Shown here piece by piece: positions 1 through 53,815 of a DNA stretch of 53,815 bases. This DNA comes from Oscillospiraceae bacterium (GTDB lineage: Bacteria; Bacillota; Clostridia; Oscillospirales; UBA929), in the NCBI GenBank assembly GCA_031254575.1, contig JAIRUE010000024.1:1-53815 (forward strand), written 5' to 3'. Within the stretch, counting starts at the first letter, position 1; each line of letters starts with the position of its first letter. The notes beneath the pieces are model-generated. The model was not told where the DNA came from. It searched no databases and saw only the letters and a program-made list of their open reading frames with translations. Made by a program: the position numbers and the translations under genes.

Positions 1-209
1 CTTTCCAACGCCTTATATCCGGCTTTTTCAATCGCTTCCCGAATAACCGACAACCGAACCGTGTGAGGGTTATAAAGTACGGCGGCTTTTTCGGTTGCGA
101 AATTAACCGATACGCTTTCCACTCCGCCCATCTTTTTAATGCTCTTTTCCACCCGCTGACCGCACGCCGCACAGGTCATGCCCCCGATATTTATAACTTT
201 TTTCTCCAT
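1..209 (-). CDS. copA: HMA-domain N-terminus of a heavy-metal (Cu) P-type ATPase; partial, runs off the left edge
   Basis: Manual translation from ATG at 209: MEKKVINIGGMTCAACGQRVEKSIKKMGGVESVSVNFATEKA... with the GMTCxxC motif. The frame stays open to the edge. Not in the ORF track. A CopZ-like chaperone cannot be excluded. Confidence 0.7.
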   Translation of the reverse strand, partial: MEKKVINIGGMTCAACGQRVEKSIKKMGGVESVSVNFATEKAAVLYNPHTVRLSVIREAIEKAGYKALE

Positions 210-237
210 ATGCAAATCCTCTCTGATGATTGAAAAC

Positions 238-266
238 TTGACATTGTTTTTTACTTATGCTATCAT
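238..266 (+). promoter_or_regulatory. sigma70-type promoter for the HxlR gene
   Basis: TTGACA(238-243)-17 bp-TATCAT(261-266). Confidence 0.55.
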
Positions 267-343
267 TATAGCACAAATTGCTGTCCTGGCAAGTACGCAC
301 TTTTAGGTGCAATGCTGCCCTAAAAGATACTGTGGAGGTCAAA

Positions 344-700
344 ATGGATTGCCATAACCGCGAATATAATTGTCCCGTGGGCGCAACCCTTGCGTTGATC
401 GGGGGAAAATATAAGGCCCTTATCCTGTGGCATTTGATTGACAGAACTTTGCGCTTTGGTGAGCTTCATAAACGTATCCCGCAGGCTACGCCCAAAATGC
501 TTACGCAGCAGCTCCGCGAATTGGAGGACGCCGGCCTTGTCATCCGCACGGTTTATCCTGTCGTGCCGCCAAAGGTGGAATACAGACTGTCCGTTTTGGG
601 GATTAGTATTAGACCGGTATTGGAAAAAATGTATGATTGGGGAGCGGATTATCTTAAAAGCAACGGCAAAGAGATAAACTGTTCTATGACCATGCGTTAA
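344..700 (+). CDS. HxlR-family winged-helix transcriptional regulator
   Basis: CPVGATLALIGGKYK...LRFGEL...KMLTQQLRELE...VYPVVPPKVEYRLS; GGAGG RBS before ATG 344. Confidence 0.92.
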   Translation: MDCHNREYNCPVGATLALIGGKYKALILWHLIDRTLRFGELHKRIPQATPKMLTQQLRELEDAGLVIRTVYPVVPPKVEYRLSVLGISIRPVLEKMYDWGADYLKSNGKEINCSMTMR

Positions 701-973
701 TTTGATTTTGATATAGAGCCATTATGCGGCTGTTCGTACAGCGGTAGCTTTAATGGGATTGACATAGCGGGAAACGGTCAGGTTTTTTTTGCGATGGTTC
801 ATACGCTGTCCGATATTCCCGCTTGCAGCGAAATGGAGAAGATATGCTTCATGGAATCCTTGCCGGGCGAATTGACTTATCCTGCCATCCGTGAATTATT
901 CCCGGTTGCCATAAAAAAGCAACAGGGAATCGGTTGCGGCGGGGCTTGCTTTTACGGAACGAATCGGTTATAA
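701..973 (+). pseudogene. 5'-truncated remnant resembling the C-terminal half of a small NUDIX hydrolase
   Basis: 90-codon open frame directly after the HxlR stop, lacking its 5' end: FDIEPLC...GQVFFAMVHTL...SEMEKICFMESLPGELTYPAI. Resembles clostridial NUDIX C-termini; no Nudix box present. Confidence 0.5.
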
Positions 974-974
974 T
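946..974 (+). promoter_or_regulatory. promoter for ddh(-gdhA)
   Basis: TTGCTT(946-951)-17 bp-TATAAT(969-974). Confidence 0.55.
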
Positions 975-1046
975 TGCTAAAATGAACGGCTTTATCAGCT
1001 GCCGTCAAACATCAAGCGGGAGCGGGCCGGAAGGAGGACGATCCTA

Positions 1047-2033
1047 ATGAGCCAAACAATCAGAATCGGCGTCTGCGGTTACGGCAACCTGGGCCGGGGC
1101 GTGGAGGCGGAAATCGTCAAAAACCCCGATATGGAACTGGCCGCCGTCTTTACTAGGAGGAAACCCGCCGGGTCGCTGAAGATCAAAGCGGACGTACCGG
1201 TGGCGCACACCTCTTCCGCCCCGGAGTGGAAGGATAAAATCGACGTACTGATCCTATGCGGCGGCTCCGCGAACGACCTGCCGGCGCAGGGGCCCGAATT
1301 TGCCGGGATGTTCAATACGGTCGACAGCTTTGACACCCACGCGAAGATCCCGGAATACCTCAAGGCGGTCGACGAGGCGGCAAAGGCCGGCGGCAGGATT
1401 TCGGTCATATCCGCCGGCTGGGATCCCGGCCTGTTTTCGCTGATGCGGCTGTACATGGAGGCGGTCAACCCGGACGGGAAGACATACACCTTTTGGGGCA
1501 GGGGCGTGAGCCAGGGACACTCGGAGGCCGTGCGCGGCCTTGACGGGGTGCTTGACGCGATCCAGTACACCATCCCCGACGAATCCGCCGCCGGCAGGGT
1601 GCGGAACGGCGAAACGCCCGGCCTGACCGTCCGCGAAAAGCACACGAGGCTCTGCTATGTCGCCGCCGAAGAAGGCGCCGATAAAGCGCGGATAGAACGC
1701 GAAATAAAGGAAATGCCGTATTATTTCTCCGACTACGATACTACCGTAACCTTTATCTCCCTTGAGGAGTTGAGGCGGGACCACGGAAAGCTCACCCACG
1801 GCGGCAACGTGATCCATACCGCGAAAACCGGCGCCGGGAACCGGCATCTGATGGAATTTTCCCTGAAGCTGGACTCCAATCCCGAATTTACGGCGTCCGT
1901 CCTTCTGGCCTGCGCGAGGGCGGCATACCGCTTATTTGAAAAGGGTGAGCGCGGGGCGAGGACCATGTTCGATATACCGCCGGTATTGCTGTCCCGCGCC
2001 GGCGTTTCGGAAACGGTGCAAACCTTGCTGTGA
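1047..2033 (+). CDS. ddh: meso-diaminopimelate D-dehydrogenase
   Basis: GYGNLGRG, LCGGSANDL, VDSFDTHAKI, GWDPGLFS, TFWGRGVSQGHS, LDSNPEFT motifs; AGGAGG RBS. Confidence 0.95.
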   Translation: MSQTIRIGVCGYGNLGRGVEAEIVKNPDMELAAVFTRRKPAGSLKIKADVPVAHTSSAPEWKDKIDVLILCGGSANDLPAQGPEFAGMFNTVDSFDTHAKIPEYLKAVDEAAKAGGRISVISAGWDPGLFSLMRLYMEAVNPDGKTYTFWGRGVSQGHSEAVRGLDGVLDAIQYTIPDESAAGRVRNGETPGLTVREKHTRLCYVAAEEGADKARIEREIKEMPYYFSDYDTTVTFISLEELRRDHGKLTHGGNVIHTAKTGAGNRHLMEFSLKLDSNPEFTASVLLACARAAYRLFEKGERGARTMFDIPPVLLSRAGVSETVQTLL

Positions 2034-3434
<1,401 letters not shown>

Positions 3435-3474
3435 CGCAAAGTATGAAAAAAAAACATACGGGAGTGACGCGCTG

Positions 3475-6400
3475 ATGGAAACCCGGTATTTCAATGACGG
3501 CTGGGAGTTTTCGCTGGACGGGGGGGCGTTTACCGCGGTAAAACTGCCCCACGACTGGCTGATCGCCGACACGGGCAACCTCTATAAGAGCGGCACGGGC
3601 CGCTACCGCCGCAAACTGGACGCGGGTTTTCTAAAGGACGGGCAGCGCCTGTTTGTATGCTTTGACGGCGTGTATATGGACAGTATGCTGTATGTCAACG
3701 GGGCGCTTGCGGGGGAATGGAAATACGGCTACACCGCCTTTGAGTTTGACATAACGGATTTTCTGTCGGGCGGCGCGGAAAACACCCTGCTGCTGGAGGT
3801 CCGTTACCAATCCCCCAATTCGCGCTGGTACAGCGGGGCGGGTATATACCGCGACGTGACCCTCAAAGTCAAAAACGCCTGCCATTTTGTATCGGACGGA
3901 CTTTACATTACCACGTTCAAAGAAGGCGGGCGATGGAACTATACGGTCAAGGCGGAAGCCGTTACGGGCGGGCGGCCGTATCAGACGCGCCACACGCTGG
4001 AAGGCGGGGACGGGGAGATTGAAACGTGGGACATAGACCGCCCGCGCCTGTATACGCTGCGCTCCGAGCTGATTGTGGACGGGGCCGTCGCCGACGTTGA
4101 ATACACGCGTTTCGGCTTTCGGGAGATCGCCTTTGACCCCGACAAAGGATTTTTCCTCAACGGGCGGCGCAGGAAACTCAACGGGGTATGCCTGCACCAT
4201 GATTTGGGGGCGCTGGGCACGGCCATGCACAAGGACGCGCTGCGCCGCCAGTTTACGCTGATGCGCGGGATGGGGGTCAACGCCCTGCGCACCTCGCACA
4301 ACCCGCCCGCGAAAGTGTTTATGGAGCTGGCCGACGAAATGGGCTTTCTGGTGATGAGCGAGCTGACCGACATGTGGGAGCTTCCCAAGACCGAATATGA
4401 CTACGCGCGGTTTTTCAACGACTGGGTGGAGCGCGACGCGGCGTCATGGATACGGCGCGACCGGAACAGCCCCTCGGTCATCATGTGGAGCGTGGGCAAC
4501 GAGATATACGACACCCACGCCGACGCGGAGAGAGGGGGGGAGATCCTCCGCCGCCTGACGGGGCTGGTCAAAAAGCATGACCCCGACGGGCACGCGCCGG
4601 CGACGCTGTGCTCCAACTACATGGCATGGGAAAACACCCAAAAGTGCGCCGATATAATCAAACTGATCGGCTACAATTACGCGGTGGATCTGTACGAGGA
4701 GCACCACGCGGCGCACCCGGACTGGATTATTTTCGGCGGCGAGACCGCTTCGACGGTGCAGAGCCGCGGCGTGTACCGCTTCCCGCTGCGCCGGTCCATC
4801 CTGGCCGACGACGATTTGCAATGCTCCTCTCTGGGCAACAGCTCCACAAGCTGGGGCGCGGAAAGCCCCGAAGCCTGCGCGCTGGACGACATCAACATAC
4901 CGTTTTCCTTAGGGCAGTTCATATGGACGGGGCAGGATTATATCGGCGAGCCCACGCCGTACCATACCAAAAACTCTTACTTCGGGCAGGCCGACACGGC
5001 GGGCTTCCCGAAGGACTCTTACTATGTCTATAAAGCGGCGTGGACGGACGCGCCGACGGTCCACCTGTTCCCGTACTGGGACCACTCCCCCGGTCAGACG
5101 GTCGACGTGCGCGTTTGCACCAACGCGCACATCGCGGAGCTTTTTTTGAACGGCAAAAGCCTGGGCGCGGCAGCGCTTGAGAACCGCCTTATCGCCGACT
5201 GGCGCGTCCCCTATGAGCCGGGGGAACTCCGCGCCGCCGCCTATGACCGGGACGGAAAAACCGTCGCGGAGGCTGTCCGGCGTTCGCCCGGCGACGCGGC
5301 CGGGCTGACGCTGCGAACCGACGTATACGGCGAGCTGGCCTTCGTGAGCATCGCCGCCGCGGACGCCGACGGAAACCCCGTGGAGAACGCGGGCAACCGC
5401 GTGCGCGTTTCCGTTGAGGGCGGGACGCTGCTGGGAACGGACAACGGCGACTCCACCGACTATGACCAGTACTCGGCAGGCAGCAGGCGGCTGTTCAACG
5501 GAAAGCTGCTGGCCATTGTCAGGCGGGACGGCGCGGGGGAACCGCAGGTGACAGCCTCTTTTGACGAGAGCGACGTGCCGGTGCGGAAAATAGAATTGAC
5601 GATCGATAAATATACTGTTACGGCGCGCACATTCCCCAAAGGCGCGACCTGGAACGATCTGCGCTGGCGGCTGACCGACGCGGCCGGGATCGACAGCCCG
5701 CTGGGGGAACTGAGCGTTTCGGAAGACGGCCTTTCCGCCGTGATAAAGCCCAAAGGGGACGGAGAGGTCTGGGTGCGCTGCGAGGCCGGCAACGGGCGGG
5801 AGCACGCCGCGATCATTTCCCAGACGTCGCTTGAAATCACCGGCATGGGTTCGCCGTTTTTGGACCCCTATACGTTTGTGTCGGGAGGGCTTGCCAACCG
5901 CAGCAACGTCAAGCTGACCAACGGCAACGAGCGCGGCGTCGTCCCCGCGGGCGGCGGAGAGAGCCATATCGGGTTTGCCGGACTGGATTTCGGCGGCTAC
6001 GGCTCGGACGAGCTGACCGTGCCGCTCTTCCCGCTGAGCCATGACCCGTTCGAGTTTGAGATATGGGAGGGGATGCCGGAGGAGGGCGGGGAACGCCTGC
6101 TGACCGTGCCGTACGACAAAGGATCTGTCTGGAACACCTACCAGGATGTGCGGTGCAAGCTGCCCCGGCGCCTGCGCGGCGTGACGGCGCTCTGCTTTGT
6201 CTTCCGGCAGAAGGTGCATATCAAGGGCTTTGTGTTCACCCGGTACGACAAGGCGTTCGCGCGGCTGGACGCGGCGGAAAACGACGGCCTCAGCGGCGAC
6301 GCGTTTACGATAAACGGCGGCGCGGTCGAGGGGATCGGCAACAATGTGACGATCCTGTTCAGGGATATGGATTTCGGGGAGGCGGGCGCGGGCAGCGTCA

Positions 6401-6621
6401 CGCTGAACACGCGCTCCGCGCTGGCGGCCAATTCGGTGCGGCTTTTGTTCGGCGACGGGCGTTCGGAGCGGAGCGAAATGCTGGAAGTACCCGGGGCGCC
6501 GCGCTATACCGAATCGGCGCATACGTTCAAAGAGCCCGTGCGCGGCAAACATACGGTGTCGCTGATCTTTCTGCCCGGCAGCAAGTTAGACCTCGCATGG
6601 ATACGGTTCGGACCGGCATAG
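3475..6621 (+). CDS. glycoside hydrolase family 2 (beta-galactosidase-like) with C-terminal Ig/CBM6-like domains
   Basis: FDGVY, SRWYSGAGIYRDV, GVCLHHDLGALG, RTSHNPP, MWSVGNE (acid/base), WTGQDYIGEPTP; no signal peptide. Confidence 0.9.
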   Translation: METRYFNDGWEFSLDGGAFTAVKLPHDWLIADTGNLYKSGTGRYRRKLDAGFLKDGQRLFVCFDGVYMDSMLYVNGALAGEWKYGYTAFEFDITDFLSGGAENTLLLEVRYQSPNSRWYSGAGIYRDVTLKVKNACHFVSDGLYITTFKEGGRWNYTVKAEAVTGGRPYQTRHTLEGGDGEIETWDIDRPRLYTLRSELIVDGAVADVEYTRFGFREIAFDPDKGFFLNGRRRKLNGVCLHHDLGALGTAMHKDALRRQFTLMRGMGVNALRTSHNPPAKVFMELADEMGFLVMSELTDMWELPKTEYDYARFFNDWVERDAASWIRRDRNSPSVIMWSVGNEIYDTHADAERGGEILRRLTGLVKKHDPDGHAPATLCSNYMAWENTQKCADIIKLIGYNYAVDLYEEHHAAHPDWIIFGGETASTVQSRGVYRFPLRRSILADDDLQCSSLGNSSTSWGAESPEACALDDINIPFSLGQFIWTGQDYIGEPTPYHTKNSYFGQADTAGFPKDSYYVYKAAWTDAPTVHLFPYWDHSPGQTVDVRVCTNAHIAELFLNGKSLGAAALENRLIADWRVPYEPGELRAAAYDRDGKTVAEAVRRSPGDAAGLTLRTDVYGELAFVSIAAADADGNPVENAGNRVRVSVEGGTLLGTDNGDSTDYDQYSAGSRRLFNGKLLAIVRRDGAGEPQVTASFDESDVPVRKIELTIDKYTVTARTFPKGATWNDLRWRLTDAAGIDSPLGELSVSEDGLSAVIKPKGDGEVWVRCEAGNGREHAAIISQTSLEITGMGSPFLDPYTFVSGGLANRSNVKLTNGNERGVVPAGGGESHIGFAGLDFGGYGSDELTVPLFPLSHDPFEFEIWEGMPEEGGERLLTVPYDKGSVWNTYQDVRCKLPRRLRGVTALCFVFRQKVHIKGFVFTRYDKAFARLDAAENDGLSGDAFTINGGAVEGIGNNVTILFRDMDFGEAGAGSVTLNTRSALAANSVRLLFGDGRSERSEMLEVPGAPRYTESAHTFKEPVRGKHTVSLIFLPGSKLDLAWIRFGPA

Positions 6622-6627
6622 CCGGGC

Positions 6628-6656
6628 TTGCAAAAAACCTTTTGTTGTGTTACAAT
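6628..6656 (+). promoter_or_regulatory. promoter for ilvE
   Basis: TTGCAA(6628-6633)-17 bp-TACAAT(6651-6656). Confidence 0.55.
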
Positions 6657-6738
6657 GCGAAGAAACCGGCAAGGAGCGCATAGTCATAGAAAATCCATTT
6701 GCGCGTCCGGGGTCTGACACGGAGAGGAGCGCCCGTTT

Positions 6739-7800
6739 ATGGAAATCACCCTCACAAAAACGACCGCGCCCAAGCAAAAGCCGGAGGACGGCGTTTTGGG
6801 GTTCGGCCAATACTTCACCGATCATATGTTTCTGATGGACTATGAGCCGGAAAAAGGGTGGCGCGACCCGCGCATCGTACCGCACGGCCCGCTGTCGCTG
6901 GACCCCGCCGCGATGTGCCTGCACTATGGGCAGGAACTATTCGAGGGGCTCAAGGCGTATCGCGGCGCGGACGGGAAGGTGCGCCTGTTCCGCTACAGGG
7001 ACAACATACGCCGTTTCAACCGCTCCTGTGAGCGGCTTGACATACCCGTCATTGACGAGGAGGCGTTCCGCGAAGCGCTGTTCGCCCTGCTCAGGCTGGA
7101 AATGGACTGGGTGCCCCGTTCCGCCGACACTTCGCTGTATATCCGTCCCTACCTGATCGCGACCGATCCGTTTATCGGGGTGCGCAGTTCCAAAAGCTAT
7201 CTCTTTATCATCCTGCTCTCCCCCGTCGGCGCGTACTATAAAGGCGGGCTGTCGCCCACCGGCATCTATGTGGAGACGGAAGACGTGCGCGCCGTGCGGG
7301 GCGGTATGGGCAGCGTCAAAGCCGCCGCCAACTACGCCGCCACGCTCCGCGCCCAGACCCGCGCCGGGGCCAAAGGGTTTGCGCAGGTCATGTGGCTGGA
7401 CGCGCTGGAACGGAAATATGTGGAGGAAGTCGGGACTTCCAACGCCTTTTTTGTATTCGGAGGCACGGTCGTCACCCCGCCGGCGGGCGGTTCCATCCTG
7501 CCCGGCATCACGCGGGACTCCTGCCTGTGCCTGCTGCGGGAATGGGGCGTGCCCGCCGAGGAACGGCTCATTTCTATCGACGAGGTCTGGCAGGCTCACG
7601 CCGGCGGGCGGCTGAGCGAGGCCTTCGCCACCGGCACCGCCGCCGTTGTGTCGCCGGTCGGAAAATTCTGTTACAACGGCGAGACTATCGTCATCGGAGA
7701 CGAGCCAGGCCCGGTCGCGCGGCGGCTGTACGACGCGCTGACCGGCATCCAGTGGGGCAGGACGCCCGACACGATGGGCTGGACGGAAGGTATCGGTTGA
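6739..7800 (+). CDS. ilvE: branched-chain amino acid aminotransferase
   Basis: GFGQYFTDHMF, LHYGQELFEGLKAYR, KAAANY (PLP Lys), ILPGITR, ATGTAAVVSP. Confidence 0.95.
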   Translation: MEITLTKTTAPKQKPEDGVLGFGQYFTDHMFLMDYEPEKGWRDPRIVPHGPLSLDPAAMCLHYGQELFEGLKAYRGADGKVRLFRYRDNIRRFNRSCERLDIPVIDEEAFREALFALLRLEMDWVPRSADTSLYIRPYLIATDPFIGVRSSKSYLFIILLSPVGAYYKGGLSPTGIYVETEDVRAVRGGMGSVKAAANYAATLRAQTRAGAKGFAQVMWLDALERKYVEEVGTSNAFFVFGGTVVTPPAGGSILPGITRDSCLCLLREWGVPAEERLISIDEVWQAHAGGRLSEAFATGTAAVVSPVGKFCYNGETIVIGDEPGPVARRLYDALTGIQWGRTPDTMGWTEGIG

Positions 7801-7921
7801 CAACCCGGCACGCCTGTGCCACACCGCTTCGCAGGATATGAGGCTTGCGGCTTACCGGGGAGGCCGTTTTTCCGGTTTTGTCGGCGTACATCTCTCCTGT
7901 CCTGTAGAACAGGAGGATTTT

Positions 7922-8320
7922 ATGAAAAAACAGAGAAAACTCATCATCGCCGCCGTGGCGGTGCTGCTTTGCCTCGCGGTCATTTTCACCGCGGTCTGGC
8001 TGCTGACAAAGCAAAAGCCCGTTGAGGGCGAAAAGGATCTGCATATCGACGTCGTCGTCGGCAGCGAAACGGTCAGGACACTGGACTTCCATACCGACGC
8101 GCTCTATTTGCGCCAGGCGCTGGAGGAACAGAATCTGATCGGGGGCGAGGAGACGTCGCTCGGGCTGAAGGTCATGACGGTGAACGGGCGGACGGCGGAC
8201 GAGAGCAAACAGGAATGGTGGTGCATCACCAAAGGCGGCGAATGGCTCAACGCCGGCGTGGACGAAACCCCCGTCGAGGACGGCGACCGCTTTGAGCTCA
8301 CCCTGACGGTGGGATGGTAA
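7922..8320 (+). CDS. membrane-anchored DUF4430 (transcobalamin C-terminal-like) protein
   Basis: N-terminal TM helix; VMTVNG...QEWWCITKGGEWLNAGVDETPVEDGDRFEL; AGGAGG RBS. Confidence 0.75.
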   Translation: MKKQRKLIIAAVAVLLCLAVIFTAVWLLTKQKPVEGEKDLHIDVVVGSETVRTLDFHTDALYLRQALEEQNLIGGEETSLGLKVMTVNGRTADESKQEWWCITKGGEWLNAGVDETPVEDGDRFELTLTVGW

Positions 8321-8841
8321 TGTCCGGGACCACGACCCGCACGCTCGCGGCGCTGGCTGTTTGCACGTCGCTGCTGCTGGCCGTTCAGGTGGGAAAGGCG
8401 GCGCTCCTGCCGTTCCTGCCCAACGTCGAGCTGGTTTCGCTGCTGATCATGCTGTATACTTTGGTTTTCCGGCGCAAGGTCCTGTACATCATCTATCTTT
8501 TCACGCTGCTCGAGGGCGTGATTTACGGCTTTCACATGTGGTGGGTCACATACCTCTATATCTGGACAGTCCTCGCGGCGCTGACGTGGCTGTGCCGCGC
8601 GATCGAGTCCCCGTGGCTCATGGCGGCGCTGTCGGGCGTGTTCGGCCTGTTCTTCGGCGCGCTGGACGCCATCCCGTATCTGTTTATCGGCGGCGTGCCG
8701 ATGGCCGTGTCCCGCTGGCTCTCCGGCATCCCGTTCGACCTTATTCACTGTGCCGGCAACTTCGTCCTCTGCCTTGTCCTGTGGAAGCCGTTGAAAAAAG
8801 CGCTGGGCTTCTGTATGGAGCGGCTGACGCGGCAAGCCTAG
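8320..8841 (+). CDS. ECF transporter S-component (CbrT-like, possibly for cobalamin)
   Basis: Multi-TM protein with LPNVELVS and GIPFDLIHCAGNF; start overlaps the upstream stop (TAATG). Confidence 0.7.
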   Translation: MSGTTTRTLAALAVCTSLLLAVQVGKAALLPFLPNVELVSLLIMLYTLVFRRKVLYIIYLFTLLEGVIYGFHMWWVTYLYIWTVLAALTWLCRAIESPWLMAALSGVFGLFFGALDAIPYLFIGGVPMAVSRWLSGIPFDLIHCAGNFVLCLVLWKPLKKALGFCMERLTRQA

Positions 8842-8877
8842 GCCCCTGTGCCGGGCGTATGCCGGACACAGGGGCCT
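8842..8877. terminator. hairpin between convergent genes
   Basis: GGCCCCTGTG...CACAGGGGCC. Confidence 0.55.
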
Positions 8878-8891
8878 CTCCGGTAAATTAC

Positions 8892-9107
8892 TTACTGGAC
8901 TTCTTCCGCTTCCGCGAGTTCGTCCTCGTCCTCGTAATCACAGCATTCGCTTCCGAAGAAGCGCGCCTTCTTACGGGCGACCTGATCGCGCAGCGCGTCG
9001 AAACCGCGCACCAGCACGTCAAAATACTTGATGGCGAGCATTGTGACCGCACCGACGACGATCAAAGAGATGAGCAGACCGGATACGACCTTAAACCATT
9101 GTTTCAT
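8892..9107 (-). CDS. small single-pass membrane protein with acidic tail
   Basis: MKQWFKVVSGLLISLIVVGAVTMLAI...ECCDYEDEDELAEAEEVQ; GGGAGG RBS. Confidence 0.75.
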   Translation of the reverse strand: MKQWFKVVSGLLISLIVVGAVTMLAIKYFDVLVRGFDALRDQVARKKARFFGSECCDYEDEDELAEAEEVQ

Positions 9108-9298
9108 GCAGAACGCCTCCCTCACTTCCATTTTCACCAGTATACAGCAAAACGCGCCGTCTGGCAAGCGCTTTTTTCGGACCGCCCCGATTTTTTACAA
9201 GTCCTGAGGGATTGTGTGAATCCGCGCGGCATATCCGCGACCATGACGACGCGCTGTTATATAACCCTTATTATTGTACCGGGGAGTGAGGCGCGGCG

Positions 9299-9823
9299 AT
9301 GCGGCTGTTTATCGCGGTCAATTTCAGTCGGGAGACAAAAAACCGCCTGCTCGCCTTGCGGGACGAACTGCGCGCCCGCTCGGAACGCGGCCGTTTCAGC
9401 TTGCCGGAAAATTTACATCTGACGCTGGGTTTCCTCGGCGAATGTGATCCAACGCAAACAGCCGGCATAAAGACCGCGATGGACGCGGCGCCGTTTGCCG
9501 CGTTCGATCTGACCGTCGACCGCGTCGGACGCTTCAGGCGGGACGGCGGCGATATTTGGTGGGCGGGTGTTAAGGGCAGTAAGCCGCTTCTTGATTTGCA
9601 GAGGGAACTGACCAATACCCTTATCGCCGCCGGTTTCGGTTTGGAGAAACGCCATTACGACCCCCACGTCACCCTTGGCCGGGAGGTTGTGACGGATACC
9701 GCGCCGTGGCCGACCGAGCCGTTCGGCGAAACGGTCTCGCGTATTGACCTGATGAAATCCGAACGGATAAACGGCAAGCTGACCTATACGGCGGTATATA
9801 CCAAAAAAGCGGAACTCTCCTAA
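9299..9823 (+). CDS. thpR: RNA 2',3'-cyclic phosphodiesterase (2H phosphoesterase)
   Basis: MRLFIA start and two HxT motifs (NLHLTLGFLG, YDPHVTLGR). Confidence 0.92.
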   Translation: MRLFIAVNFSRETKNRLLALRDELRARSERGRFSLPENLHLTLGFLGECDPTQTAGIKTAMDAAPFAAFDLTVDRVGRFRRDGGDIWWAGVKGSKPLLDLQRELTNTLIAAGFGLEKRHYDPHVTLGREVVTDTAPWPTEPFGETVSRIDLMKSERINGKLTYTAVYTKKAELS

Positions 9824-10542
9824 TTTTTAATGTCTAAGAACAATTTTCTGTTGAACAGGGGCTGAAACGACTCTATTTGATCGGCGATGGACTCACAGCA
9901 CAGCTTGACTTCCGGATTCGCGTTCCCCCCGGCGTTCCTCTCCTTGAAAACGTGCGCCCATTCGGTCATATTGACTTTGAAGATAAAATTACTCGGAATG
10001 GACAGCATGTATAAGCCCCTTTTGACATCCGGATCGTCAGACATATCGTCCCTTATGTAGCCGTTGACCGCTTTTTTATAGAGCAGCCCGTCAACCGATA
10101 TTGTGTCGGGTATTTTGAGCCCCAGATGGGTAAGAGCCAGATCCGTGGGGATAATTTTTGACGCGTACCATTCGGACAGTTCGTAGCTGAAGTCCGCCAG
10201 CCGGGTGCTGCTGCGGATGATTCTGTTGTTAAATCTTGCGGCGTGGGCATCCCAGTCGTCCTGCCCCGCCCTGTGAAGCCCCTCCACAGTAACGGACATA
10301 TCTATGAAACGCAGCATGGTGGTATGGATTTTCCCCCACTTGACCAGCCTTTGCAGCCAGCCGTGATAGACGGACAGGTCTTCGGGCGCGGCTTCACCGG
10401 AAATTTTCCCCCGCTTATCAAGAACACGAAAGCATACGGAACGGACCTCCTCCTCGAATGCCCGCGTCCAGCTGCGTTTGCTCATATACATCGTGATGAC
10501 GGCATCCGCGACGCCCGTTATTTCGTTTAGGTATGTCCGCAT
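9820..10542 (-). CDS. divergent ThyX-like (flavin-dependent thymidylate synthase fold) protein
   Basis: LVKWGKIHTTMLRFIDMSVTVEGLHR...RSSTR and FKVNMTEWAHVFKER...NPEV parallel ThyX segments; the RHR motif is absent. Confidence 0.5.
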   Translation of the reverse strand: MRTYLNEITGVADAVITMYMSKRSWTRAFEEEVRSVCFRVLDKRGKISGEAAPEDLSVYHGWLQRLVKWGKIHTTMLRFIDMSVTVEGLHRAGQDDWDAHAARFNNRIIRSSTRLADFSYELSEWYASKIIPTDLALTHLGLKIPDTISVDGLLYKKAVNGYIRDDMSDDPDVKRGLYMLSIPSNFIFKVNMTEWAHVFKERNAGGNANPEVKLCCESIADQIESFQPLFNRKLFLDIKN

Positions 10543-10637
10543 AAGGAACCCCCTGATTATTTACTCATTACATTACAAAAACCGGCAATCAGGCTCCCGC
10601 CGCGATCGCGCGGCGGGAGCCTGGCCTATTCCGCCGT

Positions 10638-11930
10638 TTACCGTCCCCAGGGGAACGAGGGTCTTTGCTGCTGCTGCGGCTGTGACAAATCATCCGTTTT
10701 TTCGGTGTCAAGCACTACGGACAGGCTGATCTCCGTACCGTTGCGCCAGACTGTGACCGGCACCGTTTGCCCCACGCGGCACATGTTCAGCGCGATCAGC
10801 AGCTCCGCGCCCTCCTTGACAGGCTCGCCGTTAAAGACGGTGATGACGTCGCCCGGCTTCAGTCCCGCCTTGGCGGCGGCGCTGCCGGCGGTGACTTTGG
10901 CTATATAGATGCCCTTTGGATAGTCTTTGCCGTCTTGCAGCGACGAAATTTCCTGATATTCAATCCCCAGCAGCGGACGGCCCTTGATCGCGCCGTTTTG
11001 GATCAGCTCGTTCGCGATGCTCACCGCGATATTGACGGGGATGGCGAACCCAATGCCCTCTACGCCGTCCGCCACGGTCTTGGCGCTCACGACGCCGATC
11101 ACCTCGCCGAAGACGTTGAATAGAGGACCGCCGGAGTTGCCGGGGGAGACGGAGGCGTCGGTCTGCAGCATGACGCGGGGGATATTGTCAATTGACACGA
11201 TCCGCTTTTTCGCGCTGATATACCCCGCCGTAAGGGAATTCGCCAGCTCGCCCAGCGGGTTGCCGATGGCGACGACCATATCGCCGACCACCATCCTGTC
11301 GGAGTCGCCGAGCCGGACGGGAGAGAGGCCGGCCGCGTCGATTTTGAGCACCGCGATGTCGGTTATGGGGTCGCTGCCGACGATCTCGGCGGGGTATTCG
11401 GCCCCGTCATAGAGCATGACGGTGACGTCGGACGCGTCCTCGACGACGTGATGATTTGTGAGGATGTACCCGTCGGCGGTGAGGATGAACCCCGAGCCGG
11501 CCGCGGCCTGTGACACAGGCTGCCCGAAGATATTTGTGCCGTTGGACATGGTGGAAACAGCCACAGTGGATTTATCCCCGCGGGCAAAAATCTCCTGGAT
11601 GCTCAGCGCGCCGTCCAGTGAAACGGCGGCCTGCGACACGAGCGGAGGATCCGTCCTTTGCGGGGGCTCGGCGGAGGCGTCCGGGGAGACGGAGAGGAGC
11701 GGCGGTTCCGGTTCCCCGGCGGGCTGCTCCTGTTGGCCGCCGCTTTGGCTGATGTAATAGCCGACCAGCCCGCCCGTCCCGCCGATGACCAGCGTGAACG
11801 CCAAAAAGAGCGAAACGAGCGTGAGCGCCGGGTGCTTTTTCCTCGCCCCGGGCGTTTCCGGCGAGGCCGGGGCGGTGTCCGCGGGGCGTTCCACCTGATA
11901 CGGGAAACGGTCAAAACCGCCGTTATTCAT
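10638..11930 (-). CDS. htrA: HtrA/DegP serine protease with TM anchor and PDZ domain
   Basis: GSGFIL, TNHHV, DIAVLKI, PGNSGGPL catalytic triad; GSAAAKAGLKPGDVI PDZ. Confidence 0.93.
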   Translation of the reverse strand: MNNGGFDRFPYQVERPADTAPASPETPGARKKHPALTLVSLFLAFTLVIGGTGGLVGYYISQSGGQQEQPAGEPEPPLLSVSPDASAEPPQRTDPPLVSQAAVSLDGALSIQEIFARGDKSTVAVSTMSNGTNIFGQPVSQAAAGSGFILTADGYILTNHHVVEDASDVTVMLYDGAEYPAEIVGSDPITDIAVLKIDAAGLSPVRLGDSDRMVVGDMVVAIGNPLGELANSLTAGYISAKKRIVSIDNIPRVMLQTDASVSPGNSGGPLFNVFGEVIGVVSAKTVADGVEGIGFAIPVNIAVSIANELIQNGAIKGRPLLGIEYQEISSLQDGKDYPKGIYIAKVTAGSAAAKAGLKPGDVITVFNGEPVKEGAELLIALNMCRVGQTVPVTVWRNGTEISLSVVLDTEKTDDLSQPQQQQRPSFPWGR

Positions 11931-12029
11931 ACTGAACACACCCTTTCTGTCTGTTTTATAATGCCATTATATCGGATAATTATGTCGGGGCTATGTCACA
12001 AAAATGAAAGGTTTGTAAACAGTCCGTTC

Positions 12030-14606
12030 TCAGCCGTCTTCCGCCGCAGACCGGCCGTTCGGCAAATACTTGCGGAGTACGGTAATAACCTCGCTTATAT
12101 CCAGCGGTTTTCCCACGTGTCCGTTCATGCCCGCCTCCAGGCATTTTTCGATGTCTTCACGGAAAACATTCGCGGTCATCGCTATGATCGGGACCGTCGC
12201 GGCGCGGGGAACATCCAGCGCCCGGATGCGCCGCGTCGCGTCATAGCCGTCCATGACCGGCATCTGCAGATCCATGAAAATTATATCGTATTTCTCCGGC
12301 GACTCGCCGAACATGCGGACGGCCTCCGCCCCGTCCACGGCGCAGTCCGTCTCCACGAGAGTCGGTTCCAGCAGCGCCATCACGATCTCCCGGTTGATCT
12401 CAATATCTTCCGCCAGGAGAATGCGGCGTCCCGCAAACAGTCCGATTGTCTCCGGAACGATTCTGTCGGGCTGCTGCCAATCCGCTCCGACAGCCTCGTT
12501 TATGGTGTCCATGATGGTCGAGGGGAATAAGGGCTTTGAAAGAAATTTATCAATACCGGCCTCTTTCGCCTTATCCTCGATCGTCCTCCATTCGGCGGCG
12601 GAAATCATGATAATCACGGAATTGCCGGACTCGGACGATTTTTCCCTCAGTGCCTTTGCCACCGCCAAACCATCCATATCCGGCATAAGCCAATCCACAA
12701 AATAGATATTGCAGGGGCCGTTCTGACTGATAAAGTCCAGCGCCTCCTTCCCGCTTGCGGCGGTATGGCAGGACAGGCTCAACTCCTGTGTGATCTCTTT
12801 GAAATAAGCCAGAATGTCCGGGTCGTCGTCCACCACCATGATACGGACATGCTCCAAATCAATCCCTTGGACGGCCAGACCTTTCCCGCCCTCCTCACCG
12901 CGTTTCAGGCGGACCGTAAAGGTGAAAGTCGCGCCTTCGCCGGGCGCCGACTCGACGCCTATGCTGCCGTCCATCATCTCGACGATCTGTTTGGAGATCG
13001 CCAGGCCCAAACCGGTGCCTCCGAATTTGCGCGTCGTGCTGGCTTCGGCTTGCTGGAAGGCGTCAAATATTCTGGCCTGCTGTTCGGCGTTTACGCCGAT
13101 CCCCGTGTCTTTTACGGAAACCTGTATGGAACATATGCCGTCTTCCTCCCCGAGGAAGCTCGCGGCAATGCTGACAGACCCCTGTTCGGGCGTAAATTTT
13201 ACGGCGTTTCCCAGCAGATTGGCAATGACCTGTCCTAGCCGCTGTCCGTCCCCTATCAAAATCTTGGGTATATTCCGGTCGATGCGGACCTTGAGCGTCT
13301 GCCGTTTTTGCTCCGCGCTGAACGCGGCGACATTGACGATCCGCCGCAGTACCCGTTCAAAGTCAAACGCTTCCGCCAACAATTCCAGTTTGTTGGCCTC
13401 TATTTTGGACATATCCAGAACATCGTTTATAACGCCGAGCAGATGCTGCCCCGCCTCCTCGATCTTGGTAAAGCAATAATCCTTCCGTTCAAGCTCACGG
13501 GCGGTTTTACCCAAAGTCGTCATGCCGATAATGGCGGTCATCGGCGTGCGTATCTCGTGGCTCATATTGGATAAAAAGTCACTTTTATGCCTGCTCTCCG
13601 CATTCGCCTTTTCTTTGGCCGCGTTGAGCCGGAACAGCATTCCGGCTATCACTCCCACGAACAGCAGGATAAGCAGGGCAATGATCAGTCCCATGTGTTT
13701 TAAGCTCTGATAGTAAGGGCCTTTGGGCAGAACGAGTCCAATGTACCAATTATTAGAAACACTTTGAAAAAAGCCAACCGAAGGCTCCCCCCGGTAGTTT
13801 ACCATATCGCCCTCGCCCACATTTTCTCCGGCCACCATCTTGTCGGCAAAAATCGAAAAAGGCAAATCGGTCGTAAGGATGGGCTGCCCCACATACTCCT
13901 CTTTATCGGTATGCAGGAGTACGACCAGCTCCTGACTAAACAGCATCCCTATGCCGCCGCTGTTACTGTCGCCGCCGACGTTGCCTCCGGTATCGGCCAT
14001 TTCGGAAATATAGGCCCTTATTCCCTCTATTCCCATGCTCACGCACGCGACGCCCAGCCGGTTTCCCGCGCCGTCGTAAAGACAGCGCGAATAGGAATAA
14101 ATAAATTCGCCGTTAAACGCATCGTGATAGGGTGCGATTTCCGCGGTGACCCCGCGGGCCTCAACGGCGGCCCGGTACCACGGGCGTTCCGTGGGGTCAT
14201 AAGAATCCGGCACATCCGAATCGATCCCGGACAGAAAAACGGGTCCGTCCGTTTCATAGTAAAAATAAAACCCTCTGAATCCCGGGATACGGCTTTCACT
14301 CGCCAGTATGTAGTCGGTAATGCTTTTGATATGTTTTTCTATCTGGGAAACGCCGGCGTTTTCCGCTGCCATCTCCTGCAGCGTTTCCGCAAAAATGTCA
14401 AGCAGCATTTGGGAACCGGTGAGGTCGGATTCAATTTTCTCCTTCGTTATCACAACCGCGTCCTCAGCCATTCGCGCCAGGTGCCCGCGTATGATCCCGC
14501 TCGTAAATATAATGGAAAAAAACCCGATTGTCATAAACGCCCCCGCCATGAGCAGGATCTGCCTGAGCGGCGCGCGGTTTATCTTTATTCCAATGCTGTT
14601 TTTCAT
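12030..14606 (-). CDS. hybrid sensor histidine kinase (Cache sensor, HisKA, HATPase, two receiver domains)
   Basis: YDPTERPWY (Cache), FLSNMSHEIRTP, NLLGNAVKFT, GGTGLGLAI, two REC domains (VDWLMP, FMDLQMP). Confidence 0.92.
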   Translation of the reverse strand: MKNSIGIKINRAPLRQILLMAGAFMTIGFFSIIFTSGIIRGHLARMAEDAVVITKEKIESDLTGSQMLLDIFAETLQEMAAENAGVSQIEKHIKSITDYILASESRIPGFRGFYFYYETDGPVFLSGIDSDVPDSYDPTERPWYRAAVEARGVTAEIAPYHDAFNGEFIYSYSRCLYDGAGNRLGVACVSMGIEGIRAYISEMADTGGNVGGDSNSGGIGMLFSQELVVLLHTDKEEYVGQPILTTDLPFSIFADKMVAGENVGEGDMVNYRGEPSVGFFQSVSNNWYIGLVLPKGPYYQSLKHMGLIIALLILLFVGVIAGMLFRLNAAKEKANAESRHKSDFLSNMSHEIRTPMTAIIGMTTLGKTARELERKDYCFTKIEEAGQHLLGVINDVLDMSKIEANKLELLAEAFDFERVLRRIVNVAAFSAEQKRQTLKVRIDRNIPKILIGDGQRLGQVIANLLGNAVKFTPEQGSVSIAASFLGEEDGICSIQVSVKDTGIGVNAEQQARIFDAFQQAEASTTRKFGGTGLGLAISKQIVEMMDGSIGVESAPGEGATFTFTVRLKRGEEGGKGLAVQGIDLEHVRIMVVDDDPDILAYFKEITQELSLSCHTAASGKEALDFISQNGPCNIYFVDWLMPDMDGLAVAKALREKSSESGNSVIIMISAAEWRTIEDKAKEAGIDKFLSKPLFPSTIMDTINEAVGADWQQPDRIVPETIGLFAGRRILLAEDIEINREIVMALLEPTLVETDCAVDGAEAVRMFGESPEKYDIIFMDLQMPVMDGYDATRRIRALDVPRAATVPIIAMTANVFREDIEKCLEAGMNGHVGKPLDISEVITVLRKYLPNGRSAAEDG

Positions 14607-14809
14607 TGCGCCACTTTCCCTTCCAACAAGCGGATAAGCGGAGACATATATGTTTCTGAGAGGGCTCCCCATGTTCCCGCAACGATACCCACTATAATAC
14701 AGGCATTCGCAGATTGTCAAGAATGATTTAGCGTCTCCCGGACAGCAGTTCGCATACGCCGCGTGACGCCCCCTCCGGGGCAATCCCGCGGAGGGGGTGT
14801 GAAGAGGCG

Positions 14810-14965
14810 CTATTCCTCAGTGAACGCGTCTTTGCCCGCGCCGCAGACGGGGCAGGTAAAATCGCCGGGGACATCCGCCCACACCGTTCCGGGCGCGATC
14901 CCGCTTTCGGGTTCCCCGGCGGCTTCGTCATAGACGTAGCCGCAGACGCATACGTACTTTTTCAC
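14810..14965 (-). CDS. rubredoxin
   Basis: GTG start at 14965 with AGGAG RBS; [11 protein letters not shown]...GIAPGT.W...FTCPVCG. Confidence 0.9.
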
Positions 14966-14990
14966 GGTTTCGTTCTCCTTTCTCCCTTTA

Positions 14991-16838
14991 TTACAGGGGC
15001 TCGAAATCCTGAGCGCCGTGTTTGCAGAGGGGGCAGATAAAATCCTCCGGCAGTTCGTCCCCCTCGTGCACATATCCGCATATCTTGCAGATAAATCCTT
15101 TTTTTATGTCCTTCGGCGGCTGCGGTTTGGGCTTGACGTGATCGAAATAATACTGATAGGTGACGCTCCGTTCATCCGACAGCGCAAACGCCTCCGTGAC
15201 ATCGGCGACAAACACGGTATGCGTGCCGTAATCATAGGCTTCCGCCACTTTGCCCGAAATAACCCCGTTGCAATGTTCGGAGATATAGAGGATATTGTTT
15301 GCCGCGCGGCTGCCGGCCCCGCCGTCCGCGAATTTGTCGGCGTCGCGCCCGCTGTGGAAGCCAAACCGCTCAAAAACGCGGAACGGCGCGCTTTCAGTCA
15401 GGACGGAGAGGTTGAATTCCCCGGTTTTAAGGATCATGTCGTGGGTGAGGTTTGCTTTGCTGACGGCAACGGATAACCGCAGCGGCGACGCGGTGATCTG
15501 GGTGGCGGTGTTGATGACGCAGCCGTTGTCCTTCCCTCCGTCCCGGGCGGTCAGGACAAACAGGCCGTAGGAGAGCTTCAACAGCACCGAGGGGTCGGCC
15601 GGGGGCGCGCCCTTACCGGTTTCCGCCGCCGGCGCGGGGCGCGGGAAACCGGCCGCGATCGCCTCCGCCATCGCCTCAAGCTCCGGAAGCTGAGACGCCT
15701 TCAGCCCGGATTGGATACTGACGGTTTGGCTGAGGATATTCATATCCTTACACTTTGCCAGCTTTTCGCGGATCAGCCCGCCGCTGGTTGGGGCCCAGGA
15801 GCCGTTTTCCATGACGGCGACGGTACGGTTTTGGATGTTATGCGCCGCCAGGTCGGAGAGCAGTTCCTCCATCGAGACGAAAATCCCGGCGTTATAGGTG
15901 GTGGAGGCGAAGACAAGGTGGCTCCACCGGAACGCCTCCGCGATGATCTCGGACGGCGCGGTCACCGACACGTCATACATGACCGTCTTGATCCCCTTGC
16001 CCCGCAGCCGGCAGGCGAGGATGTCCGCCGCGTTTTCGGTATTGCCGTATACCGACGCGTAGGCGATCATGACGCCCTTTTCTTCCGGTTTATATTCGCT
16101 CCAAAGCGTGTATTTTGACAGAATATCGGTCAAATTCCCGCGCCAGACAAACCCGTGGAGCGGGCATATCATCGCTATATCCAGCCCCGACGCCTTATCC
16201 AGCAGCGCCCGCACCTGCGTGCCGTATTTGCCCACGATATTGGCGTAATACCGCCGCGCCTCGTCCATATAGTCCCGCGCAAAATCCACCTCGTCGGCAA
16301 ACAGCGCGCCGTTCAGCGCCCCGAAACTGCCGAACGCGTCGGCGGAAAAGAGGATCTTATCGGCGGAGTCATAGGTGACCATGACCTCCGGCCAGTGCAC
16401 CATCGGCGCCATGACAAAATGGAGGGTATGCCTCCCGGTCGAAAGCGTATCGCCCTCCCCCACGATCAACGCGTCCGGCTCCAAATCAAAAAACTGGCGG
16501 ACGAACGCCAGCGTTTTGGCGTTGCAGACGATTTTCACGCCCGGATACCGGAGCGTCAGTTCCTCCAGCGCGGCGGAATGGTCGGGTTCCATATGCTGCA
16601 CGACCAGATAGTCGAGCGGCCTGCCGCCCAGCGCCTCGGAGAGGTTTTCCATAAACCGGCGCCGCACCGCCTTGTCCACGGTGTCGAACAGCACGGTTTT
16701 TTCGTCCGTCAGGAGATACGCGTTATACGAAACGCCGCGCGGGACCGAATAGACCCCCTCAAACATGGCAAGGCGCCGGTCATCCGCCCCCACCCATATG
16801 AGGTCGTCAAGCACTTTTTTGACGCAATGCACAGGCAT
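14991..16838 (-). CDS. fprA: flavodiiron protein with fused flavin-reductase and rubredoxin-like domains
   Basis: HMEPDHS, HWPE, SADAFG, PLHG diiron ligands; YASVYGNTE flavodoxin; SYGLFVLT...GTHTVF flavin reductase; C-terminal CKICGY...CPLCKH. Confidence 0.92.
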
Positions 16839-16867
16839 TCCCCCTTCCTGATATGTATCCGCTCACG

Positions 16868-16897
16868 GAGGACCGCCCGTTTCCCGGGCGGTCCTCC
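16868..16897 (-). terminator. hairpin after the response regulator, at the end of the pilus operon
   Basis: GAGGACCGCCCG-tttcc-CGGGCGGTCCTC. Confidence 0.5.
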
Positions 16898-16911
16898 CCA
16901 CGGCGGCGTCC

Positions 16912-17589
16912 TCAGCCAAGCATCTTCTCCAGCATGATCCTGAACTCCCGCTCGCGCTCTCTGACGATGGCCTCCGGCTTGGGGACAAAGCGCAGCGCGT
17001 CCCCTTCGTTGATGATCTTCTCGGCTTCCCCGAGCAAATACTCCCGCATCTTTACCGCCTGTTCCCCCGTGACGCCCTCGCGGCCCGCCTCCTCCGCAAA
17101 GATCCGGTGCATGGCCTCCTCCAGAGCGATGACGTCCTCCGTGCGCTCGCCTATGATGGTATGCAGGTCTCCGCTGAGTTCCTCGATCTCCCGTTTTTGC
17201 GCCTCGATCAGCAGGTGGTGCTCAATGCGCTTGAGCAGCAGCGGCGGGGAAAACGGCTTGTGGATATAGTCCACCGCGCCGAGCGTCAGCCCCTCGAGCT
17301 CGCTCGCGGGGTCTTTGCGGGAGGTGAGGAAGATCACCGGGAAATGCTTCGTCTCCGCCCTGCCCTTGATGTCCCTCATCACGTCATACCCGCTCATGTC
17401 GGGCATCTCAATGTCCAGGAGGATGATGTCGGGAGAGACGATCTCCAGGATCTTCATCAGTTCCGTGCAGGAGGCGATGGTGATCACATCGTAGCGCTCG
17501 CTGCAGGTATTCTTCACCATAGCGAGGTTGGTCGCGCTGTCATCCACGATGATGACAACTTCTTTCCCTTGTTCTTCCATATTTTTCAT
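16912..17589 (-). CDS. response regulator (REC domain plus degenerate RpfG-like coiled-coil, no intact HD-GYP domain)
   Basis: IVDDS, LLDIEMP, FLTS, DYIHKP; C-terminus resembles the RpfG linker but ends early. Confidence 0.85.
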   Translation of the reverse strand: MKNMEEQGKEVVIIVDDSATNLAMVKNTCSERYDVITIASCTELMKILEIVSPDIILLDIEMPDMSGYDVMRDIKGRAETKHFPVIFLTSRKDPASELEGLTLGAVDYIHKPFSPPLLLKRIEHHLLIEAQKREIEELSGDLHTIIGERTEDVIALEEAMHRIFAEEAGREGVTGEQAVKMREYLLGEAEKIINEGDALRFVPKPEAIVREREREFRIMLEKMLG

Positions 17590-17595
17590 CCTCTC

Positions 17596-18093
17596 CTAAC
17601 TCATTGCCAGCGGCCTGGCCGCGTAGCTCCGGCTCGCCATTACGGTCCCGTTACTATAAAGCGTCAGCGTGACGGTGACAAGGCCGCCGGCCTCACCATG
17701 CGCTATCGCAACTCTCTTGCCCTTATAAAAAGCCGGTTCAAGCACCTTTCCCTCCACGACCCCGTCGTCTCTGTAAAGATAGCCGACAGCCGCCGGATGA
17801 TCGCTTTCATCCACAATCGAGTAGACAGCCGCCGGCGAGCCGCCGAAGGTTATTTTGAAAGGGGCGGCCTCCACCTCCGTCGCGTCCTCAACGTCGCCCA
17901 TAATGACAGCCGACAGGTTATCCAGCAGGGTGTTGATTTCGGAGAGGTCGTTCGCGCGCGCGTATATCATATAAACGGGCATGAATACCGAGCTGACGGC
18001 CACCGTGATGATGGACAGCACCAGCATCGCCATCAGCATTTCCATCAGCGTCAGGCCTTTTCTCCTCAAAAGCCGCATGGGCCGCCTGCGCAT
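17596..18093 (-). CDS. minor pilin (class III signal)
   Basis: RRKG|LTLMEMLMAMLVL with Glu5; AAGGAGG RBS. Confidence 0.88.
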   Translation of the reverse strand: MRRRPMRLLRRKGLTLMEMLMAMLVLSIITVAVSSVFMPVYMIYARANDLSEINTLLDNLSAVIMGDVEDATEVEAAPFKITFGGSPAAVYSIVDESDHPAAVGYLYRDDGVVEGKVLEPAFYKGKRVAIAHGEAGGLVTVTLTLYSNGTVMASRSYAARPLAMS

Positions 18094-18159
18094 GGGCCGG
18101 ACCTCCTTTCGCGCGGTTGACTGCGGACCGCGCGTTTCTCCGCGGGGGGCATACCGCCG

Positions 18160-18501
18160 CTACGGGCCAAACACTCTGAAATTATAGTCAGTCGTCGGCG
18201 CTCTCACCGGCACCGGAAAATCCTCAACGGTAATAACACTGCCGCCGGTACTTTCAAACGTGAAGTCCACATCGGAAGTTGACGCCGCAGTGCCGTCCAG
18301 CGCTTCCAGGCGCATTTCCTCCTGCATCGCCAGCCCATCCCCGTTCGCCTCGCCGGTCACCCTCGCCGCAACCAGCAGCGTCATGGTGACGGTGGCCATC
18401 AGAACGGTAAAGATGAAGATGCTGACAATCCCCTCCGTCAGGGTCTCTCCGCGCCGCGCCGTGAAAAGCGCGCGGGCGCGCTTACGTATCGAGCCGCTCA
18501 T
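18160..18501 (-). CDS. minor pilin (class III signal)
   Basis: RRG|ETLTEGIVSIFIF hydrophobic helix with Glu5. Confidence 0.8.
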   Translation of the reverse strand: MSGSIRKRARALFTARRGETLTEGIVSIFIFTVLMATVTMTLLVAARVTGEANGDGLAMQEEMRLEALDGTAASTSDVDFTFESTGGSVITVEDFPVPVRAPTTDYNFRVFGP

Positions 18502-19384
18502 GGCCGGTCACCTCCCAACTGCCCGGATCGGTCAAAAACATGTCCGACCGCGGCCACAGATCAATATTTTCGCAGTTTGGTTTATCTGCTTCACCGTACT
18601 CAGTGCGGGGAATATCCCTGCCCGGATACTGTTGCTGCTCGTCGATACGCCCGCCGTCAAATTTGTACAGCGTCTTCGTTTTGACCGTCAGCGGGTCCGT
18701 CAGGACCGCGCCGGCGTAACCGCCGGAATAGGCGGTCGTCACCGTCACCTCGGCGGTTCCGGTTATCTCCGCGCTCTGCGGGACCCGGTTCTGCGTGAGC
18801 CTCCATCTGTAAAACTCCACGTACACATACGGAGGGGGAGGGGTCCATATCGTCCAATAATTGTATTCCGCTTCCCAATCCGCGCACTTATGCGGCGTGC
18901 ACCGGACGCTCAGCGCAAACCGGATTTCGGCTTCAAACTCGACCCCCTCCGTATCTAATCCCAGCGACAGCAGCATCCCGTCTATATCGCCGCTGTCAAG
19001 TTTGAACGTCTCCCCGTAAGAATGGGTAAATGTCTCCGTTTCCCCGGCAGGGTTGGTACCAGGATGATAACACGACGCTTTCGCCTCGTCATACGCCGCC
19101 TTCAATACCTGCCCGCTCAGGGTCGTCACGGTGGGGAGCCCGCCGCTCAGCACACCGTCAATACGCGCGCCGGCATCAGGGAGCGTATCCTCCAGCACCG
19201 CTTTGAGCGTCCGCTCCATACTGCCGGCGTAGAGGTCAAGCTGGTTTTCGTCGCGCTTGATGTGCCGCGCGCCGAACGCGCCGAACGCGGCGGCCAGCGC
19301 CGAAACCCCGAGCGCCATCAGCAGCAGCATTGCCGCGAGGACAAACATCATCGACGCGCCGCTTTTTCTCCGCAGCCGCTTCAT
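18482..19384 (-). CDS. PilX/GspK-like minor pilin (no Glu5)
   Basis: KRLRRKSG|ASMMFVLAAMLLLMALGVSAL; translationally coupled to neighbours. Confidence 0.75.
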   Translation of the reverse strand: MKRLRRKSGASMMFVLAAMLLLMALGVSALAAAFGAFGARHIKRDENQLDLYAGSMERTLKAVLEDTLPDAGARIDGVLSGGLPTVTTLSGQVLKAAYDEAKASCYHPGTNPAGETETFTHSYGETFKLDSGDIDGMLLSLGLDTEGVEFEAEIRFALSVRCTPHKCADWEAEYNYWTIWTPPPPYVYVEFYRWRLTQNRVPQSAEITGTAEVTVTTAYSGGYAGAVLTDPLTVKTKTLYKFDGGRIDEQQQYPGRDIPRTEYGEADKPNCENIDLWPRSDMFLTDPGSWEVTGHERLDT

Positions 19385-22300
19385 GACGCCTTTCCTCCCC
19401 GCCCGGCGAGCTTTTTGTTCCTGCGGCGTTTCGTTCCGCTCCAGGTGAAGATGATGGGCAGGATCATCGCGGGGATCTCACTCCCGTCCGGCAGCGGCAG
19501 CGACGCCTGCTGATCGCCCGGCCCCGCCATTCCGCTTGCGGCGTCTTCGTCCGTGACATTGATGGTCAGCCTGACCGGGCCGGATTCGAGGGATATATCC
19601 GGGCTGCCGGGCTTGGTCGCCGTCACGTCGATCGTATAGTATATGTCCAGGGTTCCGGACGGATACGTGTAGCTGCCGGGACCGCCGTTTGCCGGCGGCG
19701 TGATGTTTATCTGCACGGTATTGGTACTGGGGTTATGCACCAGTTCTATGATATAGCCGCCGGTCCGCAGTTCGATGTTGCCGTTGGCGTTCACCGTGGC
19801 GGGCGCGCCGTTCTCCGTGGCCCTCAGCCCGACCAGCGCGCTGAGCGCGTAACCGTCCTCGCCGAGCATGTTGTCCCTGATGTAATCGCCCAGGAAGTCG
19901 GCCGTAAAGCTCTCCTGCTCGCCCGAAGGTTTCTGCGTCCACCCATGCGTGTTCACCGTGACCGTCTTCGGCGCCGGTTTGGGGGCGATCCCCACAGCCG
20001 TCCTCGGGAAATCCATCAGCACCGGGGTCACGACCGGATCGCCGCCGCTTACGCCTTCACTGACATAGACATACCGGTATGTCGCCGAAACGGTATCGTA
20101 CATGACGCCGAATTTGCTCCCGGTATATTGCAGGATATAGGGATAATCCACGCTCTTTACCCCGGTTTTTTCTATATTGGCGTTGAATGTTATGCGGCTG
20201 CCAACTTCCGCTCCGTCCTTATACGCGGTAAAGCCGTCCCGCATGACGACGGTGACAATGCCGGTCGCGTTGGTATTCTGGCCGTCGGAGATGTCCAATA
20301 CCGTAAGTCTGCCGTCGTATACGTCCGTTCCCACAGCCGTCTTCTCCAGCCCGATGGGGCTGATGTACACCTTGATCGCATCCTTGTCGGAGCCGTTCGG
20401 CGAATAGGCGGGCGTTCGTATGATGTTGTAAGGCGCCCGCGCCCCGGCGTCGTTCCATTGGACCACGCCCTGATTGCGGAAATACAGCCCCAGCGTCGAA
20501 CCCTCGGCGGTTGTGCCGTTCACCCATTCGCGCACATCGATCTGGAACCGCACCACAATGGTTTCCCCGTATTTGAGCGTCCCGGGGGTCACGCTCAGCG
20601 TCCAGCCGTTCGCGGCGCTGGGCAATGTGACGGCGGGGGTTATGAGGTTCCCGTCCTTTGTAACGGTGAGGCCCATAATATTTCCGGCATCAAGGTAGGC
20701 GTCAAAGGGGGCAAGCTGATCCTCGATCCTGATACCGCCCGCCTCTATCTCGCCGTGGTTTTTCACATGCAGTTCCACCGTCAGGCGGTCATTTGGGCTG
20801 ACAAATTTGGCGTCGGAGCCGCTCGCGGCCCGGACGTATTTATCGATCGTGAGGAAAGCGGGGGCCTGGAAGGTGATGCCGTCCAGGTAGTTGCCCTGTT
20901 CCGGTTCCGCTGACCGGGACTCAAACGCGAATTCGGTGAAGGTCTGCTCGCCGGGGACGGTATACAGCCCGTAATACTGTTTCCACTCGCTGTACCCGTT
21001 CATCGGGAAAGAGCCGCCGGTTTCCACTTTCCAGTAGCCGATGACACGGTTTTCGGCGTAGCCGAATTGCGCCAGCTGGCCGACGGTATCCACGCCGTAC
21101 TGCGGGATTTTCCCGCCGGCGGGATCGCCCTCGCGGCCCCAATCGACCTGATACGAGCTGTCGGACCAGAAGGTGACGCCATAGCCGAGGCCCGCCACCC
21201 ATACGTCGTAGAGGTACGCGGTCCTCTGCGTCCTGGTGTGCGGGTCGTAGAACTCGACCTTCTGCGCCAGGCCGCGCCCGTCCGGGTCGGGTATATTGTG
21301 GTTGCCGTCAATACATGCCACCTCGCCGTTGAGATAGATCTGCCATGTATTGGTAGTGTCCGCGGGGTCGCCGATTATGGAGCCGTAGACGATGGTGCTT
21401 TGCATAGCCCTTGCCGGCGGCGCTTCGCCTCTGTTGTTTGTGGTGATGCACGGCGTGATGCAGGGGCGGATGATGGCAAGGCCGTCCTTGTAAGAGTAAC
21501 CGCCCACCGCCAGCCCGTCCGGCACCATGTCGGAAAGATAGAAGTTCATAATGTTGGCATAGAAGCGGGTGCCAAGCCCGCTATACCAGCCGTCGTTTTC
21601 CTTCCGCCTTGCCGCGTTGTAGAAAGAGTAGTATATTTCCGAGCCGGGGGCGGTTTTCGTGATCTGATACAGCGTGCCCTGCACCTCGGCGTTCAGCTCG
21701 GCAAACAGGCCGTCGGTCCCCCCGGTATAGCTTGTTCTCGGTATACCGCCGTTCCCGTCTGTCCGGGGACGCTGGAACTCCATCGTGCCCCAGAAGCCGC
21801 TGGCGTAATCCGCCGTATTGGTCGGCCTTGTGTTCCAGCCCTGCACCCATTCGGCCCGGTGATAGGCGTAGTTAGGCCAGCCAGCCCAGCCGGGGTTCGG
21901 GTTCCAGCTCCCCACACCCGTATTCCAGCCGCCGCTGCCGCCGCCCAGTATGGAAGACGTCTGCCCTGAGTTCGGGTCCACCAGAGGCAGGTCAAAGTCG
22001 CCGTTGATGAAGTCCACGATACCGACCAGATCTGCCGGGTGCGTGTCCGCCCAGCCGCCGTCGCGGTCCACCTGTCTCGCCGCGGCGTTGACCAGCTGCC
22101 ATTCCTCCGGGTCCTCCAAAGCGGTCAGCACCGGATAGGGATACCCGGTATCCTGCGACATTTCCCACGCGTCTTCAAGCGGATCGGAAACGCCGGTCAT
22201 CACCATGGGGAGGTAAACCTCGTTGAGGAAGTCGTAGTCGATGAATTCGGACTGCAATCCCGTGCCGCCGCCCTCAACGGCGTTGGTGTTGTACTGATCC

Positions 22301-25300
22301 GGCACCCAGTGCTGCGCGCTTGAAGGCAGGTGCCCCTCCAGCGTGTAGCTGTTGCCGGAGAGGAAGAAGCAGTCTCTATCGACATAACCCGCGCCGCCGC
22401 CTTTGATCGGGCGGATGATGCCGCCGGAGACCGGCGCGGGGGCGATATAGAACGCGCGCGCGATAGTGTTATTATTATTACCGGCATTGCCGGCAATGCC
22501 GCCGACCTCGCTTACGCCGCTGACCGGCGAATCGTCATGGGCGTCGATACCGAGTAAATAGACGTCTTTGATACTGGTTGACGTGTTGCCCGCGTACCCC
22601 ATAATACCGCCGACATTCGCCGCGCCGCCGGTGACGGCGCCGTACTCCACGGCGCATTGGCTGACATTGCCCATAGCCAGGCCGATAATGCCGCCGACAT
22701 TGTTGCCGCCGCCGGTAACATCGCTGTCCCTCACGGCGCATCCGCTGACGGCGCCGCCGTTGCCGGCAATGCCGCCGACGTTGTTGCCGCCGCCGTTGAC
22801 GGTGCTCTTCTCCACGGCGCACTGTCTGACGTCGCCCGCGGCGAAGCCGGCAATGCCGCCCACATGATTCCCGTCGCCTTTTACATTGACATACAGCGCG
22901 CGGAAGCCGCTCAGCCCGATCCCGCCGCTGCCCGTGATCCCGCCGGCGTATTGGCCTGCGCCCGTTATATTGACATACTGTACCGTATATCCGCCCGTCA
23001 CGGCGGTGATGGACGACCCGGCGGGGCTGCTGCCCGCGATCCCCCCGACACTTTCACCGCCGCCGCTGATATTGACCCATGTGGGGGACGTCGTGCCGGT
23101 GGGAAGGATGCCCGTCACCGAACATTTGTCGATCGTTCCGCCGTTCATGCCCGCAAGCCCGCCGACATAATCCGCCGTGCCGCTCACTTTGCAATACGTG
23201 GCGGTGCTGTTGCTGATCGTGCCGCCGTTTGTGCCGGCAAGCCCGCCGACATAGCCGCCGCCGGTGATGTCGTTGCGCTCAAGGGCAAGGTTTTGCGCGG
23301 CGCCGCCCGCGCCGATCTGCGAGAAGACGCCGATATTGTCCGCGGCGCTTTCTATGGCGAGGTTTCGGATGGCGTTGCCATCCCCGTCGTAATTTCCGGC
23401 GAACGCGCCGGACACGGCGGACACGGTGAAAACGCTGACGTCCGCGGCGGGACTGCCGAGGTTGACGTAACCGGACAAATCCCAGGCCCATCCGTCGGCG
23501 GTGTATGTCATGCCGCGGATATGATAGCCGTCGGGGGCGTTTATTTTGGCGAAGTCAAGGTCACGCTCCTGTGTAAAGTCCCCCGACAATGTGTCCGGGT
23601 TACGCCCGACGTTATAAAGGTGGCGCGGCGTACGGACGACGCGTCCGGCGGGGGGCGCCGCGTCATTCCCGTAAACCGCTTTGGCGAACAGCGGGTTGAA
23701 GTAACCGTCGTAGTAGCACCCGCTGGCGGCGGGATTGTAGGTGACGGTCAGCCTGACGGGGGCAATTCCGAGGTTCGATCCCGCGGCCGCCTCGACCGCG
23801 TCCATCGGGATAAAGTAATAATACAGCCCCGGCACCGCTTCGGCTTTCAGTTTGTCATTGGTAAGGGATATGACCCCGCCGCCGCCTGTTTTCAGCCGCA
23901 TAAGGGCAATGGGGACCTCTTCCTCAGAACGCAGGAGATAGCCGTCTTCGAGGATTTTCAGGCCGTCATTGAGCGTGTCCTCCCCGTCACCGTCCCAAAA
24001 ACCGTAATTGCTGCCGGTCAAGGGGTTTTCCTCCCCGTAACGCTCATAATACAGCAGGTCAAAGGTCAGGCCCTCCGGCTCCGGCCACCATTCCGGCTCG
24101 CTGACGAAATCGCTCAGACACGGGTACTGATAACGGTCGGCAATGTCATTCGCGCTGCCATAGCCTTCGCGCCATGTGAGCGTGCTCAGGGACCAAAGCA
24201 CTGTTTTCATATCCTCCGCCATGACGGGAGTTCCCTTGCTTGACGCGCCGTTGTTGTAGCCTTTTCCCGTAAGGTAATATACAAGGTGCCAATCCTCTAT
24301 CGCGCCCGGATAGCCCGTCCCGACAACGGGATTTGACGCGTTCCCAAAAAACGCGTCGGTGTACGCGGATTGCAGCGAACCGGCGCCGCTGATCGTCCCG
24401 GCTAACCCGCCCGTGCTGGCATCGGCTCCGGTGACGGACGTCACCCAGCCTGTTGTCTGCGGGTCGGCGGTGCCGTAGTTGAAGAAGACGTTTCTGACAA
24501 TGCCCTCAACCGCGCCCGCGATGCCGCCGACGGTATTCGAGCCTTCTACCTGCGTATAGTCCACATAGCAAATCTCGATCGTGCCCGTGGATTTTCCCGC
24601 GATCCCGCCGACGGAGTTGCCCCCGCTGACGGTGTTGTCGCTACCTAGGGACGGGCTTTCCACGCCGACGGACGAGTGTGTGATGACGCCGCCGTTCATG
24701 CCCGCGATCCCGCCGGTGTAGTCGCCGCCGCTGATATGCGCGTTGACCAGCGCCGCGCCGCGTATCGTGCCGCCGTTCATGCCCGCGACGCCGCCGGCGT
24801 AGCCGCCGCTGACGTCTATGCTTACGTTGACCAGCGTCACGTTTTCAACCGTGCCGCTGTCTGCGGCGGTACCGTCATTCTCAATCGCCGCGAACAGACC
24901 GGTGTTGCCGCCGCCGGTGATTTTCAGGTTGCGGATCTCTTTGCCGCCGCCGTCGTATTGGCCGGTAAATGTACCGTTGACCACGGCCTCGCCAATCTCA
25001 GCCATAGACGCTCGGTAGGTATAGGCGGCGTAAATTGTTCCGGCACTGAGTATTTCCCTGCGATATATCCCGAAATCCGCATCCAGCCGCTGGACATACG
25101 ACGCTTTCAGATTGTCCCCGTTCAGGTCTATATTGTCGATATGCCGGGGCGAGCGGATCAGTCCGGCCTCAGCGGGGGCAAACGCGGGATTGAACTCCGC
25201 CTCGAAGTCGGACGCGGTGAGCTTGATCTCCGCCTTGCCAGACGCGATATACGCCTTCCCGGACACATCTTCCAAAAACTCATTCGGGATGTAGATCCGC

Positions 25301-27879
25301 GCGGTTTCCTTATTCTCATTGCCGGGATCCACATAATAATGCACTTGCCATGTTCCGGCGTATCCTCCCCCGGTTACCGCCGCCGGCGCGACGGCAGCGA
25401 AATCAAGCCCTGAAATTTCGTAGTCGTCACCCTCTATCTGTATTTTGACATCCTTGCCCGCAAAGTCCGTGACGACCAGCGCGTACCCGTCATACTTCAC
25501 AACGGCGTCCGCGTCGTTTCTAAGCGTGGAAGCGGCAACGTCAAACCCGCCCGCGTCCTTGTCATATTTCATGTCTCCGTAAAGATCGCCGCTGTATATC
25601 TCGCAGTAAATCAGATCGACCGGGACGTCGTCATCCTCGGCAATCGGCCAGTATGGATCGCCCGGGAGAATACTTTCCTGCGCGGGTAAAAACGGATAGG
25701 GGTAAATCGGCAAATACGGAGGGACATTCCTGCAATCGACTTCCTCCGCGGCCGACAGCCCCGGTTTCTTCGTCCAGCCGCCAAGCATATAGCCGCCGGG
25801 CTGGTTCAGTTCATCGTACAGCGCCCAGGTGCCCTTTGGCTCGCCTATGTCGCCGTACGCCTTTTCCCGATTGTAGCCGTCACGGTTTCCCAGCGGCTTA
25901 AATACGGGATCGCCCGGTTCCGGCCTGATCGGCTCGCCCTTCAGGTAGTAAGTATTGCCGCCCGCCGTATTATTCCCGTCACCTATGATGGGATATATCA
26001 TTTCGCTTGACCCGGAGCCCGTCTTCGGCGCGAGCGCGAGGAACAGCGCGTTCATCACCGTGCCGCCGCCGTTGTGTCCGGCAATACCGCCCTTAACGGC
26101 GGAACCTTTTATATGCTCTTCCGGAAGCGGCGAGATAAAGGTGACGTTTACAATTTGGCCCGTTTCCAAAGAACCGGCAATGCCGCCCGCGCTGTCCGCG
26201 CCGGTAATAAATCTGTCTGTGTCGTATTTCACATACGCGCCGACGATCCTGGCGCCGCCGCTCAGTCCGCCGCATACGCCGCCCGCGTTCGCGCCGGCGA
26301 CGTTCGGGTTGCTGACGGTGATACTGTCCGCGCTGCCGCTCAGCGTGCCGCACAGCGCCCCCGCGCTGCCGCCGCCGCTGACGGCGGCATTACTGACGGT
26401 GATATTGTCCGCGCCGCCGCTCAGTTCGCCGCACAGCGCCCCCGCGTCGCCGCCGCCGCTGACGACCGGGTTGGTAAACACAAGGCCGCCTGCGGACCCG
26501 CTGACCGTCCCGAACAGCCCCGCGCGGGATGATGTGCCGGCAGGCAGGCTGACCCTCAGGTTAGAGACGGCGCGGCCGTTGCCGGAGAACCTGCCGGAGA
26601 AAGCGGGAATGGGCGCGAAGTTGAAAATATCGGAAGAATCACCGGTGTTTATCCCAATATCGTTCAGCAGCGTAAAGTTGGCGTCCGGCGCGAAACGGAC
26701 GTTATACAGGTGCCGCGCGGAGGTGATTGTGTAATTTCCGTCTGTCCCTCCGCTGTAAAAGGGGTGCTTAGAGCCGGATTCCACCCACACGCCGTTGGCG
26801 GTGTCGGTCAGCTTTGCCGTTATGTAACTGGCGGGGTTAACGAAGGTACTCCTGAGACAGCCCACATAATCAGATTCGGTGTCTCTGAGAACCTGGTCAA
26901 GAATATAGACGATACGGATTGCCTCGGGGCCGGTATCCATACTTTGGTATATTTCGGCGCCTGGCGTGCCGGGCATGCCGGGCATTGGTAAAACCCCGGA
27001 TGGTACAAAAGACGCGGAAGACGGGAGTGTGACGCCGGGAACGGATAAGGTAAATCCGTGATCCTGCCACGCAACCGGAATGAGTATATCGACATATAGC
27101 GCGTTTTTATTGGCATGTAACCACGCATCATCCGGTAATCCTTCACCCGGATTACAAGTATCTTTCAAGAAAATAAGGAGTTCGTCAAACTCTCCTATCT
27201 GGCTGGTGTTGTCCACGCCGTAGTAGCCCTGGCGGCGGTCACGGGCGCGGGAACCGTCCGGATACCCGCCCGGCCCCATGCCGCGCGGGCCGACGATATT
27301 GGTCGGCTCACTGTCGCTGTCATCGCCGCCATAATTCAACTCAGCCTGTGCGGCGTCCCCGTAAAAAACGGACAAAACAACACCGGTCTCGATGTTGTAC
27401 TCAATCAGTATGGCGTTGTCGAGGACGCCCCTGTCAACATCCCCTCTGGCGGAGACCATCGGGCTGAGCAGGCGCCGCATCAGCGCGGGCGCGGTGGTAT
27501 CCCACGGCCCTCTGGGTTTGCTGATGAAGTGGACCAATGTTTCATTGTCCGGGTCCTCATTGGGAGGCATGGGTATTGGCCCCTCAGCCTTATAAACAGG
27601 CCGTATGGACGCATATCCCGGAATCAATTCGCCATTCGCGTCATAATACTCAGTCTGCGCCGCTTTCAGCCCCCTGGTGACCCGGAGGTGTGTCAGCTGG
27701 TTCTGCGCCGCGAGGTAGACCGTCCTCGCGACATTCATGCGGTTGGCCTGCCGCCCCGCCTCCCAAAAATGGTACAGGGACGGCACGGCGATGGCCGCGA
27801 GTATGGCCAACACCACAAGCACGATCACGACTTCAAGCAAAGTAAAGCCGAGACGCCTTTTCCCGGACCTTTTCATCAC
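19381..27879 (-). CDS. giant (2832 aa) pilin-headed adhesin-like protein with GLUG-type repeats
   Basis: KRRLG|FTLLEVVIVLVVLAILAAIAVP class III signal; many (V/A)GG(I/L)AG repeats; three xRHxxN-led modules; DUF11-like domain near the C-terminus. Confidence 0.88.
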   Translation of the reverse strand: MMKRSGKRRLGFTLLEVVIVLVVLAILAAIAVPSLYHFWEAGRQANRMNVARTVYLAAQNQLTHLRVTRGLKAAQTEYYDANGELIPGYASIRPVYKAEGPIPMPPNEDPDNETLVHFISKPRGPWDTTAPALMRRLLSPMVSARGDVDRGVLDNAILIEYNIETGVVLSVFYGDAAQAELNYGGDDSDSEPTNIVGPRGMGPGGYPDGSRARDRRQGYYGVDNTSQIGEFDELLIFLKDTCNPGEGLPDDAWLHANKNALYVDILIPVAWQDHGFTLSVPGVTLPSSASFVPSGVLPMPGMPGTPGAEIYQSMDTGPEAIRIVYILDQVLRDTESDYVGCLRSTFVNPASYITAKLTDTANGVWVESGSKHPFYSGGTDGNYTITSARHLYNVRFAPDANFTLLNDIGINTGDSSDIFNFAPIPAFSGRFSGNGRAVSNLRVSLPAGTSSRAGLFGTVSGSAGGLVFTNPVVSGGGDAGALCGELSGGADNITVSNAAVSGGGSAGALCGTLSGSADSITVSNPNVAGANAGGVCGGLSGGARIVGAYVKYDTDRFITGADSAGGIAGSLETGQIVNVTFISPLPEEHIKGSAVKGGIAGHNGGGTVMNALFLALAPKTGSGSSEMIYPIIGDGNNTAGGNTYYLKGEPIRPEPGDPVFKPLGNRDGYNREKAYGDIGEPKGTWALYDELNQPGGYMLGGWTKKPGLSAAEEVDCRNVPPYLPIYPYPFLPAQESILPGDPYWPIAEDDDVPVDLIYCEIYSGDLYGDMKYDKDAGGFDVAASTLRNDADAVVKYDGYALVVTDFAGKDVKIQIEGDDYEISGLDFAAVAPAAVTGGGYAGTWQVHYYVDPGNENKETARIYIPNEFLEDVSGKAYIASGKAEIKLTASDFEAEFNPAFAPAEAGLIRSPRHIDNIDLNGDNLKASYVQRLDADFGIYRREILSAGTIYAAYTYRASMAEIGEAVVNGTFTGQYDGGGKEIRNLKITGGGNTGLFAAIENDGTAADSGTVENVTLVNVSIDVSGGYAGGVAGMNGGTIRGAALVNAHISGGDYTGGIAGMNGGVITHSSVGVESPSLGSDNTVSGGNSVGGIAGKSTGTIEICYVDYTQVEGSNTVGGIAGAVEGIVRNVFFNYGTADPQTTGWVTSVTGADASTGGLAGTISGAGSLQSAYTDAFFGNASNPVVGTGYPGAIEDWHLVYYLTGKGYNNGASSKGTPVMAEDMKTVLWSLSTLTWREGYGSANDIADRYQYPCLSDFVSEPEWWPEPEGLTFDLLYYERYGEENPLTGSNYGFWDGDGEDTLNDGLKILEDGYLLRSEEEVPIALMRLKTGGGGVISLTNDKLKAEAVPGLYYYFIPMDAVEAAAGSNLGIAPVRLTVTYNPAASGCYYDGYFNPLFAKAVYGNDAAPPAGRVVRTPRHLYNVGRNPDTLSGDFTQERDLDFAKINAPDGYHIRGMTYTADGWAWDLSGYVNLGSPAADVSVFTVSAVSGAFAGNYDGDGNAIRNLAIESAADNIGVFSQIGAGGAAQNLALERNDITGGGYVGGLAGTNGGTISNSTATYCKVSGTADYVGGLAGMNGGTIDKCSVTGILPTGTTSPTWVNISGGGESVGGIAGSSPAGSSITAVTGGYTVQYVNITGAGQYAGGITGSGGIGLSGFRALYVNVKGDGNHVGGIAGFAAGDVRQCAVEKSTVNGGGNNVGGIAGNGGAVSGCAVRDSDVTGGGNNVGGIIGLAMGNVSQCAVEYGAVTGGAANVGGIMGYAGNTSTSIKDVYLLGIDAHDDSPVSGVSEVGGIAGNAGNNNNTIARAFYIAPAPVSGGIIRPIKGGGAGYVDRDCFFLSGNSYTLEGHLPSSAQHWVPDQYNTNAVEGGGTGLQSEFIDYDFLNEVYLPMVMTGVSDPLEDAWEMSQDTGYPYPVLTALEDPEEWQLVNAAARQVDRDGGWADTHPADLVGIVDFINGDFDLPLVDPNSGQTSSILGGGSGGWNTGVGSWNPNPGWAGWPNYAYHRAEWVQGWNTRPTNTADYASGFWGTMEFQRPRTDGNGGIPRTSYTGGTDGLFAELNAEVQGTLYQITKTAPGSEIYYSFYNAARRKENDGWYSGLGTRFYANIMNFYLSDMVPDGLAVGGYSYKDGLAIIRPCITPCITTNNRGEAPPARAMQSTIVYGSIIGDPADTTNTWQIYLNGEVACIDGNHNIPDPDGRGLAQKVEFYDPHTRTQRTAYLYDVWVAGLGYGVTFWSDSSYQVDWGREGDPAGGKIPQYGVDTVGQLAQFGYAENRVIGYWKVETGGSFPMNGYSEWKQYYGLYTVPGEQTFTEFAFESRSAEPEQGNYLDGITFQAPAFLTIDKYVRAASGSDAKFVSPNDRLTVELHVKNHGEIEAGGIRIEDQLAPFDAYLDAGNIMGLTVTKDGNLITPAVTLPSAANGWTLSVTPGTLKYGETIVVRFQIDVREWVNGTTAEGSTLGLYFRNQGVVQWNDAGARAPYNIIRTPAYSPNGSDKDAIKVYISPIGLEKTAVGTDVYDGRLTVLDISDGQNTNATGIVTVVMRDGFTAYKDGAEVGSRITFNANIEKTGVKSVDYPYILQYTGSKFGVMYDTVSATYRYVYVSEGVSGGDPVVTPVLMDFPRTAVGIAPKPAPKTVTVNTHGWTQKPSGEQESFTADFLGDYIRDNMLGEDGYALSALVGLRATENGAPATVNANGNIELRTGGYIIELVHNPSTNTVQINITPPANGGPGSYTYPSGTLDIYYTIDVTATKPGSPDISLESGPVRLTINVTDEDAASGMAGPGDQQASLPLPDGSEIPAMILPIIFTWSGTKRRRNKKLAGRGGKAS

Positions 27880-27912
27880 ACTGACCTCCCGTCAATCGGG
27901 CCGCGTTCGCGG

Positions 27913-28527
27913 CTAAAGGCTGTTGAGCATTGTCACCTCAAATGTAACGGTCGTCCGCTGCAGTTCCGCTTCGGGATCTTCCCCTCCGAATCCTTCCTCT
28001 CCGAAACCGAACGACAGGCTGCTGACGCGGACGTAGCCGATCCTGTCCACCGCGTTCAGCAGGCTCTTGAGCGAATCGTAGCTGGTTGTGGCCGCGACGG
28101 TCGCCGTGACGGTGCAGAACGCCGCGGCCTCCCCGCCGGCCGCACCGTCTCCCCCGGGGGCGTAAAAATCCACCGGTTTGGACAGGGTGAGGCTGGGTCC
28201 CTCCAGCCCGTTGTCCAGACAGAGTTTCGTCAGTTCGCGCCCGATCTCCTCGCTTTTGCTGGCCGGGCGGTACTGCTTCTCGATCAGGGCGTAGTCTTCG
28301 AGCGTCTGCTTATAGTTCGCCCGGATGGCCGATTCGCCCGCGAGGTCCCTGTTGACCATCATCTCCTGGTCGAGCAGCTTGCCGTATTCGTCTGTTCTCT
28401 CCAGATAGAGGTTGTATTGCGGCATGAACCCGAACTGAAACGCCACATAGAACAGCGCCACAACCGTCACGATGACCAGCAGCCGCTTCTCGTTCTTGCT
28501 CAGGCCTGTCTTCTGTGTCTGTTGCAT
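27913..28527 (-). CDS. pilO: PilO/GspM-like alignment protein
   Basis: LSKNEKRLL plus TM helix, coiled coil, then SYDSLKSLLNAV...VRVSSL; located after pilMN. Confidence 0.75.
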   Translation of the reverse strand: MQQTQKTGLSKNEKRLLVIVTVVALFYVAFQFGFMPQYNLYLERTDEYGKLLDQEMMVNRDLAGESAIRANYKQTLEDYALIEKQYRPASKSEEIGRELTKLCLDNGLEGPSLTLSKPVDFYAPGGDGAAGGEAAAFCTVTATVAATTSYDSLKSLLNAVDRIGYVRVSSLSFGFGEEGFGGEDPEAELQRTTVTFEVTMLNSL

Positions 28528-29948
28528 TACTCCGCCCCCTTTCCGGCCAGCGTGATCACGATTGAAAAGCCGTACTTGTCCTCGCCCTCGTTGGTGTACC
28601 CCGGATAGTCTATGTACGCGGCCAGGCCGCTGCGATAAAGAGCCTCCACATAATCATGCGGCGTATCGGGGTCGGCGCATTTCGCGCTCACGCGCACCGT
28701 TCCCGCCTTTTCGGAAAAATCGACCCGCGTGACGCTCACAGCCTGGCCGTGCAGGAAGATGATCTGGTCCAGCATGGCGCTTGAGGCTTCCGCCAGGCTG
28801 CCCTCCCATTCGAGTTTCGCGTCAAGCTGCTGTTTGATGCGGCTGTATATGTTCAGCTCCTGCGTGAGAGCTTCCAGCTCCGCCTGCCTTAGCAGGATCG
28901 CCGGGTCGTTGAGGAAGCCGTTTACCCTGTCTATGTCCTTTCCGGCGCTTCGCGCCATCCCCCAGAAGTAAAGGCACGGCGCGGCCAGCGCCACGACGTA
29001 CAGCGCCAGCAGCGGTATCCACAGCTTCCTGTGCTTCTGCTGCCGGATATGCCTGTTCAGCTCTTTGCGCGCGGCGATGAGGTCGATGCCGTCGTTTCCT
29101 ATCAGCATATCCATATAGGCGAAGGGCGCGTCGTACGGGATGGCGTTGTCCGTCGCCTTTTGGATGTCGATGATGCCCATCTGTAGGTCGCCGTATGGGT
29201 TTATCGCTTCCATCAGGCGGAGGTCGGCCTCGTTGACGCCGAGGTAATAGCAGTGGGTAAGCTCCTCGAACTTCTGGGAGCGGTTGAACTGGATGAGGCC
29301 GGACAGGTTATCCAGCGCGTTTTGGAAGAGGGCTTCCTTCGTGTCGCCGTAGAGGCGCGAGCGCGACATGAAGACATTGTTCCCGTTCTGGAAGATCAGC
29401 GACACCATCGTGAAGCCGTCGAGGAGGTTGAGGATGAACGACTTCTGCCGCAGCTCCTGTCTCGGCGCCACAAAGCTGAGGATGGCCTGCGCGCCCACAT
29501 GGATCGAACGGAGCCTGATACCGGCCGCCTTGAAGGCCTCGGTGTAGCTGTCCACCTGCGCGCTGTCGGCGGCGCAGGCCAGGATCACCTCGCTGCCGCC
29601 CTCGTCGCCCATCTTGAAACTGCCGCACACCAGATTATTGGGATTGTCGGTCGCGTCGGCGAAATCGTCCCGCACCAGCTGCTGGCGGCGTTTGCCGCCG
29701 AGCTTGGGCGTGACCAGCCTGCGGGACAGGATGGAGCTTCCGTCCACGATCAGCGAAGGATCGGCGAAAAGGCCTGGATGCTCTTTGCGCATCCCCTCCA
29801 GGCACTCCGTCAGAAACGCGGCGTCGGTGATCATGCCGTTGATCATCGTACCCTCCGGCAGGGGATGGGTGAGGTACTGTTTGACCGAACCGCCGACATA
29901 GCCGATAACCTGGATCTGTTCCGCCGAAACATAAATGGATGATTTCAT
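28527..29948 (-). CDS. pilM: fused PilM-PilN protein
   Basis: N-terminal actin-like PilM region (PLPEGTMINGMITD), TM helix LWIPLLALYVVAL, PilN-like C-terminus. Confidence 0.75.
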   Translation of the reverse strand: MKSSIYVSAEQIQVIGYVGGSVKQYLTHPLPEGTMINGMITDAAFLTECLEGMRKEHPGLFADPSLIVDGSSILSRRLVTPKLGGKRRQQLVRDDFADATDNPNNLVCGSFKMGDEGGSEVILACAADSAQVDSYTEAFKAAGIRLRSIHVGAQAILSFVAPRQELRQKSFILNLLDGFTMVSLIFQNGNNVFMSRSRLYGDTKEALFQNALDNLSGLIQFNRSQKFEELTHCYYLGVNEADLRLMEAINPYGDLQMGIIDIQKATDNAIPYDAPFAYMDMLIGNDGIDLIAARKELNRHIRQQKHRKLWIPLLALYVVALAAPCLYFWGMARSAGKDIDRVNGFLNDPAILLRQAELEALTQELNIYSRIKQQLDAKLEWEGSLAEASSAMLDQIIFLHGQAVSVTRVDFSEKAGTVRVSAKCADPDTPHDYVEALYRSGLAAYIDYPGYTNEGEDKYGFSIVITLAGKGAE

Positions 29949-29982
29949 GCGCGCCCTCCCGACTCAGATTTTCCGCGGCCCG

Positions 29983-31179
29983 TCAACCGAACAGATCCGG
30001 GGTGGAATACATCGACATCATCGGCATCATGACCGCCATCATAACCGTGCCGATCACCCCCGCCATAATGATCAGCATCACCGGCTCCATAAGCTGCACC
30101 AGCCGGCCGGTCGCCATTTCCGACTCATACTCGAAGGCGTCGGCGGTCGAGATCAGCATCGTGTCCAGACGCCCGGCCTCCTCGCCGATCAGGACGGTGT
30201 TGGAGAGCTTGCTGTCAAACCCGTCCACCTTGCGGATCGCCGCCGACAGCAGCTCGCCGTTGCGCACATCCTTGACCACGCCGCCGAACTGGCCCTCTAT
30301 GTATTTGTTGCCGACGATCGTCCCGGAGATCTCCAGCGCCCGTATCATCGAAACGCCGCTGGAATAGAGGGAGGAGAGCGTCCGGGCGAAACGGGCCGTG
30401 TAGATGATTTTCAGCAATCCGCCGATAACGGGCAGTTTCAGTTTCAGCCTGTCGAACTGATGCCGTATCTTCGGGACCCGCAGCAGGTATGTGACCAACG
30501 CCACGACGCTCACGGCGACGATGATGATGATATACCACCGCTCCGTAATAAAGTTGCTGATCGCGACGACCACTCTTGTCAGCGTGGGCAGCGTCATGCC
30601 TTCCAGCGCTGCAAAGAACTTGGGCAGGATGAAGACGAAGATGGCAATGACCACCACCACCGTCACGACCGCCAGAATAATCGGGTAGGTCATCGCCGAT
30701 TTGATCTTGCCGTTGAGCCTGTTTTCCTTGTCGTAATGCACGGACATTTTCTCGGTCACGTTTTCAAGCTGGCCGCTGGCCTCGCCGGAGGCGAACATGT
30801 TGACCAGCAGTTCCGGGAACGCCCTCCCCTGCCGGGTCATCGCCTCGGAGAGGGTGAAGCCCTGCTGTATGTCCCTGTGCAGTTTCTCATAGACATGCTT
30901 GAGCCTGACGTTTTTGAAGTCGCGTTCCTTGATGATCTCCAGCGCGCGCACCGCCGTGATGCCGCTGCCCAGCATACTGGCAAGCTGGCGGCAGAAGTCG
31001 GAGACGTCGCTCGCCTTCAGGCGGTATGTGGTCCTCTGCTCGTCGAGCTCCTTATAGCGCAGCGGAACAAGGCTTTTGCCCCGCATAATTTTCCGAAAGT
31101 CATCCTCGTCCCTCGCGTCCACCGTCGCGGAAACTTTTCTGTTGCCGAGGTCGAGCGCCGTGAACCGGTACTTTGCCAT
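29983..31179 (-). CDS. pilC: type IV pilus platform protein (T2SS F family)
   Basis: FCRQLASMLGSGI, GEASGQL, SAMTYP, GEEAGRLD, LMEP. Confidence 0.95.
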   Translation of the reverse strand: MAKYRFTALDLGNRKVSATVDARDEDDFRKIMRGKSLVPLRYKELDEQRTTYRLKASDVSDFCRQLASMLGSGITAVRALEIIKERDFKNVRLKHVYEKLHRDIQQGFTLSEAMTRQGRAFPELLVNMFASGEASGQLENVTEKMSVHYDKENRLNGKIKSAMTYPIILAVVTVVVVIAIFVFILPKFFAALEGMTLPTLTRVVVAISNFITERWYIIIIVAVSVVALVTYLLRVPKIRHQFDRLKLKLPVIGGLLKIIYTARFARTLSSLYSSGVSMIRALEISGTIVGNKYIEGQFGGVVKDVRNGELLSAAIRKVDGFDSKLSNTVLIGEEAGRLDTMLISTADAFEYESEMATGRLVQLMEPVMLIIMAGVIGTVMMAVMMPMMSMYSTPDLFG

Positions 31180-31191
31180 CTGTCCTCACCC

Positions 31192-31959
31192 CTACAGCCC
31201 AAACAATCCCAGATACCCCGATATGATCTCTTTTCCGAACAGCATCGCCACGGTGACGCCCGCGCACAGATGGGGGCCGAACGCCATATGCTCGCCTCTG
31301 CCTTTTTTGCCCCTCAGCATCAGCGTCATGGCATAGCCGCCGCCCGTCAGAACGGCCAGGAAAAACGCGAGCAGGGTGTTCTGCCACCCCAGCAGGAAAC
31401 CGCAGACCGCCATCAGTTCTATGTCGCGTTCGCCGAACGCGCCGGAGATGATCAGCGCCAGCGCCAGCATCGGAACGCTCACGGCCGCCAACCCGATCCC
31501 GCGCCCGAGAAGCGTCACGTCCGGCTGCGCCCAGACCGCGCCCGCGGCGAAGGGAATCAGCGCCAGAATCAAAACGCCGGGTATCTCCATCGTCTCCATG
31601 TCGGTCAGCGCGACCGCCAGCAGAAGAACGCACACGCAAAACGCCAGCGGCGTCATCAGGGAAAACCTGTACCGTATAAAGCACAGCGCCGCCGGGAGGG
31701 CGCAAGCGACCTCAGCCAGCGGATAGCGCGGCGAGATCCGCGCCTTGCAACCCCGGCAGCGGCCCCGCAGGGCGAGCCAACTCACGACCGGGATCAACTC
31801 AAACCATCGCAGCGTTTTGCCGCATTCGGGGCATTTCGACCGCCCCCTGACAAAGGACTCCTTTTTCGCCGCCCGGAGCGCCGCGGCGTTGACGAAACTG
31901 CCCATGCACGCGCCGAGCGCGCAGGAGAACACCAATATGATGATTTCAACGGGTTCCAT
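31192..31959 (-). CDS. pilD: prepilin peptidase (A24)
   Basis: GSFVN, RSKCPEC...IPVVSWLALRGRCRGC...ISPRYP, TDMETMEIP, FGERD, MAFGPHL. Confidence 0.92.
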   Translation of the reverse strand: MEPVEIIILVFSCALGACMGSFVNAAALRAAKKESFVRGRSKCPECGKTLRWFELIPVVSWLALRGRCRGCKARISPRYPLAEVACALPAALCFIRYRFSLMTPLAFCVCVLLLAVALTDMETMEIPGVLILALIPFAAGAVWAQPDVTLLGRGIGLAAVSVPMLALALIISGAFGERDIELMAVCGFLLGWQNTLLAFFLAVLTGGGYAMTLMLRGKKGRGEHMAFGPHLCAGVTVAMLFGKEIISGYLGLFGL

Positions 31960-31978
31960 CGGCATCCTCCCCAAAAGT

Positions 31979-32170
31979 TCAGTTCAGGGGCTGCCCCTCG
32001 GCTTTTTTCGCGCGGATTTCTTCCATTAAGCGGCGAAATTCCTGCGAACCCTCCCGGATTTCCGCGGCTATTTCTTCCCGTGTCATATGCTGATAGCGTT
32101 CATCGGCTTCCTCGCGGATACGGCGGATGTCATCTACGCCGAAGCTCTGATTGGGAATTGAATTATCCAT
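31979..32170 (-). CDS. small charged helical protein, probable antitoxin partner of the PIN protein
   Basis: 63 aa, DDIRRIREE...MTREEI; starts 11 bp after the PIN gene stop. Confidence 0.6.
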   Translation of the reverse strand: MDNSIPNQSFGVDDIRRIREEADERYQHMTREEIAAEIREGSQEFRRLMEEIRAKKAEGQPLN

Positions 32171-32181
32171 TTGAACCGCTC

Positions 32182-32655
32182 CTAACCTTTCAGTGCCGGC
32201 GGCGGCAGAATATTTATAAGGGACTTGCCGTTCAGCGCTGAAATCATACGAGCGCCCTCAATCGTTCTGTCGTTAATAAAATGCCTGAAATTCCATGAAT
32301 AAATTATACTGCACTCACTATATATAGCAGCGGCGATATGAAGGCGGTCGTTGGCGCTTCCGGGAGAAAGAATCCCATGCCGCTTAATATCCTCTTCAAT
32401 AGCGGTAATATCCTCGTTGTCTTCCGTCACAATCACAGTATATGGTATTTCGTTCAACAGGGCAAGCAGTTTTGAGCGTTTAGGATCGGGACACTTTCTT
32501 AACTCGTTTTCCGTCACGTCTGAAATGTGAACCTCATATCCCCCTTTTTTTAATATTTCCCAAAAGGCAAGCGTTTCAGCCATTTTCTCCGGCGTGTCCT
32601 CCTGGCACAGATAACTGATAGCCGAGGTGTCGAGGTATATCTTTCTCTTTAACAT
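32182..32655 (-). CDS. PIN-domain (VapC-like) ribonuclease
   Basis: IYLDTSAIS, SDVTENEL, NDRLHIAAA, SWNFRH acidic PIN motifs; AT-richer than flanks. Confidence 0.85.
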   Translation of the reverse strand: MLKRKIYLDTSAISYLCQEDTPEKMAETLAFWEILKKGGYEVHISDVTENELRKCPDPKRSKLLALLNEIPYTVIVTEDNEDITAIEEDIKRHGILSPGSANDRLHIAAAIYSECSIIYSWNFRHFINDRTIEGARMISALNGKSLINILPPPALKG

Positions 32656-32706
32656 CCGCTGTCTCCGCTTTCATTGTTTCCAAAGGTGCCCGCCTTTTCC
32701 GGCAAA

Positions 32707-32736
32707 GGGAGGGCGGCGGCGGTCCGCCGCCCTCCC
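32707..32736 (-). terminator. 13-bp stem hairpin downstream of pilA
   Basis: GGGAGGGCGGCGG-cggt-CCGCCGCCCTCCC, followed by TTTG on the minus strand. Confidence 0.55.
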
Positions 32737-32835
32737 GCCGTATTGTGGACTGTTCCGCGTCGGGTGCAAGCAGCGCGTTCATCCCCGGGGCTCAGCCGGG
32801 CGGTCGACCTCTCCGGCCGGGCCCGTTGTTAGTGC

Positions 32836-33216
32836 TTAGGGGTAAGCTACGCCAGTACCGCTGGTATCGCCAATTTCTATCGGGGGGTTGTTTTGAGATC
32901 TACCTGTTGTCAGGCTGACGCCAATACACATAGATCCTTGAAAATATAGGTCTACGGTTATGCCAGGAGCTGGCCCATTAATCTCAGCTGTTATTTGGGC
33001 ATTGGTTGGAGGAACAGTGCCTGTGGGGTCGGCCGCGACTATGGCAGCCATATACAGCGTCCGGCAGTCCGCCTCATCGGCGGCTCTGTTAGCGCGCTCA
33101 ATCACGCCGAGGATCGCCGGGGTCAGCGCCGCCACGAGGATCGCGATGATGACGATGACGACGATGAGCTCGATCAGGGTAAAGCCCTTGCGGTTGATCT
33201 TACGGAGTTTGTTCAT
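32836..33216 (-). CDS. pilA: major type IV pilin
   Basis: MNKLRKINRKG|FTLIELIVVIVIIAILVAALTP; AAGGAG RBS; 126 aa. Confidence 0.9.
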   Translation of the reverse strand: MNKLRKINRKGFTLIELIVVIVIIAILVAALTPAILGVIERANRAADEADCRTLYMAAIVAADPTGTVPPTNAQITAEINGPAPGITVDLYFQGSMCIGVSLTTGRSQNNPPIEIGDTSGTGVAYP

Positions 33217-33328
33217 GACCAAAGTCTCCTTTTTGCAATTTTATGTAAATCCCGTTGCACCTCGGAATTTGCACACGCTCTAAAGGATCGCGGGGATTAT
33301 GGAGAGACATTCCTCCTTTCTGTGTTTT

Positions 33329-33456
33329 GCTCCCTCCGGCGCTCCGTCACCGTCGCGGAAATTACTCCCTCCGGCGCTTCGCGCCACCTCCCTCACGAGG
33401 GAGGCTTGCCTAGCCCTCCTCTTGAGGAGGGTGCCGTCCGCAGACGGCGGGAGGAG
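33329..33456. repeat. palindrome-rich direct repeat, copy 1 (128 bp, REP-doublet-like)
   Basis: Near-identical to 33877-34005; contains the hairpins CCTCCCTC-ac-GAGGGAGG, CCCTCCTC-tt-GAGGAGGG and GCCGTC-cgca-GACGGC. Confidence 0.92.
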
Positions 33457-33812
33457 GGGTGACAATCTTTCACGGCTTTGTCAATCGCTTCGCAAACGGA
33501 CTTAAACCGGTTCATTATATCCGGGTTCGCAAAACGAATAACTTTCAGCCCGTAACTCTCAAGAATTTTTGTCCTTTCCGCATCATACGCAACGCCATCT
33601 TCAGTATAATGCTGGCCTCCGTCAAGTTCAATAACCAGTTTTGCGGAAAAACAATAGAAATCGACGATATAATTATCAATGGTCTTTTGCCTTTGAAATC
33701 TGGCCGGGTACTTTGAAAGGAAATCGTACCATAAGTGCTTTTCCTGCGGCGTCATCTCTTTCCTAAGCTGTTTTGCCCTCGGTATAAGGTTTCTGTTGTA
33801 CTCTAACGGCAC
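33393..33812 (-). CDS. DUF559 (Vsr-like PD-(D/E)XK) endonuclease
   Basis: RAKQLRKEMTPQEKHLW...FQRQ...YIVDFYC...LVIELDGGQH...D..RT..L...GLKVIRF.N; GTG at 33812 with GGGAGG RBS; the last ~21 codons read into the repeat. Confidence 0.92.
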   Translation of the reverse strand: MPLEYNRNLIPRAKQLRKEMTPQEKHLWYDFLSKYPARFQRQKTIDNYIVDFYCFSAKLVIELDGGQHYTEDGVAYDAERTKILESYGLKVIRFANPDIMNRFKSVCEAIDKAVKDCHPSSRRLRTAPSSRGGLGKPPS

Positions 33813-33876
33813 CTTATTTTCCCTCCCCGCCGGCCCGCTCACTTCCCCCCGGCGCTTCACGCCCCCCGCGGAAGTC

Positions 33877-34005
33877 GCTCCCTCCGGCGCTCCGTCACCG
33901 TCGTATAAATCACTCCCTCCGGCGCTTTGCGCCACCTCCCTCACGAGGGAGGCTTGCCTAGCCCTCCTCTTTGAGGAGGGTGCCGTCCGCAGACGGCGGG
34001 AGGAG
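33877..34005. repeat. palindrome-rich direct repeat, copy 2 (129 bp)
   Basis: Matches 33329-33456 except for a few substitutions and one extra T. Confidence 0.92.
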
Positions 34006-34031
34006 AGCTTCGCGGCTATCGGTCAGGACGG

Positions 34032-34108
34032 CTCCCCTTGGCGCTCCGCGCCCCCGCGGAAGTCGCTCCCTCCGGCGCTCCGCGCCACCTCCCTCACGAG
34101 GGAGGCTT
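34032..34108. repeat. partial third copy of the repeat
   Basis: CCCCCGCGGAAGTCGCTCCCTCCGGCGCTCC (also at 33863) and GCGCCACCTCCCTCACGAGGGAGGCTT. Confidence 0.85.
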
Positions 34109-34123
34109 AGGGTATATGCGCCC

Positions 34124-35188
34124 TCACATCCGCCCGACGGCGCTCAAAAACTCCGTCCGGTCGTTGGCTTTTTCCAGCGCGTGTTCGCGCCTGACGACGC
34201 CCTTGCGCACCAGATCGGCCAGATAATTATCGAGCAGCACCATGCCCTGCCGCGCGCTCGTCTGTATCGTGGAGTCGAGCTGGTGGCCCTTGTTCTCGCG
34301 GATGAGGTTGAGCACGGCGTCGGTGCCCAGCATGATCTCGAACGCGGCGACACGCCCCTTGCCCTCGGCCCTCGGCAGCAGCGTCTGGGTGATGACGCCC
34401 TTGAGGACGGAGGCGAGCTGGGTGCGGATCTGCTGCTGATTGTGCGGCGGGAAGACGTCGATCACACGGTCGATCGTCATGGCGGCGCCGGTGGTGTGCA
34501 GCGTGGAGAGGACCAGATGGCCCGTCTCGGCGGCGGTCACGGCGGCGGAGATGGTTTCATAGTCGCGCATCTCGCCCACAAGGATGACGTCCGGGTCCTC
34601 GCGCATCGCGCTGCGCAGCGACGCCGCGAAAGAGGCGACGTCCACGCCGACATCGCGCTGGTGGATGATCGACTTTTTCTGCGTATACACGTACTCAACG
34701 GGGTCCTCGACGGTGAGGATATGGCAGGCGCGGGTCGAGTTGATGTAATCGACCATCGCGGCCAGCGTGGTGGATTTGCCGGAACCCGTCGGCCCGGTGA
34801 CAAGGATCAGTCCGCGCGGCTCGTCGGCAAGCTGTCTCAGCACGGGCGGCAGGTTCAATTCCTCAAAGGTGGGGGTGTTTTCGTTGATGATGCGGATGAC
34901 GCAGGCGAGCTTCTGCTGCTGGCGGAACACGTTGACGCGGTGGCGCAGGTTGCCCCCGATGGAATAGCACATATCCACGTCACTGCCGTCGTCCAGTTCC
35001 CCGCGCTGGCGCTCGTCCAGCATCGAGACGATCAGGGCGTATTTTTCCTCCGGCGTCATGGCGAGGTCGGTCTCGATCAGCGTCCCGTCTATGCGGAAAA
35101 CCGGGTTGCGCGCGTAGGTGAGATGGATGTCGCTCGCCCGGCGTTCCCGCGCCATGAGAATGAGCTTTACAATGTCAATGTCCATCAA
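34124..35188 (-). CDS. pilT: pilus retraction ATPase
   Basis: ASDIHL, GPTGSGKSTT, TVEDPVE, REDPDVILVGEMRD, AETGHLVLSTLHT, AVLNLIRE (AIRNLIRE-like). Confidence 0.95.
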   Translation of the reverse strand: MMDIDIVKLILMARERRASDIHLTYARNPVFRIDGTLIETDLAMTPEEKYALIVSMLDERQRGELDDGSDVDMCYSIGGNLRHRVNVFRQQQKLACVIRIINENTPTFEELNLPPVLRQLADEPRGLILVTGPTGSGKSTTLAAMVDYINSTRACHILTVEDPVEYVYTQKKSIIHQRDVGVDVASFAASLRSAMREDPDVILVGEMRDYETISAAVTAAETGHLVLSTLHTTGAAMTIDRVIDVFPPHNQQQIRTQLASVLKGVITQTLLPRAEGKGRVAAFEIMLGTDAVLNLIRENKGHQLDSTIQTSARQGMVLLDNYLADLVRKGVVRREHALEKANDRTEFLSAVGRM

Positions 35189-35207
35189 TGACGCCCCCTG
35201 TCACGCT

Positions 35208-36902
35208 CTATTCCACAAAGTAAGTGAGCCTCAGCAGTTCCTCCACCGTCGTCTTATGCTCCAGAACCAGTTTCCGCAGGCTCGTCTGAAGGGATTTTAA
35301 TTTATTGTTCTCTCTGACGTAGGCATAAATCTCGGAGGTGGGCGCTTTGCTTGTGATATAATCGCGGATCGTGCCGTCGATCGCCAGAATCTCGTGAATG
35401 GCGACGCGGCCCTTGTAGCCGGTATTGTTGCAGTTATGGCAGCCCTTGCCGCGCAGGAGGCTCTTGGTATCGGCCCTGAGCGCGCGGAGCTCGGCTTCGG
35501 AGGGCCTGTATTCCTCGCAGCAGAACGGGCATATCTTCTTGACCAGGCGCTGCGCCACCACGCCGACCAGCGAGTTTGCCAGCAGGTAATCCTCGATGCC
35601 CATGTCCAGCAGGCGGACGATGGCGGACACGGAGTCATTGGTATGCAGGCTGCTCATGACCAGATGGCCCGTCAGCGCGGCGCGGACGGAGATGCTGGCC
35701 GTTTCGGCGTCGCGCGTCTCCCCGATCATGACAATATCGGGGTCCTGGCGGAGGATCGAGCGCAGGCCGCTCTCAAAGGTCAGGCCCGCCAGCGGGTTGA
35801 TCTGCGTCTGGTTGATACGGGCCAGCGTCCGCTCCACCGGGTCCTCGATGGTGGAGATGTTGACGAAACGCTTGGCGAGCAGTTCCATGACCATATAGAG
35901 CGTGGTGGTCTTGCCGCTTCCGGTCGGGCCGGTGATGTAGATGATGCCGTGCGGGACCTGCAGCATGGCGAGCATCTTCTCATAGTCGTCCCGCTCCATG
36001 CCGAACGTCCCGGCGTGGTCCAGCGTGGTGGACTGGCTCATAAAGCGCATGACGATTTTCTCGCCGTAGACGGTCGGCAGGCTCGACACGCGGACGTTTA
36101 TCTCAATATCCTGCAGTTTCGCGCGGAAATGGCCGTCCTGCGGGGCGCGCTTTTCCGCGATGTCCAGCCCCGAAAGGATTTTAATACGCGCGACGATCGA
36201 GTTGTGCAGGGAGGAGGACAGCGTGAGGTAATCGACGATCTGCCCGTCCACGCGGATACGGACGTAGGTATGCTCCTCAAACGGTTCGATATGGATGTCG
36301 CTCGCCCCGGCGTTGTGGGCTTTATAGAGGGTGGAGTTGATCAGCGTGACGACCGGGGTGTCGTCGGCCGATTCGGAAATATCGACGTATGTAAACGCGC
36401 TGGCCTGCCCGGCGACCGCCTCATTGGCGCCGGTCGCGGCTTTCTGCGTGTCTAGTTCGGAATAGTATTCGGAAATGGCTCTGACAATGTCGGCCCTGTT
36501 GCAGACCTGCACCTCGATCTGCATGTGGGTGATGAGCTTGACATCCTCGATGGCGTAGTAGTTGAGGGGATCGTTGATGTTGACGCGCAGGACGGAATTA
36601 TTGACCGCGATGGCGATCAGGCAGTGCTTGTTCGCGACGGCCTTGGGAATCCGCTTCACGGCGTTCAGGTCCACCGGCGCGTCGCTCATCGACACGTACG
36701 GGATATTGAGGCGTCTGGAAAGGGCCGTGTTGAGGCGGTCCTCGGTAATCACGTTATACTCGATCAGGGCCTCTCCAAGACGTTTCTTGACGCCCGAGGC
36801 CTTTTGCATTTCCATGACGCGCTCGATCTGTTCCTCGGTGACGTATCCCGCTTCTTTCAGGACGTCGCCAAGCCTTAACTGCGTCGGTACCGTCGAAGCC
36901 AT
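35208..36902 (-). CDS. pilB: pilus extension ATPase (GspE/PulE family)
   Basis: Two RLG...L (MshEN-like) motifs, ASDIHIEP, GPTGSGKTTT, LRQDPD, GHLVMSSLHTN, CxxC...CxxC zinc motif. Confidence 0.95.
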   Translation of the reverse strand: MASTVPTQLRLGDVLKEAGYVTEEQIERVMEMQKASGVKKRLGEALIEYNVITEDRLNTALSRRLNIPYVSMSDAPVDLNAVKRIPKAVANKHCLIAIAVNNSVLRVNINDPLNYYAIEDVKLITHMQIEVQVCNRADIVRAISEYYSELDTQKAATGANEAVAGQASAFTYVDISESADDTPVVTLINSTLYKAHNAGASDIHIEPFEEHTYVRIRVDGQIVDYLTLSSSLHNSIVARIKILSGLDIAEKRAPQDGHFRAKLQDIEINVRVSSLPTVYGEKIVMRFMSQSTTLDHAGTFGMERDDYEKMLAMLQVPHGIIYITGPTGSGKTTTLYMVMELLAKRFVNISTIEDPVERTLARINQTQINPLAGLTFESGLRSILRQDPDIVMIGETRDAETASISVRAALTGHLVMSSLHTNDSVSAIVRLLDMGIEDYLLANSLVGVVAQRLVKKICPFCCEEYRPSEAELRALRADTKSLLRGKGCHNCNNTGYKGRVAIHEILAIDGTIRDYITSKAPTSEIYAYVRENNKLKSLQTSLRKLVLEHKTTVEELLRLTYFVE

Positions 36903-36971
36903 AACATCCCCCTGTCTTCTTACGGGCATGCCTGTTCACGTCCGGAAAAACATCGCTATCCGCTTACTTGT

Positions 36972-37000
36972 ATTATAACAGAACGGTTTCTTTTTCGCAA
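36972..37000 (-). promoter_or_regulatory. promoter of the pil operon
   Basis: Minus strand TTGCGA-17 bp-TATAAT. Confidence 0.6.
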
Positions 37001-37147
37001 GTTTTTTTTGCCGGAACGAACGTAGTACCAAAACGGCGTCTTAAAGGGACAAATTTCCTGCATTTTCCGGGTTTATCCTGCTTTTCTTCCGCGGCATATG
37101 TCCATACCGCCTTTACGGCTTTGAGAATACCTTGAAATTATTTAAAC

Positions 37148-37174
37148 AAAAAAGGCCCCGCGGAGGGGCCTTTT
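37148..37174 (-). terminator. intrinsic terminator after the lipoprotein gene
   Basis: AAAAGGCCCC-gcgga-GGGGCCTTTT with a U-tract. Confidence 0.75.
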
Positions 37175-37208
37175 CGCGTCCGGCACGCCGGAACAGGCGG
37201 GGTTCGCG

Positions 37209-38381
37209 TCAAAAAACCATCGCGCTCATCATCAACTGCTGGAATATTTCCTCAAACGACAACGTTTTGCCGGTGGGGGCCGCGACGCGCTTCGTCGCCA
37301 CGGACGTCTCCACAGCCGCGCTGAGCGCCAGCAGGTCAAACGGCATCTCAAGGTCTTCGCCGGCGGGCATGGTGAACGAAACGGAGAGCTTTTGCTTTTT
37401 ATCCGTCCCCGTGCCCTTGGCGTCCACGCCGAACGTCAGGTCAAAGTCGGGGATTTCCGCGGGATCGGCGTCCTTGAGCTCGTCCTGAAGTTCACGGATG
37501 TCCTTTTGATACGTCTCAAAGTTCAAATCGCTGCCGTCGATTCCGGCCATGGCGCAAAACTCGCGCACAACCGCCGTGATCTCCGTCTCGTTTTCCGCGG
37601 CCGCGGTCAGGGCCGATTTCAGCAGCGACAGCAGGGACGCGGGATTCAGCGACAGGGTAAAGCTCCCGTTTTTGCCCTTGAGGACGTCGCCGGTCAGCAG
37701 TTTCGGAAGGAGTTTGCCCATCAGCCCGGACAGGGAGTCCAGCATCTTGAGCGCGGCGTCCGTCATCTCACTGTCAAACGCCTGATCCTGCGACGGCAGG
37801 TCAAAGTCCATATACGAGCCCATCATCTCGGCCAGCGTGGCCAGATCGACGGCGATATACTCGCAGTCGAGCATGGCAAGAACCGTACCCGCTTCCTCGG
37901 GCAGTTCGAGATCCCCGATGTATTGAAGAATCTCGGTGCTTATGTAAACTACCTCGTCCGTGTAAATGACCGTCATCACGGGTTCGGACTTCCGCCCCTC
38001 GCCGAGCCAGCCGAGAGACAGCAGCGCCGTTCCCTCATAGACCTCCAGCGTCAGCGTCAGGCCCAGTTCAGTGCCCAGCAGGAAATCCTCCATCGATTTG
38101 CCCGTATAATCGCCGGCGGACGACATGGCTTTGCTGATCAGCTGCTTGAGCGACACCGGTTTGGCGTTGGCGGAGAACCGGACGGACATCGTGATCTCGC
38201 TCCGCACGTTGGACTCGCCGCTCATATGGGTGAGGGCGTCCGTAAAATCCTTGACGGAAACCGTATCGCCGCCGCCCGGCTGCTCATCGTCGTCCGGAGC
38301 CGCCGCGCACGCGCTGAGAGCGAATGTGAGAAAAGCCGCCAGCAGCAGGGCCGTCACGCGTTTCCAATTTACTCTTTTCAT
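37209..38381 (-). CDS. lipoprotein of unknown function
   Basis: Signal peptide with lipobox LSAC; own promoter TTGACA-18-TATAGT at 38406-38435. Confidence 0.8.
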   Translation of the reverse strand: MKRVNWKRVTALLLAAFLTFALSACAAAPDDDEQPGGGDTVSVKDFTDALTHMSGESNVRSEITMSVRFSANAKPVSLKQLISKAMSSAGDYTGKSMEDFLLGTELGLTLTLEVYEGTALLSLGWLGEGRKSEPVMTVIYTDEVVYISTEILQYIGDLELPEEAGTVLAMLDCEYIAVDLATLAEMMGSYMDFDLPSQDQAFDSEMTDAALKMLDSLSGLMGKLLPKLLTGDVLKGKNGSFTLSLNPASLLSLLKSALTAAAENETEITAVVREFCAMAGIDGSDLNFETYQKDIRELQDELKDADPAEIPDFDLTFGVDAKGTGTDKKQKLSVSFTMPAGEDLEMPFDLLALSAAVETSVATKRVAAPTGKTLSFEEIFQQLMMSAMVF

Positions 38382-38444
38382 TTATACCCCTTCTTTCCAT
38401 AGCACACTATACCCCATATCAGCCCATCCTGTCAAGAAAAAACA

Positions 38445-40265
38445 TTACCCCTCATCCCCCGGGGCGCCGGCCGGCTCCTCCGTCTGCTCCGGCTCTTCCG
38501 ACGCCTCCGCCGGAGCGGGTTCCGGCGCGGGGTCGTCCACAGGCTCTGCGGCGACCGGCAGAAGCGGCTGCGGCAGGGCGCCTATGTCGACGGAGGTGAA
38601 GCTGAATTTGCCGTTTTTCTCCGTGACAGCCTTGAGTTTGCCGCCCGTCACCGCGCCGTAAAGCGTCACGCGGTCGTTATTGCCCGCCAGCGGCACGGCG
38701 AACGGCTCGCCGCCCTCCCACACGCCGTATACCGCGCCGTTGGCCGCCTCATGCCAGAAAACCAGCAGGGACCCGTCCACGGTATAGCAGCCCAGCGGCC
38801 GCGCGCCGGACCCCGGGGGGGCCGCCAGCAACAGCTCCGGTTCGCCGGACGCCTTGCCATCCGCGAGCAGGCGGCGGTATAGGTCCTCCCCGCCGTCCCC
38901 CGCCACGGCATAGAGCAGCCATATTTTGCCGTCGTCATAGGTCAGGGCGGGGTACCGCGCGTCGACGCCGGACGGCGTGACCAGGCCGCCATAATACATT
39001 TTGCCCGACGCCAGGCGGTTTGTGAAAATCACGATCCCTTTCTGCCTGTTAAAACTGTCCACGGCGAGGTAGGTTCTCCTTCTGTCGGGGTCGGGGTCGC
39101 AGGCCGCCGCGATAAAGCTGTTTTTGGAAACCCTGCCCGTATAGTTGCTGTACACGCCCTGCACAATGTAAGAGTTGCCGGAATACCAGTCAATGCCGCC
39201 TTCGCGCGGCTGGTAGAAATACAGCTTGGACGAGCCCGAATGCTGCATGACCGCCGTCCGCGACGCGGTGATCTCGGACAGCTTCTTCTGGCTGGGGATG
39301 TTATACGGCTTCTGATCGGGGTTTTTCTCCGCCGTCACCGCCTCCGGGATCTCCTCATCCGGGCGGAGCAGGCGCGCGTGGACGGCAAAGCGCATGTCCT
39401 CGTGCGTATAGTCGCAGGTGGACAGCGTCAGGATGCGGTCGTCCTCATCGACGTCCACGTCGGTGACAAACAGGCTGCGCGCCCTGATCTCCTCCAAAAG
39501 CTCCGAAAACCCGTCCCGGTCCATGCTGGTCTCGATGTACCCCCAGTCCGGCTCGCAGACATAGGCCGCGAACACCACCCAGACGCTCTCCCCGGTCAGG
39601 CCGTCCAGAACGACGACCGGGGCCTTTTGGAAGGTGGCGGCCTCCCTGTATTTCTGCAAATTGGCGAACATCGCGCCGCCTTTGATATTGTGCCCGAACA
39701 GCACGCTGTTTTTGTCCAGCAGCAGGCGGTTGTTTACCCAGCTCAGAAAGATGGTGCCCACATCCGAAGTTCTGCCGTCAAACGTGAGGCTCAGGTATTT
39801 GTCGTTGTCGCCCGCCTGCACGTAAGGCGTTTCCCCGATCAGCCCGGGGATGCTCACCATGCCGAGCCAGTCGGGGTTGACGGCGAGAATCTCCGCGTAA
39901 GTCTCCCGCCCCTTTTCCTCCTCCGCCAGCAGCCTCTTATACTCCTTATACCACGCGGACTCTTCCTTCTCCTCCTCCACCGGAGCGGCGGACGGCGCGT
40001 CAGACGGCGGTACGGCCTCCCCCTCCAACCCCGGCGGGGACGCCTCCGCCCACGGCGGGTTGGACTTGGCGTTCACAAACATGTCTCTGACGGTATCCTC
40101 AACGCGCCTCTGCGCGTGTATCTGCCAAAAATAATGCCCCAGATAGATAAGCGACGCGGCCATGACGCATATACACAGCGCCAAAGCCGCCCAAAGCAGC
40201 TTCTTATTGCCGAAAACCGGCTTTTTCCCTTCCAGACGGCTGCCGTTCACAAGCAATCCCCCCAA
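38445..40265 (-). CDS. srtB: class B sortase with long C-terminal extension
   Basis: N-terminal TM; NPDWLG, DNDKYL, FGHN, TLSTCDY, RFAVHA; about 280 extra residues after the catalytic domain. Confidence 0.88.
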   Translation of the reverse strand: MGGLLVNGSRLEGKKPVFGNKKLLWAALALCICVMAASLIYLGHYFWQIHAQRRVEDTVRDMFVNAKSNPPWAEASPPGLEGEAVPPSDAPSAAPVEEEKEESAWYKEYKRLLAEEEKGRETYAEILAVNPDWLGMVSIPGLIGETPYVQAGDNDKYLSLTFDGRTSDVGTIFLSWVNNRLLLDKNSVLFGHNIKGGAMFANLQKYREAATFQKAPVVVLDGLTGESVWVVFAAYVCEPDWGYIETSMDRDGFSELLEEIRARSLFVTDVDVDEDDRILTLSTCDYTHEDMRFAVHARLLRPDEEIPEAVTAEKNPDQKPYNIPSQKKLSEITASRTAVMQHSGSSKLYFYQPREGGIDWYSGNSYIVQGVYSNYTGRVSKNSFIAAACDPDPDRRRTYLAVDSFNRQKGIVIFTNRLASGKMYYGGLVTPSGVDARYPALTYDDGKIWLLYAVAGDGGEDLYRRLLADGKASGEPELLLAAPPGSGARPLGCYTVDGSLLVFWHEAANGAVYGVWEGGEPFAVPLAGNNDRVTLYGAVTGGKLKAVTEKNGKFSFTSVDIGALPQPLLPVAAEPVDDPAPEPAPAEASEEPEQTEEPAGAPGDEG

Positions 40266-40286
40266 AGCGGCGGCATCTTTTTACTC

Positions 40287-40315
40287 AGCATACCACGAAC
40301 GCCCCCGAATGTCAA
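40287..40315 (-). promoter_or_regulatory. promoter of the sortase gene
   Basis: TTGACA-17 bp-TATGCT. Confidence 0.6.
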
Positions 40316-40330
40316 ACCGGAATGGGCGGC

Positions 40331-40362
40331 AAAAAAGCCCCGTGCCAAACACAGGGCTTTTT
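40331..40362 (-). terminator. intrinsic terminator
   Basis: AAAAAAGCCC.GTG...CAC.GGGCTTTTT. Confidence 0.7.
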
Positions 40363-40375
40363 ATTGCGCCGTCCT

Positions 40376-40993
40376 TTACGCTTTGACTTTGCGGGCGATG
40401 AATACGGTCGCGCCGCCCGCGAGGGCGAGGGCCGCGAGAGCGAATGCGATCATCGCGCCGTCGCCGGTCTTGGCGCCGGCCGGGGGATCGCCTTCGTAAA
40501 TCTTAATACTTGTGACGACAAAGTCCGCGGTAGGAGGATCGACCGTCGCCAGCCGCACGCCTCTCTGACCGCCGCCCGAGAACTCGGAACCCTTGCCTTT
40601 ATAAGTCAGGGTCAGTTTTGCGCCGCGCTCGGAAGCGAGTACGCCATACGGGCTGTCGGTATTGCGGATGGCAAATTCCGCTTCGGCGTCAGCGCTAAAG
40701 CCTACAATGATCGTGTAGTCTTTGTCCGCGTCCGCGAAAACTTCCGCTCTAATATCAAGGGCGTTCCAGTCGGCAGTCCTGCCGGAAATCTTAATGCCGC
40801 CGCCCTCTTTGGAGAAAGGAGGACTTCCGGCAGCCCGAAGGCCCTCGGTTTCGGCAGAGGGGTTGGCGATGAACGCGTCCACTTCTTTCGCGGTCATCTC
40901 ATAGACAAGGTCGCCGCCGGCCGCGAGGGCGGGGACGGTAAACGCGGCGATCAGCAAGACAGCCGTCACAAGGGACAGAACCGTCTTTTTCAT
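40376..40993 (-). CDS. secreted cell-wall-anchored protein 1 (GAKTGD sorting signal; CBM-like domain)
   Basis: Sec signal MKKTVL...PALA; C-terminal AKTGD-hydrophobic-RKVKA; GGAGG RBS. Confidence 0.85.
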   Translation of the reverse strand: MKKTVLSLVTAVLLIAAFTVPALAAGGDLVYEMTAKEVDAFIANPSAETEGLRAAGSPPFSKEGGGIKISGRTADWNALDIRAEVFADADKDYTIIVGFSADAEAEFAIRNTDSPYGVLASERGAKLTLTYKGKGSEFSGGGQRGVRLATVDPPTADFVVTSIKIYEGDPPAGAKTGDGAMIAFALAALALAGGATVFIARKVKA

Positions 40994-41058
40994 GGGGATA
41001 CCTCCTTCATAATCTGCTGCCATTACAGAAAAACCCGCAAAGCGGGCTTTTCTGTAAG

Positions 41059-41622
41059 TTACGCTTTGACTTTGCGGGCGATGAGTACGGTCGCGCCGCC
41101 CGCGAGGACGAGGGCCATGAGAGCGAAGGCGATCATCGCGCCGTCGCCGGTCTTGGCGGAACCGCCGCCGCCAGTGACAAGATACGCCTTGGTGATGCCC
41201 AGATCGGCGATATTACTGGAGTAGTAACCAAGAAAGAATTTCGCCTTTGTGGCGTCTTTGAGGGCGCTGAAGCCTTTCATCTTGGTCAAATCAATATCGA
41301 TGCTGGTTGCGTCCAGGCCGGTATCGGGGATAGCGCCGTCGTTCTGGTTCCACGCATAGTTATCTCCGTCGGATTGGATGATGAACTGCATCCCGCCGGC
41401 CGGAGGAGCGGAGAACTCAAGATGGAGCGTTGTGGCGGACCTCAGCTGCTCAATGGTCAGGGAGCTGGCAATGTCGTCCATTCCGTCTGTGACCCAACCT
41501 TTTTGCGTGTCGCTGTTGGTGACATTCATCGCGCCCAGATCGATATTCGCGGCGAGAGCCGGAAAAGCGAACACAGCGATCAGTACGAGCGCTAACGAGA
41601 GGGAAAGGATTGCTTTTTTCAT
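41059..41622 (-). CDS. secreted cell-wall-anchored protein 2 (SAKTGD)
   Basis: MKKAIL...PALA; GGGGSAKTGDGAMIAFAL...ARKVKA; followed by a hairpin at about 41029-41053. Confidence 0.85.
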   Translation of the reverse strand: MKKAILSLSLALVLIAVFAFPALAANIDLGAMNVTNSDTQKGWVTDGMDDIASSLTIEQLRSATTLHLEFSAPPAGGMQFIIQSDGDNYAWNQNDGAIPDTGLDATSIDIDLTKMKGFSALKDATKAKFFLGYYSSNIADLGITKAYLVTGGGGSAKTGDGAMIAFALMALVLAGGATVLIARKVKA

Positions 41623-41686
41623 AGGGATACCTCCTTCAAAACATGCTAACATAAAAGGCCCGCTTTGCGGGCCTTTTATTTGATTG

Positions 41687-42259
41687 TTACGCTTTGACTT
41701 TACGGGCGATGAATACGGTCGCGCCGCCCGCAAGGGCGAGGGCCACAAGAGCGAGGGCGATCATCGTGCCGTCGCCGGTCTTGGCGGAACCGCCGCCGCC
41801 GCCGCCGACAACCGCATACGCCTTGGTGATGCCGAGGTCCGCGATATTGCTGTCGTAGTAGGCAATCAATACCTTAGCCCTGATGTCGGCCGCGTCCCAT
41901 TTCCAGTCTTTCATCTTGCTGAGGTCAAAGGTGATCTTGCCGTCCGCGTAAACGTCGGCGACACTCATGTTGTTATCCTGCCACCAGCCGGCCGGGGTCT
42001 GAAGAATGAGATGGATGTCGGCTCCGATGGGCTCTTTGGAGACTTCCAGCACGATAGCGGTCGCTTTGTAAAGATCCGCGGCGTCAATGTTTTTCTCCGC
42101 GCCCTCATCCTCAAACCCTTCGGTGGCCCAGCCCTGCTGGGTGTCGCCGTTGGAAACGGGGGTGTCCGCGGGAAGGCTGATATTCGCGGCGAGAACCGGA
42201 AGGGCGAGCATAGCGATAAGTACGAGAGCCACAGCGAGAGAAAGGAATGCTTTTTTCAT
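41687..42259 (-). CDS. secreted cell-wall-anchored protein 3 (SAKTGD), paralog of protein 2
   Basis: Shares DTQxGWxTxG, DLxKMK and YYxSNIADLGITKAY with protein 2; followed by hairpin ATAAAAGGCCCGC...GCGGGCCTTTTAT at 41651-41679. Confidence 0.85.
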   Translation of the reverse strand: MKKAFLSLAVALVLIAMLALPVLAANISLPADTPVSNGDTQQGWATEGFEDEGAEKNIDAADLYKATAIVLEVSKEPIGADIHLILQTPAGWWQDNNMSVADVYADGKITFDLSKMKDWKWDAADIRAKVLIAYYDSNIADLGITKAYAVVGGGGGGSAKTGDGTMIALALVALALAGGATVFIARKVKA

Positions 42260-42427
42260 AAATGCTTCCTCCTTGATATTATTGCGTGTTTCAAAAACCG
42301 TACTTTTTTGAAACACCCTTACACTTGCGCACAGTGTATCACGCGCGCGGTTTCCATGTCAAGCATTTATTCACAGTTTCTTAAAAATTTTCTCCCCGCG
42401 GCCACGAATTATGTAAACCGCCCGCCA

Positions 42428-42670
42428 TCACTTGACTTCCTGCTCCAGACGGTCAAATTCGTCCGTCCGGAAAAACTCTCCGAGTGTGACGCCGAATCCG
42501 TCACACAGCATTTTAATCGTTATTATTTTTGGGTTGCGGCTTTTTCCATAGAGGACATTTTTGACAGACGAGGGCGGCAGCGCGGACAAAGCGGCCAGCT
42601 TATTGATCGTGATGCTGCGCTCCTCACAGAGCTGTAAAATCCGGTTGCGGATCGCCGTGACAGTGTTCAT
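42428..42670 (-). CDS. XRE-family HTH regulator
   Basis: RILQLCEERSITINKLA..SALPPSSVKN...NPKIITIKMLCDGFGVTLGEFF; GGAGG RBS. Confidence 0.9.
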   Translation of the reverse strand: MNTVTAIRNRILQLCEERSITINKLAALSALPPSSVKNVLYGKSRNPKIITIKMLCDGFGVTLGEFFRTDEFDRLEQEVK

Positions 42671-42706
42671 GACATCACCTCCCGCCCCAAGCATACAGAA
42701 ATGGGT

Positions 42707-42758
42707 TTGACAATGTAGGCTATGCGTACTACTATCGTCTATGCATAGCCTACATTGT
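42707..42758 (+). promoter_or_regulatory. promoter overlapped by a perfect 16-bp inverted repeat (probable XRE operator)
   Basis: TTGACA(42707)-17-TACTAT(42730); ACAATGTAGGCTATGC(42710-42725)...GCATAGCCTACATTGT(42743-42758). Confidence 0.75.
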
Positions 42759-42777
42759 TATTTTGAGGTAAGAGTTT

Positions 42778-43257
42778 ATGACCATTGTTATGGCCTACTG
42801 CGTTTGTAAAAACCTGTACAACGATCCGGATACAAAGCACGATATATTCATGAGCACGACGGAGTATATATGCGGAAACAACGTGCCGACGTATCTTTAT
42901 ATCGGGAAAAACCTCAGTATCCGCTTGAGTAATCGGTTACGGTACGAGTTTAATATCAGCGGAGCTTTCGCAAACGAGCAGTTCATGCGCAAAAAAGCAC
43001 ACGGTGATAGCAAAACAAAACCGATAACCCGAAGTACATTTGAAAAAAGATTAAAGCGGTTCGACATACGTCAAACCGCCATTGAAACAGAGATAATAGA
43101 GGAATACTCATATGCCGGCAGGGACGGCAGTCCCGACGAAGTTAAAATTGCGATAAAAATGAAAGACGATGCCATGAGCGCGACAATTGATTTTAAGGAT
43201 ATACAGCAGTTCAAAAACTTCAGTCCCCCGGTATGGCTTATATCATTGAAAGAATAA
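42778..43257 (+). CDS. hypothetical protein with degenerate CYTH-like C-terminus
   Basis: AT-rich 159-aa ORF with GAGG RBS; ends SATIDFKDIQQFKNFSPPVWL. Confidence 0.6.
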   Translation: MTIVMAYCVCKNLYNDPDTKHDIFMSTTEYICGNNVPTYLYIGKNLSIRLSNRLRYEFNISGAFANEQFMRKKAHGDSKTKPITRSTFEKRLKRFDIRQTAIETEIIEEYSYAGRDGSPDEVKIAIKMKDDAMSATIDFKDIQQFKNFSPPVWLISLKE

Positions 43258-43263
43258 GGTAAA

Positions 43264-43335
43264 ATGTGCGTTTCCATGCGAAACACTCTCGCGGGTGGCA
43301 CGGCCGTATGCATCGCCCGTAAAGTCAAAGCGTAA
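43264..43335 (+). pseudogene. orphan remnant of the sorting-tail coding sequence, inverted relative to the paralogs
   Basis: ...LAGGTAVCIARKVKA*; DNA nearly identical to the 3' ends of 41687/41059/40376. Confidence 0.75.
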
Positions 43336-43346
43336 ACCCAAACATA

Positions 43347-43387
43347 ATAACAGGAGAAGCCCGCCGGCGGCGGGCTTCTCCTGTTAT
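43347..43387. terminator. 19-bp stem hairpin between convergent units
   Basis: ATAACAGGAGAAGCCCGCC-ggc-GGCGGGCTTCTCCTGTTAT. Confidence 0.75.
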
Positions 43388-43394
43388 GTCATTT

Positions 43395-45209
43395 TTACCC
43401 GGCGTTTTCAAACTGGGAGTTATACAGCTCCGCGTAGAACCCGCCCTTTGCCAACAGCTCCCCGTGGTTCCCGCTCTCCACGATGTCCCCGTCGCGCATG
43501 ACCAGGATCAGGTCCGCGTCGCGGATGGTGGACAGCCTGTGCGCGATGACAAACGAGGTGCGGCCTTTCATCAGCGCATCCATCGCCTTTTGAATAATGG
43601 CCTCGGTGCGGGTATCCACGCTGCTGGTCGCCTCGTCCAGAATGAGCAGCGGCGCGTTCTGGATCATGGCGCGCGCGATGGTGACGAGCTGACGCTGCCC
43701 CGCCGACAGGCTGGCCTTGTCGCCCAGCACGGTGTCGTAGCCGTCGGGCAGGGTCCGGATGAAATGGTGCAGGCCCACCGCCTTGCAGGCGGCGATCACC
43801 TGCTCGTCGGTGACGCCCTCTTTGCAGTAGACGATGTTTTCCCTGACGGTGCCCTCAAAGAGCCACGTATCCTGCAATACCATGCAGAACTGCTCGTGCA
43901 CGTTTTCCCGCCTGACCGTATGGATGGGAACGCCGTCCAGCAGGATCTCCCCGCCGTCCAGCTCATAGAAGCGCATCAGCAGGTTGACCATCGTCGTCTT
44001 GCCCGCCCCCGTCGGGCCGACGATGGCGATCTTCTGCCCGGCCCGCGCGTTTGCCGAAAAGTTATGGATGATCGGTTTTCCGGGGTCGTAGCCGAATTTG
44101 ACATTCCTGAAGTCCACATGGCCCTCAAGCGTTCCGAGCGCCGTTGTCTTTCCGCTCTCGTCCTCCAGCTCCTCCTCGGCGAAGAACCCGAAGACGCGCT
44201 CGCCGGCGGCGGCGGCCCGCTGAAGGCTCTGCATAGCCTGCGCCATCTGGCTGAGCGGCTGGGTAAAGAAGCGTACGTACATCATAAACGCGACGATGAC
44301 GCCGAATGTGATCGTACCGTTCATCGCGAGCGCCGCGCCCACCACACAGACCATAACATACCCGAAGTTGCCCACAAACAGCATCATCGGCATCATCAGG
44401 CCGGACAGAAACTGGGATTTCCAGCCGCTCTCATACAGGCCGCCGTTGATCTTCTCAAACGTCTCCCCGGCCGCCCGGCCGCCGTTGTACGCTTTGACGA
44501 CGTTATGGCCCGAGTATATCTCCTCGATATGCCCGTTGATGTCGCCAAGCCCCTGCTGCTGCAAGGCGAAATACTTCTGGGATTTCGCCATGATGAACGT
44601 CATCATCAAAAATCCGAGCAGCGAGGAGGCGACGGCGGTCAGCGCCAGAATCCAGTTGTTGTAAAACATCATCACCAGCGAGCCTAGAAACAGCGTGACG
44701 GCGCTGACCAGATTGGCGACGCTCTGGTTCATCGTCATGCCGATGGCGTCGACGTCGTTGGTGACGCGGCTGATCACGTCCCCGTAGCTTGTTTTGTCAA
44801 AATATTTGAACGGGAGCCTGTCGATCTTGCCGGCGATTCCGGCGCGCAATCCTTTGGTGACGCGGGCCGTCACGGTCGCCATGATGAAATTCTGCGAAAA
44901 GCCGAGCAGGGCCATGCCGCAGAGAAATCCGATCATGACGGCGGCGATGTTTTTAACGGCGTCCATGTCAATGGAGCCGGCGGTGAAGATCCTCCCGATC
45001 TCCTCGGCGAGCAGCTTGAGCCGGTCGGGCATAAGGATCTGGCAGACCGTCCCGCCCGCCGCCGCGGCCAGCGCGACGGCGATCGCGGGGAGGTATTTCC
45101 CGCAATACCGTATCAGATCACGCATGGACTTCTTAAAGTCCATCGCCTTTTCGCCGGAGCCCGCCGCCGCGCCGCGCCTGCCGCCCGCGCCCCTTCCATG
45201 CCGCATCAT
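43395..45209 (-). CDS. ABC exporter half-transporter (TMD+NBD), subunit B
   Basis: GPTGAGKT, LSAGQRQ, LILDEATSSVD, IAHRLSTI. Confidence 0.93.
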   Translation of the reverse strand: MMRHGRGAGGRRGAAAGSGEKAMDFKKSMRDLIRYCGKYLPAIAVALAAAAGGTVCQILMPDRLKLLAEEIGRIFTAGSIDMDAVKNIAAVMIGFLCGMALLGFSQNFIMATVTARVTKGLRAGIAGKIDRLPFKYFDKTSYGDVISRVTNDVDAIGMTMNQSVANLVSAVTLFLGSLVMMFYNNWILALTAVASSLLGFLMMTFIMAKSQKYFALQQQGLGDINGHIEEIYSGHNVVKAYNGGRAAGETFEKINGGLYESGWKSQFLSGLMMPMMLFVGNFGYVMVCVVGAALAMNGTITFGVIVAFMMYVRFFTQPLSQMAQAMQSLQRAAAAGERVFGFFAEEELEDESGKTTALGTLEGHVDFRNVKFGYDPGKPIIHNFSANARAGQKIAIVGPTGAGKTTMVNLLMRFYELDGGEILLDGVPIHTVRRENVHEQFCMVLQDTWLFEGTVRENIVYCKEGVTDEQVIAACKAVGLHHFIRTLPDGYDTVLGDKASLSAGQRQLVTIARAMIQNAPLLILDEATSSVDTRTEAIIQKAMDALMKGRTSFVIAHRLSTIRDADLILVMRDGDIVESGNHGELLAKGGFYAELYNSQFENAG

Positions 45210-46981
45210 ACCGCCAACTCCTCCTCCGAAAGCTGTGACATGGCGATCTCTTTATAGACCCCGCACGTCTCCAGCAGTTCTTTATGCGTGCCGATACCGG
45301 CCACCCTGCCCTCGTCCAGCACGACGATGCGGTCGGCGTCCATGATGGTGCCGATGCGCTGGGCGACAATAAGGCTTGTCACGCCGGACGTCTCTTTCTT
45401 CAGCGCGCCGCGCAGGGTGCGGTCGGTCTTGTAGTCCAGCGCGGAGAAACTGTCGTCGAAGATGTATATCTCCGGCTCGCGGCAGATGGCGCGGGCGATG
45501 GCGAGGCGCTGTTTCTGCCCGCCGGACACGTTCGTCCCGCCCTGGGCGACTTCCGCGCCGTACGCCCCCTCCATCTTCTCCACAAACTCCGTGCCCTGCG
45601 CGACGGCGACGGCCCGTTTGACCTCGTCCTCCCCGTACGTCCCCCTGGCGCCGTCGCCGTACGCCACGTTGGAGAACACCGTCCCCTTGAACAGCACCGC
45701 CCTCTGCGGCACATACCCGATTTTGTTGTACAGAGCCTCCAGCCCGTACTCCTTTACGTCCAGGCCGTCGATCAGCACCATTCCCTCCGTCGCGTCGAAA
45801 AAGCGCGGCACGAGGTTTATCAGCGTGGACTTCCCGCTGCCGGTGGAGCCGATAAACGCCACCGTCTCGCCCTGCTTTGCCCGGAAACTGACGTCCTGCA
45901 GCACATAGTCCGCCGCGCCGGGGTACTTGAAGCTGACACCGCGGAACTCGACCTCGCCGCGCAGTCCCGGCAATCCTTCCGCCGCCGTCCCCTCGGCGAT
46001 GGCCGCCTCCGTCTCCAGCACCTCGTTGATACGCCTTGCCGAGACGCCGGCCCGCGGGAGCAGGATGAAGATCATGGCCAGCATCATGAACGACATGATG
46101 ACCTGCATGGCGTAGTTTGAGAAGGTGACCATATTGGGAAAGAGGACGTCGGTGATTTCCAGCAGGCCGCCGGGCAGTTCCACCCGGTTGATCAGCCCCG
46201 CGCCGATCCAGTAGATCACAAGGTTTATGCCGCCCATCACGACGGACATCACCGGCATCATTATGCTCATCGCGCGGCCGGTAAACAGCTGCGTTCCGGT
46301 CAGCTCCGCGTTGGCCGCCTCAAATTTCCGCCCCTGATACGCCTCGGCGTTATAGGCGCGGATCACGCGGAGGCCGGTCAGGCTGTCGCGCGTCACGCGG
46401 GTGAGGTTGTCGGTCAGCGTCTGCATCCTTCGGAATTTCGGCACGACAAAGACCATGACGAACAGGCATGTGGCCAGCATGATCACGATGGCGGCAGCCG
46501 TCGCAAGCGACCACTCATACCCCTTGCCGATGATCTTTGTAATGGCCCAGCCGGCCGTGATCGGGGCCTTGATCAGGATCTGCAGCCCCATTACGATCAG
46601 CATCTGCACGTGCGTGACGTCATTGGTGGAACGGGTGATCAGGCTGGAGGTGGAAAAGCGGTTGATCTCCTCCATCGAAAAAGACTCCACCTTATGAAAC
46701 AGCAGGCTGCGCAAACGCATCGAAAACGACGCCGCGATACGCGCCGCGAAAAATCCGACGGTGACGGCGGAGACGACGCTGCCCAGCGCGCACAGCAGCA
46801 TAAGGCCGCCGTTCAGCCAGATGGCGCGCATCTCGCTGCCGGGCGTCTGCACCAACTGGGTTATCTCCCCCATATAGTCCGGCAGTTTGAGGTCGAGCCA
46901 GACCTGCGCCACAATAAACGCGACGCTGATCAGCGCCTGCGCCCATTCCTTGCCGCTCAGGCGCCTCAGAATTTTTGTCAT
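45206..46981 (-). CDS. ABC exporter half-transporter, subunit A (degenerate site)
   Basis: GSTGSGKS, VSGGQKQRL, IFDDSFSALD, VAQR; heterodimeric exporter pattern. Confidence 0.93.
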   Translation of the reverse strand: MTKILRRLSGKEWAQALISVAFIVAQVWLDLKLPDYMGEITQLVQTPGSEMRAIWLNGGLMLLCALGSVVSAVTVGFFAARIAASFSMRLRSLLFHKVESFSMEEINRFSTSSLITRSTNDVTHVQMLIVMGLQILIKAPITAGWAITKIIGKGYEWSLATAAAIVIMLATCLFVMVFVVPKFRRMQTLTDNLTRVTRDSLTGLRVIRAYNAEAYQGRKFEAANAELTGTQLFTGRAMSIMMPVMSVVMGGINLVIYWIGAGLINRVELPGGLLEITDVLFPNMVTFSNYAMQVIMSFMMLAMIFILLPRAGVSARRINEVLETEAAIAEGTAAEGLPGLRGEVEFRGVSFKYPGAADYVLQDVSFRAKQGETVAFIGSTGSGKSTLINLVPRFFDATEGMVLIDGLDVKEYGLEALYNKIGYVPQRAVLFKGTVFSNVAYGDGARGTYGEDEVKRAVAVAQGTEFVEKMEGAYGAEVAQGGTNVSGGQKQRLAIARAICREPEIYIFDDSFSALDYKTDRTLRGALKKETSGVTSLIVAQRIGTIMDADRIVVLDEGRVAGIGTHKELLETCGVYKEIAMSQLSEEELAV

Positions 46982-47016
46982 CAGTTTCCCTCCGATTCGT
47001 CCCAATTAAATCCGCT

Positions 47017-47057
47017 AACACTGTTAGTAATATAACAGTGTTGACGGCCGTTGTCAA
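47017..47057 (-). promoter_or_regulatory. ABC operon promoter with overlapping palindromic operator
   Basis: TTGACA-17-TATATT on the minus strand; AACACTGTTA-N6-TAACAGTGTT (47017-47042). Confidence 0.7.
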
Positions 47058-47149
47058 GGTATTTTTTTGTAGACGCGCGTTTTTTTATCCTGTATAATGG
47101 ACGGGCGCCCCGCGCCGCGGCTCCGGCGCTTTTTTACGGGAGGACGACC

Positions 47150-47701
47150 ATGCGCATTGAAACGACGCGGCTTGTGCTGTTTCCGATGACGGAGCAAAAC
47201 CTGAAAGACGCGGAGCTGGACCTCTCCGCCGTCGCGCGCCGCTACGGCGCGTCCATGCCCCATATCGGCTTTTGGGAAATGCGCGCCAAGCGCCGCATCT
47301 ACCGGGCCAAGACCGGGATTATCCTCCAGAATCCGCGCGCGTGGCTGCTCTCCACCGCGTGGCTCATCGTTGAGAGGGACAGCGGCGTGGCGGTGGGGGA
47401 GGCGGGGTTCAAAGGCCCCCCGGCGGCCCGGCATACGGTGGAGATCGGCTACGGGGTTTTGGAGGACTACCGCTGCCGCGGATATATGACAGAGGCGCTC
47501 GGCGCGCTCACGCGGTTCGCGTTTTTCCAGCGGGACTACCGCGTGGAGCGCGTGACGGCGCTGACGCTGCCCGGCAACACCGCCTCGCACAGGGTTTTGG
47601 AGAAGAACGGCTTTGCCCGCCGGCCGTCGTTTGGAAAATACTGGCTGTGGGAGCGGCTCAGGCGGCCGGAGGACACGCCGGAGGGGCTCCTATTCCCATG
47701 A
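47150..47701 (+). CDS. RimJ/RimL-type GNAT acetyltransferase
   Basis: IETTRLVL, VEIGYG, YRCRGYMTEA, NTASHRVLEKNGF. Confidence 0.9.
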   Translation: MRIETTRLVLFPMTEQNLKDAELDLSAVARRYGASMPHIGFWEMRAKRRIYRAKTGIILQNPRAWLLSTAWLIVERDSGVAVGEAGFKGPPAARHTVEIGYGVLEDYRCRGYMTEALGALTRFAFFQRDYRVERVTALTLPGNTASHRVLEKNGFARRPSFGKYWLWERLRRPEDTPEGLLFP

Positions 47702-47783
47702 GGCCCGAGCGGGGGGCCTGCGCTGAAAACGGCTTGCGTTTACATCCTTGACGCTCGCACGCTTTTCGCCCTTATAAAGGCGG

Positions 47784-47885
47784 GATTCGCCCCGCGCGGC
47801 CGCGCGGGGCTTTTGCTCTTGCAGCTAAAGACGGAATACGCGCGCAATACCGATTCGCCCCGCGCGGCCGCGCGGGGCTTTTGCT
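47784..47885. repeat. two identical 34-bp palindromic units separated by 34 bp
   Basis: GATTCGCCCCGCGCGGCCGCGCGGGGCTTTTGCT at 47784-47817 and 47852-47885. Confidence 0.9.
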
Positions 47886-47966
47886 TGTGAAAAGACACTT
47901 GACGGCGTTCCGGAACACAGTTTGTCGAGAAAAAACGATATTTTTTCTCTGCGGGTTCATGTTGGC

Positions 47967-47995
47967 TTGAATCTGCGGGCCAACCGTGCTATACT
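47967..47995 (+). promoter_or_regulatory. promoter of the NYN gene
   Basis: TTGAAT-17-TATACT with extended -10 TG. Confidence 0.5.
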
Positions 47996-48110
47996 GTCTA
48001 AAGGAAGTGAAAGATATGTCCGGAGGGGAGAGTTTTTCATGTAGCATATAGGTAATTATAATCTTAATCGCTCCACGGCACACAAGATTTTTATTGAAAG
48101 GATTGACATT

Positions 48111-48893
48111 GTGAAAATTGAGTTCAAGGCACTAAAACCGCCGCCCGGCACGGGCGAACTCGCCAACACAATTGTATTTATCGACTACGAATACCTATAC
48201 ATCAGCTTTATGAAGCAATACTCCTGTCCACCTATGCTTGATGAGATATGTGACGAAATAAAGCAACACGGAAAGGTCGCAAAGATTTATGTATTCGGTG
48301 ACTTTACAAAGCCCGAATTGAGCCAGGAACGAAACCGCGTCAGAACAGTCACAAGCAACATCATTGACTGTGGAAACGAAAGCACGATAAACAGGAAAGA
48401 CTTTACAGATTTTATTATGCTCGACCACATTTATCAGGAGTTAATACAGAATCCGGCAGTTGAACAATTCGTTTTTTTTACCGGCGACGGTCATTTTGCG
48501 TCGTCAGCAACATTCCTGCGTAACTTTATGGAAAAAACAGTCGGCGTATATGGGATAGCGGGGACGTTAAGCCGCCAGCTTTGCAACTGCTCGTCTTGGA
48601 CGAAAGAGTTGCACGCGATTGACGGGGATGAACTTGAATATCAAACCAACCTGTTAAAAAATCTACATAACGCGGAGAGCAAAGGGGCAATCGCCACCTT
48701 TATGAAAACGATAGAGTTCACCATCAGGAGCTATGGGGGCGACCAATACCGGTATGAGCAGATACTAAGAGACCTGATAGAGCAAGGCTACGTCAACAAT
48801 GCCCTGTGTACCTTGTTCCCTGAACGCGGCGAGTTTAGAATGCTCACCGTGAATTGGGAACGTGTGAAGAAAGAACTTGCGCCTGCGATATAA
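48111..48893 (+). CDS. NYN (LabA/DUF88, PIN-like) domain protein
   Basis: VFIDYE, VFGDF, KDFTDFIMLD, FFTGDGHF, KTVGVYG; AT-richer. Confidence 0.85.
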   Translation: MKIEFKALKPPPGTGELANTIVFIDYEYLYISFMKQYSCPPMLDEICDEIKQHGKVAKIYVFGDFTKPELSQERNRVRTVTSNIIDCGNESTINRKDFTDFIMLDHIYQELIQNPAVEQFVFFTGDGHFASSATFLRNFMEKTVGVYGIAGTLSRQLCNCSSWTKELHAIDGDELEYQTNLLKNLHNAESKGAIATFMKTIEFTIRSYGGDQYRYEQILRDLIEQGYVNNALCTLFPERGEFRMLTVNWERVKKELAPAI

Positions 48894-49034
48894 ACAATGA
48901 GCCTGTTACTGTTGCATATGCATGGGGGAAATAAGGCGCCCTTTATATGAACAAACCGTGAATAATTTCCAATCACGGGATATTCCCTCGGCTTTGGCAG
49001 AAACTACTGCCAAAACGTCAAGGAGGTCTTTCCC

Positions 49035-50297
49035 GTGAAACGCCATACGCCAAAAGTAGCGCTGTTAATGGTTTTTGCCATGCTTGCGGCGCTGTGCGCC
49101 CCGCAGGTCATGGGGGCGCCCATCTCCAAAACGGGCGACCGGAGCATCCACTTCACCCGGGCCGACTTCACCTCCGTCCTGGAAACCGACGGCCGCCAAC
49201 TGGCCGGCATCGTGCTCACCGAACTGCCCGAAAACGGCTTTCTGACTTACGCGGGGCGCGTCCTGTACGAAGGGGAGGCGGTCACGGCCGAAACGCTGGG
49301 CGCGCTGAGCTATACCCCCTCGGCAGCCGGGAACAGGACCGAGAGCTTCCGGTTCCTGCCCGTCTATCAGGACGGCGGCGTTGAGGAGGCGGTGACGGTC
49401 TCGCTGACCATGCAGGCCGTTGACAACCGCGCCCCGATGGCGCAGGACGTCGAGGCCAAAACAATGAAAAACGTCTCCGTCACAGGGCTGTTCCACGCCG
49501 TTGACCCGGAGGGCGACGCGCTGACATTCCGGCTCACGTCCAAGCCGCGCCGCGGCGAGGTGGAAGTCCTGCCGGACGGACGCTTCGTCTACACCCCGTT
49601 CCGCAACAAGAGCGGTTCGGACACGTTCGCCTACGTCGCCGTAGACGCCTACGGCAACGTCTCCAAAGAGGCCCGGATACGCCTCACGATCGAAAAGCCC
49701 TCCACCAAGACGACTTACGCCGATATGGACGGGCACCCCGCGCAATACGCCGCGCTGCGCCTGTGCGGCGAGGGCGTCTACACCGGGCGGCAGATCTGCG
49801 GGCATTACTACTTTAACCCCGGCGAGCCCGTCAGCCGCGCCGAGATGATCACGATGGTCGTCCGCGCGATCGGGCTGGACACCGTCCCCGTCTCCACGAC
49901 AGGCTTTTATGACGACGCGCTGCTGCCCGACTGGTTCAAACCTTACGCGCAGGCCGCGTTCAAGGCGGGCGTCATCTCCGGCGTGCGCGCCCCCGACGGG
50001 CGTACCGTCCTGAACGCCCACGAGACCGTGACGCTCAGCCAGGCCGCCGCCATGCTCAACAAAGCCCTCCGCCCGGCGGCGGCAGAGCTCCTGTACGACA
50101 GCGGCGCCGTCCCCGCCTGGTCGGCCCAGGCCATCGCCAACCTGGACGCGGCGGGGATCCTGGACGACGTGTCCGTGTCCGCCGGCGACCGCCCGCTGAA
50201 CCGGGGCGAGGTGGCCATGCTGCTGGTGCGCGCGATGGACGCCTACAGCGTTACGCGCGAAAAGAGCGGGCTGTTGAGCTGGGTGTTCGGCTGGTAA
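49035..50297 (+). CDS. secreted Ig-like (Big_9/cadherin-like) plus S-layer homology domain protein
   Basis: Signal peptide; DNRAP...DPEGDALTF...DGRFVYTP...DTFAY; three SLH-like repeats (SRAEM, TLSQAA, NRGEVA). Confidence 0.85.
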   Translation: MKRHTPKVALLMVFAMLAALCAPQVMGAPISKTGDRSIHFTRADFTSVLETDGRQLAGIVLTELPENGFLTYAGRVLYEGEAVTAETLGALSYTPSAAGNRTESFRFLPVYQDGGVEEAVTVSLTMQAVDNRAPMAQDVEAKTMKNVSVTGLFHAVDPEGDALTFRLTSKPRRGEVEVLPDGRFVYTPFRNKSGSDTFAYVAVDAYGNVSKEARIRLTIEKPSTKTTYADMDGHPAQYAALRLCGEGVYTGRQICGHYYFNPGEPVSRAEMITMVVRAIGLDTVPVSTTGFYDDALLPDWFKPYAQAAFKAGVISGVRAPDGRTVLNAHETVTLSQAAAMLNKALRPAAAELLYDSGAVPAWSAQAIANLDAAGILDDVSVSAGDRPLNRGEVAMLLVRAMDAYSVTREKSGLLSWVFGW

Positions 50298-50321
50298 GGC
50301 CGTCCCTGACCCATAAAAATG

Positions 50322-50349
50322 ATCCCCCGTCCGGAAGGACGGGGGATTT
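50322..50349. terminator. terminator hairpin between the SLH gene and rpsT
   Basis: ATCCCCCGTCC-ggaa-GGACGGGGGAT. Confidence 0.7.
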
Positions 50350-50400
50350 GCCATGTCTGTCCGCCGTACGCCAGGCTCACGCCCGGCGCCGAAGCGGGTG

Positions 50401-50664
50401 CTACACGATTTTTTTCAGCCCTCTGGCCAGACGGCTCTTGCGCCGGGCGGCCGTGTTTTTATGGAGCAGGCCCTTCGAGACGGACTGGTCGATGACCTTC
50501 TGCGCGTCCTTATAGGCGGCCCCGGCTGCCTGCGCCTCCCCGTCGGCCGTAAGCGCGTCCACCTTTTTGATGAGTGTTTTCATCCGGGACTTTGCCATAC
50601 GGTTCTGCGCCGTTTTGTGGGCTATGACCGACACCCGCTTCTTGGCGGACTTTATATTCGGCAA
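50401..50664 (-). CDS. rpsT: 30S ribosomal protein S20
   Basis: TTG start; PNIKSAKKR...KGLLHKNTAARRKSRL; promoter TTGCAT-17-TATACT at 50714-50742. Confidence 0.96.
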   Translation of the reverse strand: MPNIKSAKKRVSVIAHKTAQNRMAKSRMKTLIKKVDALTADGEAQAAGAAYKDAQKVIDQSVSKGLLHKNTAARRKSRLARGLKKIV

Positions 50665-50811
50665 GCCTACCACCCCCCTTTTCCGTCTATTCGCACCAAA
50701 CGGTGCGGGGATCAGTATACCACAGGCGCGGACGGAATGCAAGCGTTTTCTTCAATCCTCATATATTTTCCATCTATTACAGATTACAAAATGTATTTCG
50801 GCCAGCCGGCG

Positions 50812-51177
50812 TCAGGCCTTACTATACATAGCGTTATATTTCGCCTCCAGCTCCACCAGCTTCAGCCCCGTTTCCGACCACTCCCTCTTGGCCTCCTGCA
50901 AACACGCCTCAAACGAGGGATCGCCGTCCTCCAGCATCCTGCCCAGCCTTGTCAGGCGGTCCGTCGGGGAAGGCTCCGGAAAGGCCGCGTCGGACAGGAA
51001 CGCGCCGGGCGGCATCCCCATCGCGCCGGCGAGGTATTCCAGCGTGCGGACCGACGGCGTGGCGGCGTCGTTTTCGATCTTGCTGAGCATGTTGCGCGTG
51101 ATATAGTCGCCCACCAGTTCCTGCTGCGTCATCTGGCGGCCCAGCCGGGCCTCGCGGATACGCTGGCCTATCGTCAT
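50812..51177 (-). CDS. XRE-family HTH regulator
   Basis: IGQRIREAR...MTQQEL...ITRNMLSKIEN..ATPS. Confidence 0.88.
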   Translation of the reverse strand: MTIGQRIREARLGRQMTQQELVGDYITRNMLSKIENDAATPSVRTLEYLAGAMGMPPGAFLSDAAFPEPSPTDRLTRLGRMLEDGDPSFEACLQEAKREWSETGLKLVELEAKYNAMYSKA

Positions 51178-51203
51178 AGGAGAGCTCCCCTTCCCGCCAT
51201 TTG

Positions 51204-51292
51204 GTAAACTATATTTACTATACCACGGGAAAAAAATAAAATCAACCCTTGACAGCAACTTTTTCCGCCGTTATACTGTAAATATGATTTAC
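51204..51292. promoter_or_regulatory. divergent control region with two GTAAA-N5-TTTAC operators and the nfeD promoter
   Basis: GTAAACTATATTTAC(51204-51218), GTAAATATGATTTAC(51278-51292); TTGACA(51249)-17-TATACT(51272). Confidence 0.65.
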
Positions 51293-51311
51293 TGTAAGGA
51301 GGCGGACGGGT

Positions 51312-51947
51312 ATGACGGCATGGTGGGAAAGCATCGGGACCCTTGAACAGGTTTTCTTTATCGTCGCGGCGCCCGCGACCCTCATCATCGCCCTTCAAAC
51401 GCTTCTCCTGATCTTCGGCGGGGGGATGGGCGCGCCCGACTCCGGCCTTGACAGCGACGTATCCGGCATCGGGGACGACCTTGACATCCCGGGCGGCGTC
51501 GATTTCGACGGCTCCGACCCCGCCATCGAACACTTTGACGCCGACGGGCTGCGCCTTTTTTCGGTGCGCGGGATCATGGCTTTCCTCACCGTATTCGGCT
51601 GGAGCGGCGTGGTGCTGCTCGAAACGGGCGTCACGCCCGCCGTGTCGGTCGTTATCGCCTTTTTGCTGGGCGCGGCCGCGCTGTTTGGCATGGCCCTTCT
51701 CATCCGCAGCCTGATGCGGCTACAGGAGAGCGGCAACGCCGATTACCGCCGCGCCCTCGGCAAGACGGCCCGCGTCTACCTGACGATACCGCCCGCCGGG
51801 CAGGGGCAGGGTAAGATCAACCTCATGCTGGGTGAGGCGCTGGGCGAATTCTGGGCCGTCACCGACGGCAAGGAGCCCATCCCCACCGGCGCGTCCGTCC
51901 GCGTCGTCGATCTGGCGGCGGGGGTCTATACGGTGGAGCGGGATTAA
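51312..51947 (+). CDS. NfeD-like membrane protein
   Basis: TM helices; C-terminal OB-like LGKTARVYLTIP...G.GKI...IPTGASVRVV; adjacent to flotillin. Confidence 0.85.
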   Translation: MTAWWESIGTLEQVFFIVAAPATLIIALQTLLLIFGGGMGAPDSGLDSDVSGIGDDLDIPGGVDFDGSDPAIEHFDADGLRLFSVRGIMAFLTVFGWSGVVLLETGVTPAVSVVIAFLLGAAALFGMALLIRSLMRLQESGNADYRRALGKTARVYLTIPPAGQGQGKINLMLGEALGEFWAVTDGKEPIPTGASVRVVDLAAGVYTVERD

Positions 51948-51973
51948 CCATCAATAAAAGGAGGTACACCGCC

Positions 51974-53437
51974 ATGCCCATCCTGACCGCGCTCAACGGA
52001 CCCTATGTCATCGCGCTGATCCTCGTCATCGTGTTCGTTTTCTTCGGGGCGATGCTCGCCATCCTGTCGCGCTACCGCAAGTGCCCCTCCGACAAGATCC
52101 TCGTCATCTACGGCAAGGTCGGGCAGGGTGCCGACGGTTCGGCCCGCTCGGCTAAATGCATCCACGGCGGCGCGGCGTTCATCTGGCCGGTCATCCAGAG
52201 CTACCAGTATCTCGACCTGACGCCCATTTCCATCAACGTCGACCTGCGCAACGCCCTTTCCCGCCAAAATATCCGCATCGACGTACCCAGCCGCTTCACC
52301 GTCGGCATTTCCACCGAGCACGGCATCATCCAGAACGCCGCCGAGCGCCTGATGGGCCTGAAGCTCAACGAGGTGCAGGAGCTGGCGAAGGACATCCTGT
52401 TCGGGCAGCTGCGCCTTGTCATCGCCACAATGGACATCGAGGAGATCAACACCAACCGCGACAAGTTCCTCGAGGCGGTCGCGCTCAACGTGGAGGTCGA
52501 GCTGAAAAAAATCGGCCTGCGCCTCATCAACGTCAACGTCACCGACATCTCCGACGAATCGGGCTATATCGAGGCGCTGGGCAAGGAAGCGGCGGCGCAG
52601 GCCATCAACGACGCCAAGCGCAGCGTCGCCGAGAAGGACCGCGACGGCACCATCGGCGAGGCCAACGCCGTCCGCGATCAAAGGATCGCCGTCAGCCTGG
52701 CGAACTCCGAGGCGGTCAAAGGCGAAAACACCGCGAAGATCGAGGTCGCCGATTCCGACGCCCTGCGCCGCGAGCGCGAGGCCGAGGCCACCCGCCGCGC
52801 CACCGCCGCCGAAAAGGTGCAGTCGGCCAAGGCGCTGGAGGAAGCCTACGCCGCCGAGCAGGCCGCCGAACAGGCCCGTTACGCCCGCGAACAGGCGACC
52901 ATGCAGGCCGACGTCATCGTCCGGGCCGAAATCGATAAACGCACCGTCGAAATCGCCGCCGAAGCGGACGCGGAGCAGATACGCCGCCGCGCGAAAGGCG
53001 AGGCCGACGGCATCTTCGTCAAAATGGAGGCGCAGGCGCGCGGCACGGAGGAGATCCTCACCCGCCAGGCCGCCGGTTTGCGCAAAATCGTCGAGGCAGC
53101 CGGAGGCAGCCTGGACGGCGCGGTGCGCATGATGATCACCGACAAGCTCGAAGACCTCGTCAAACTTCAGGTCGAAGCGGTCAGCGGGCTGAAAATCGAC
53201 AAGGTCACCGTCTGGGACGGCGCGGGCGGCGGCGACGGCAAGTCCGCCACCGCGGGGTTTCTGTCCGGCCTGCTGAAAAGCCTGCCGCCGCTGAACGACG
53301 TGTATAAAATGGCGGGGCTGGAATTGCCGGAGCCGCTGGCGGTGGAACCGAAAGCGCCGCCGGCGGGCCCGGATACGGAGCCGAAAGCCGCAGCCGCGGA
53401 ACCGAAAACACAGGACGCGGCGCAAACCGCTTCCTGA
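51974..53437 (+). CDS. flotillin-family (SPFH/band 7) protein
   Basis: N-terminal TM; GAAFIWPVIQ, AAERL, GQLRLVIATM, DISDESGY; EA-rich coiled coil. Confidence 0.92.
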   Translation: MPILTALNGPYVIALILVIVFVFFGAMLAILSRYRKCPSDKILVIYGKVGQGADGSARSAKCIHGGAAFIWPVIQSYQYLDLTPISINVDLRNALSRQNIRIDVPSRFTVGISTEHGIIQNAAERLMGLKLNEVQELAKDILFGQLRLVIATMDIEEINTNRDKFLEAVALNVEVELKKIGLRLINVNVTDISDESGYIEALGKEAAAQAINDAKRSVAEKDRDGTIGEANAVRDQRIAVSLANSEAVKGENTAKIEVADSDALRREREAEATRRATAAEKVQSAKALEEAYAAEQAAEQARYAREQATMQADVIVRAEIDKRTVEIAAEADAEQIRRRAKGEADGIFVKMEAQARGTEEILTRQAAGLRKIVEAAGGSLDGAVRMMITDKLEDLVKLQVEAVSGLKIDKVTVWDGAGGGDGKSATAGFLSGLLKSLPPLNDVYKMAGLELPEPLAVEPKAPPAGPDTEPKAAAAEPKTQDAAQTAS

Positions 53438-53461
53438 CAATGCCTTGCGGACATAATAACA

Positions 53462-53487
53462 GGCCCCCGCCGGTCTTGGCGGGGGCC
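53462..53487. terminator. hairpin after flotillin
   Basis: GGCCCCCGCC-ggtctt-GGCGGGGGCC. Confidence 0.55.
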
Positions 53488-53694
53488 CGCGCGCGCCCGG
53501 GGGCGCCGCCCCGTCCGTTTGGCCGCGTCCCCCGCGCCGGCATACGCCGGGCGTTTAGGGGACGCCGGGACAGGTGCAATGTCCCGGCTTTTCCGCTCGC
53601 TCGGGCACAGGCAAAAAGGTAAAGCTGTGCCGCCGTTTCGCGGAGAGCGGACAACAGACAGGGCGGCGCCCCCGGGGATTAGGCTGTGTAAGGA

Positions 53695-53815
53695 TTAGGG
53701 AACTACAACTGTAATGGAACTGGTACTGGTTATTACGCCAATCGACTGTGGTGTGCTGGATCTGCCACCTGTAAGCGTACAGCCGACACCCACGGGACCT
53801 TCAAAGAATACTTCA
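53695..53815 (-). CDS. 3' end of a probable second major-pilin paralog (partial)
   Basis: Manual translation ...EVFFEGPVGVGCTLTGGRSSTPQSIGVITSTSSITVVVP* aligns with the PilA C-terminus DLYFQGSMCIGVSLTTGRSQNNPPIEIG...P*. Confidence 0.7.
   Translation of the reverse strand, partial: EVFFEGPVGVGCTLTGGRSSTPQSIGVITSTSSITVVVP

Follow-up and report, generated by a model that had tools for sequence, protein, structure and literature searches.

A probable giant modular adhesin on the retractile type IV pilus of a gut Clostridia bacterium

The type IV pilus operon and the giant gene

We analyzed a stretch of 53,815 nucleotides from an Oscillospiraceae bacterium (contig JAIRUE010000024.1), hereafter the window. 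It contains type IV pilus genes in the order pilB-pilT-pilA-pilD-pilC-pilMN-pilO, followed by a giant pilin gene and then by three pilin-like genes. All of them share one strand, and from pilD as far as the response regulator neighbouring genes are separated by 0-34 nt. The genes are listed below with the evidence in brackets; a slash marks the predicted prepilin cleavage site.

38445..40265, minus strand: class-B-like sortase, 606 aa, with an extra C-terminal region of ~300 aa (PF04203, TIGR03064)
35208..36929, minus strand: PilB extension ATPase with an MshEN/c-di-GMP-binding N-terminus (family search)
34124..35188, minus strand: PilT retraction ATPase (TIGR01420)
32836..33222, minus strand: candidate major pilin, 128 aa (N_methyl, 38.3 bits)
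31192..31974, minus strand: PilD prepilin peptidase (PF06750 and PF01478)
29983..31179, minus strand: PilC platform protein (T2SSF, 178 bits)
28527..29948, minus strand: PilM-PilN-type fusion, 473 aa (weak TIGR01175 pilM match, 23.9 bits; conserved synteny)
27913..28527, minus strand: protein in the PilO position, 204 aa (position and conserved synteny; no family match)
19381..27879, minus strand: giant pilin gene, 2832 codons from GTG, coordinates with the stop included; probable ATG start at 27876
18482..19384, minus strand: pilin-like protein without Glu5, 300 aa, KSG/ASMMFVL (N-terminus alone; no family match)
18160..18501, minus strand: pilin-like protein, 113 aa, RRG/ETLTE (N_methyl, 17.7 bits, below cut-off)
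17596..18093, minus strand: minor pilin, 165 aa, RKG/LTLME (N_methyl, 23.6 bits vs a cut-off of 21.2; TIGR02532)

An initial annotation of this DNA had described one giant reading frame, and this was confirmed, as the 2832 codons run without interruption. A GGGAGG ribosome-binding site lies 8 nt ahead of the ATG at 27876. Therefore the protein probably starts at this ATG (MKRSGKRRLG/FTLLE) and has 2831 aa, the same length as in the database copy P0002. The mass of the mature protein is about 296 kDa. A misassembly chimera had been named as a possible error. BLASTP of the giant protein against P0003, which comes from an independent assembly, gave a single collinear alignment of 3149 columns with 33% identity, and such collinear homologs in independent assemblies rule a chimera out.

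The system had also been described as retractile. At the level of sequence this holds, since PilT passes TIGR01420 (458.7 bits vs 319.1). Three pilin-like genes do follow the giant gene, but of these supposed initiation-type minor pilins the N_methyl cut-off is passed by the 165-aa protein only. The 300-aa gene overlaps the stop of the giant gene by 4 nt. A K (apex) subunit lacking Glu5 has been described (PMC10628169), and by analogy the 300-aa protein is a candidate K-type apex minor pilin. As a separate observation, the 300-aa and 113-aa neighbours pass no pilin model.

Domains of the giant protein

The giant protein can be divided into the following parts.

27682..27876, minus strand: class III signal peptide (MKRSGKRRLG/FTLLE, Glu5 present) and long helix alpha1, model residues 13-66 (PF07963, TIGR02532, AF2)
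26722..27876, minus strand: family "pilin head" of ~385-390 aa, comprising alpha1, an alpha/beta head and an Ig-like beta-sandwich (homologs, profile search, AF2)
25600..26721, minus strand: module 1, aa 387-760, GLUG/M26_N-type repeats, starting SARHLYN (motif and BLASTP homology)
25153..25599, minus strand: spacer 1, aa 761-909, LIYCEIY...DGYAL...FNPAFA (motifs)
24010..25152, minus strand: module 2, aa 910-1290, starting SPRHIDN (motif, BLASTP homology, Atlas feature match)
23632..24009, minus strand: spacer 2, aa 1291-1416, LLYYERY...DGYLL...FNPLFA (motifs)
22180..23631, minus strand: module 3, aa 1417-1900, starting TPRHLYN, with the longest run of rungs of ~27-28 aa (Pfam GLUG, spacing)
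20845..22179, minus strand: Trp-rich "J" domain, aa 1901-2345 (family alignment, AF2, VIA, Atlas)
19510..20844, minus strand: Ig-like/DUF11-like stalk, aa 2346-2790 (Pfam matches below cut-off)
19384..19509, minus strand: C-terminal tail, aa 2791-2832, ...LPLPDGSE-IPAMILPIIFTWSGT-KRRRNKKLAGRGGKAS (sequence, homolog tails)

The N-terminus reads MKRSGKRRLG/FTLLEVVIVLVVLAILAAIAVPSL, with Glu at position +5. The class III signal G/FTLLE, noted already in the initial annotation, was recovered above cut-off by both Pfam (N_methyl PF07963, 26.6 bits vs 21.2) and NCBIfam (TIGR02532, 24.3 bits vs 16.3). Judged by its sequence, the protein begins with a genuine type IV pilin module. A PDB sequence search with the whole giant protein gave pilin matches in the N-terminal helix only (E 0.007-0.9). 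The AF2 model of the head (pLDDT 71) has a 54-residue N-terminal helix (13-66) and beta-sheet strands at 115-220; the strands of the head extend to about aa 220 and the Ig-like beta-sandwich covers aa about 229-382. Foldseek with this model gave no match at E<=0.001, and VIA gave common Ig-like matches only (Z 5-6.5), all to residues 229-382. No solved pilin fold was present in the Foldseek and VIA lists, which the Ig-like subdomain filled. Complex prediction for the head and the three neighbouring pilin-like proteins, run without controls, gave a score of 0.24 and a mark of 0.32, values that speak neither for nor against such a complex.

Behind the head, three homologous modules had been proposed, each opening with an xRHxxN motif. 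We found these starts at aa 387 (SARHLYN, nt 26721), aa 910 (SPRHIDN, nt 25152) and aa 1417 (TPRHLYN, nt 23631), no more than about 12 nt away from the figures given initially, and the F.G.[FY].G.G...NL motif said to follow them at aa 427, 971 and 1493. The homology was borne out by BLASTP, with 27% identity over 284 aa between modules 1 and 2 (E 5e-10) and 29% over 289 aa between modules 2 and 3 (E 7e-9). The claim of GLUG-type repeats stood as far as the motif is concerned, as there are 16 GG[ILV]xG motifs within aa 565-1793, mostly 27-28 aa apart, but Pfam GLUG (PF07581) exceeded its cut-off in module 3 only (aa 1412-1900, 5 stretches, 27.7 bits vs 20.5). A Pfam scan of modules 1 and 2 by themselves gave no match. 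The Atlas feature score of module 2 to GLUG/M26_N clusters was 0.97, and M26_N was above cut-off in the homolog P0005. GLUG family membership together with the 27-28-aa periodicity suggests a right-handed beta-helix fold for the modules. Searches for PDB sequence relatives with module 3 or with a three-module profile found nothing meaningful. The two spacers do have the initially quoted motifs in common (FNPAFA/FNPLFA, DGYAL/DGYLL), but they showed no BLASTP similarity to each other at E<=0.01.

The Trp-rich region had been called unique. We did not find this to be so, as it is a conserved domain of the family, and in searches with the homolog regions it was nearly family-specific. It had no Pfam match and no meaningful PDB sequence match, also with a J-domain profile. 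The AF2 model of the J domain is of low confidence (pLDDT 50.3). With this model VIA gave 4bj0_A (CBM4-2) as the best match (Z 9.9, rmsd 4.0, 153 residues aligned), and each of the 20 chains at Z>=8 was of CBM or MAM type. The Atlas score to DUF642 was 0.87, which we regard as a lead only. On the basis of the model, the J domain probably folds as a beta jelly roll of CBM/DUF642-like type that carries insertions. It is recognized here as a new domain, probably a family-specific one of CBM-like jelly-roll type.

The stalk gave only Pfam matches below cut-off, namely DUF7927 (E 1.3e-3, 19.4 bits vs 31), DUF11 (E 0.06, 13-14 bits vs 24.6) and weak CARDB and Cadherin-like matches. The DUF11-like domain announced for this region thus stayed below the family cut-off. 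In the homolog P0005 DUF11 reached 22.1 bits against the same cut-off of 24.6.

The family and its relation to known systems

A profile search at E<=1e-30 found the pilin head in at least 224 clusters (50% identity), and 57 long homologs covered it. Most members of the family have 1500-4100 aa. Among the best 150 representatives, 96 were at least 1500 aa long, 33 had 700-1499 aa and the 21 shorter ones stopped mid-domain. The head almost never occurs on short complete proteins. Members were found in MAGs of Oscillospiraceae, Defluviitaleaceae and Lachnospiraceae and in the cultured Proteocatella sphenisci, whose strain DSM 23131 puts the family within experimental reach; its member of 2568 aa is encoded immediately behind pilD (locus L034).

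A survey of synteny, proposed initially as a check, covered 18 related loci in which the whole head was matched. The pilD/pilC/pilMN/pilO genes were immediately upstream in 12 of them. In three loci a sortase was upstream instead, with the type IV pilus cluster a few kb off in both that were checked, and in the remaining three the upstream region was too short or empty. A homolog of the 300-aa protein adjoined the giant gene in nine related loci.

We found no description of this family in titles and abstracts, and for giant pilins only work on the pili of Streptococcus sanguinis came up. No literature joining GLUG with a type IV pilin, or GLUG with a beta-helix, was found either. Usual pilins are of 15-25 kDa and the modular pilins studied so far of about 50 kDa. 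We take the InterPro entry IPR011493 to be that of GLUG. By GLUG PF07581 the giant pilin falls under the definition that Raynaud et al. 2021 (PMC8179133) give for modular pilins. The same text lists an IPR012902-IPR011493 architecture, that is, the same pilin motif followed by a GLUG-type signature, and gives there no size, family, synteny or C-terminal features; the most extreme multi-domain modular pilin in it has 860 residues.

Among the closest studied likenesses are PilB (vWA) and PilC (lectin) of Streptococcus sanguinis, which likewise have a class III signal peptide and a small pilin module, with grafted adhesin modules that also occur outside pili. They are encoded, like the giant pilin, in a monoderm type IV pilus operon with PilD and PilT (PMC8179133, PMC9934059, PMC10628169), and a tip location alongside a partner without Glu5 has been proposed for them, as we propose here. 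However, they have one module each, whereas the giant pilin has about eight domains and 296 kDa. Further, its head forms a family-specific unit of ~385 aa that includes an additional Ig-like domain, and a hydrophobic/basic tail is present.

The modules resemble the GLUG/Peptidase_M26_N modules found in surface proteins of Firmicutes and in streptococcal IgA1 proteases in the xRHLxN...F.G.FDG.G..I.NL start and the GG(I/L)AG rungs. The giant pilin differs in that it is without the catalytic M26 domain; its modules, moreover, are joined to a pilin, and a family-specific spacer domain alternates with them.

CofB of ETEC, GspK and the HIJK tip complex are likewise minor pilins with extra domains that are located at the fibre tip and prime assembly, and the HIJK-type apex subunit is without Glu5, like the 300-aa neighbour. 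CofB and GspK, however, are about 10 times smaller than the giant pilin and come from diderm systems, and no sequence or fold relation to them was found by PDB sequence search, Foldseek or VIA. Type IVa pili of diderms have a functional analogue in the tip adhesin PilY1/PilC, likewise a large adhesin that a retractile pilus presents on a complex of minor pilins at its tip. PilY1 is a non-pilin which docks by a beta-propeller, whereas the giant adhesin is itself a pilin; PilY1 PF05567 had no match in it (Pfam, E<=1). A search of the genome with PF05567 likewise gave no match, but neither did the control genomes, so that the initial view of the giant pilin taking the place of a separate PilY1-like adhesin gains nothing from it.

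Proposed role, the C-terminal tail and alternative explanations

With its pilin front end and its body of presumably rod-like adhesin modules, the protein probably places an entire giant adhesin on the retractile pilus of this gut Clostridia bacterium. We consider it likely that the gene product is a modular minor pilin that is displayed as an adhesin at the tip of a type IV pilus of Gram-positive type, equipped with PilT. The interpretation made in the initial annotation is, as a whole and at the level of sequence, partly supported. A tip location has been argued for bulky modular pilins because their modules are unable to pack in the fibre body (PMC8179133, PMC10628169).

The class III signal peptide would insert the giant pilin into the membrane, and the PilD of the operon would cleave it after Gly10. 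Its alpha1 helix with Glu5 may then be loaded on the PilC/PilMN/PilO platform along with the three other pilin-like proteins, of which the 300-aa protein without Glu5 would be the apex subunit and the 113-aa and 165-aa proteins the others of the set. Growth of the fibre from the 128-aa major pilin would be primed by this set, and the giant subunit would thereby come to lie at the pilus tip. The adhesive part would be the body of ~2400 aa, made of the Ig-like domain, the three GLUG/M26_N modules with their spacers, the jelly roll, which is probably carbohydrate-binding, and the Ig-like stalk. Extension by PilB would drive the body out through the wall, and retraction by PilT would draw the cell toward the bound target. 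The tail may anchor the far end in the membrane.

This tail is newly recognized here; it was overlooked in the initial annotation and is conserved among a subset of relatives. It reads LPDGS-E-IPAMILPIIFTWSGT-KRRRNKK, with a hydrophobic stretch of about 15 aa followed by a basic end. By its sequence, it would most simply serve to fix the far end of the giant pilin in the membrane. Many relatives are without it, and therefore it is accessory and outside the core mechanism. If the tail were retained, both ends of the protein would be held at the membrane, and the view that the adhesin is directly part of a long pilus would become less straightforward. A tip subunit whose far end stayed bound to the membrane would be difficult to square with a long free pilus.

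We also considered that the protein is not a tip subunit but a doubly anchored surface fibre, with the pilin-like N-terminus and the tail both in or at the membrane. The type IV pilus-like machine would then be a short pseudopilus, comparable to type II secretion or to the archaeal bindosome, that drives the folded 296-kDa protein as a loop across the thick wall and keeps it in place. We regard this as unlikely, and we give an equally small chance to the view that a subset of giant pilins, the present one among them, is held at both ends, by the pilus-loaded helix and by a C-terminal signal (hydrophobic-G-L-P-x3-hydrophobic-basic) that is either retained in the membrane or processed by an enzyme. 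Such an arrangement is favoured by the recurrence of the tail, which besides the protein studied here was found in 15 of the 57 long homologs by a strict rule, in 15 of the 150 best representatives and, judged by eye, at the end of about 19 of the 34 J-domain-bearing members. Twelve tails have a recurring G-[LF]-P-[ILV] core, and a Gram-positive type IV pilus set has been linked to secretion of a folded protein across peptidoglycan (PMC11580942). However, the tail is facultative, as complete relatives in type IV pilus operons (L021, L031, L034, L037, L047) are without it, and the presence of PilT together with a separate small major pilin favours a real retractile fibre. Further, with only 12-16 aa and many Pro and Gly residues, the hydrophobic stretch is marginal as a membrane-spanning helix. 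If the protein were held at both ends, the pilus motor, instead of carrying a free tip adhesin, would send out and draw back across the Gram-positive wall a tethered fibre some tens of nanometres in length; this would be a new use of type IV pili, possibly with a new C-terminal sorting signal.

It is improbable, in our opinion, that the tail is a sorting signal cleaved by the long class-B-like sortase or by some other enzyme, with covalent attachment of the giant pilin to the wall or to a second protein. In that case PilD and a sortase would both act on the giant pilin. The 606-aa sortase (PF04203, 36.9 bits; TIGR03064, 143.6 bits vs 153.75) does flank the same type IV pilus locus, and its ortholog lies immediately upstream of the giant pilin gene in three genomes of the same genus (G018:C9, G016:C3, G017:C12). 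The layout of the tail in three parts, LPDGS (LPDAG in P0003), hydrophobic stretch and basic end, would also fit. But directly upstream of the sortase there are three small proteins with C-termini composed of (S/G)AKTGD, 23 hydrophobic residues and RKVKA, which by sequence are evidently its own substrates, and this motif is absent from the tail of the giant pilin. Pfam gave no match for these three proteins or for the C-terminal extension of the sortase. The residues before the hydrophobic stretch vary in the family (LPDGS, LPDAG, LLDVA, LLDAD, PLDTM, GFDPI), and the tail of the giant pilin matches neither LPXTG (TIGR01167) nor another sorting-domain model. Among nine C-terminal tails searched against NCBIfam, Synerg-CTERM was found below threshold in one homolog (13.8 bits vs 22.5) and nothing more. 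Moreover, the adjacency is limited to one genus, and the genome, of 95% completeness, gave no match to exosortase (PF09721).

The M26_N and GLUG families were originally defined on streptococcal IgA1 proteases. A secreted M26-type IgA-protease-like peptidase with a mere pilin-like leader, for which it speaks that an InterPro survey took the IPR012902-IPR011493 architecture as a predicted M26 peptidase (PMC8179133), is very improbable here, as HExxH occurs nowhere in the giant protein, no peptidase family matches at E<=1 (Pfam), and the protein and the scanned homologs alike contain just the non-catalytic N-terminal and GLUG parts.

We thus return to the tip-displayed adhesin. In gut communities that degrade fibre, a retractile pilus with a probable carbohydrate-binding domain would be a direct means of attachment to plant particles or to partner cells. 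That pilins of 150-450 kDa form a conserved family leads to the questions of how a type IV pilus platform and motor would load such a subunit, how it passes the thick peptidoglycan wall, and what force and reach are gained with a rigid-rod tip adhesin. The facultative tail is a testable puzzle of topology. Apart from this, the adjacency of sortase and giant pilin genes in the genomes of the same genus is a new observation.

The giant pilin gene and its family

The giant gene occupies positions 19381-27879 of the minus strand as an uninterrupted frame of 2832 codons. A ribosome-binding site (GGGAGG) precedes the ATG at 27876 by 8 nt, so the product is likely a protein of 2831 aa starting MKRSGKRRLG/FTLLE, and it is identical to P0002, its database copy. 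Its computed mature mass is 296 kDa (pI 4.5). The initial annotation had named a misassembly chimera as what would refute its reading. We ruled this out, as the homolog P0003, from an independent assembly, gave a single collinear alignment with the giant protein (3149 columns, 33% identity).

The annotated type IV pilin N-terminus was confirmed by both curated models (PF07963, 26.6 bits vs cut-off of 21.2; TIGR02532, 24.3 bits vs 16.3), and Glu5 is present. The N-terminal head was modelled with AF2 using a 19-row alignment (pLDDT 71, pTM 0.51). In this model a helix of 54 residues is followed by an alpha/beta region with four strands, extending to approximately residue 220, and by a separate beta-sandwich (229-382). 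In fold searches only the sandwich was matched, to widespread folds of the Ig and FN3 types (Z 5-6.5); therefore the pilin head itself had no match to a solved pilin.

A word-index search with residues 1-400, limited to targets of 1557-4956 aa, gave 57 proteins, one of them encoded in the window, with 25-44% identity across essentially all 400 residues. Their source labels were Oscillospiraceae and Defluviitaleaceae MAGs. Further, searching 1.84 billion representatives with a profile built from 19 heads detected 224 clusters at E<=1e-30, and 1805 and 38353 at 1e-10 and 1e-3, respectively, where the generic pilin helix accounts for the excess. Among the best 150 representatives, 96 had at least 1500 aa (the longest 4121 aa), 33 had 700-1499 aa, one had 500-699 aa and 20 had fewer than 500 aa. 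The short ones break off within a domain and are apparently fragments from contig ends. Because the best matches are mostly long and the short ones end in this way, the head of approximately 385 aa is, judged by sequence, a dedicated carrier of very long bodies. It was present in 8 of 30 genomes of the window's taxonomic family, the window's own counted, and the cultured Proteocatella sphenisci DSM 23131 encodes a 2568-aa family member behind pilD.

Modular pilins as a concept are known: Raynaud et al. 2021 (PMC8179133) reported more than 1200 in 264 architectures, among them a pilin-IPR011493 architecture taken as M26 peptidase. The most extreme multi-domain case presented there has 860 residues, compared with 2831 aa here. 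In the literature we found no description of the giant-pilin family, its size range, dedicated head, jelly-roll domain or tail.

Modules, probable jelly-roll domain and stalk

In the body, three modules alternate with two spacers, starting with module 1, and are followed by a Trp-rich domain and an Ig-like/DUF11-like stalk. The motifs were located where they had been annotated: xRHxxN at aa 387, 910 and 1417, F.G.[FY].G.G...NL at aa 427, 971 and 1493, and FNPxFA with DGYxL in both spacers. Pairwise identities between modules (27% over 284 aa; 29% over 289 aa) show that the three are truly homologous, as proposed. Their rungs have a period of 27-28 residues. The assignment to GLUG-type repeats held in part: there are 16 copies of GG[ILV]xG, but only module 3 exceeded the Pfam GLUG cut-off (27.7 bits vs 20.5), while modules 1 and 2 did not. 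Module 2 scored 0.97 against GLUG and M26_N clusters of the protein atlas. Homolog P0003 passes GLUG (53.2 bits) and homolog P0005 passes Peptidase_M26_N (28.0 bits vs 27.7).

The Trp-rich region (aa 1901-2345) had been regarded as unique. It is present, but it is a conserved family domain, with invariant blocks in relatives such as YAELNA..GTLYQ, YLYDVW..GYGITFWS, WKQYYG and GNYLDG(I/V)(S/T)F. With its poor AF2 model (pLDDT 50.3), all top matches in VIA were carbohydrate-binding or MAM-type jelly rolls (20 chains with Z of at least 8), led by 4bj0_A, a CBM4-2 module that aligned over 153 residues with Z 9.9 and rmsd 4.0. The atlas gave a weak lead to DUF642 (0.87). The domain is thus a probable CBM-like jelly roll. 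It was found in 43 long proteins, 36 of them already detected through the head and three more with a pilin signal at the start; the remaining four were two N-terminal fragments and two proteins with Sec-type signals. The domain is therefore almost private to the family. Of 401 genomes sampled from the order, 9 carry it. The annotated DUF11-like domain corresponds to the stalk that follows, where all matches were sub-threshold.

Pilus operon and proposed display of the giant protein

The operon, all on the minus strand, runs pilB, pilT, DUF559 gene, 128-aa pilin, PIN gene, pilD, pilC, a 473-aa PilMN-type fusion, a 204-aa gene in the PilO position and the giant gene, and continues 3' with genes for 300-aa, 113-aa and 165-aa proteins and a response regulator. 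The genes are tightly packed from pilD on. The locus is PilT+ as annotated, with pilT above the TIGR01420 cut-off (458.7 bits vs 319.1).

35208-36929, minus strand: PilB with an MshEN/c-di-GMP-binding N-terminus (NF053729, 51.6 bits vs 38)
33393-33944, minus strand: DUF559 endonuclease-like gene, inside the operon among pilT, pilA and pilD
32182-32655, minus strand: PIN-domain gene, likewise among pilT, pilA and pilD
16912-17589, minus strand: response regulator at the operon end, kept in relatives (63% identity in the same-genus locus L021)
14991-16838: flavodiiron-type gene, between response regulator and histidine kinase
12030-14783, minus strand: hybrid Cache-sensor histidine kinase, farther downstream

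The PilB N-terminus, the response regulator and the histidine kinase together suggest signal-controlled piliation. In same-genus genomes a DUF559 gene lies between pilA and pilD (G018) and a PIN gene adjoins pilB (G016). Three more N_methyl-positive pilin genes lie outside the locus, on contigs C10, C67 and C41 of the window's genome.

Species-representative genomes yielded 32 loci, 18 with a full-length head match. In the survey of synteny proposed initially, pilD/pilC/pilMN/pilO were directly upstream of the giant gene in 12 of the 18. Three had a long sortase directly upstream, and in the other three the upstream sequence was too short or empty. A homolog of the 300-aa protein adjoins the giant gene in nine loci.

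The three downstream genes had been annotated as minor pilins. The 165-aa protein passes the N_methyl cut-off, but the 113-aa protein is below it (17.7 bits), and the 300-aa protein matched none of the family models searched, having only a pilin-like N-terminus (KSG/ASMMFVL) without Glu5. Absence of Glu5 is described as a hallmark of the apex (K-type) subunit in minor-pilin tip complexes (PMC10628169).

We consider it fairly probable that the giant protein is a modular minor pilin displayed at the tip. A tip position is argued as it was for PilB and PilC of S. sanguinis: bulky modules would not fit into the packed body of the fibre (PMC8179133, PMC10628169). PilD would cleave the protein, and its Glu5-bearing helix would form a priming complex with three partners, the 300-aa protein that lacks Glu5 and both small pilins. 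The major pilin would polymerise below this complex, PilB pushing the rod-like body out and PilT pulling it back.

C-terminal tail and sortase locus

The C-terminus of the giant protein reads ...LPLPDGSE IPAMILPIIFTWSGT KRRRNKKLAGRGGKAS: after a hydrophobic stretch comes a basic tail, a feature absent from the initial annotation. Under a strict rule requiring an uncharged 12-residue window (mean hydropathy >1.5) and then at least 3 K/R, such an end was found in 15 of the 57 long homologs and, among the 150 representatives, likewise in 15. Three of 15 complete genes in representative genomes passed the rule, with a fourth similar. A slightly tighter version marked 108 of 3378 ORFs of at least 150 aa in the window's genome, mostly ordinary membrane proteins. 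By eye, approximately 19 of 34 members with the jelly-roll motif carry the tail, the others ending right after the last Ig-like domain. Twelve tails have a common G-[LF]-P-[ILV] core (e.g. IIAGLPIFYIGRRE, IIGLPLAYVGKRE, IIGGLPIYLIGKRE), and some follow Cys- and acid-rich stretches. As only part of the family carries it, and several giant genes within T4P operons are without it, the tail is, from these comparisons, a conserved but facultative accessory. Sorting-domain models did not match the giant protein's tail, and an exosortase was not found in the window's genome.

CxC/CxxC runs in acidic context (e.g. CECDDCVCEEEC...) occur just before the hydrophobic tail, in the C-terminal 100 aa, of homologs P0005, P0007, P0011, P0012, P0015 and P0068; the window's protein has none.

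The main alternative to tip display, which we regard as rather unlikely, is that tail-bearing members are tethered at both ends and the machine acts through the wall like a short piston, resembling the proposed dependence of secretion on T4P in Clostridium perfringens (PMC11580942).

A sortase locus lies next to the operon.

38445-40265, minus strand: class-B-like sortase of 606 aa (PF04203; TIGR03064 143.6 bits vs 153.75), just upstream of pilB
40376-41023, 41059-41748 and 41687-42316, minus strand: three small secreted paralogs of 215, 229 and 209 aa, directly upstream of the sortase

The small proteins had no Pfam family match. They end with (S/G)AKTGD, approximately 23 hydrophobic residues and RKVKA, and are probably substrates of this sortase. 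Processing of the giant protein's tail by the sortase is very improbable: an ortholog (53-64% identity) lies directly upstream of the giant gene in three same-genus genomes, but the enzyme has these obvious substrates of its own, the giant protein's tail lacks their motif and the genome encodes two other sortases.

In these relatives the giant gene and the 300-aa gene lie as a pair flanked by the sortase gene and a gene for a lipoprotein, while in the window they lie between pilO and the 113-aa gene; the difference suggests that the pair has moved. The same-genus genome G017 has one giant gene at each position. The one inside the T4P operon (contig C14, locus L021) encodes 1837 aa without a tail; the one beside the sortase (contig C12, locus L022) encodes 2859 aa with jelly roll, Cys-rich stretch and tail, and has a 300-aa partner gene.

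The sortase has an extra C-terminal region of approximately 300 aa, with no Pfam match. Near-full-length homologs of the enzyme are spread through the genus, and some adjacent genera have them as well. Other C-termini in the window's genome carry NPKTGD (contig C116) and NARTGE (contig C1). The three small genes are overlapped and hidden by longer spurious plus-strand ORFs.

Follow-up and report, generated by a model that had tools for sequence, protein, structure and literature searches.

In the window analyzed here (the whole 53,815-nt stretch of DNA), a low-GC, foreign-looking DUF559 gene lies between structured, GC-rich repeats inside a pilus operon. This arrangement is one instance of a small cassette family in which a DUF559 gene is tightly bracketed by inverted structured units. 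Brackets of this kind occur in different phyla, the cassette as a whole is either there or missing, two unit families reach high numbers solely where the cognate nuclease clade is also encoded, and HUH (Y1) transposases fail to explain the units. Our main reading, to which we give roughly even odds (a probability of ~0.5), is that the DUF559 protein serves its own repeats as a trans-acting partner, in the way that RAYT (REP-associated tyrosine transposase) serves REPINs. A sequence-only reading of this DNA had described the same arrangement and interpreted it as a nuclease-plus-repeat system; the observation was confirmed and the interpretation is partly supported, with the suggestion that the nuclease propagates or processes its palindromes being one that we, too, infer. 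That reading overlooked that the units share the architecture of a known orphan class of repeats, BoxC/PIT/TM (TM being a G/C-rich intrastrand triplex motif, TMECO in Escherichia coli; PMC4666352).

The DUF559 gene, which encodes a Vsr-like PD-(D/E)XK protein, occupies positions 33393..33812 on the reverse strand (139 codons plus the stop), as delimited by Pfam and homologue alignment. The open reading frame (ORF) at 33393..33944 (reverse strand) matched Pfam PF04480 with an E value of 6e-32 (110.2 bits, relative to a cutoff of 20.6), the domain spanning about 33471-33782 on the same strand, and alignment with homologues placed the start at a GTG codon (33810-33812) rather than at 33944, giving a product of 139 amino acids. 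The motif GGGGAGGG is located 8 to 9 nt upstream of this GTG. At the other end of the gene, the stop codon and the last ~20 codons are encoded by the downstream repeat copy, as had been claimed for the end of the ORF. The GC content of the gene was 0.39 to 0.41, relative to 0.59 for the genome and 0.68 to 0.70 for the repeats. The cassette shares its strand with both of its pilus operon neighbors, which lie outside it: a PilT-like ATPase gene upstream (34124..35188, reverse strand; Pfam T2SSE, E = 6e-50) and a pilin-like gene with an N-terminal methylation motif downstream (32836..33222, reverse strand; Pfam N_methyl, E = 8e-10). No transposase domain was detected among the five ORFs scanned around the DUF559 gene, which is the sole ORF of the cassette.

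The two direct repeats that flank the gene, copy 1 (33329..33456) downstream and copy 2 (33877..34005) upstream, are 128 and 129 nt long and 95.3% identical over 129 alignment columns, with one indel; each is composed of a half-unit, U1, and U2, in that order, and U1 and U2 form an inverted doublet. A partial third copy (34030..34108, reverse strand) contains a degenerate half-unit and a further U1 and ends 16 nt from the pilT stop codon, its identity being 65% over 95 nt (34030-34124) and 97.7% over a 43-nt core (34066-34108). The earlier description of an AT-richer gene between near-identical repeats, with a partial third copy, thus holds. In copy 1, the half-unit (33329..33363, reverse strand) comprises the 3' part of a second hairpin plus a GGAGGGAG tail and carries a 14-nt core; it is followed by U1 copy a (33364..33406, reverse strand; 45.2 bits with our covariance model, R1; DNA fold z score of -3.43; also called by our detector) and by U2 copy a (33412..33457, forward strand; 42.8 bits; z score of -3.35), the nearest downstream unit to the gene and in the opposite orientation ("R"). 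Copy 2 contains U1 copy b (33912..33954, reverse strand; 46.2 bits), which is the nearest full upstream unit and is on the gene's strand ("L"), and U2 copy b (33960..34006, forward strand; 51.9 bits), while U1 copy c of the partial third copy lies at 34065-34107 (reverse strand; 41.4 bits; z score of -2.40). A degenerate unit remnant, a 76% copy, is found between copy 2 and the ribosome-binding site of the gene (33843..33876, reverse strand). The five R1 units fall within ~750 nt at the locus, and the other 53 kb of the window contained 0.

U1 has arms CCTCCCTC/GAGGGAGG, a hairpin (GGCGC-GAA-GCGCC), and the mirror tail GGAGGGAG, whereas U2 has arms CCCTCCTC/GAGGAGGG, a hairpin (GCCGTC-CGCA-GACGGC), and the mirror tail GGGAGGAG. 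Both were called by our own detector and by R1, in agreement with the inverted-doublet architecture that had been proposed. Single U1 and U2 sequences folded as DNA better than their shuffles (z scores of -3.4 and -3.35; 0/200 shuffles as good) in tools that consider Watson-Crick pairs only. The minimum-energy fold of U2 was the alternative one, with the tail paired to the arm, which fits the earlier idea that the tail competes with hairpin 1. Where seven copies of the core had been counted, five were exact over 14 nt (33330, 33365, 33878, 33913, and 34066), and those at 33843 and 34032 were degenerate (76% and 63% over 51 nt, respectively).

Across families, the general unit has a pyrimidine arm followed by a purine arm, in most cases a second hairpin whose sequence is free, and then a purine tail that is the mirror image of the purine arm; the pyrimidine arm is able to pair with either purine block. 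Over 233 units, the match of the tail to the mirrored purine arm was 0.88, relative to 0.70 for tails taken from other families; a tail that directly copies the purine arm was rejected, with a fit of 0.71 rather than 0.88. In the second hairpin, 7/7 pairs change on both sides, and 13/15 do so overall (alignment A2), the share of paired cells in this alignment being inflated because the detector that chose the units demanded a perfect stem. BoxC/PIT/TM repeats have been known since the 1990s; they are present in hundreds of genomes, where they flag loci that are unstable. In them, too, a pyrimidine block, a loop, a purine block, and a loop are followed by another purine block in mirror order to the first one (PMC4666352). 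TM repeats are GC-rich, intergenic, highly conserved within each genome, and widely variable in copy number between relatives (PMC4666352). That source (Holder et al. 2015, PMC4666352) assigns the class no function or mobilizing activity, reports no nearby transposase or integrase, and contains 0 occurrences of "endonuclease."

Like these repeats, the window's units have a pyrimidine block, a purine block (GAGGGAGG or GAGGAGGG), and a mirror tail. They differ from the TMECO consensus, which has 9-nt blocks (CCCTCNCCC/GGGNGAGGG) and loops of 3 to 6 and 3 nt (PMC4666352), in that their blocks are 8 nt long (CCTCCCTC or CCCTCCTC, not CCCTCNCCC) and their second loop is a 13- to 17-nt hairpin. Since the finder in PMC4666352 is described there with loops of 1 to 6 nt, it would miss the window's units. 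Cyanobacterial DUF559 loci carry a short unit form with a 3-nt second loop, as in TM. The unit family is also present as gene-less inverted doublets scattered in genomes, and near-identical doublets were found in one relative (G028).

In DUF559 cassettes, whose proteins are 125 to 140 amino acids long, the tail often acts as a ribosome-binding site and the far unit codes for the C terminus. The tail GGAGGGAG is Shine-Dalgarno-like and in many cassettes stands immediately before the start codon, and these features, together with a pyrimidine arm that can pair with either purine block, would suit units that act in cis, as RNA hairpins that switch a ribosome-binding site or stabilize the transcript. 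The repeats could alternatively mediate programmed inversion of the gene, given that "DUF559 domain-containing protein" is enriched (odds ratio of 14.3) among predicted programmed-inversion targets (PMC9881135). We nevertheless regard a cis-regulatory role of either kind as highly improbable, since it leaves the dozens to hundreds of gene-less doublets elsewhere unexplained, several unit families have tails unlike a ribosome-binding site, no recombinase was found among the neighboring ORFs of the window, and the full units in the window are ~100 nt from the DUF559 start codon.

The association between gene and units recurs well beyond this locus. Among DUF559 loci of other genomes, 74/80 had an R1 unit no more than 200 nt away, and 38 of these 74 had one on each side; the nearest pair consisted of an L unit upstream and an R unit downstream in 30/38 two-sided loci. 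The enrichment of DUF559 genes next to doublets that had been suggested for Clostridia was therefore found, and it spans Clostridia, Negativicutes, and Cyanobacteria. R1 unit density was 4.55/kb within 200 nt of DUF559, compared to 0.10/kb more than 400 nt away (~45-fold). Loci that were not used to build R1 gave similar values (48/54 with a unit; 4.24/kb versus 0.14/kb), and the strict detector, run on 97 loci, found 1.67 units/kb in the 200-nt flanks versus 0.09/kb beyond 400 nt. An ungapped flank-to-flank score of at least 30 was reached by 44/78 DUF559 loci but by only 2/141 shifted controls. At two loci (L007 and L010), the gene-bracketing inverted units extend up to 52 to 53 nt and are 96 to 100% identical, forming terminal inverted repeats. 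No fewer than six unit families that differ in sequence were found around DUF559 genes, each with a gene of the matching clade, and unit type tracks nuclease clade on a 98-row protein tree, although this concordance would also arise from simple co-inheritance because the gene and its flanking units are physically linked.

Family counts in 41 relatives likewise bear out the idea that repeat sequence follows nuclease phylogeny. A CCCCTCC hairpin was present in 19, 31, 8, 36, and 103 copies in five of the six relatives with type II DUF559 versus 0 to 4 copies in 35 others, and a CCCTCTTT hairpin was present in 9, 15, 69, 160, and 16 copies in five cognate-clade genomes versus 0 to 5 copies in 36 others; both families were counted by pattern, as R1 is weak on them and on the Escherichia coli family. 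DUF559 itself is patchy, occurring in 13/41 relatives. R1 matches, which are lower bounds for each genome because scoring was limited to 150 candidates, reached at least 113 in a relative, and at least 10 units were found in 10/12 DUF559-positive relatives versus 4/29 relatives without DUF559. Four relatives without a detected DUF559 gene (G006, G007, G015, and G023; completeness of 79 to 93%) had 16 to 91 R1 units, and G028 carries further unit families for which no cognate gene was found in that genome.

The persistence of units without DUF559 in some genomes is what would be expected if the gene were a passenger, that is, if the units were unstable, recombination-prone DNA that forms triplexes or hairpins, or MITE-like elements moved by some other factor, and DUF559 were an ordinary repair or defense nuclease captured there. 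In E. coli, TM repeats are found at loci that are prone to rearrangement (PMC4666352), and the interval from pilT to the peptidase gene is a hot spot that, within the genus, also contains PIN toxin, zeta-like, and pilin genes. We consider such a capture rather improbable: six or more distinct unit families bracket clade-matched DUF559 genes, often supplying the ribosome-binding site from the tail and the C-terminal codons from the far unit; units become ~45-fold rarer in DNA more than 400 nt away; and the unit families are cognate-specific between sister genomes.

REP/REPIN sequences are short palindromic units that are mostly intergenic and often arranged as inverted doublets. RAYT is an HUH Y1 transposase encoded by one or two genes per genome with inverted units on both sides, each RAYT lineage has its own unit family, and REP/REPIN numbers differ sharply between close relatives. 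The DUF559 system resembles this one in that its units are dispersed as inverted doublets, its enzyme gene is present in low copy with inverted units of one family on both sides, unit numbers vary sharply among close relatives, and nuclease lineage and unit family are cognate, a match to which gene-unit linkage could contribute. In contrast to REPIN/RAYT, the cassette enzyme is a Vsr-like PD-(D/E)XK nuclease rather than an HUH Y1 transposase, and the units have a mirror purine tail and two hairpins, with no GTAG/CGTC tag. Y1_Tnp (PF01797) was absent from this genome and from relatives G001, G005, G023, and G026, i.e., from 4/9 unit-rich relatives; strong Y1 matches were confined to unit-poor genomes, and 0/6 weak Y1 loci in relatives had a unit within ~1 kb. 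We therefore rejected RAYT as the source of the units, and the RAYT independence proposed from the sequence stands. The cassette also differs from an insertion sequence or MITE in that it has terminal inverted repeats but no transposase domain among the five ORFs scanned around its gene.

The sequence-only reading had called for a genome-wide count of the units, and few were present here: R1 gave 10 matches (a lower bound), 5 of them at the DUF559 locus. BLAST and exact motifs detected a few partial repeat copies, on contigs C37, C50, C24, and C5, and no units at the contig ends of this genome. Given this small family, the cassette either reached this genome recently or is a remnant in decay. 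Evidence that such cassettes behave as a block came from other sites. The gyrB-gyrA spacer of this genome reads TAA atacat AGGAGG, and relative G001 has a unit, DUF559, and an inverted unit inserted cleanly in it; no target-site duplication was seen at this one clean junction. Two loci of a single genome (L047 and L049) are 95% identical over ~690 nt and have unrelated flanks, and the window's gene plus its downstream doublet align collinearly with a cassette that occupies a different position in G005. Two further loci have directly duplicated host DNA on their flanks (39 nt at L005 and at least 28 nt at L091). The expectation of empty sites was thus realized for a related cassette but not for the window's own, since the pilT-pilin interval is hypervariable in the genus (containing nothing, a pilin gene, PIN plus pilin, zeta-like plus pilin, or pilin plus DUF559) and no clean empty junction could be defined there among genomes of the genus.

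AlphaFold2 predicted a Vsr-like alpha/beta fold for the DUF559 protein (pLDDT of 91.4), and Foldseek matched it to 3hrl (E = 5.9e-6), 3r3p (the I-Bth0305I catalytic domain; E = 7.6e-4), and 1cw0 (Vsr; E = 0.098). Residues D53, E64, D66, H70, and D79, which are putative active-site residues, were invariant in 17/17 DUF559 sequences. DUF559 is a large family to which, to our knowledge, hardly any biology has been assigned. The cassette protein has its superfamily and fold in common with Vsr and with Caulobacter VsrA, another DUF559 protein, for which a connection to cytosine methylation and DNA damage is described (PMC12907096), a link that favors the capture of an ordinary repair nuclease. Unlike those proteins' genes, the window gene is patchy, low in GC, embedded in repeats, and without an adjacent cytosine methyltransferase gene, none having been found beside it in the window.

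Sequence similarity to the catalytic domain of the homing endonuclease I-Bth0305I was weak but significant (E = 0.0046), and the EDxHD/I-Bth0305I family is named in PMC3424549 and PMC9403480. Together with the Foldseek match to 3r3p, this kinship raises the possibility of a homing-type selfish gene, in which the units would be targets, repair from a gene-bearing copy would spread the gene, and the units would multiply by other means. Both systems have a Vsr-like catalytic fold, a selfish, horizontally moving gene, and clean occupied and empty sites; moreover, DUF559 is AT-richer than its flanks in 95/98 loci, as is typical of horizontally moving genes, and it lies between doublets, not inside them. 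We consider homing unlikely, however. Unlike I-Bth0305I, the cassette's DUF559 gene is free-standing and enclosed by structured repeats, which are also found in the gene's absence, and its protein totals ~139 amino acids, with no extra DNA-binding domain. The window gene is intergenic, between pilT and the pilin gene, with no intron or intein context found, and an Rfam scan of 32600-34700 at E values up to 1 matched nothing. Genomes have one or two DUF559 genes despite dozens to more than 100 cognate units, each array of which would be a target, and homing leaves the near-absence of a unit family in sister genomes without the nuclease unexplained.

If the DUF559 protein instead acts in trans as the partner of its repeats, it might recognize either the duplicated purine motif or the folded unit, with its hairpins and perhaps an intrastrand triplex, and nick or cut there, after which host repair, recombination, or replication restart could copy doublets, and the gene along with them, to new places. 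We know of no way in which the PD-(D/E)XK nuclease fold joins strands; since this nuclease has no means of resealing DNA by itself, host functions would have to do the copying. The recurrence, in many bacteria, of DUF559 together with a matching repeat family points to a possible enzyme partner for bacterial repeats that have long lacked an explanation, and such a cognate pair would give both DUF559 and BoxC/PIT/TM a testable role. If this proves true, the REPIN/RAYT idea would widen to a second, unrelated enzyme class.

More tentatively, and with somewhat more doubt than belief, we propose that DUF559 nucleases are the missing partners of BoxC/PIT/TM repeats across at least the Bacillota, Cyanobacteria, and Proteobacteria, with a structure-specific nuclease spreading the hairpin- and triplex-forming doublets via host repair. 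If so, nuclease and repeats would be a new kind of mobile DNA, driven by a Vsr-like nuclease rather than a transposase, and this would account for the patchy copy numbers of BoxC/PIT/TM repeats and the genomic instability near them. A literature search found no publication tying DUF559 to flanking or dispersed repeats. In E. coli, the DUF559 gene ycjD has a canonical TMECO copy ~170 nt downstream, to which R1 gives no match. TMECO-like copies numbered 26 to 28 in three sampled E. coli chromosomes with ycjD versus 1 to 16 in 12 without any DUF559, in a sample that is small, confounded by phylogeny, and partly chosen via the ycjD-adjacent copy. In strain EDL933, an MFS transporter gene follows sapF where ycjD-fabI stands otherwise, and the absence of ycjD is thus not a simple deletion. 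E. coli K-12, with ycjD and 23 TMECO copies, is suited to direct testing.

The units also affect annotation: they lengthen the reading frames of DUF559 genes, interrupt MAG assemblies (many units are located at the ends of contigs), and get scored as programmed-inversion signals.

The DUF559 gene of the window sits between two direct repeats, at 33329-33456 and 33877-34005, that are 95.3% identical over 129 columns with one indel, and part of a third copy follows at 34030-34108, where identity over a 43-nt core reaches 97.7%. The sequence-only reading had described this arrangement for 33329-34108 and had recognized the gene between the full copies as DUF559, and both statements hold (Pfam E = 6e-32 for this minus-strand ORF). 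As listed, the ORF begins at 33944, within a repeat; alignment with homologues places the start at the GTG at 33810-33812, which gives 139 codons, with GGGGAGGG 8 to 9 nt 5' of it. The gene does end inside a repeat, as had been proposed, since copy 1 encodes the stop codon and the last ~20 codons, and it is indeed AT-richer (GC, 0.39 to 0.41, versus 0.68 to 0.70 in the repeats and 0.59 in the genome). A PilT-like ATPase gene upstream and a pilin-like gene downstream flank the cassette on the same strand. The count of seven 14-nt cores was not confirmed: the exact core is found at five sites in the window, and the other two are degenerate.

The 128-nt repeat consists of two related units, inverted relative to each other, plus a half-unit. 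U1, on the minus strand, runs through CCTCCCTC, a short loop, GAGGGAGG, the hairpin GGCGC-GAA-GCGCC, and the tail GGAGGGAG; U2, on the plus strand, runs through CCCTCCTC, a loop, GAGGAGGG, the hairpin GCCGTC-CGCA-GACGGC, and the tail GGGAGGAG. Both tails are the exact mirror image of their own purine arm. Folded as single-stranded DNA, the units are more stable than shuffled sequences (z = -3.4 and -3.35; 0/200 shuffles equal), and the competing pairing suspected earlier was recovered for U2, whose best fold joins the pyrimidine arm to the tail. In an alignment of 43 units, two-sided changes occur at 13/15 pairs overall and at 7/7 pairs of the second hairpin, and the paired share drops from 92.6% to 45 to 53% in slid-partner controls, although the paired percentages are inflated because the detector demanded a perfect first stem and a mid hairpin. 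The informative part is the second hairpin, whose sequence is free while its pairing is kept. Of 255 model hits at least 30 nt long, 233 could be scored for mirror symmetry, the other 22 lacking a detected first hairpin or a long enough tail. Agreement between the tail and the mirrored purine arm, counting G with G and A with A or T as matches, was 0.88 in these 233, compared with 0.70 when tails were swapped in from other families. Reading the tail as a direct copy of the purine arm gave 0.71 against a control of 0.665, below the mirror rule. Judged from these alignments, unit structure is under constraint.

PF04480 matches were found in 13 of the 41 relatives, at one to four per genome and often close to contig ends. 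By eye, nearly all 18 loci lie between units built like those of the window but with other sequences, and flank-to-flank alignment detected inverted or direct repeats at 16 of them. Another 80 loci came from a species-level genome collection and represent Clostridia, Negativicutes, Cyanobacteria, one Ktedonobacteria, and one Desulfovibrionaceae. Ungapped flank-to-flank scores reached at least 30 at 44/78 loci versus 2/141 shifted control positions, and a strict structural detector found 1.67 units/kb in the 200-nt flanks versus 0.09/kb beyond 400 nt. A covariance model built from the 43 aligned units placed a unit within 200 nt of the gene at 74/80 loci (both sides, 38; downstream only, 24; upstream only, 12; none, 6), at a density of 4.55/kb versus 0.10/kb farther from the gene, so the predicted enrichment of DUF559 genes next to such doublets across Clostridia was confirmed. 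Of the 54 loci not drawn on in building the model, 48 have a unit (4.24 versus 0.14/kb). DUF559 genes thus form compact cassettes bracketed by structured units, and at 95/98 loci the AT content of the gene exceeds that of the adjoining DNA (median difference, 11 points).

The commonest layout is a unit on the gene's strand (L), the gene, and a unit on the opposite strand (R), seen at 30/38 two-sided loci; in the window, the nearest full units upstream and downstream are likewise L and R. The start codon is often directly preceded by a tail, the far unit frequently extends over the stop codon, and a short form without the second hairpin occurs at cyanobacterial loci. A role of the units in cis regulation or as inversion switches seems very improbable to us. 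DUF559 genes are enriched among predicted inversion targets in a table of PMC9881135; this enrichment probably mirrors the same flanking inverted repeats. One cassette clade (L042, L043, L047, L049, L054, and L058) lacks an upstream unit and has L, spacer, and R all downstream; ~100 nt 5' of its gene lies a conserved hairpin with a promoter-like TTG...TATAAT stretch. At another locus, L107, a remnant of a second DUF559 gene's 3' end lies ~160 to 130 nt 5' of the intact cassette's gene, so cassettes are apparently tandem or nested.

When 98 DUF559 domains are placed on a tree, the clades correspond to the arm sequences of the nearest units, in agreement with the suggested covariation of repeat sequence with nuclease phylogeny. 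Arms are CCCCTCC in 5/5 labelled rows of the type II clade, C runs in 10/10 rows of the cyanobacterial clade (nine CCCCCC(C)T and one TCCCCCCC), and of the CCCTCTTT type in the group of L003, L004, L007, and L010. In six genomes with two DUF559 genes, each gene carries its own, different unit family. Since linked DNA alone would produce a clade-unit match by descent, dispersed copies were also counted. The CCCCTCC hairpin is present in 19, 31, 8, 36, and 103 copies in five of the six relatives with a type II gene and in 0 to 4 copies in the other 35, while the arm is a variant one in the sixth; the CCCTCTTT hairpin is present in 9, 15, 69, 160, and 16 copies in the five cognate-clade genomes and in 0 to 5 in the other 36. 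Sister species of one genus differ in the abundance of their cognate family. In the relative G028, the dispersed copies are near-identical ~140-nt inverted doublets, many at contig ends, and they belong to the families found on the flanks of its two DUF559 genes. DUF559 cassettes therefore have cognate dispersed doublets. By the general model, at least 10 units occur in 10/12 DUF559-positive relatives versus 4/29 others; those four negative relatives hold 16 to 91 units each, and their genomes are 79 to 93% complete. Because the genomes are kin, all of these counts are descriptive. The source genome has a small family of 10 model hits, 5 at the window locus and at least 2 on contig C24. Its gene-less units comprise an array of three R-type units and one L-type unit (C24:11380-11560), and, by eye, a single U1-like unit that shares the window's second hairpin (C37:15504-15550) and an inverted doublet (C50:1620-1720). 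Elsewhere, at ~35 to 50 kb of contig C2 in G019, more than 20 units stand in ~15 kb, far denser than in the rest of that genome, with CCCCTCC and CCCTCTTT families alternating every 1 to 1.5 kb.

We favor, at a probability of about 0.5, a reading in which the predicted DUF559 nuclease would act on its own cognate units and so drive their spread, the copying itself being left to host repair. In Foldseek, the AlphaFold2 model of the protein (pLDDT, 91.4) matches 3hrl, a DUF559 structure, and 3r3p, which is the catalytic domain of homing endonuclease I-Bth0305I, with a weaker match to Vsr; a PDB-sequence profile search concurs (3hrl, E = 4e-27; 3r3p, E = 0.005), and D53, E64, D66, H70, and D79 are invariant in 17/17 sequences. 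That the units are merely homing targets of the nuclease we consider unlikely. A RAYT was rejected as their source: Y1_Tnp (PF01797) was not found in the source genome or in the unit-rich G001, G005, G023, and G026, as the proposed RAYT independence would have it, strong Y1 matches are confined to genomes with 0 to 3 units, and six weak Y1-like loci have no unit within about 1 kb.

The cassette is present or absent as a block. The gyrB-gyrA spacer of the source genome comprises the stop codon, 6 nt, and a ribosome-binding site; the congeneric G001 carries an insertion at this point, made up of a unit, a DUF559 gene, and an inverted unit, with no target duplication evident. G005 has another cassette in this region, and between its downstream doublet and gyrA (L008, G005:C40, ~1940-2440) lies, by eye, a small GIY-YIG-like ORF; if so, this hot spot would hold two small nuclease-type genes. 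Two cassettes of one genome, L047 and L049, are 95% identical over ~690 nt at unrelated sites, the duplicated block reaching as far as the start codon of the gene that follows, and the window gene with its downstream doublet is collinear with a G005 cassette at a different site (70% over 448 nt). The pilT-to-prepilin-peptidase interval (window 31974-34124; loci L032 to L037) is hypervariable within the genus: G003 has no gene there, G002 has pilin alone, and other genomes have PIN and pilin (G006), a zeta-toxin-like ORF (G001 and G007), or pilin with a DUF559 cassette differing from that of the window (G001 and G005). In two genomes other than the source genome, the DUF559 genes of this interval are different ones (52% and 39% identity) and stand at a different position. 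A DUF559 gene that is just a passenger in unstable repeat DNA is, in our estimate, slightly less probable than the homing-target explanation.

Long host duplications, unlike the clean junction in G001, accompany two other cassettes: L005 (G026:C29) lies whole between 39-nt, 100%-identical direct duplications of host sequence that cover the upstream gene's 3' end, and L091 is flanked by a direct duplication of at least 28 nt. The window's pilus operon also contains, between the pilin and prepilin-peptidase genes, a PIN-domain gene (32182-32655, minus strand; Pfam E = 2e-8) with a 63-amino-acid ORF just 3' of it (31979-32170, minus strand). This low-GC stretch (0.44 to 0.49; 31979-32655) looks like a toxin-antitoxin pair, and a related pair stands directly after pilT in G006.

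A full-text literature search, with most subscription journals outside its scope, found no paper tying DUF559 to flanking or dispersed repeats. The known BoxC/PIT/TM repeats share block order and the mirror tail with the window units but differ in block sequence and length, and a hairpin replaces their 3-nt loop in the window units. In the definition of Holder et al. (PMC4666352), the motif has one C-rich block followed by two G-rich blocks, with a loop of 3 to 6 nt after the first block and one of 3 nt after the next; it occurs 3,610 times in 262 proteobacterial genomes, in very different numbers between close relatives, rearrangement around it is raised, and transposase or integrase remnants were "never found" nearby. 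The term endonuclease is absent from that paper, and its finder, as described there, allows loops of 1 to 6 nt, so window-type units would escape it.

The only DUF559 gene of Escherichia coli K-12, ycjD, has a canonical TMECO (the E. coli form of this repeat) ~170 nt downstream and a degenerate block across its stop codon. ycjD is present in 3,378/5,426 complete E. coli genomes, and TMECO-like places number 1 to 29 per genome (median, 16). Among 16 chromosomes tested, the four with a DUF559 match have 26, 27, and 28 places and, for K-12, 23 as given in PMC4666352, versus 1, 1, 1, 1, 3, 7, 8, 12, 13, 13, 15, and 16 in the twelve without. These counts fit a number that is higher with the nuclease and persists after its loss, in a small, phylogroup-structured sample that was selected in part via the ycjD-adjacent copy. 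The final ~45 nt of ycjD recur in diverged form between the gene and its TMECO copy (L174, 5250-5410), and this duplicate looks like the footprint of an earlier rearrangement.
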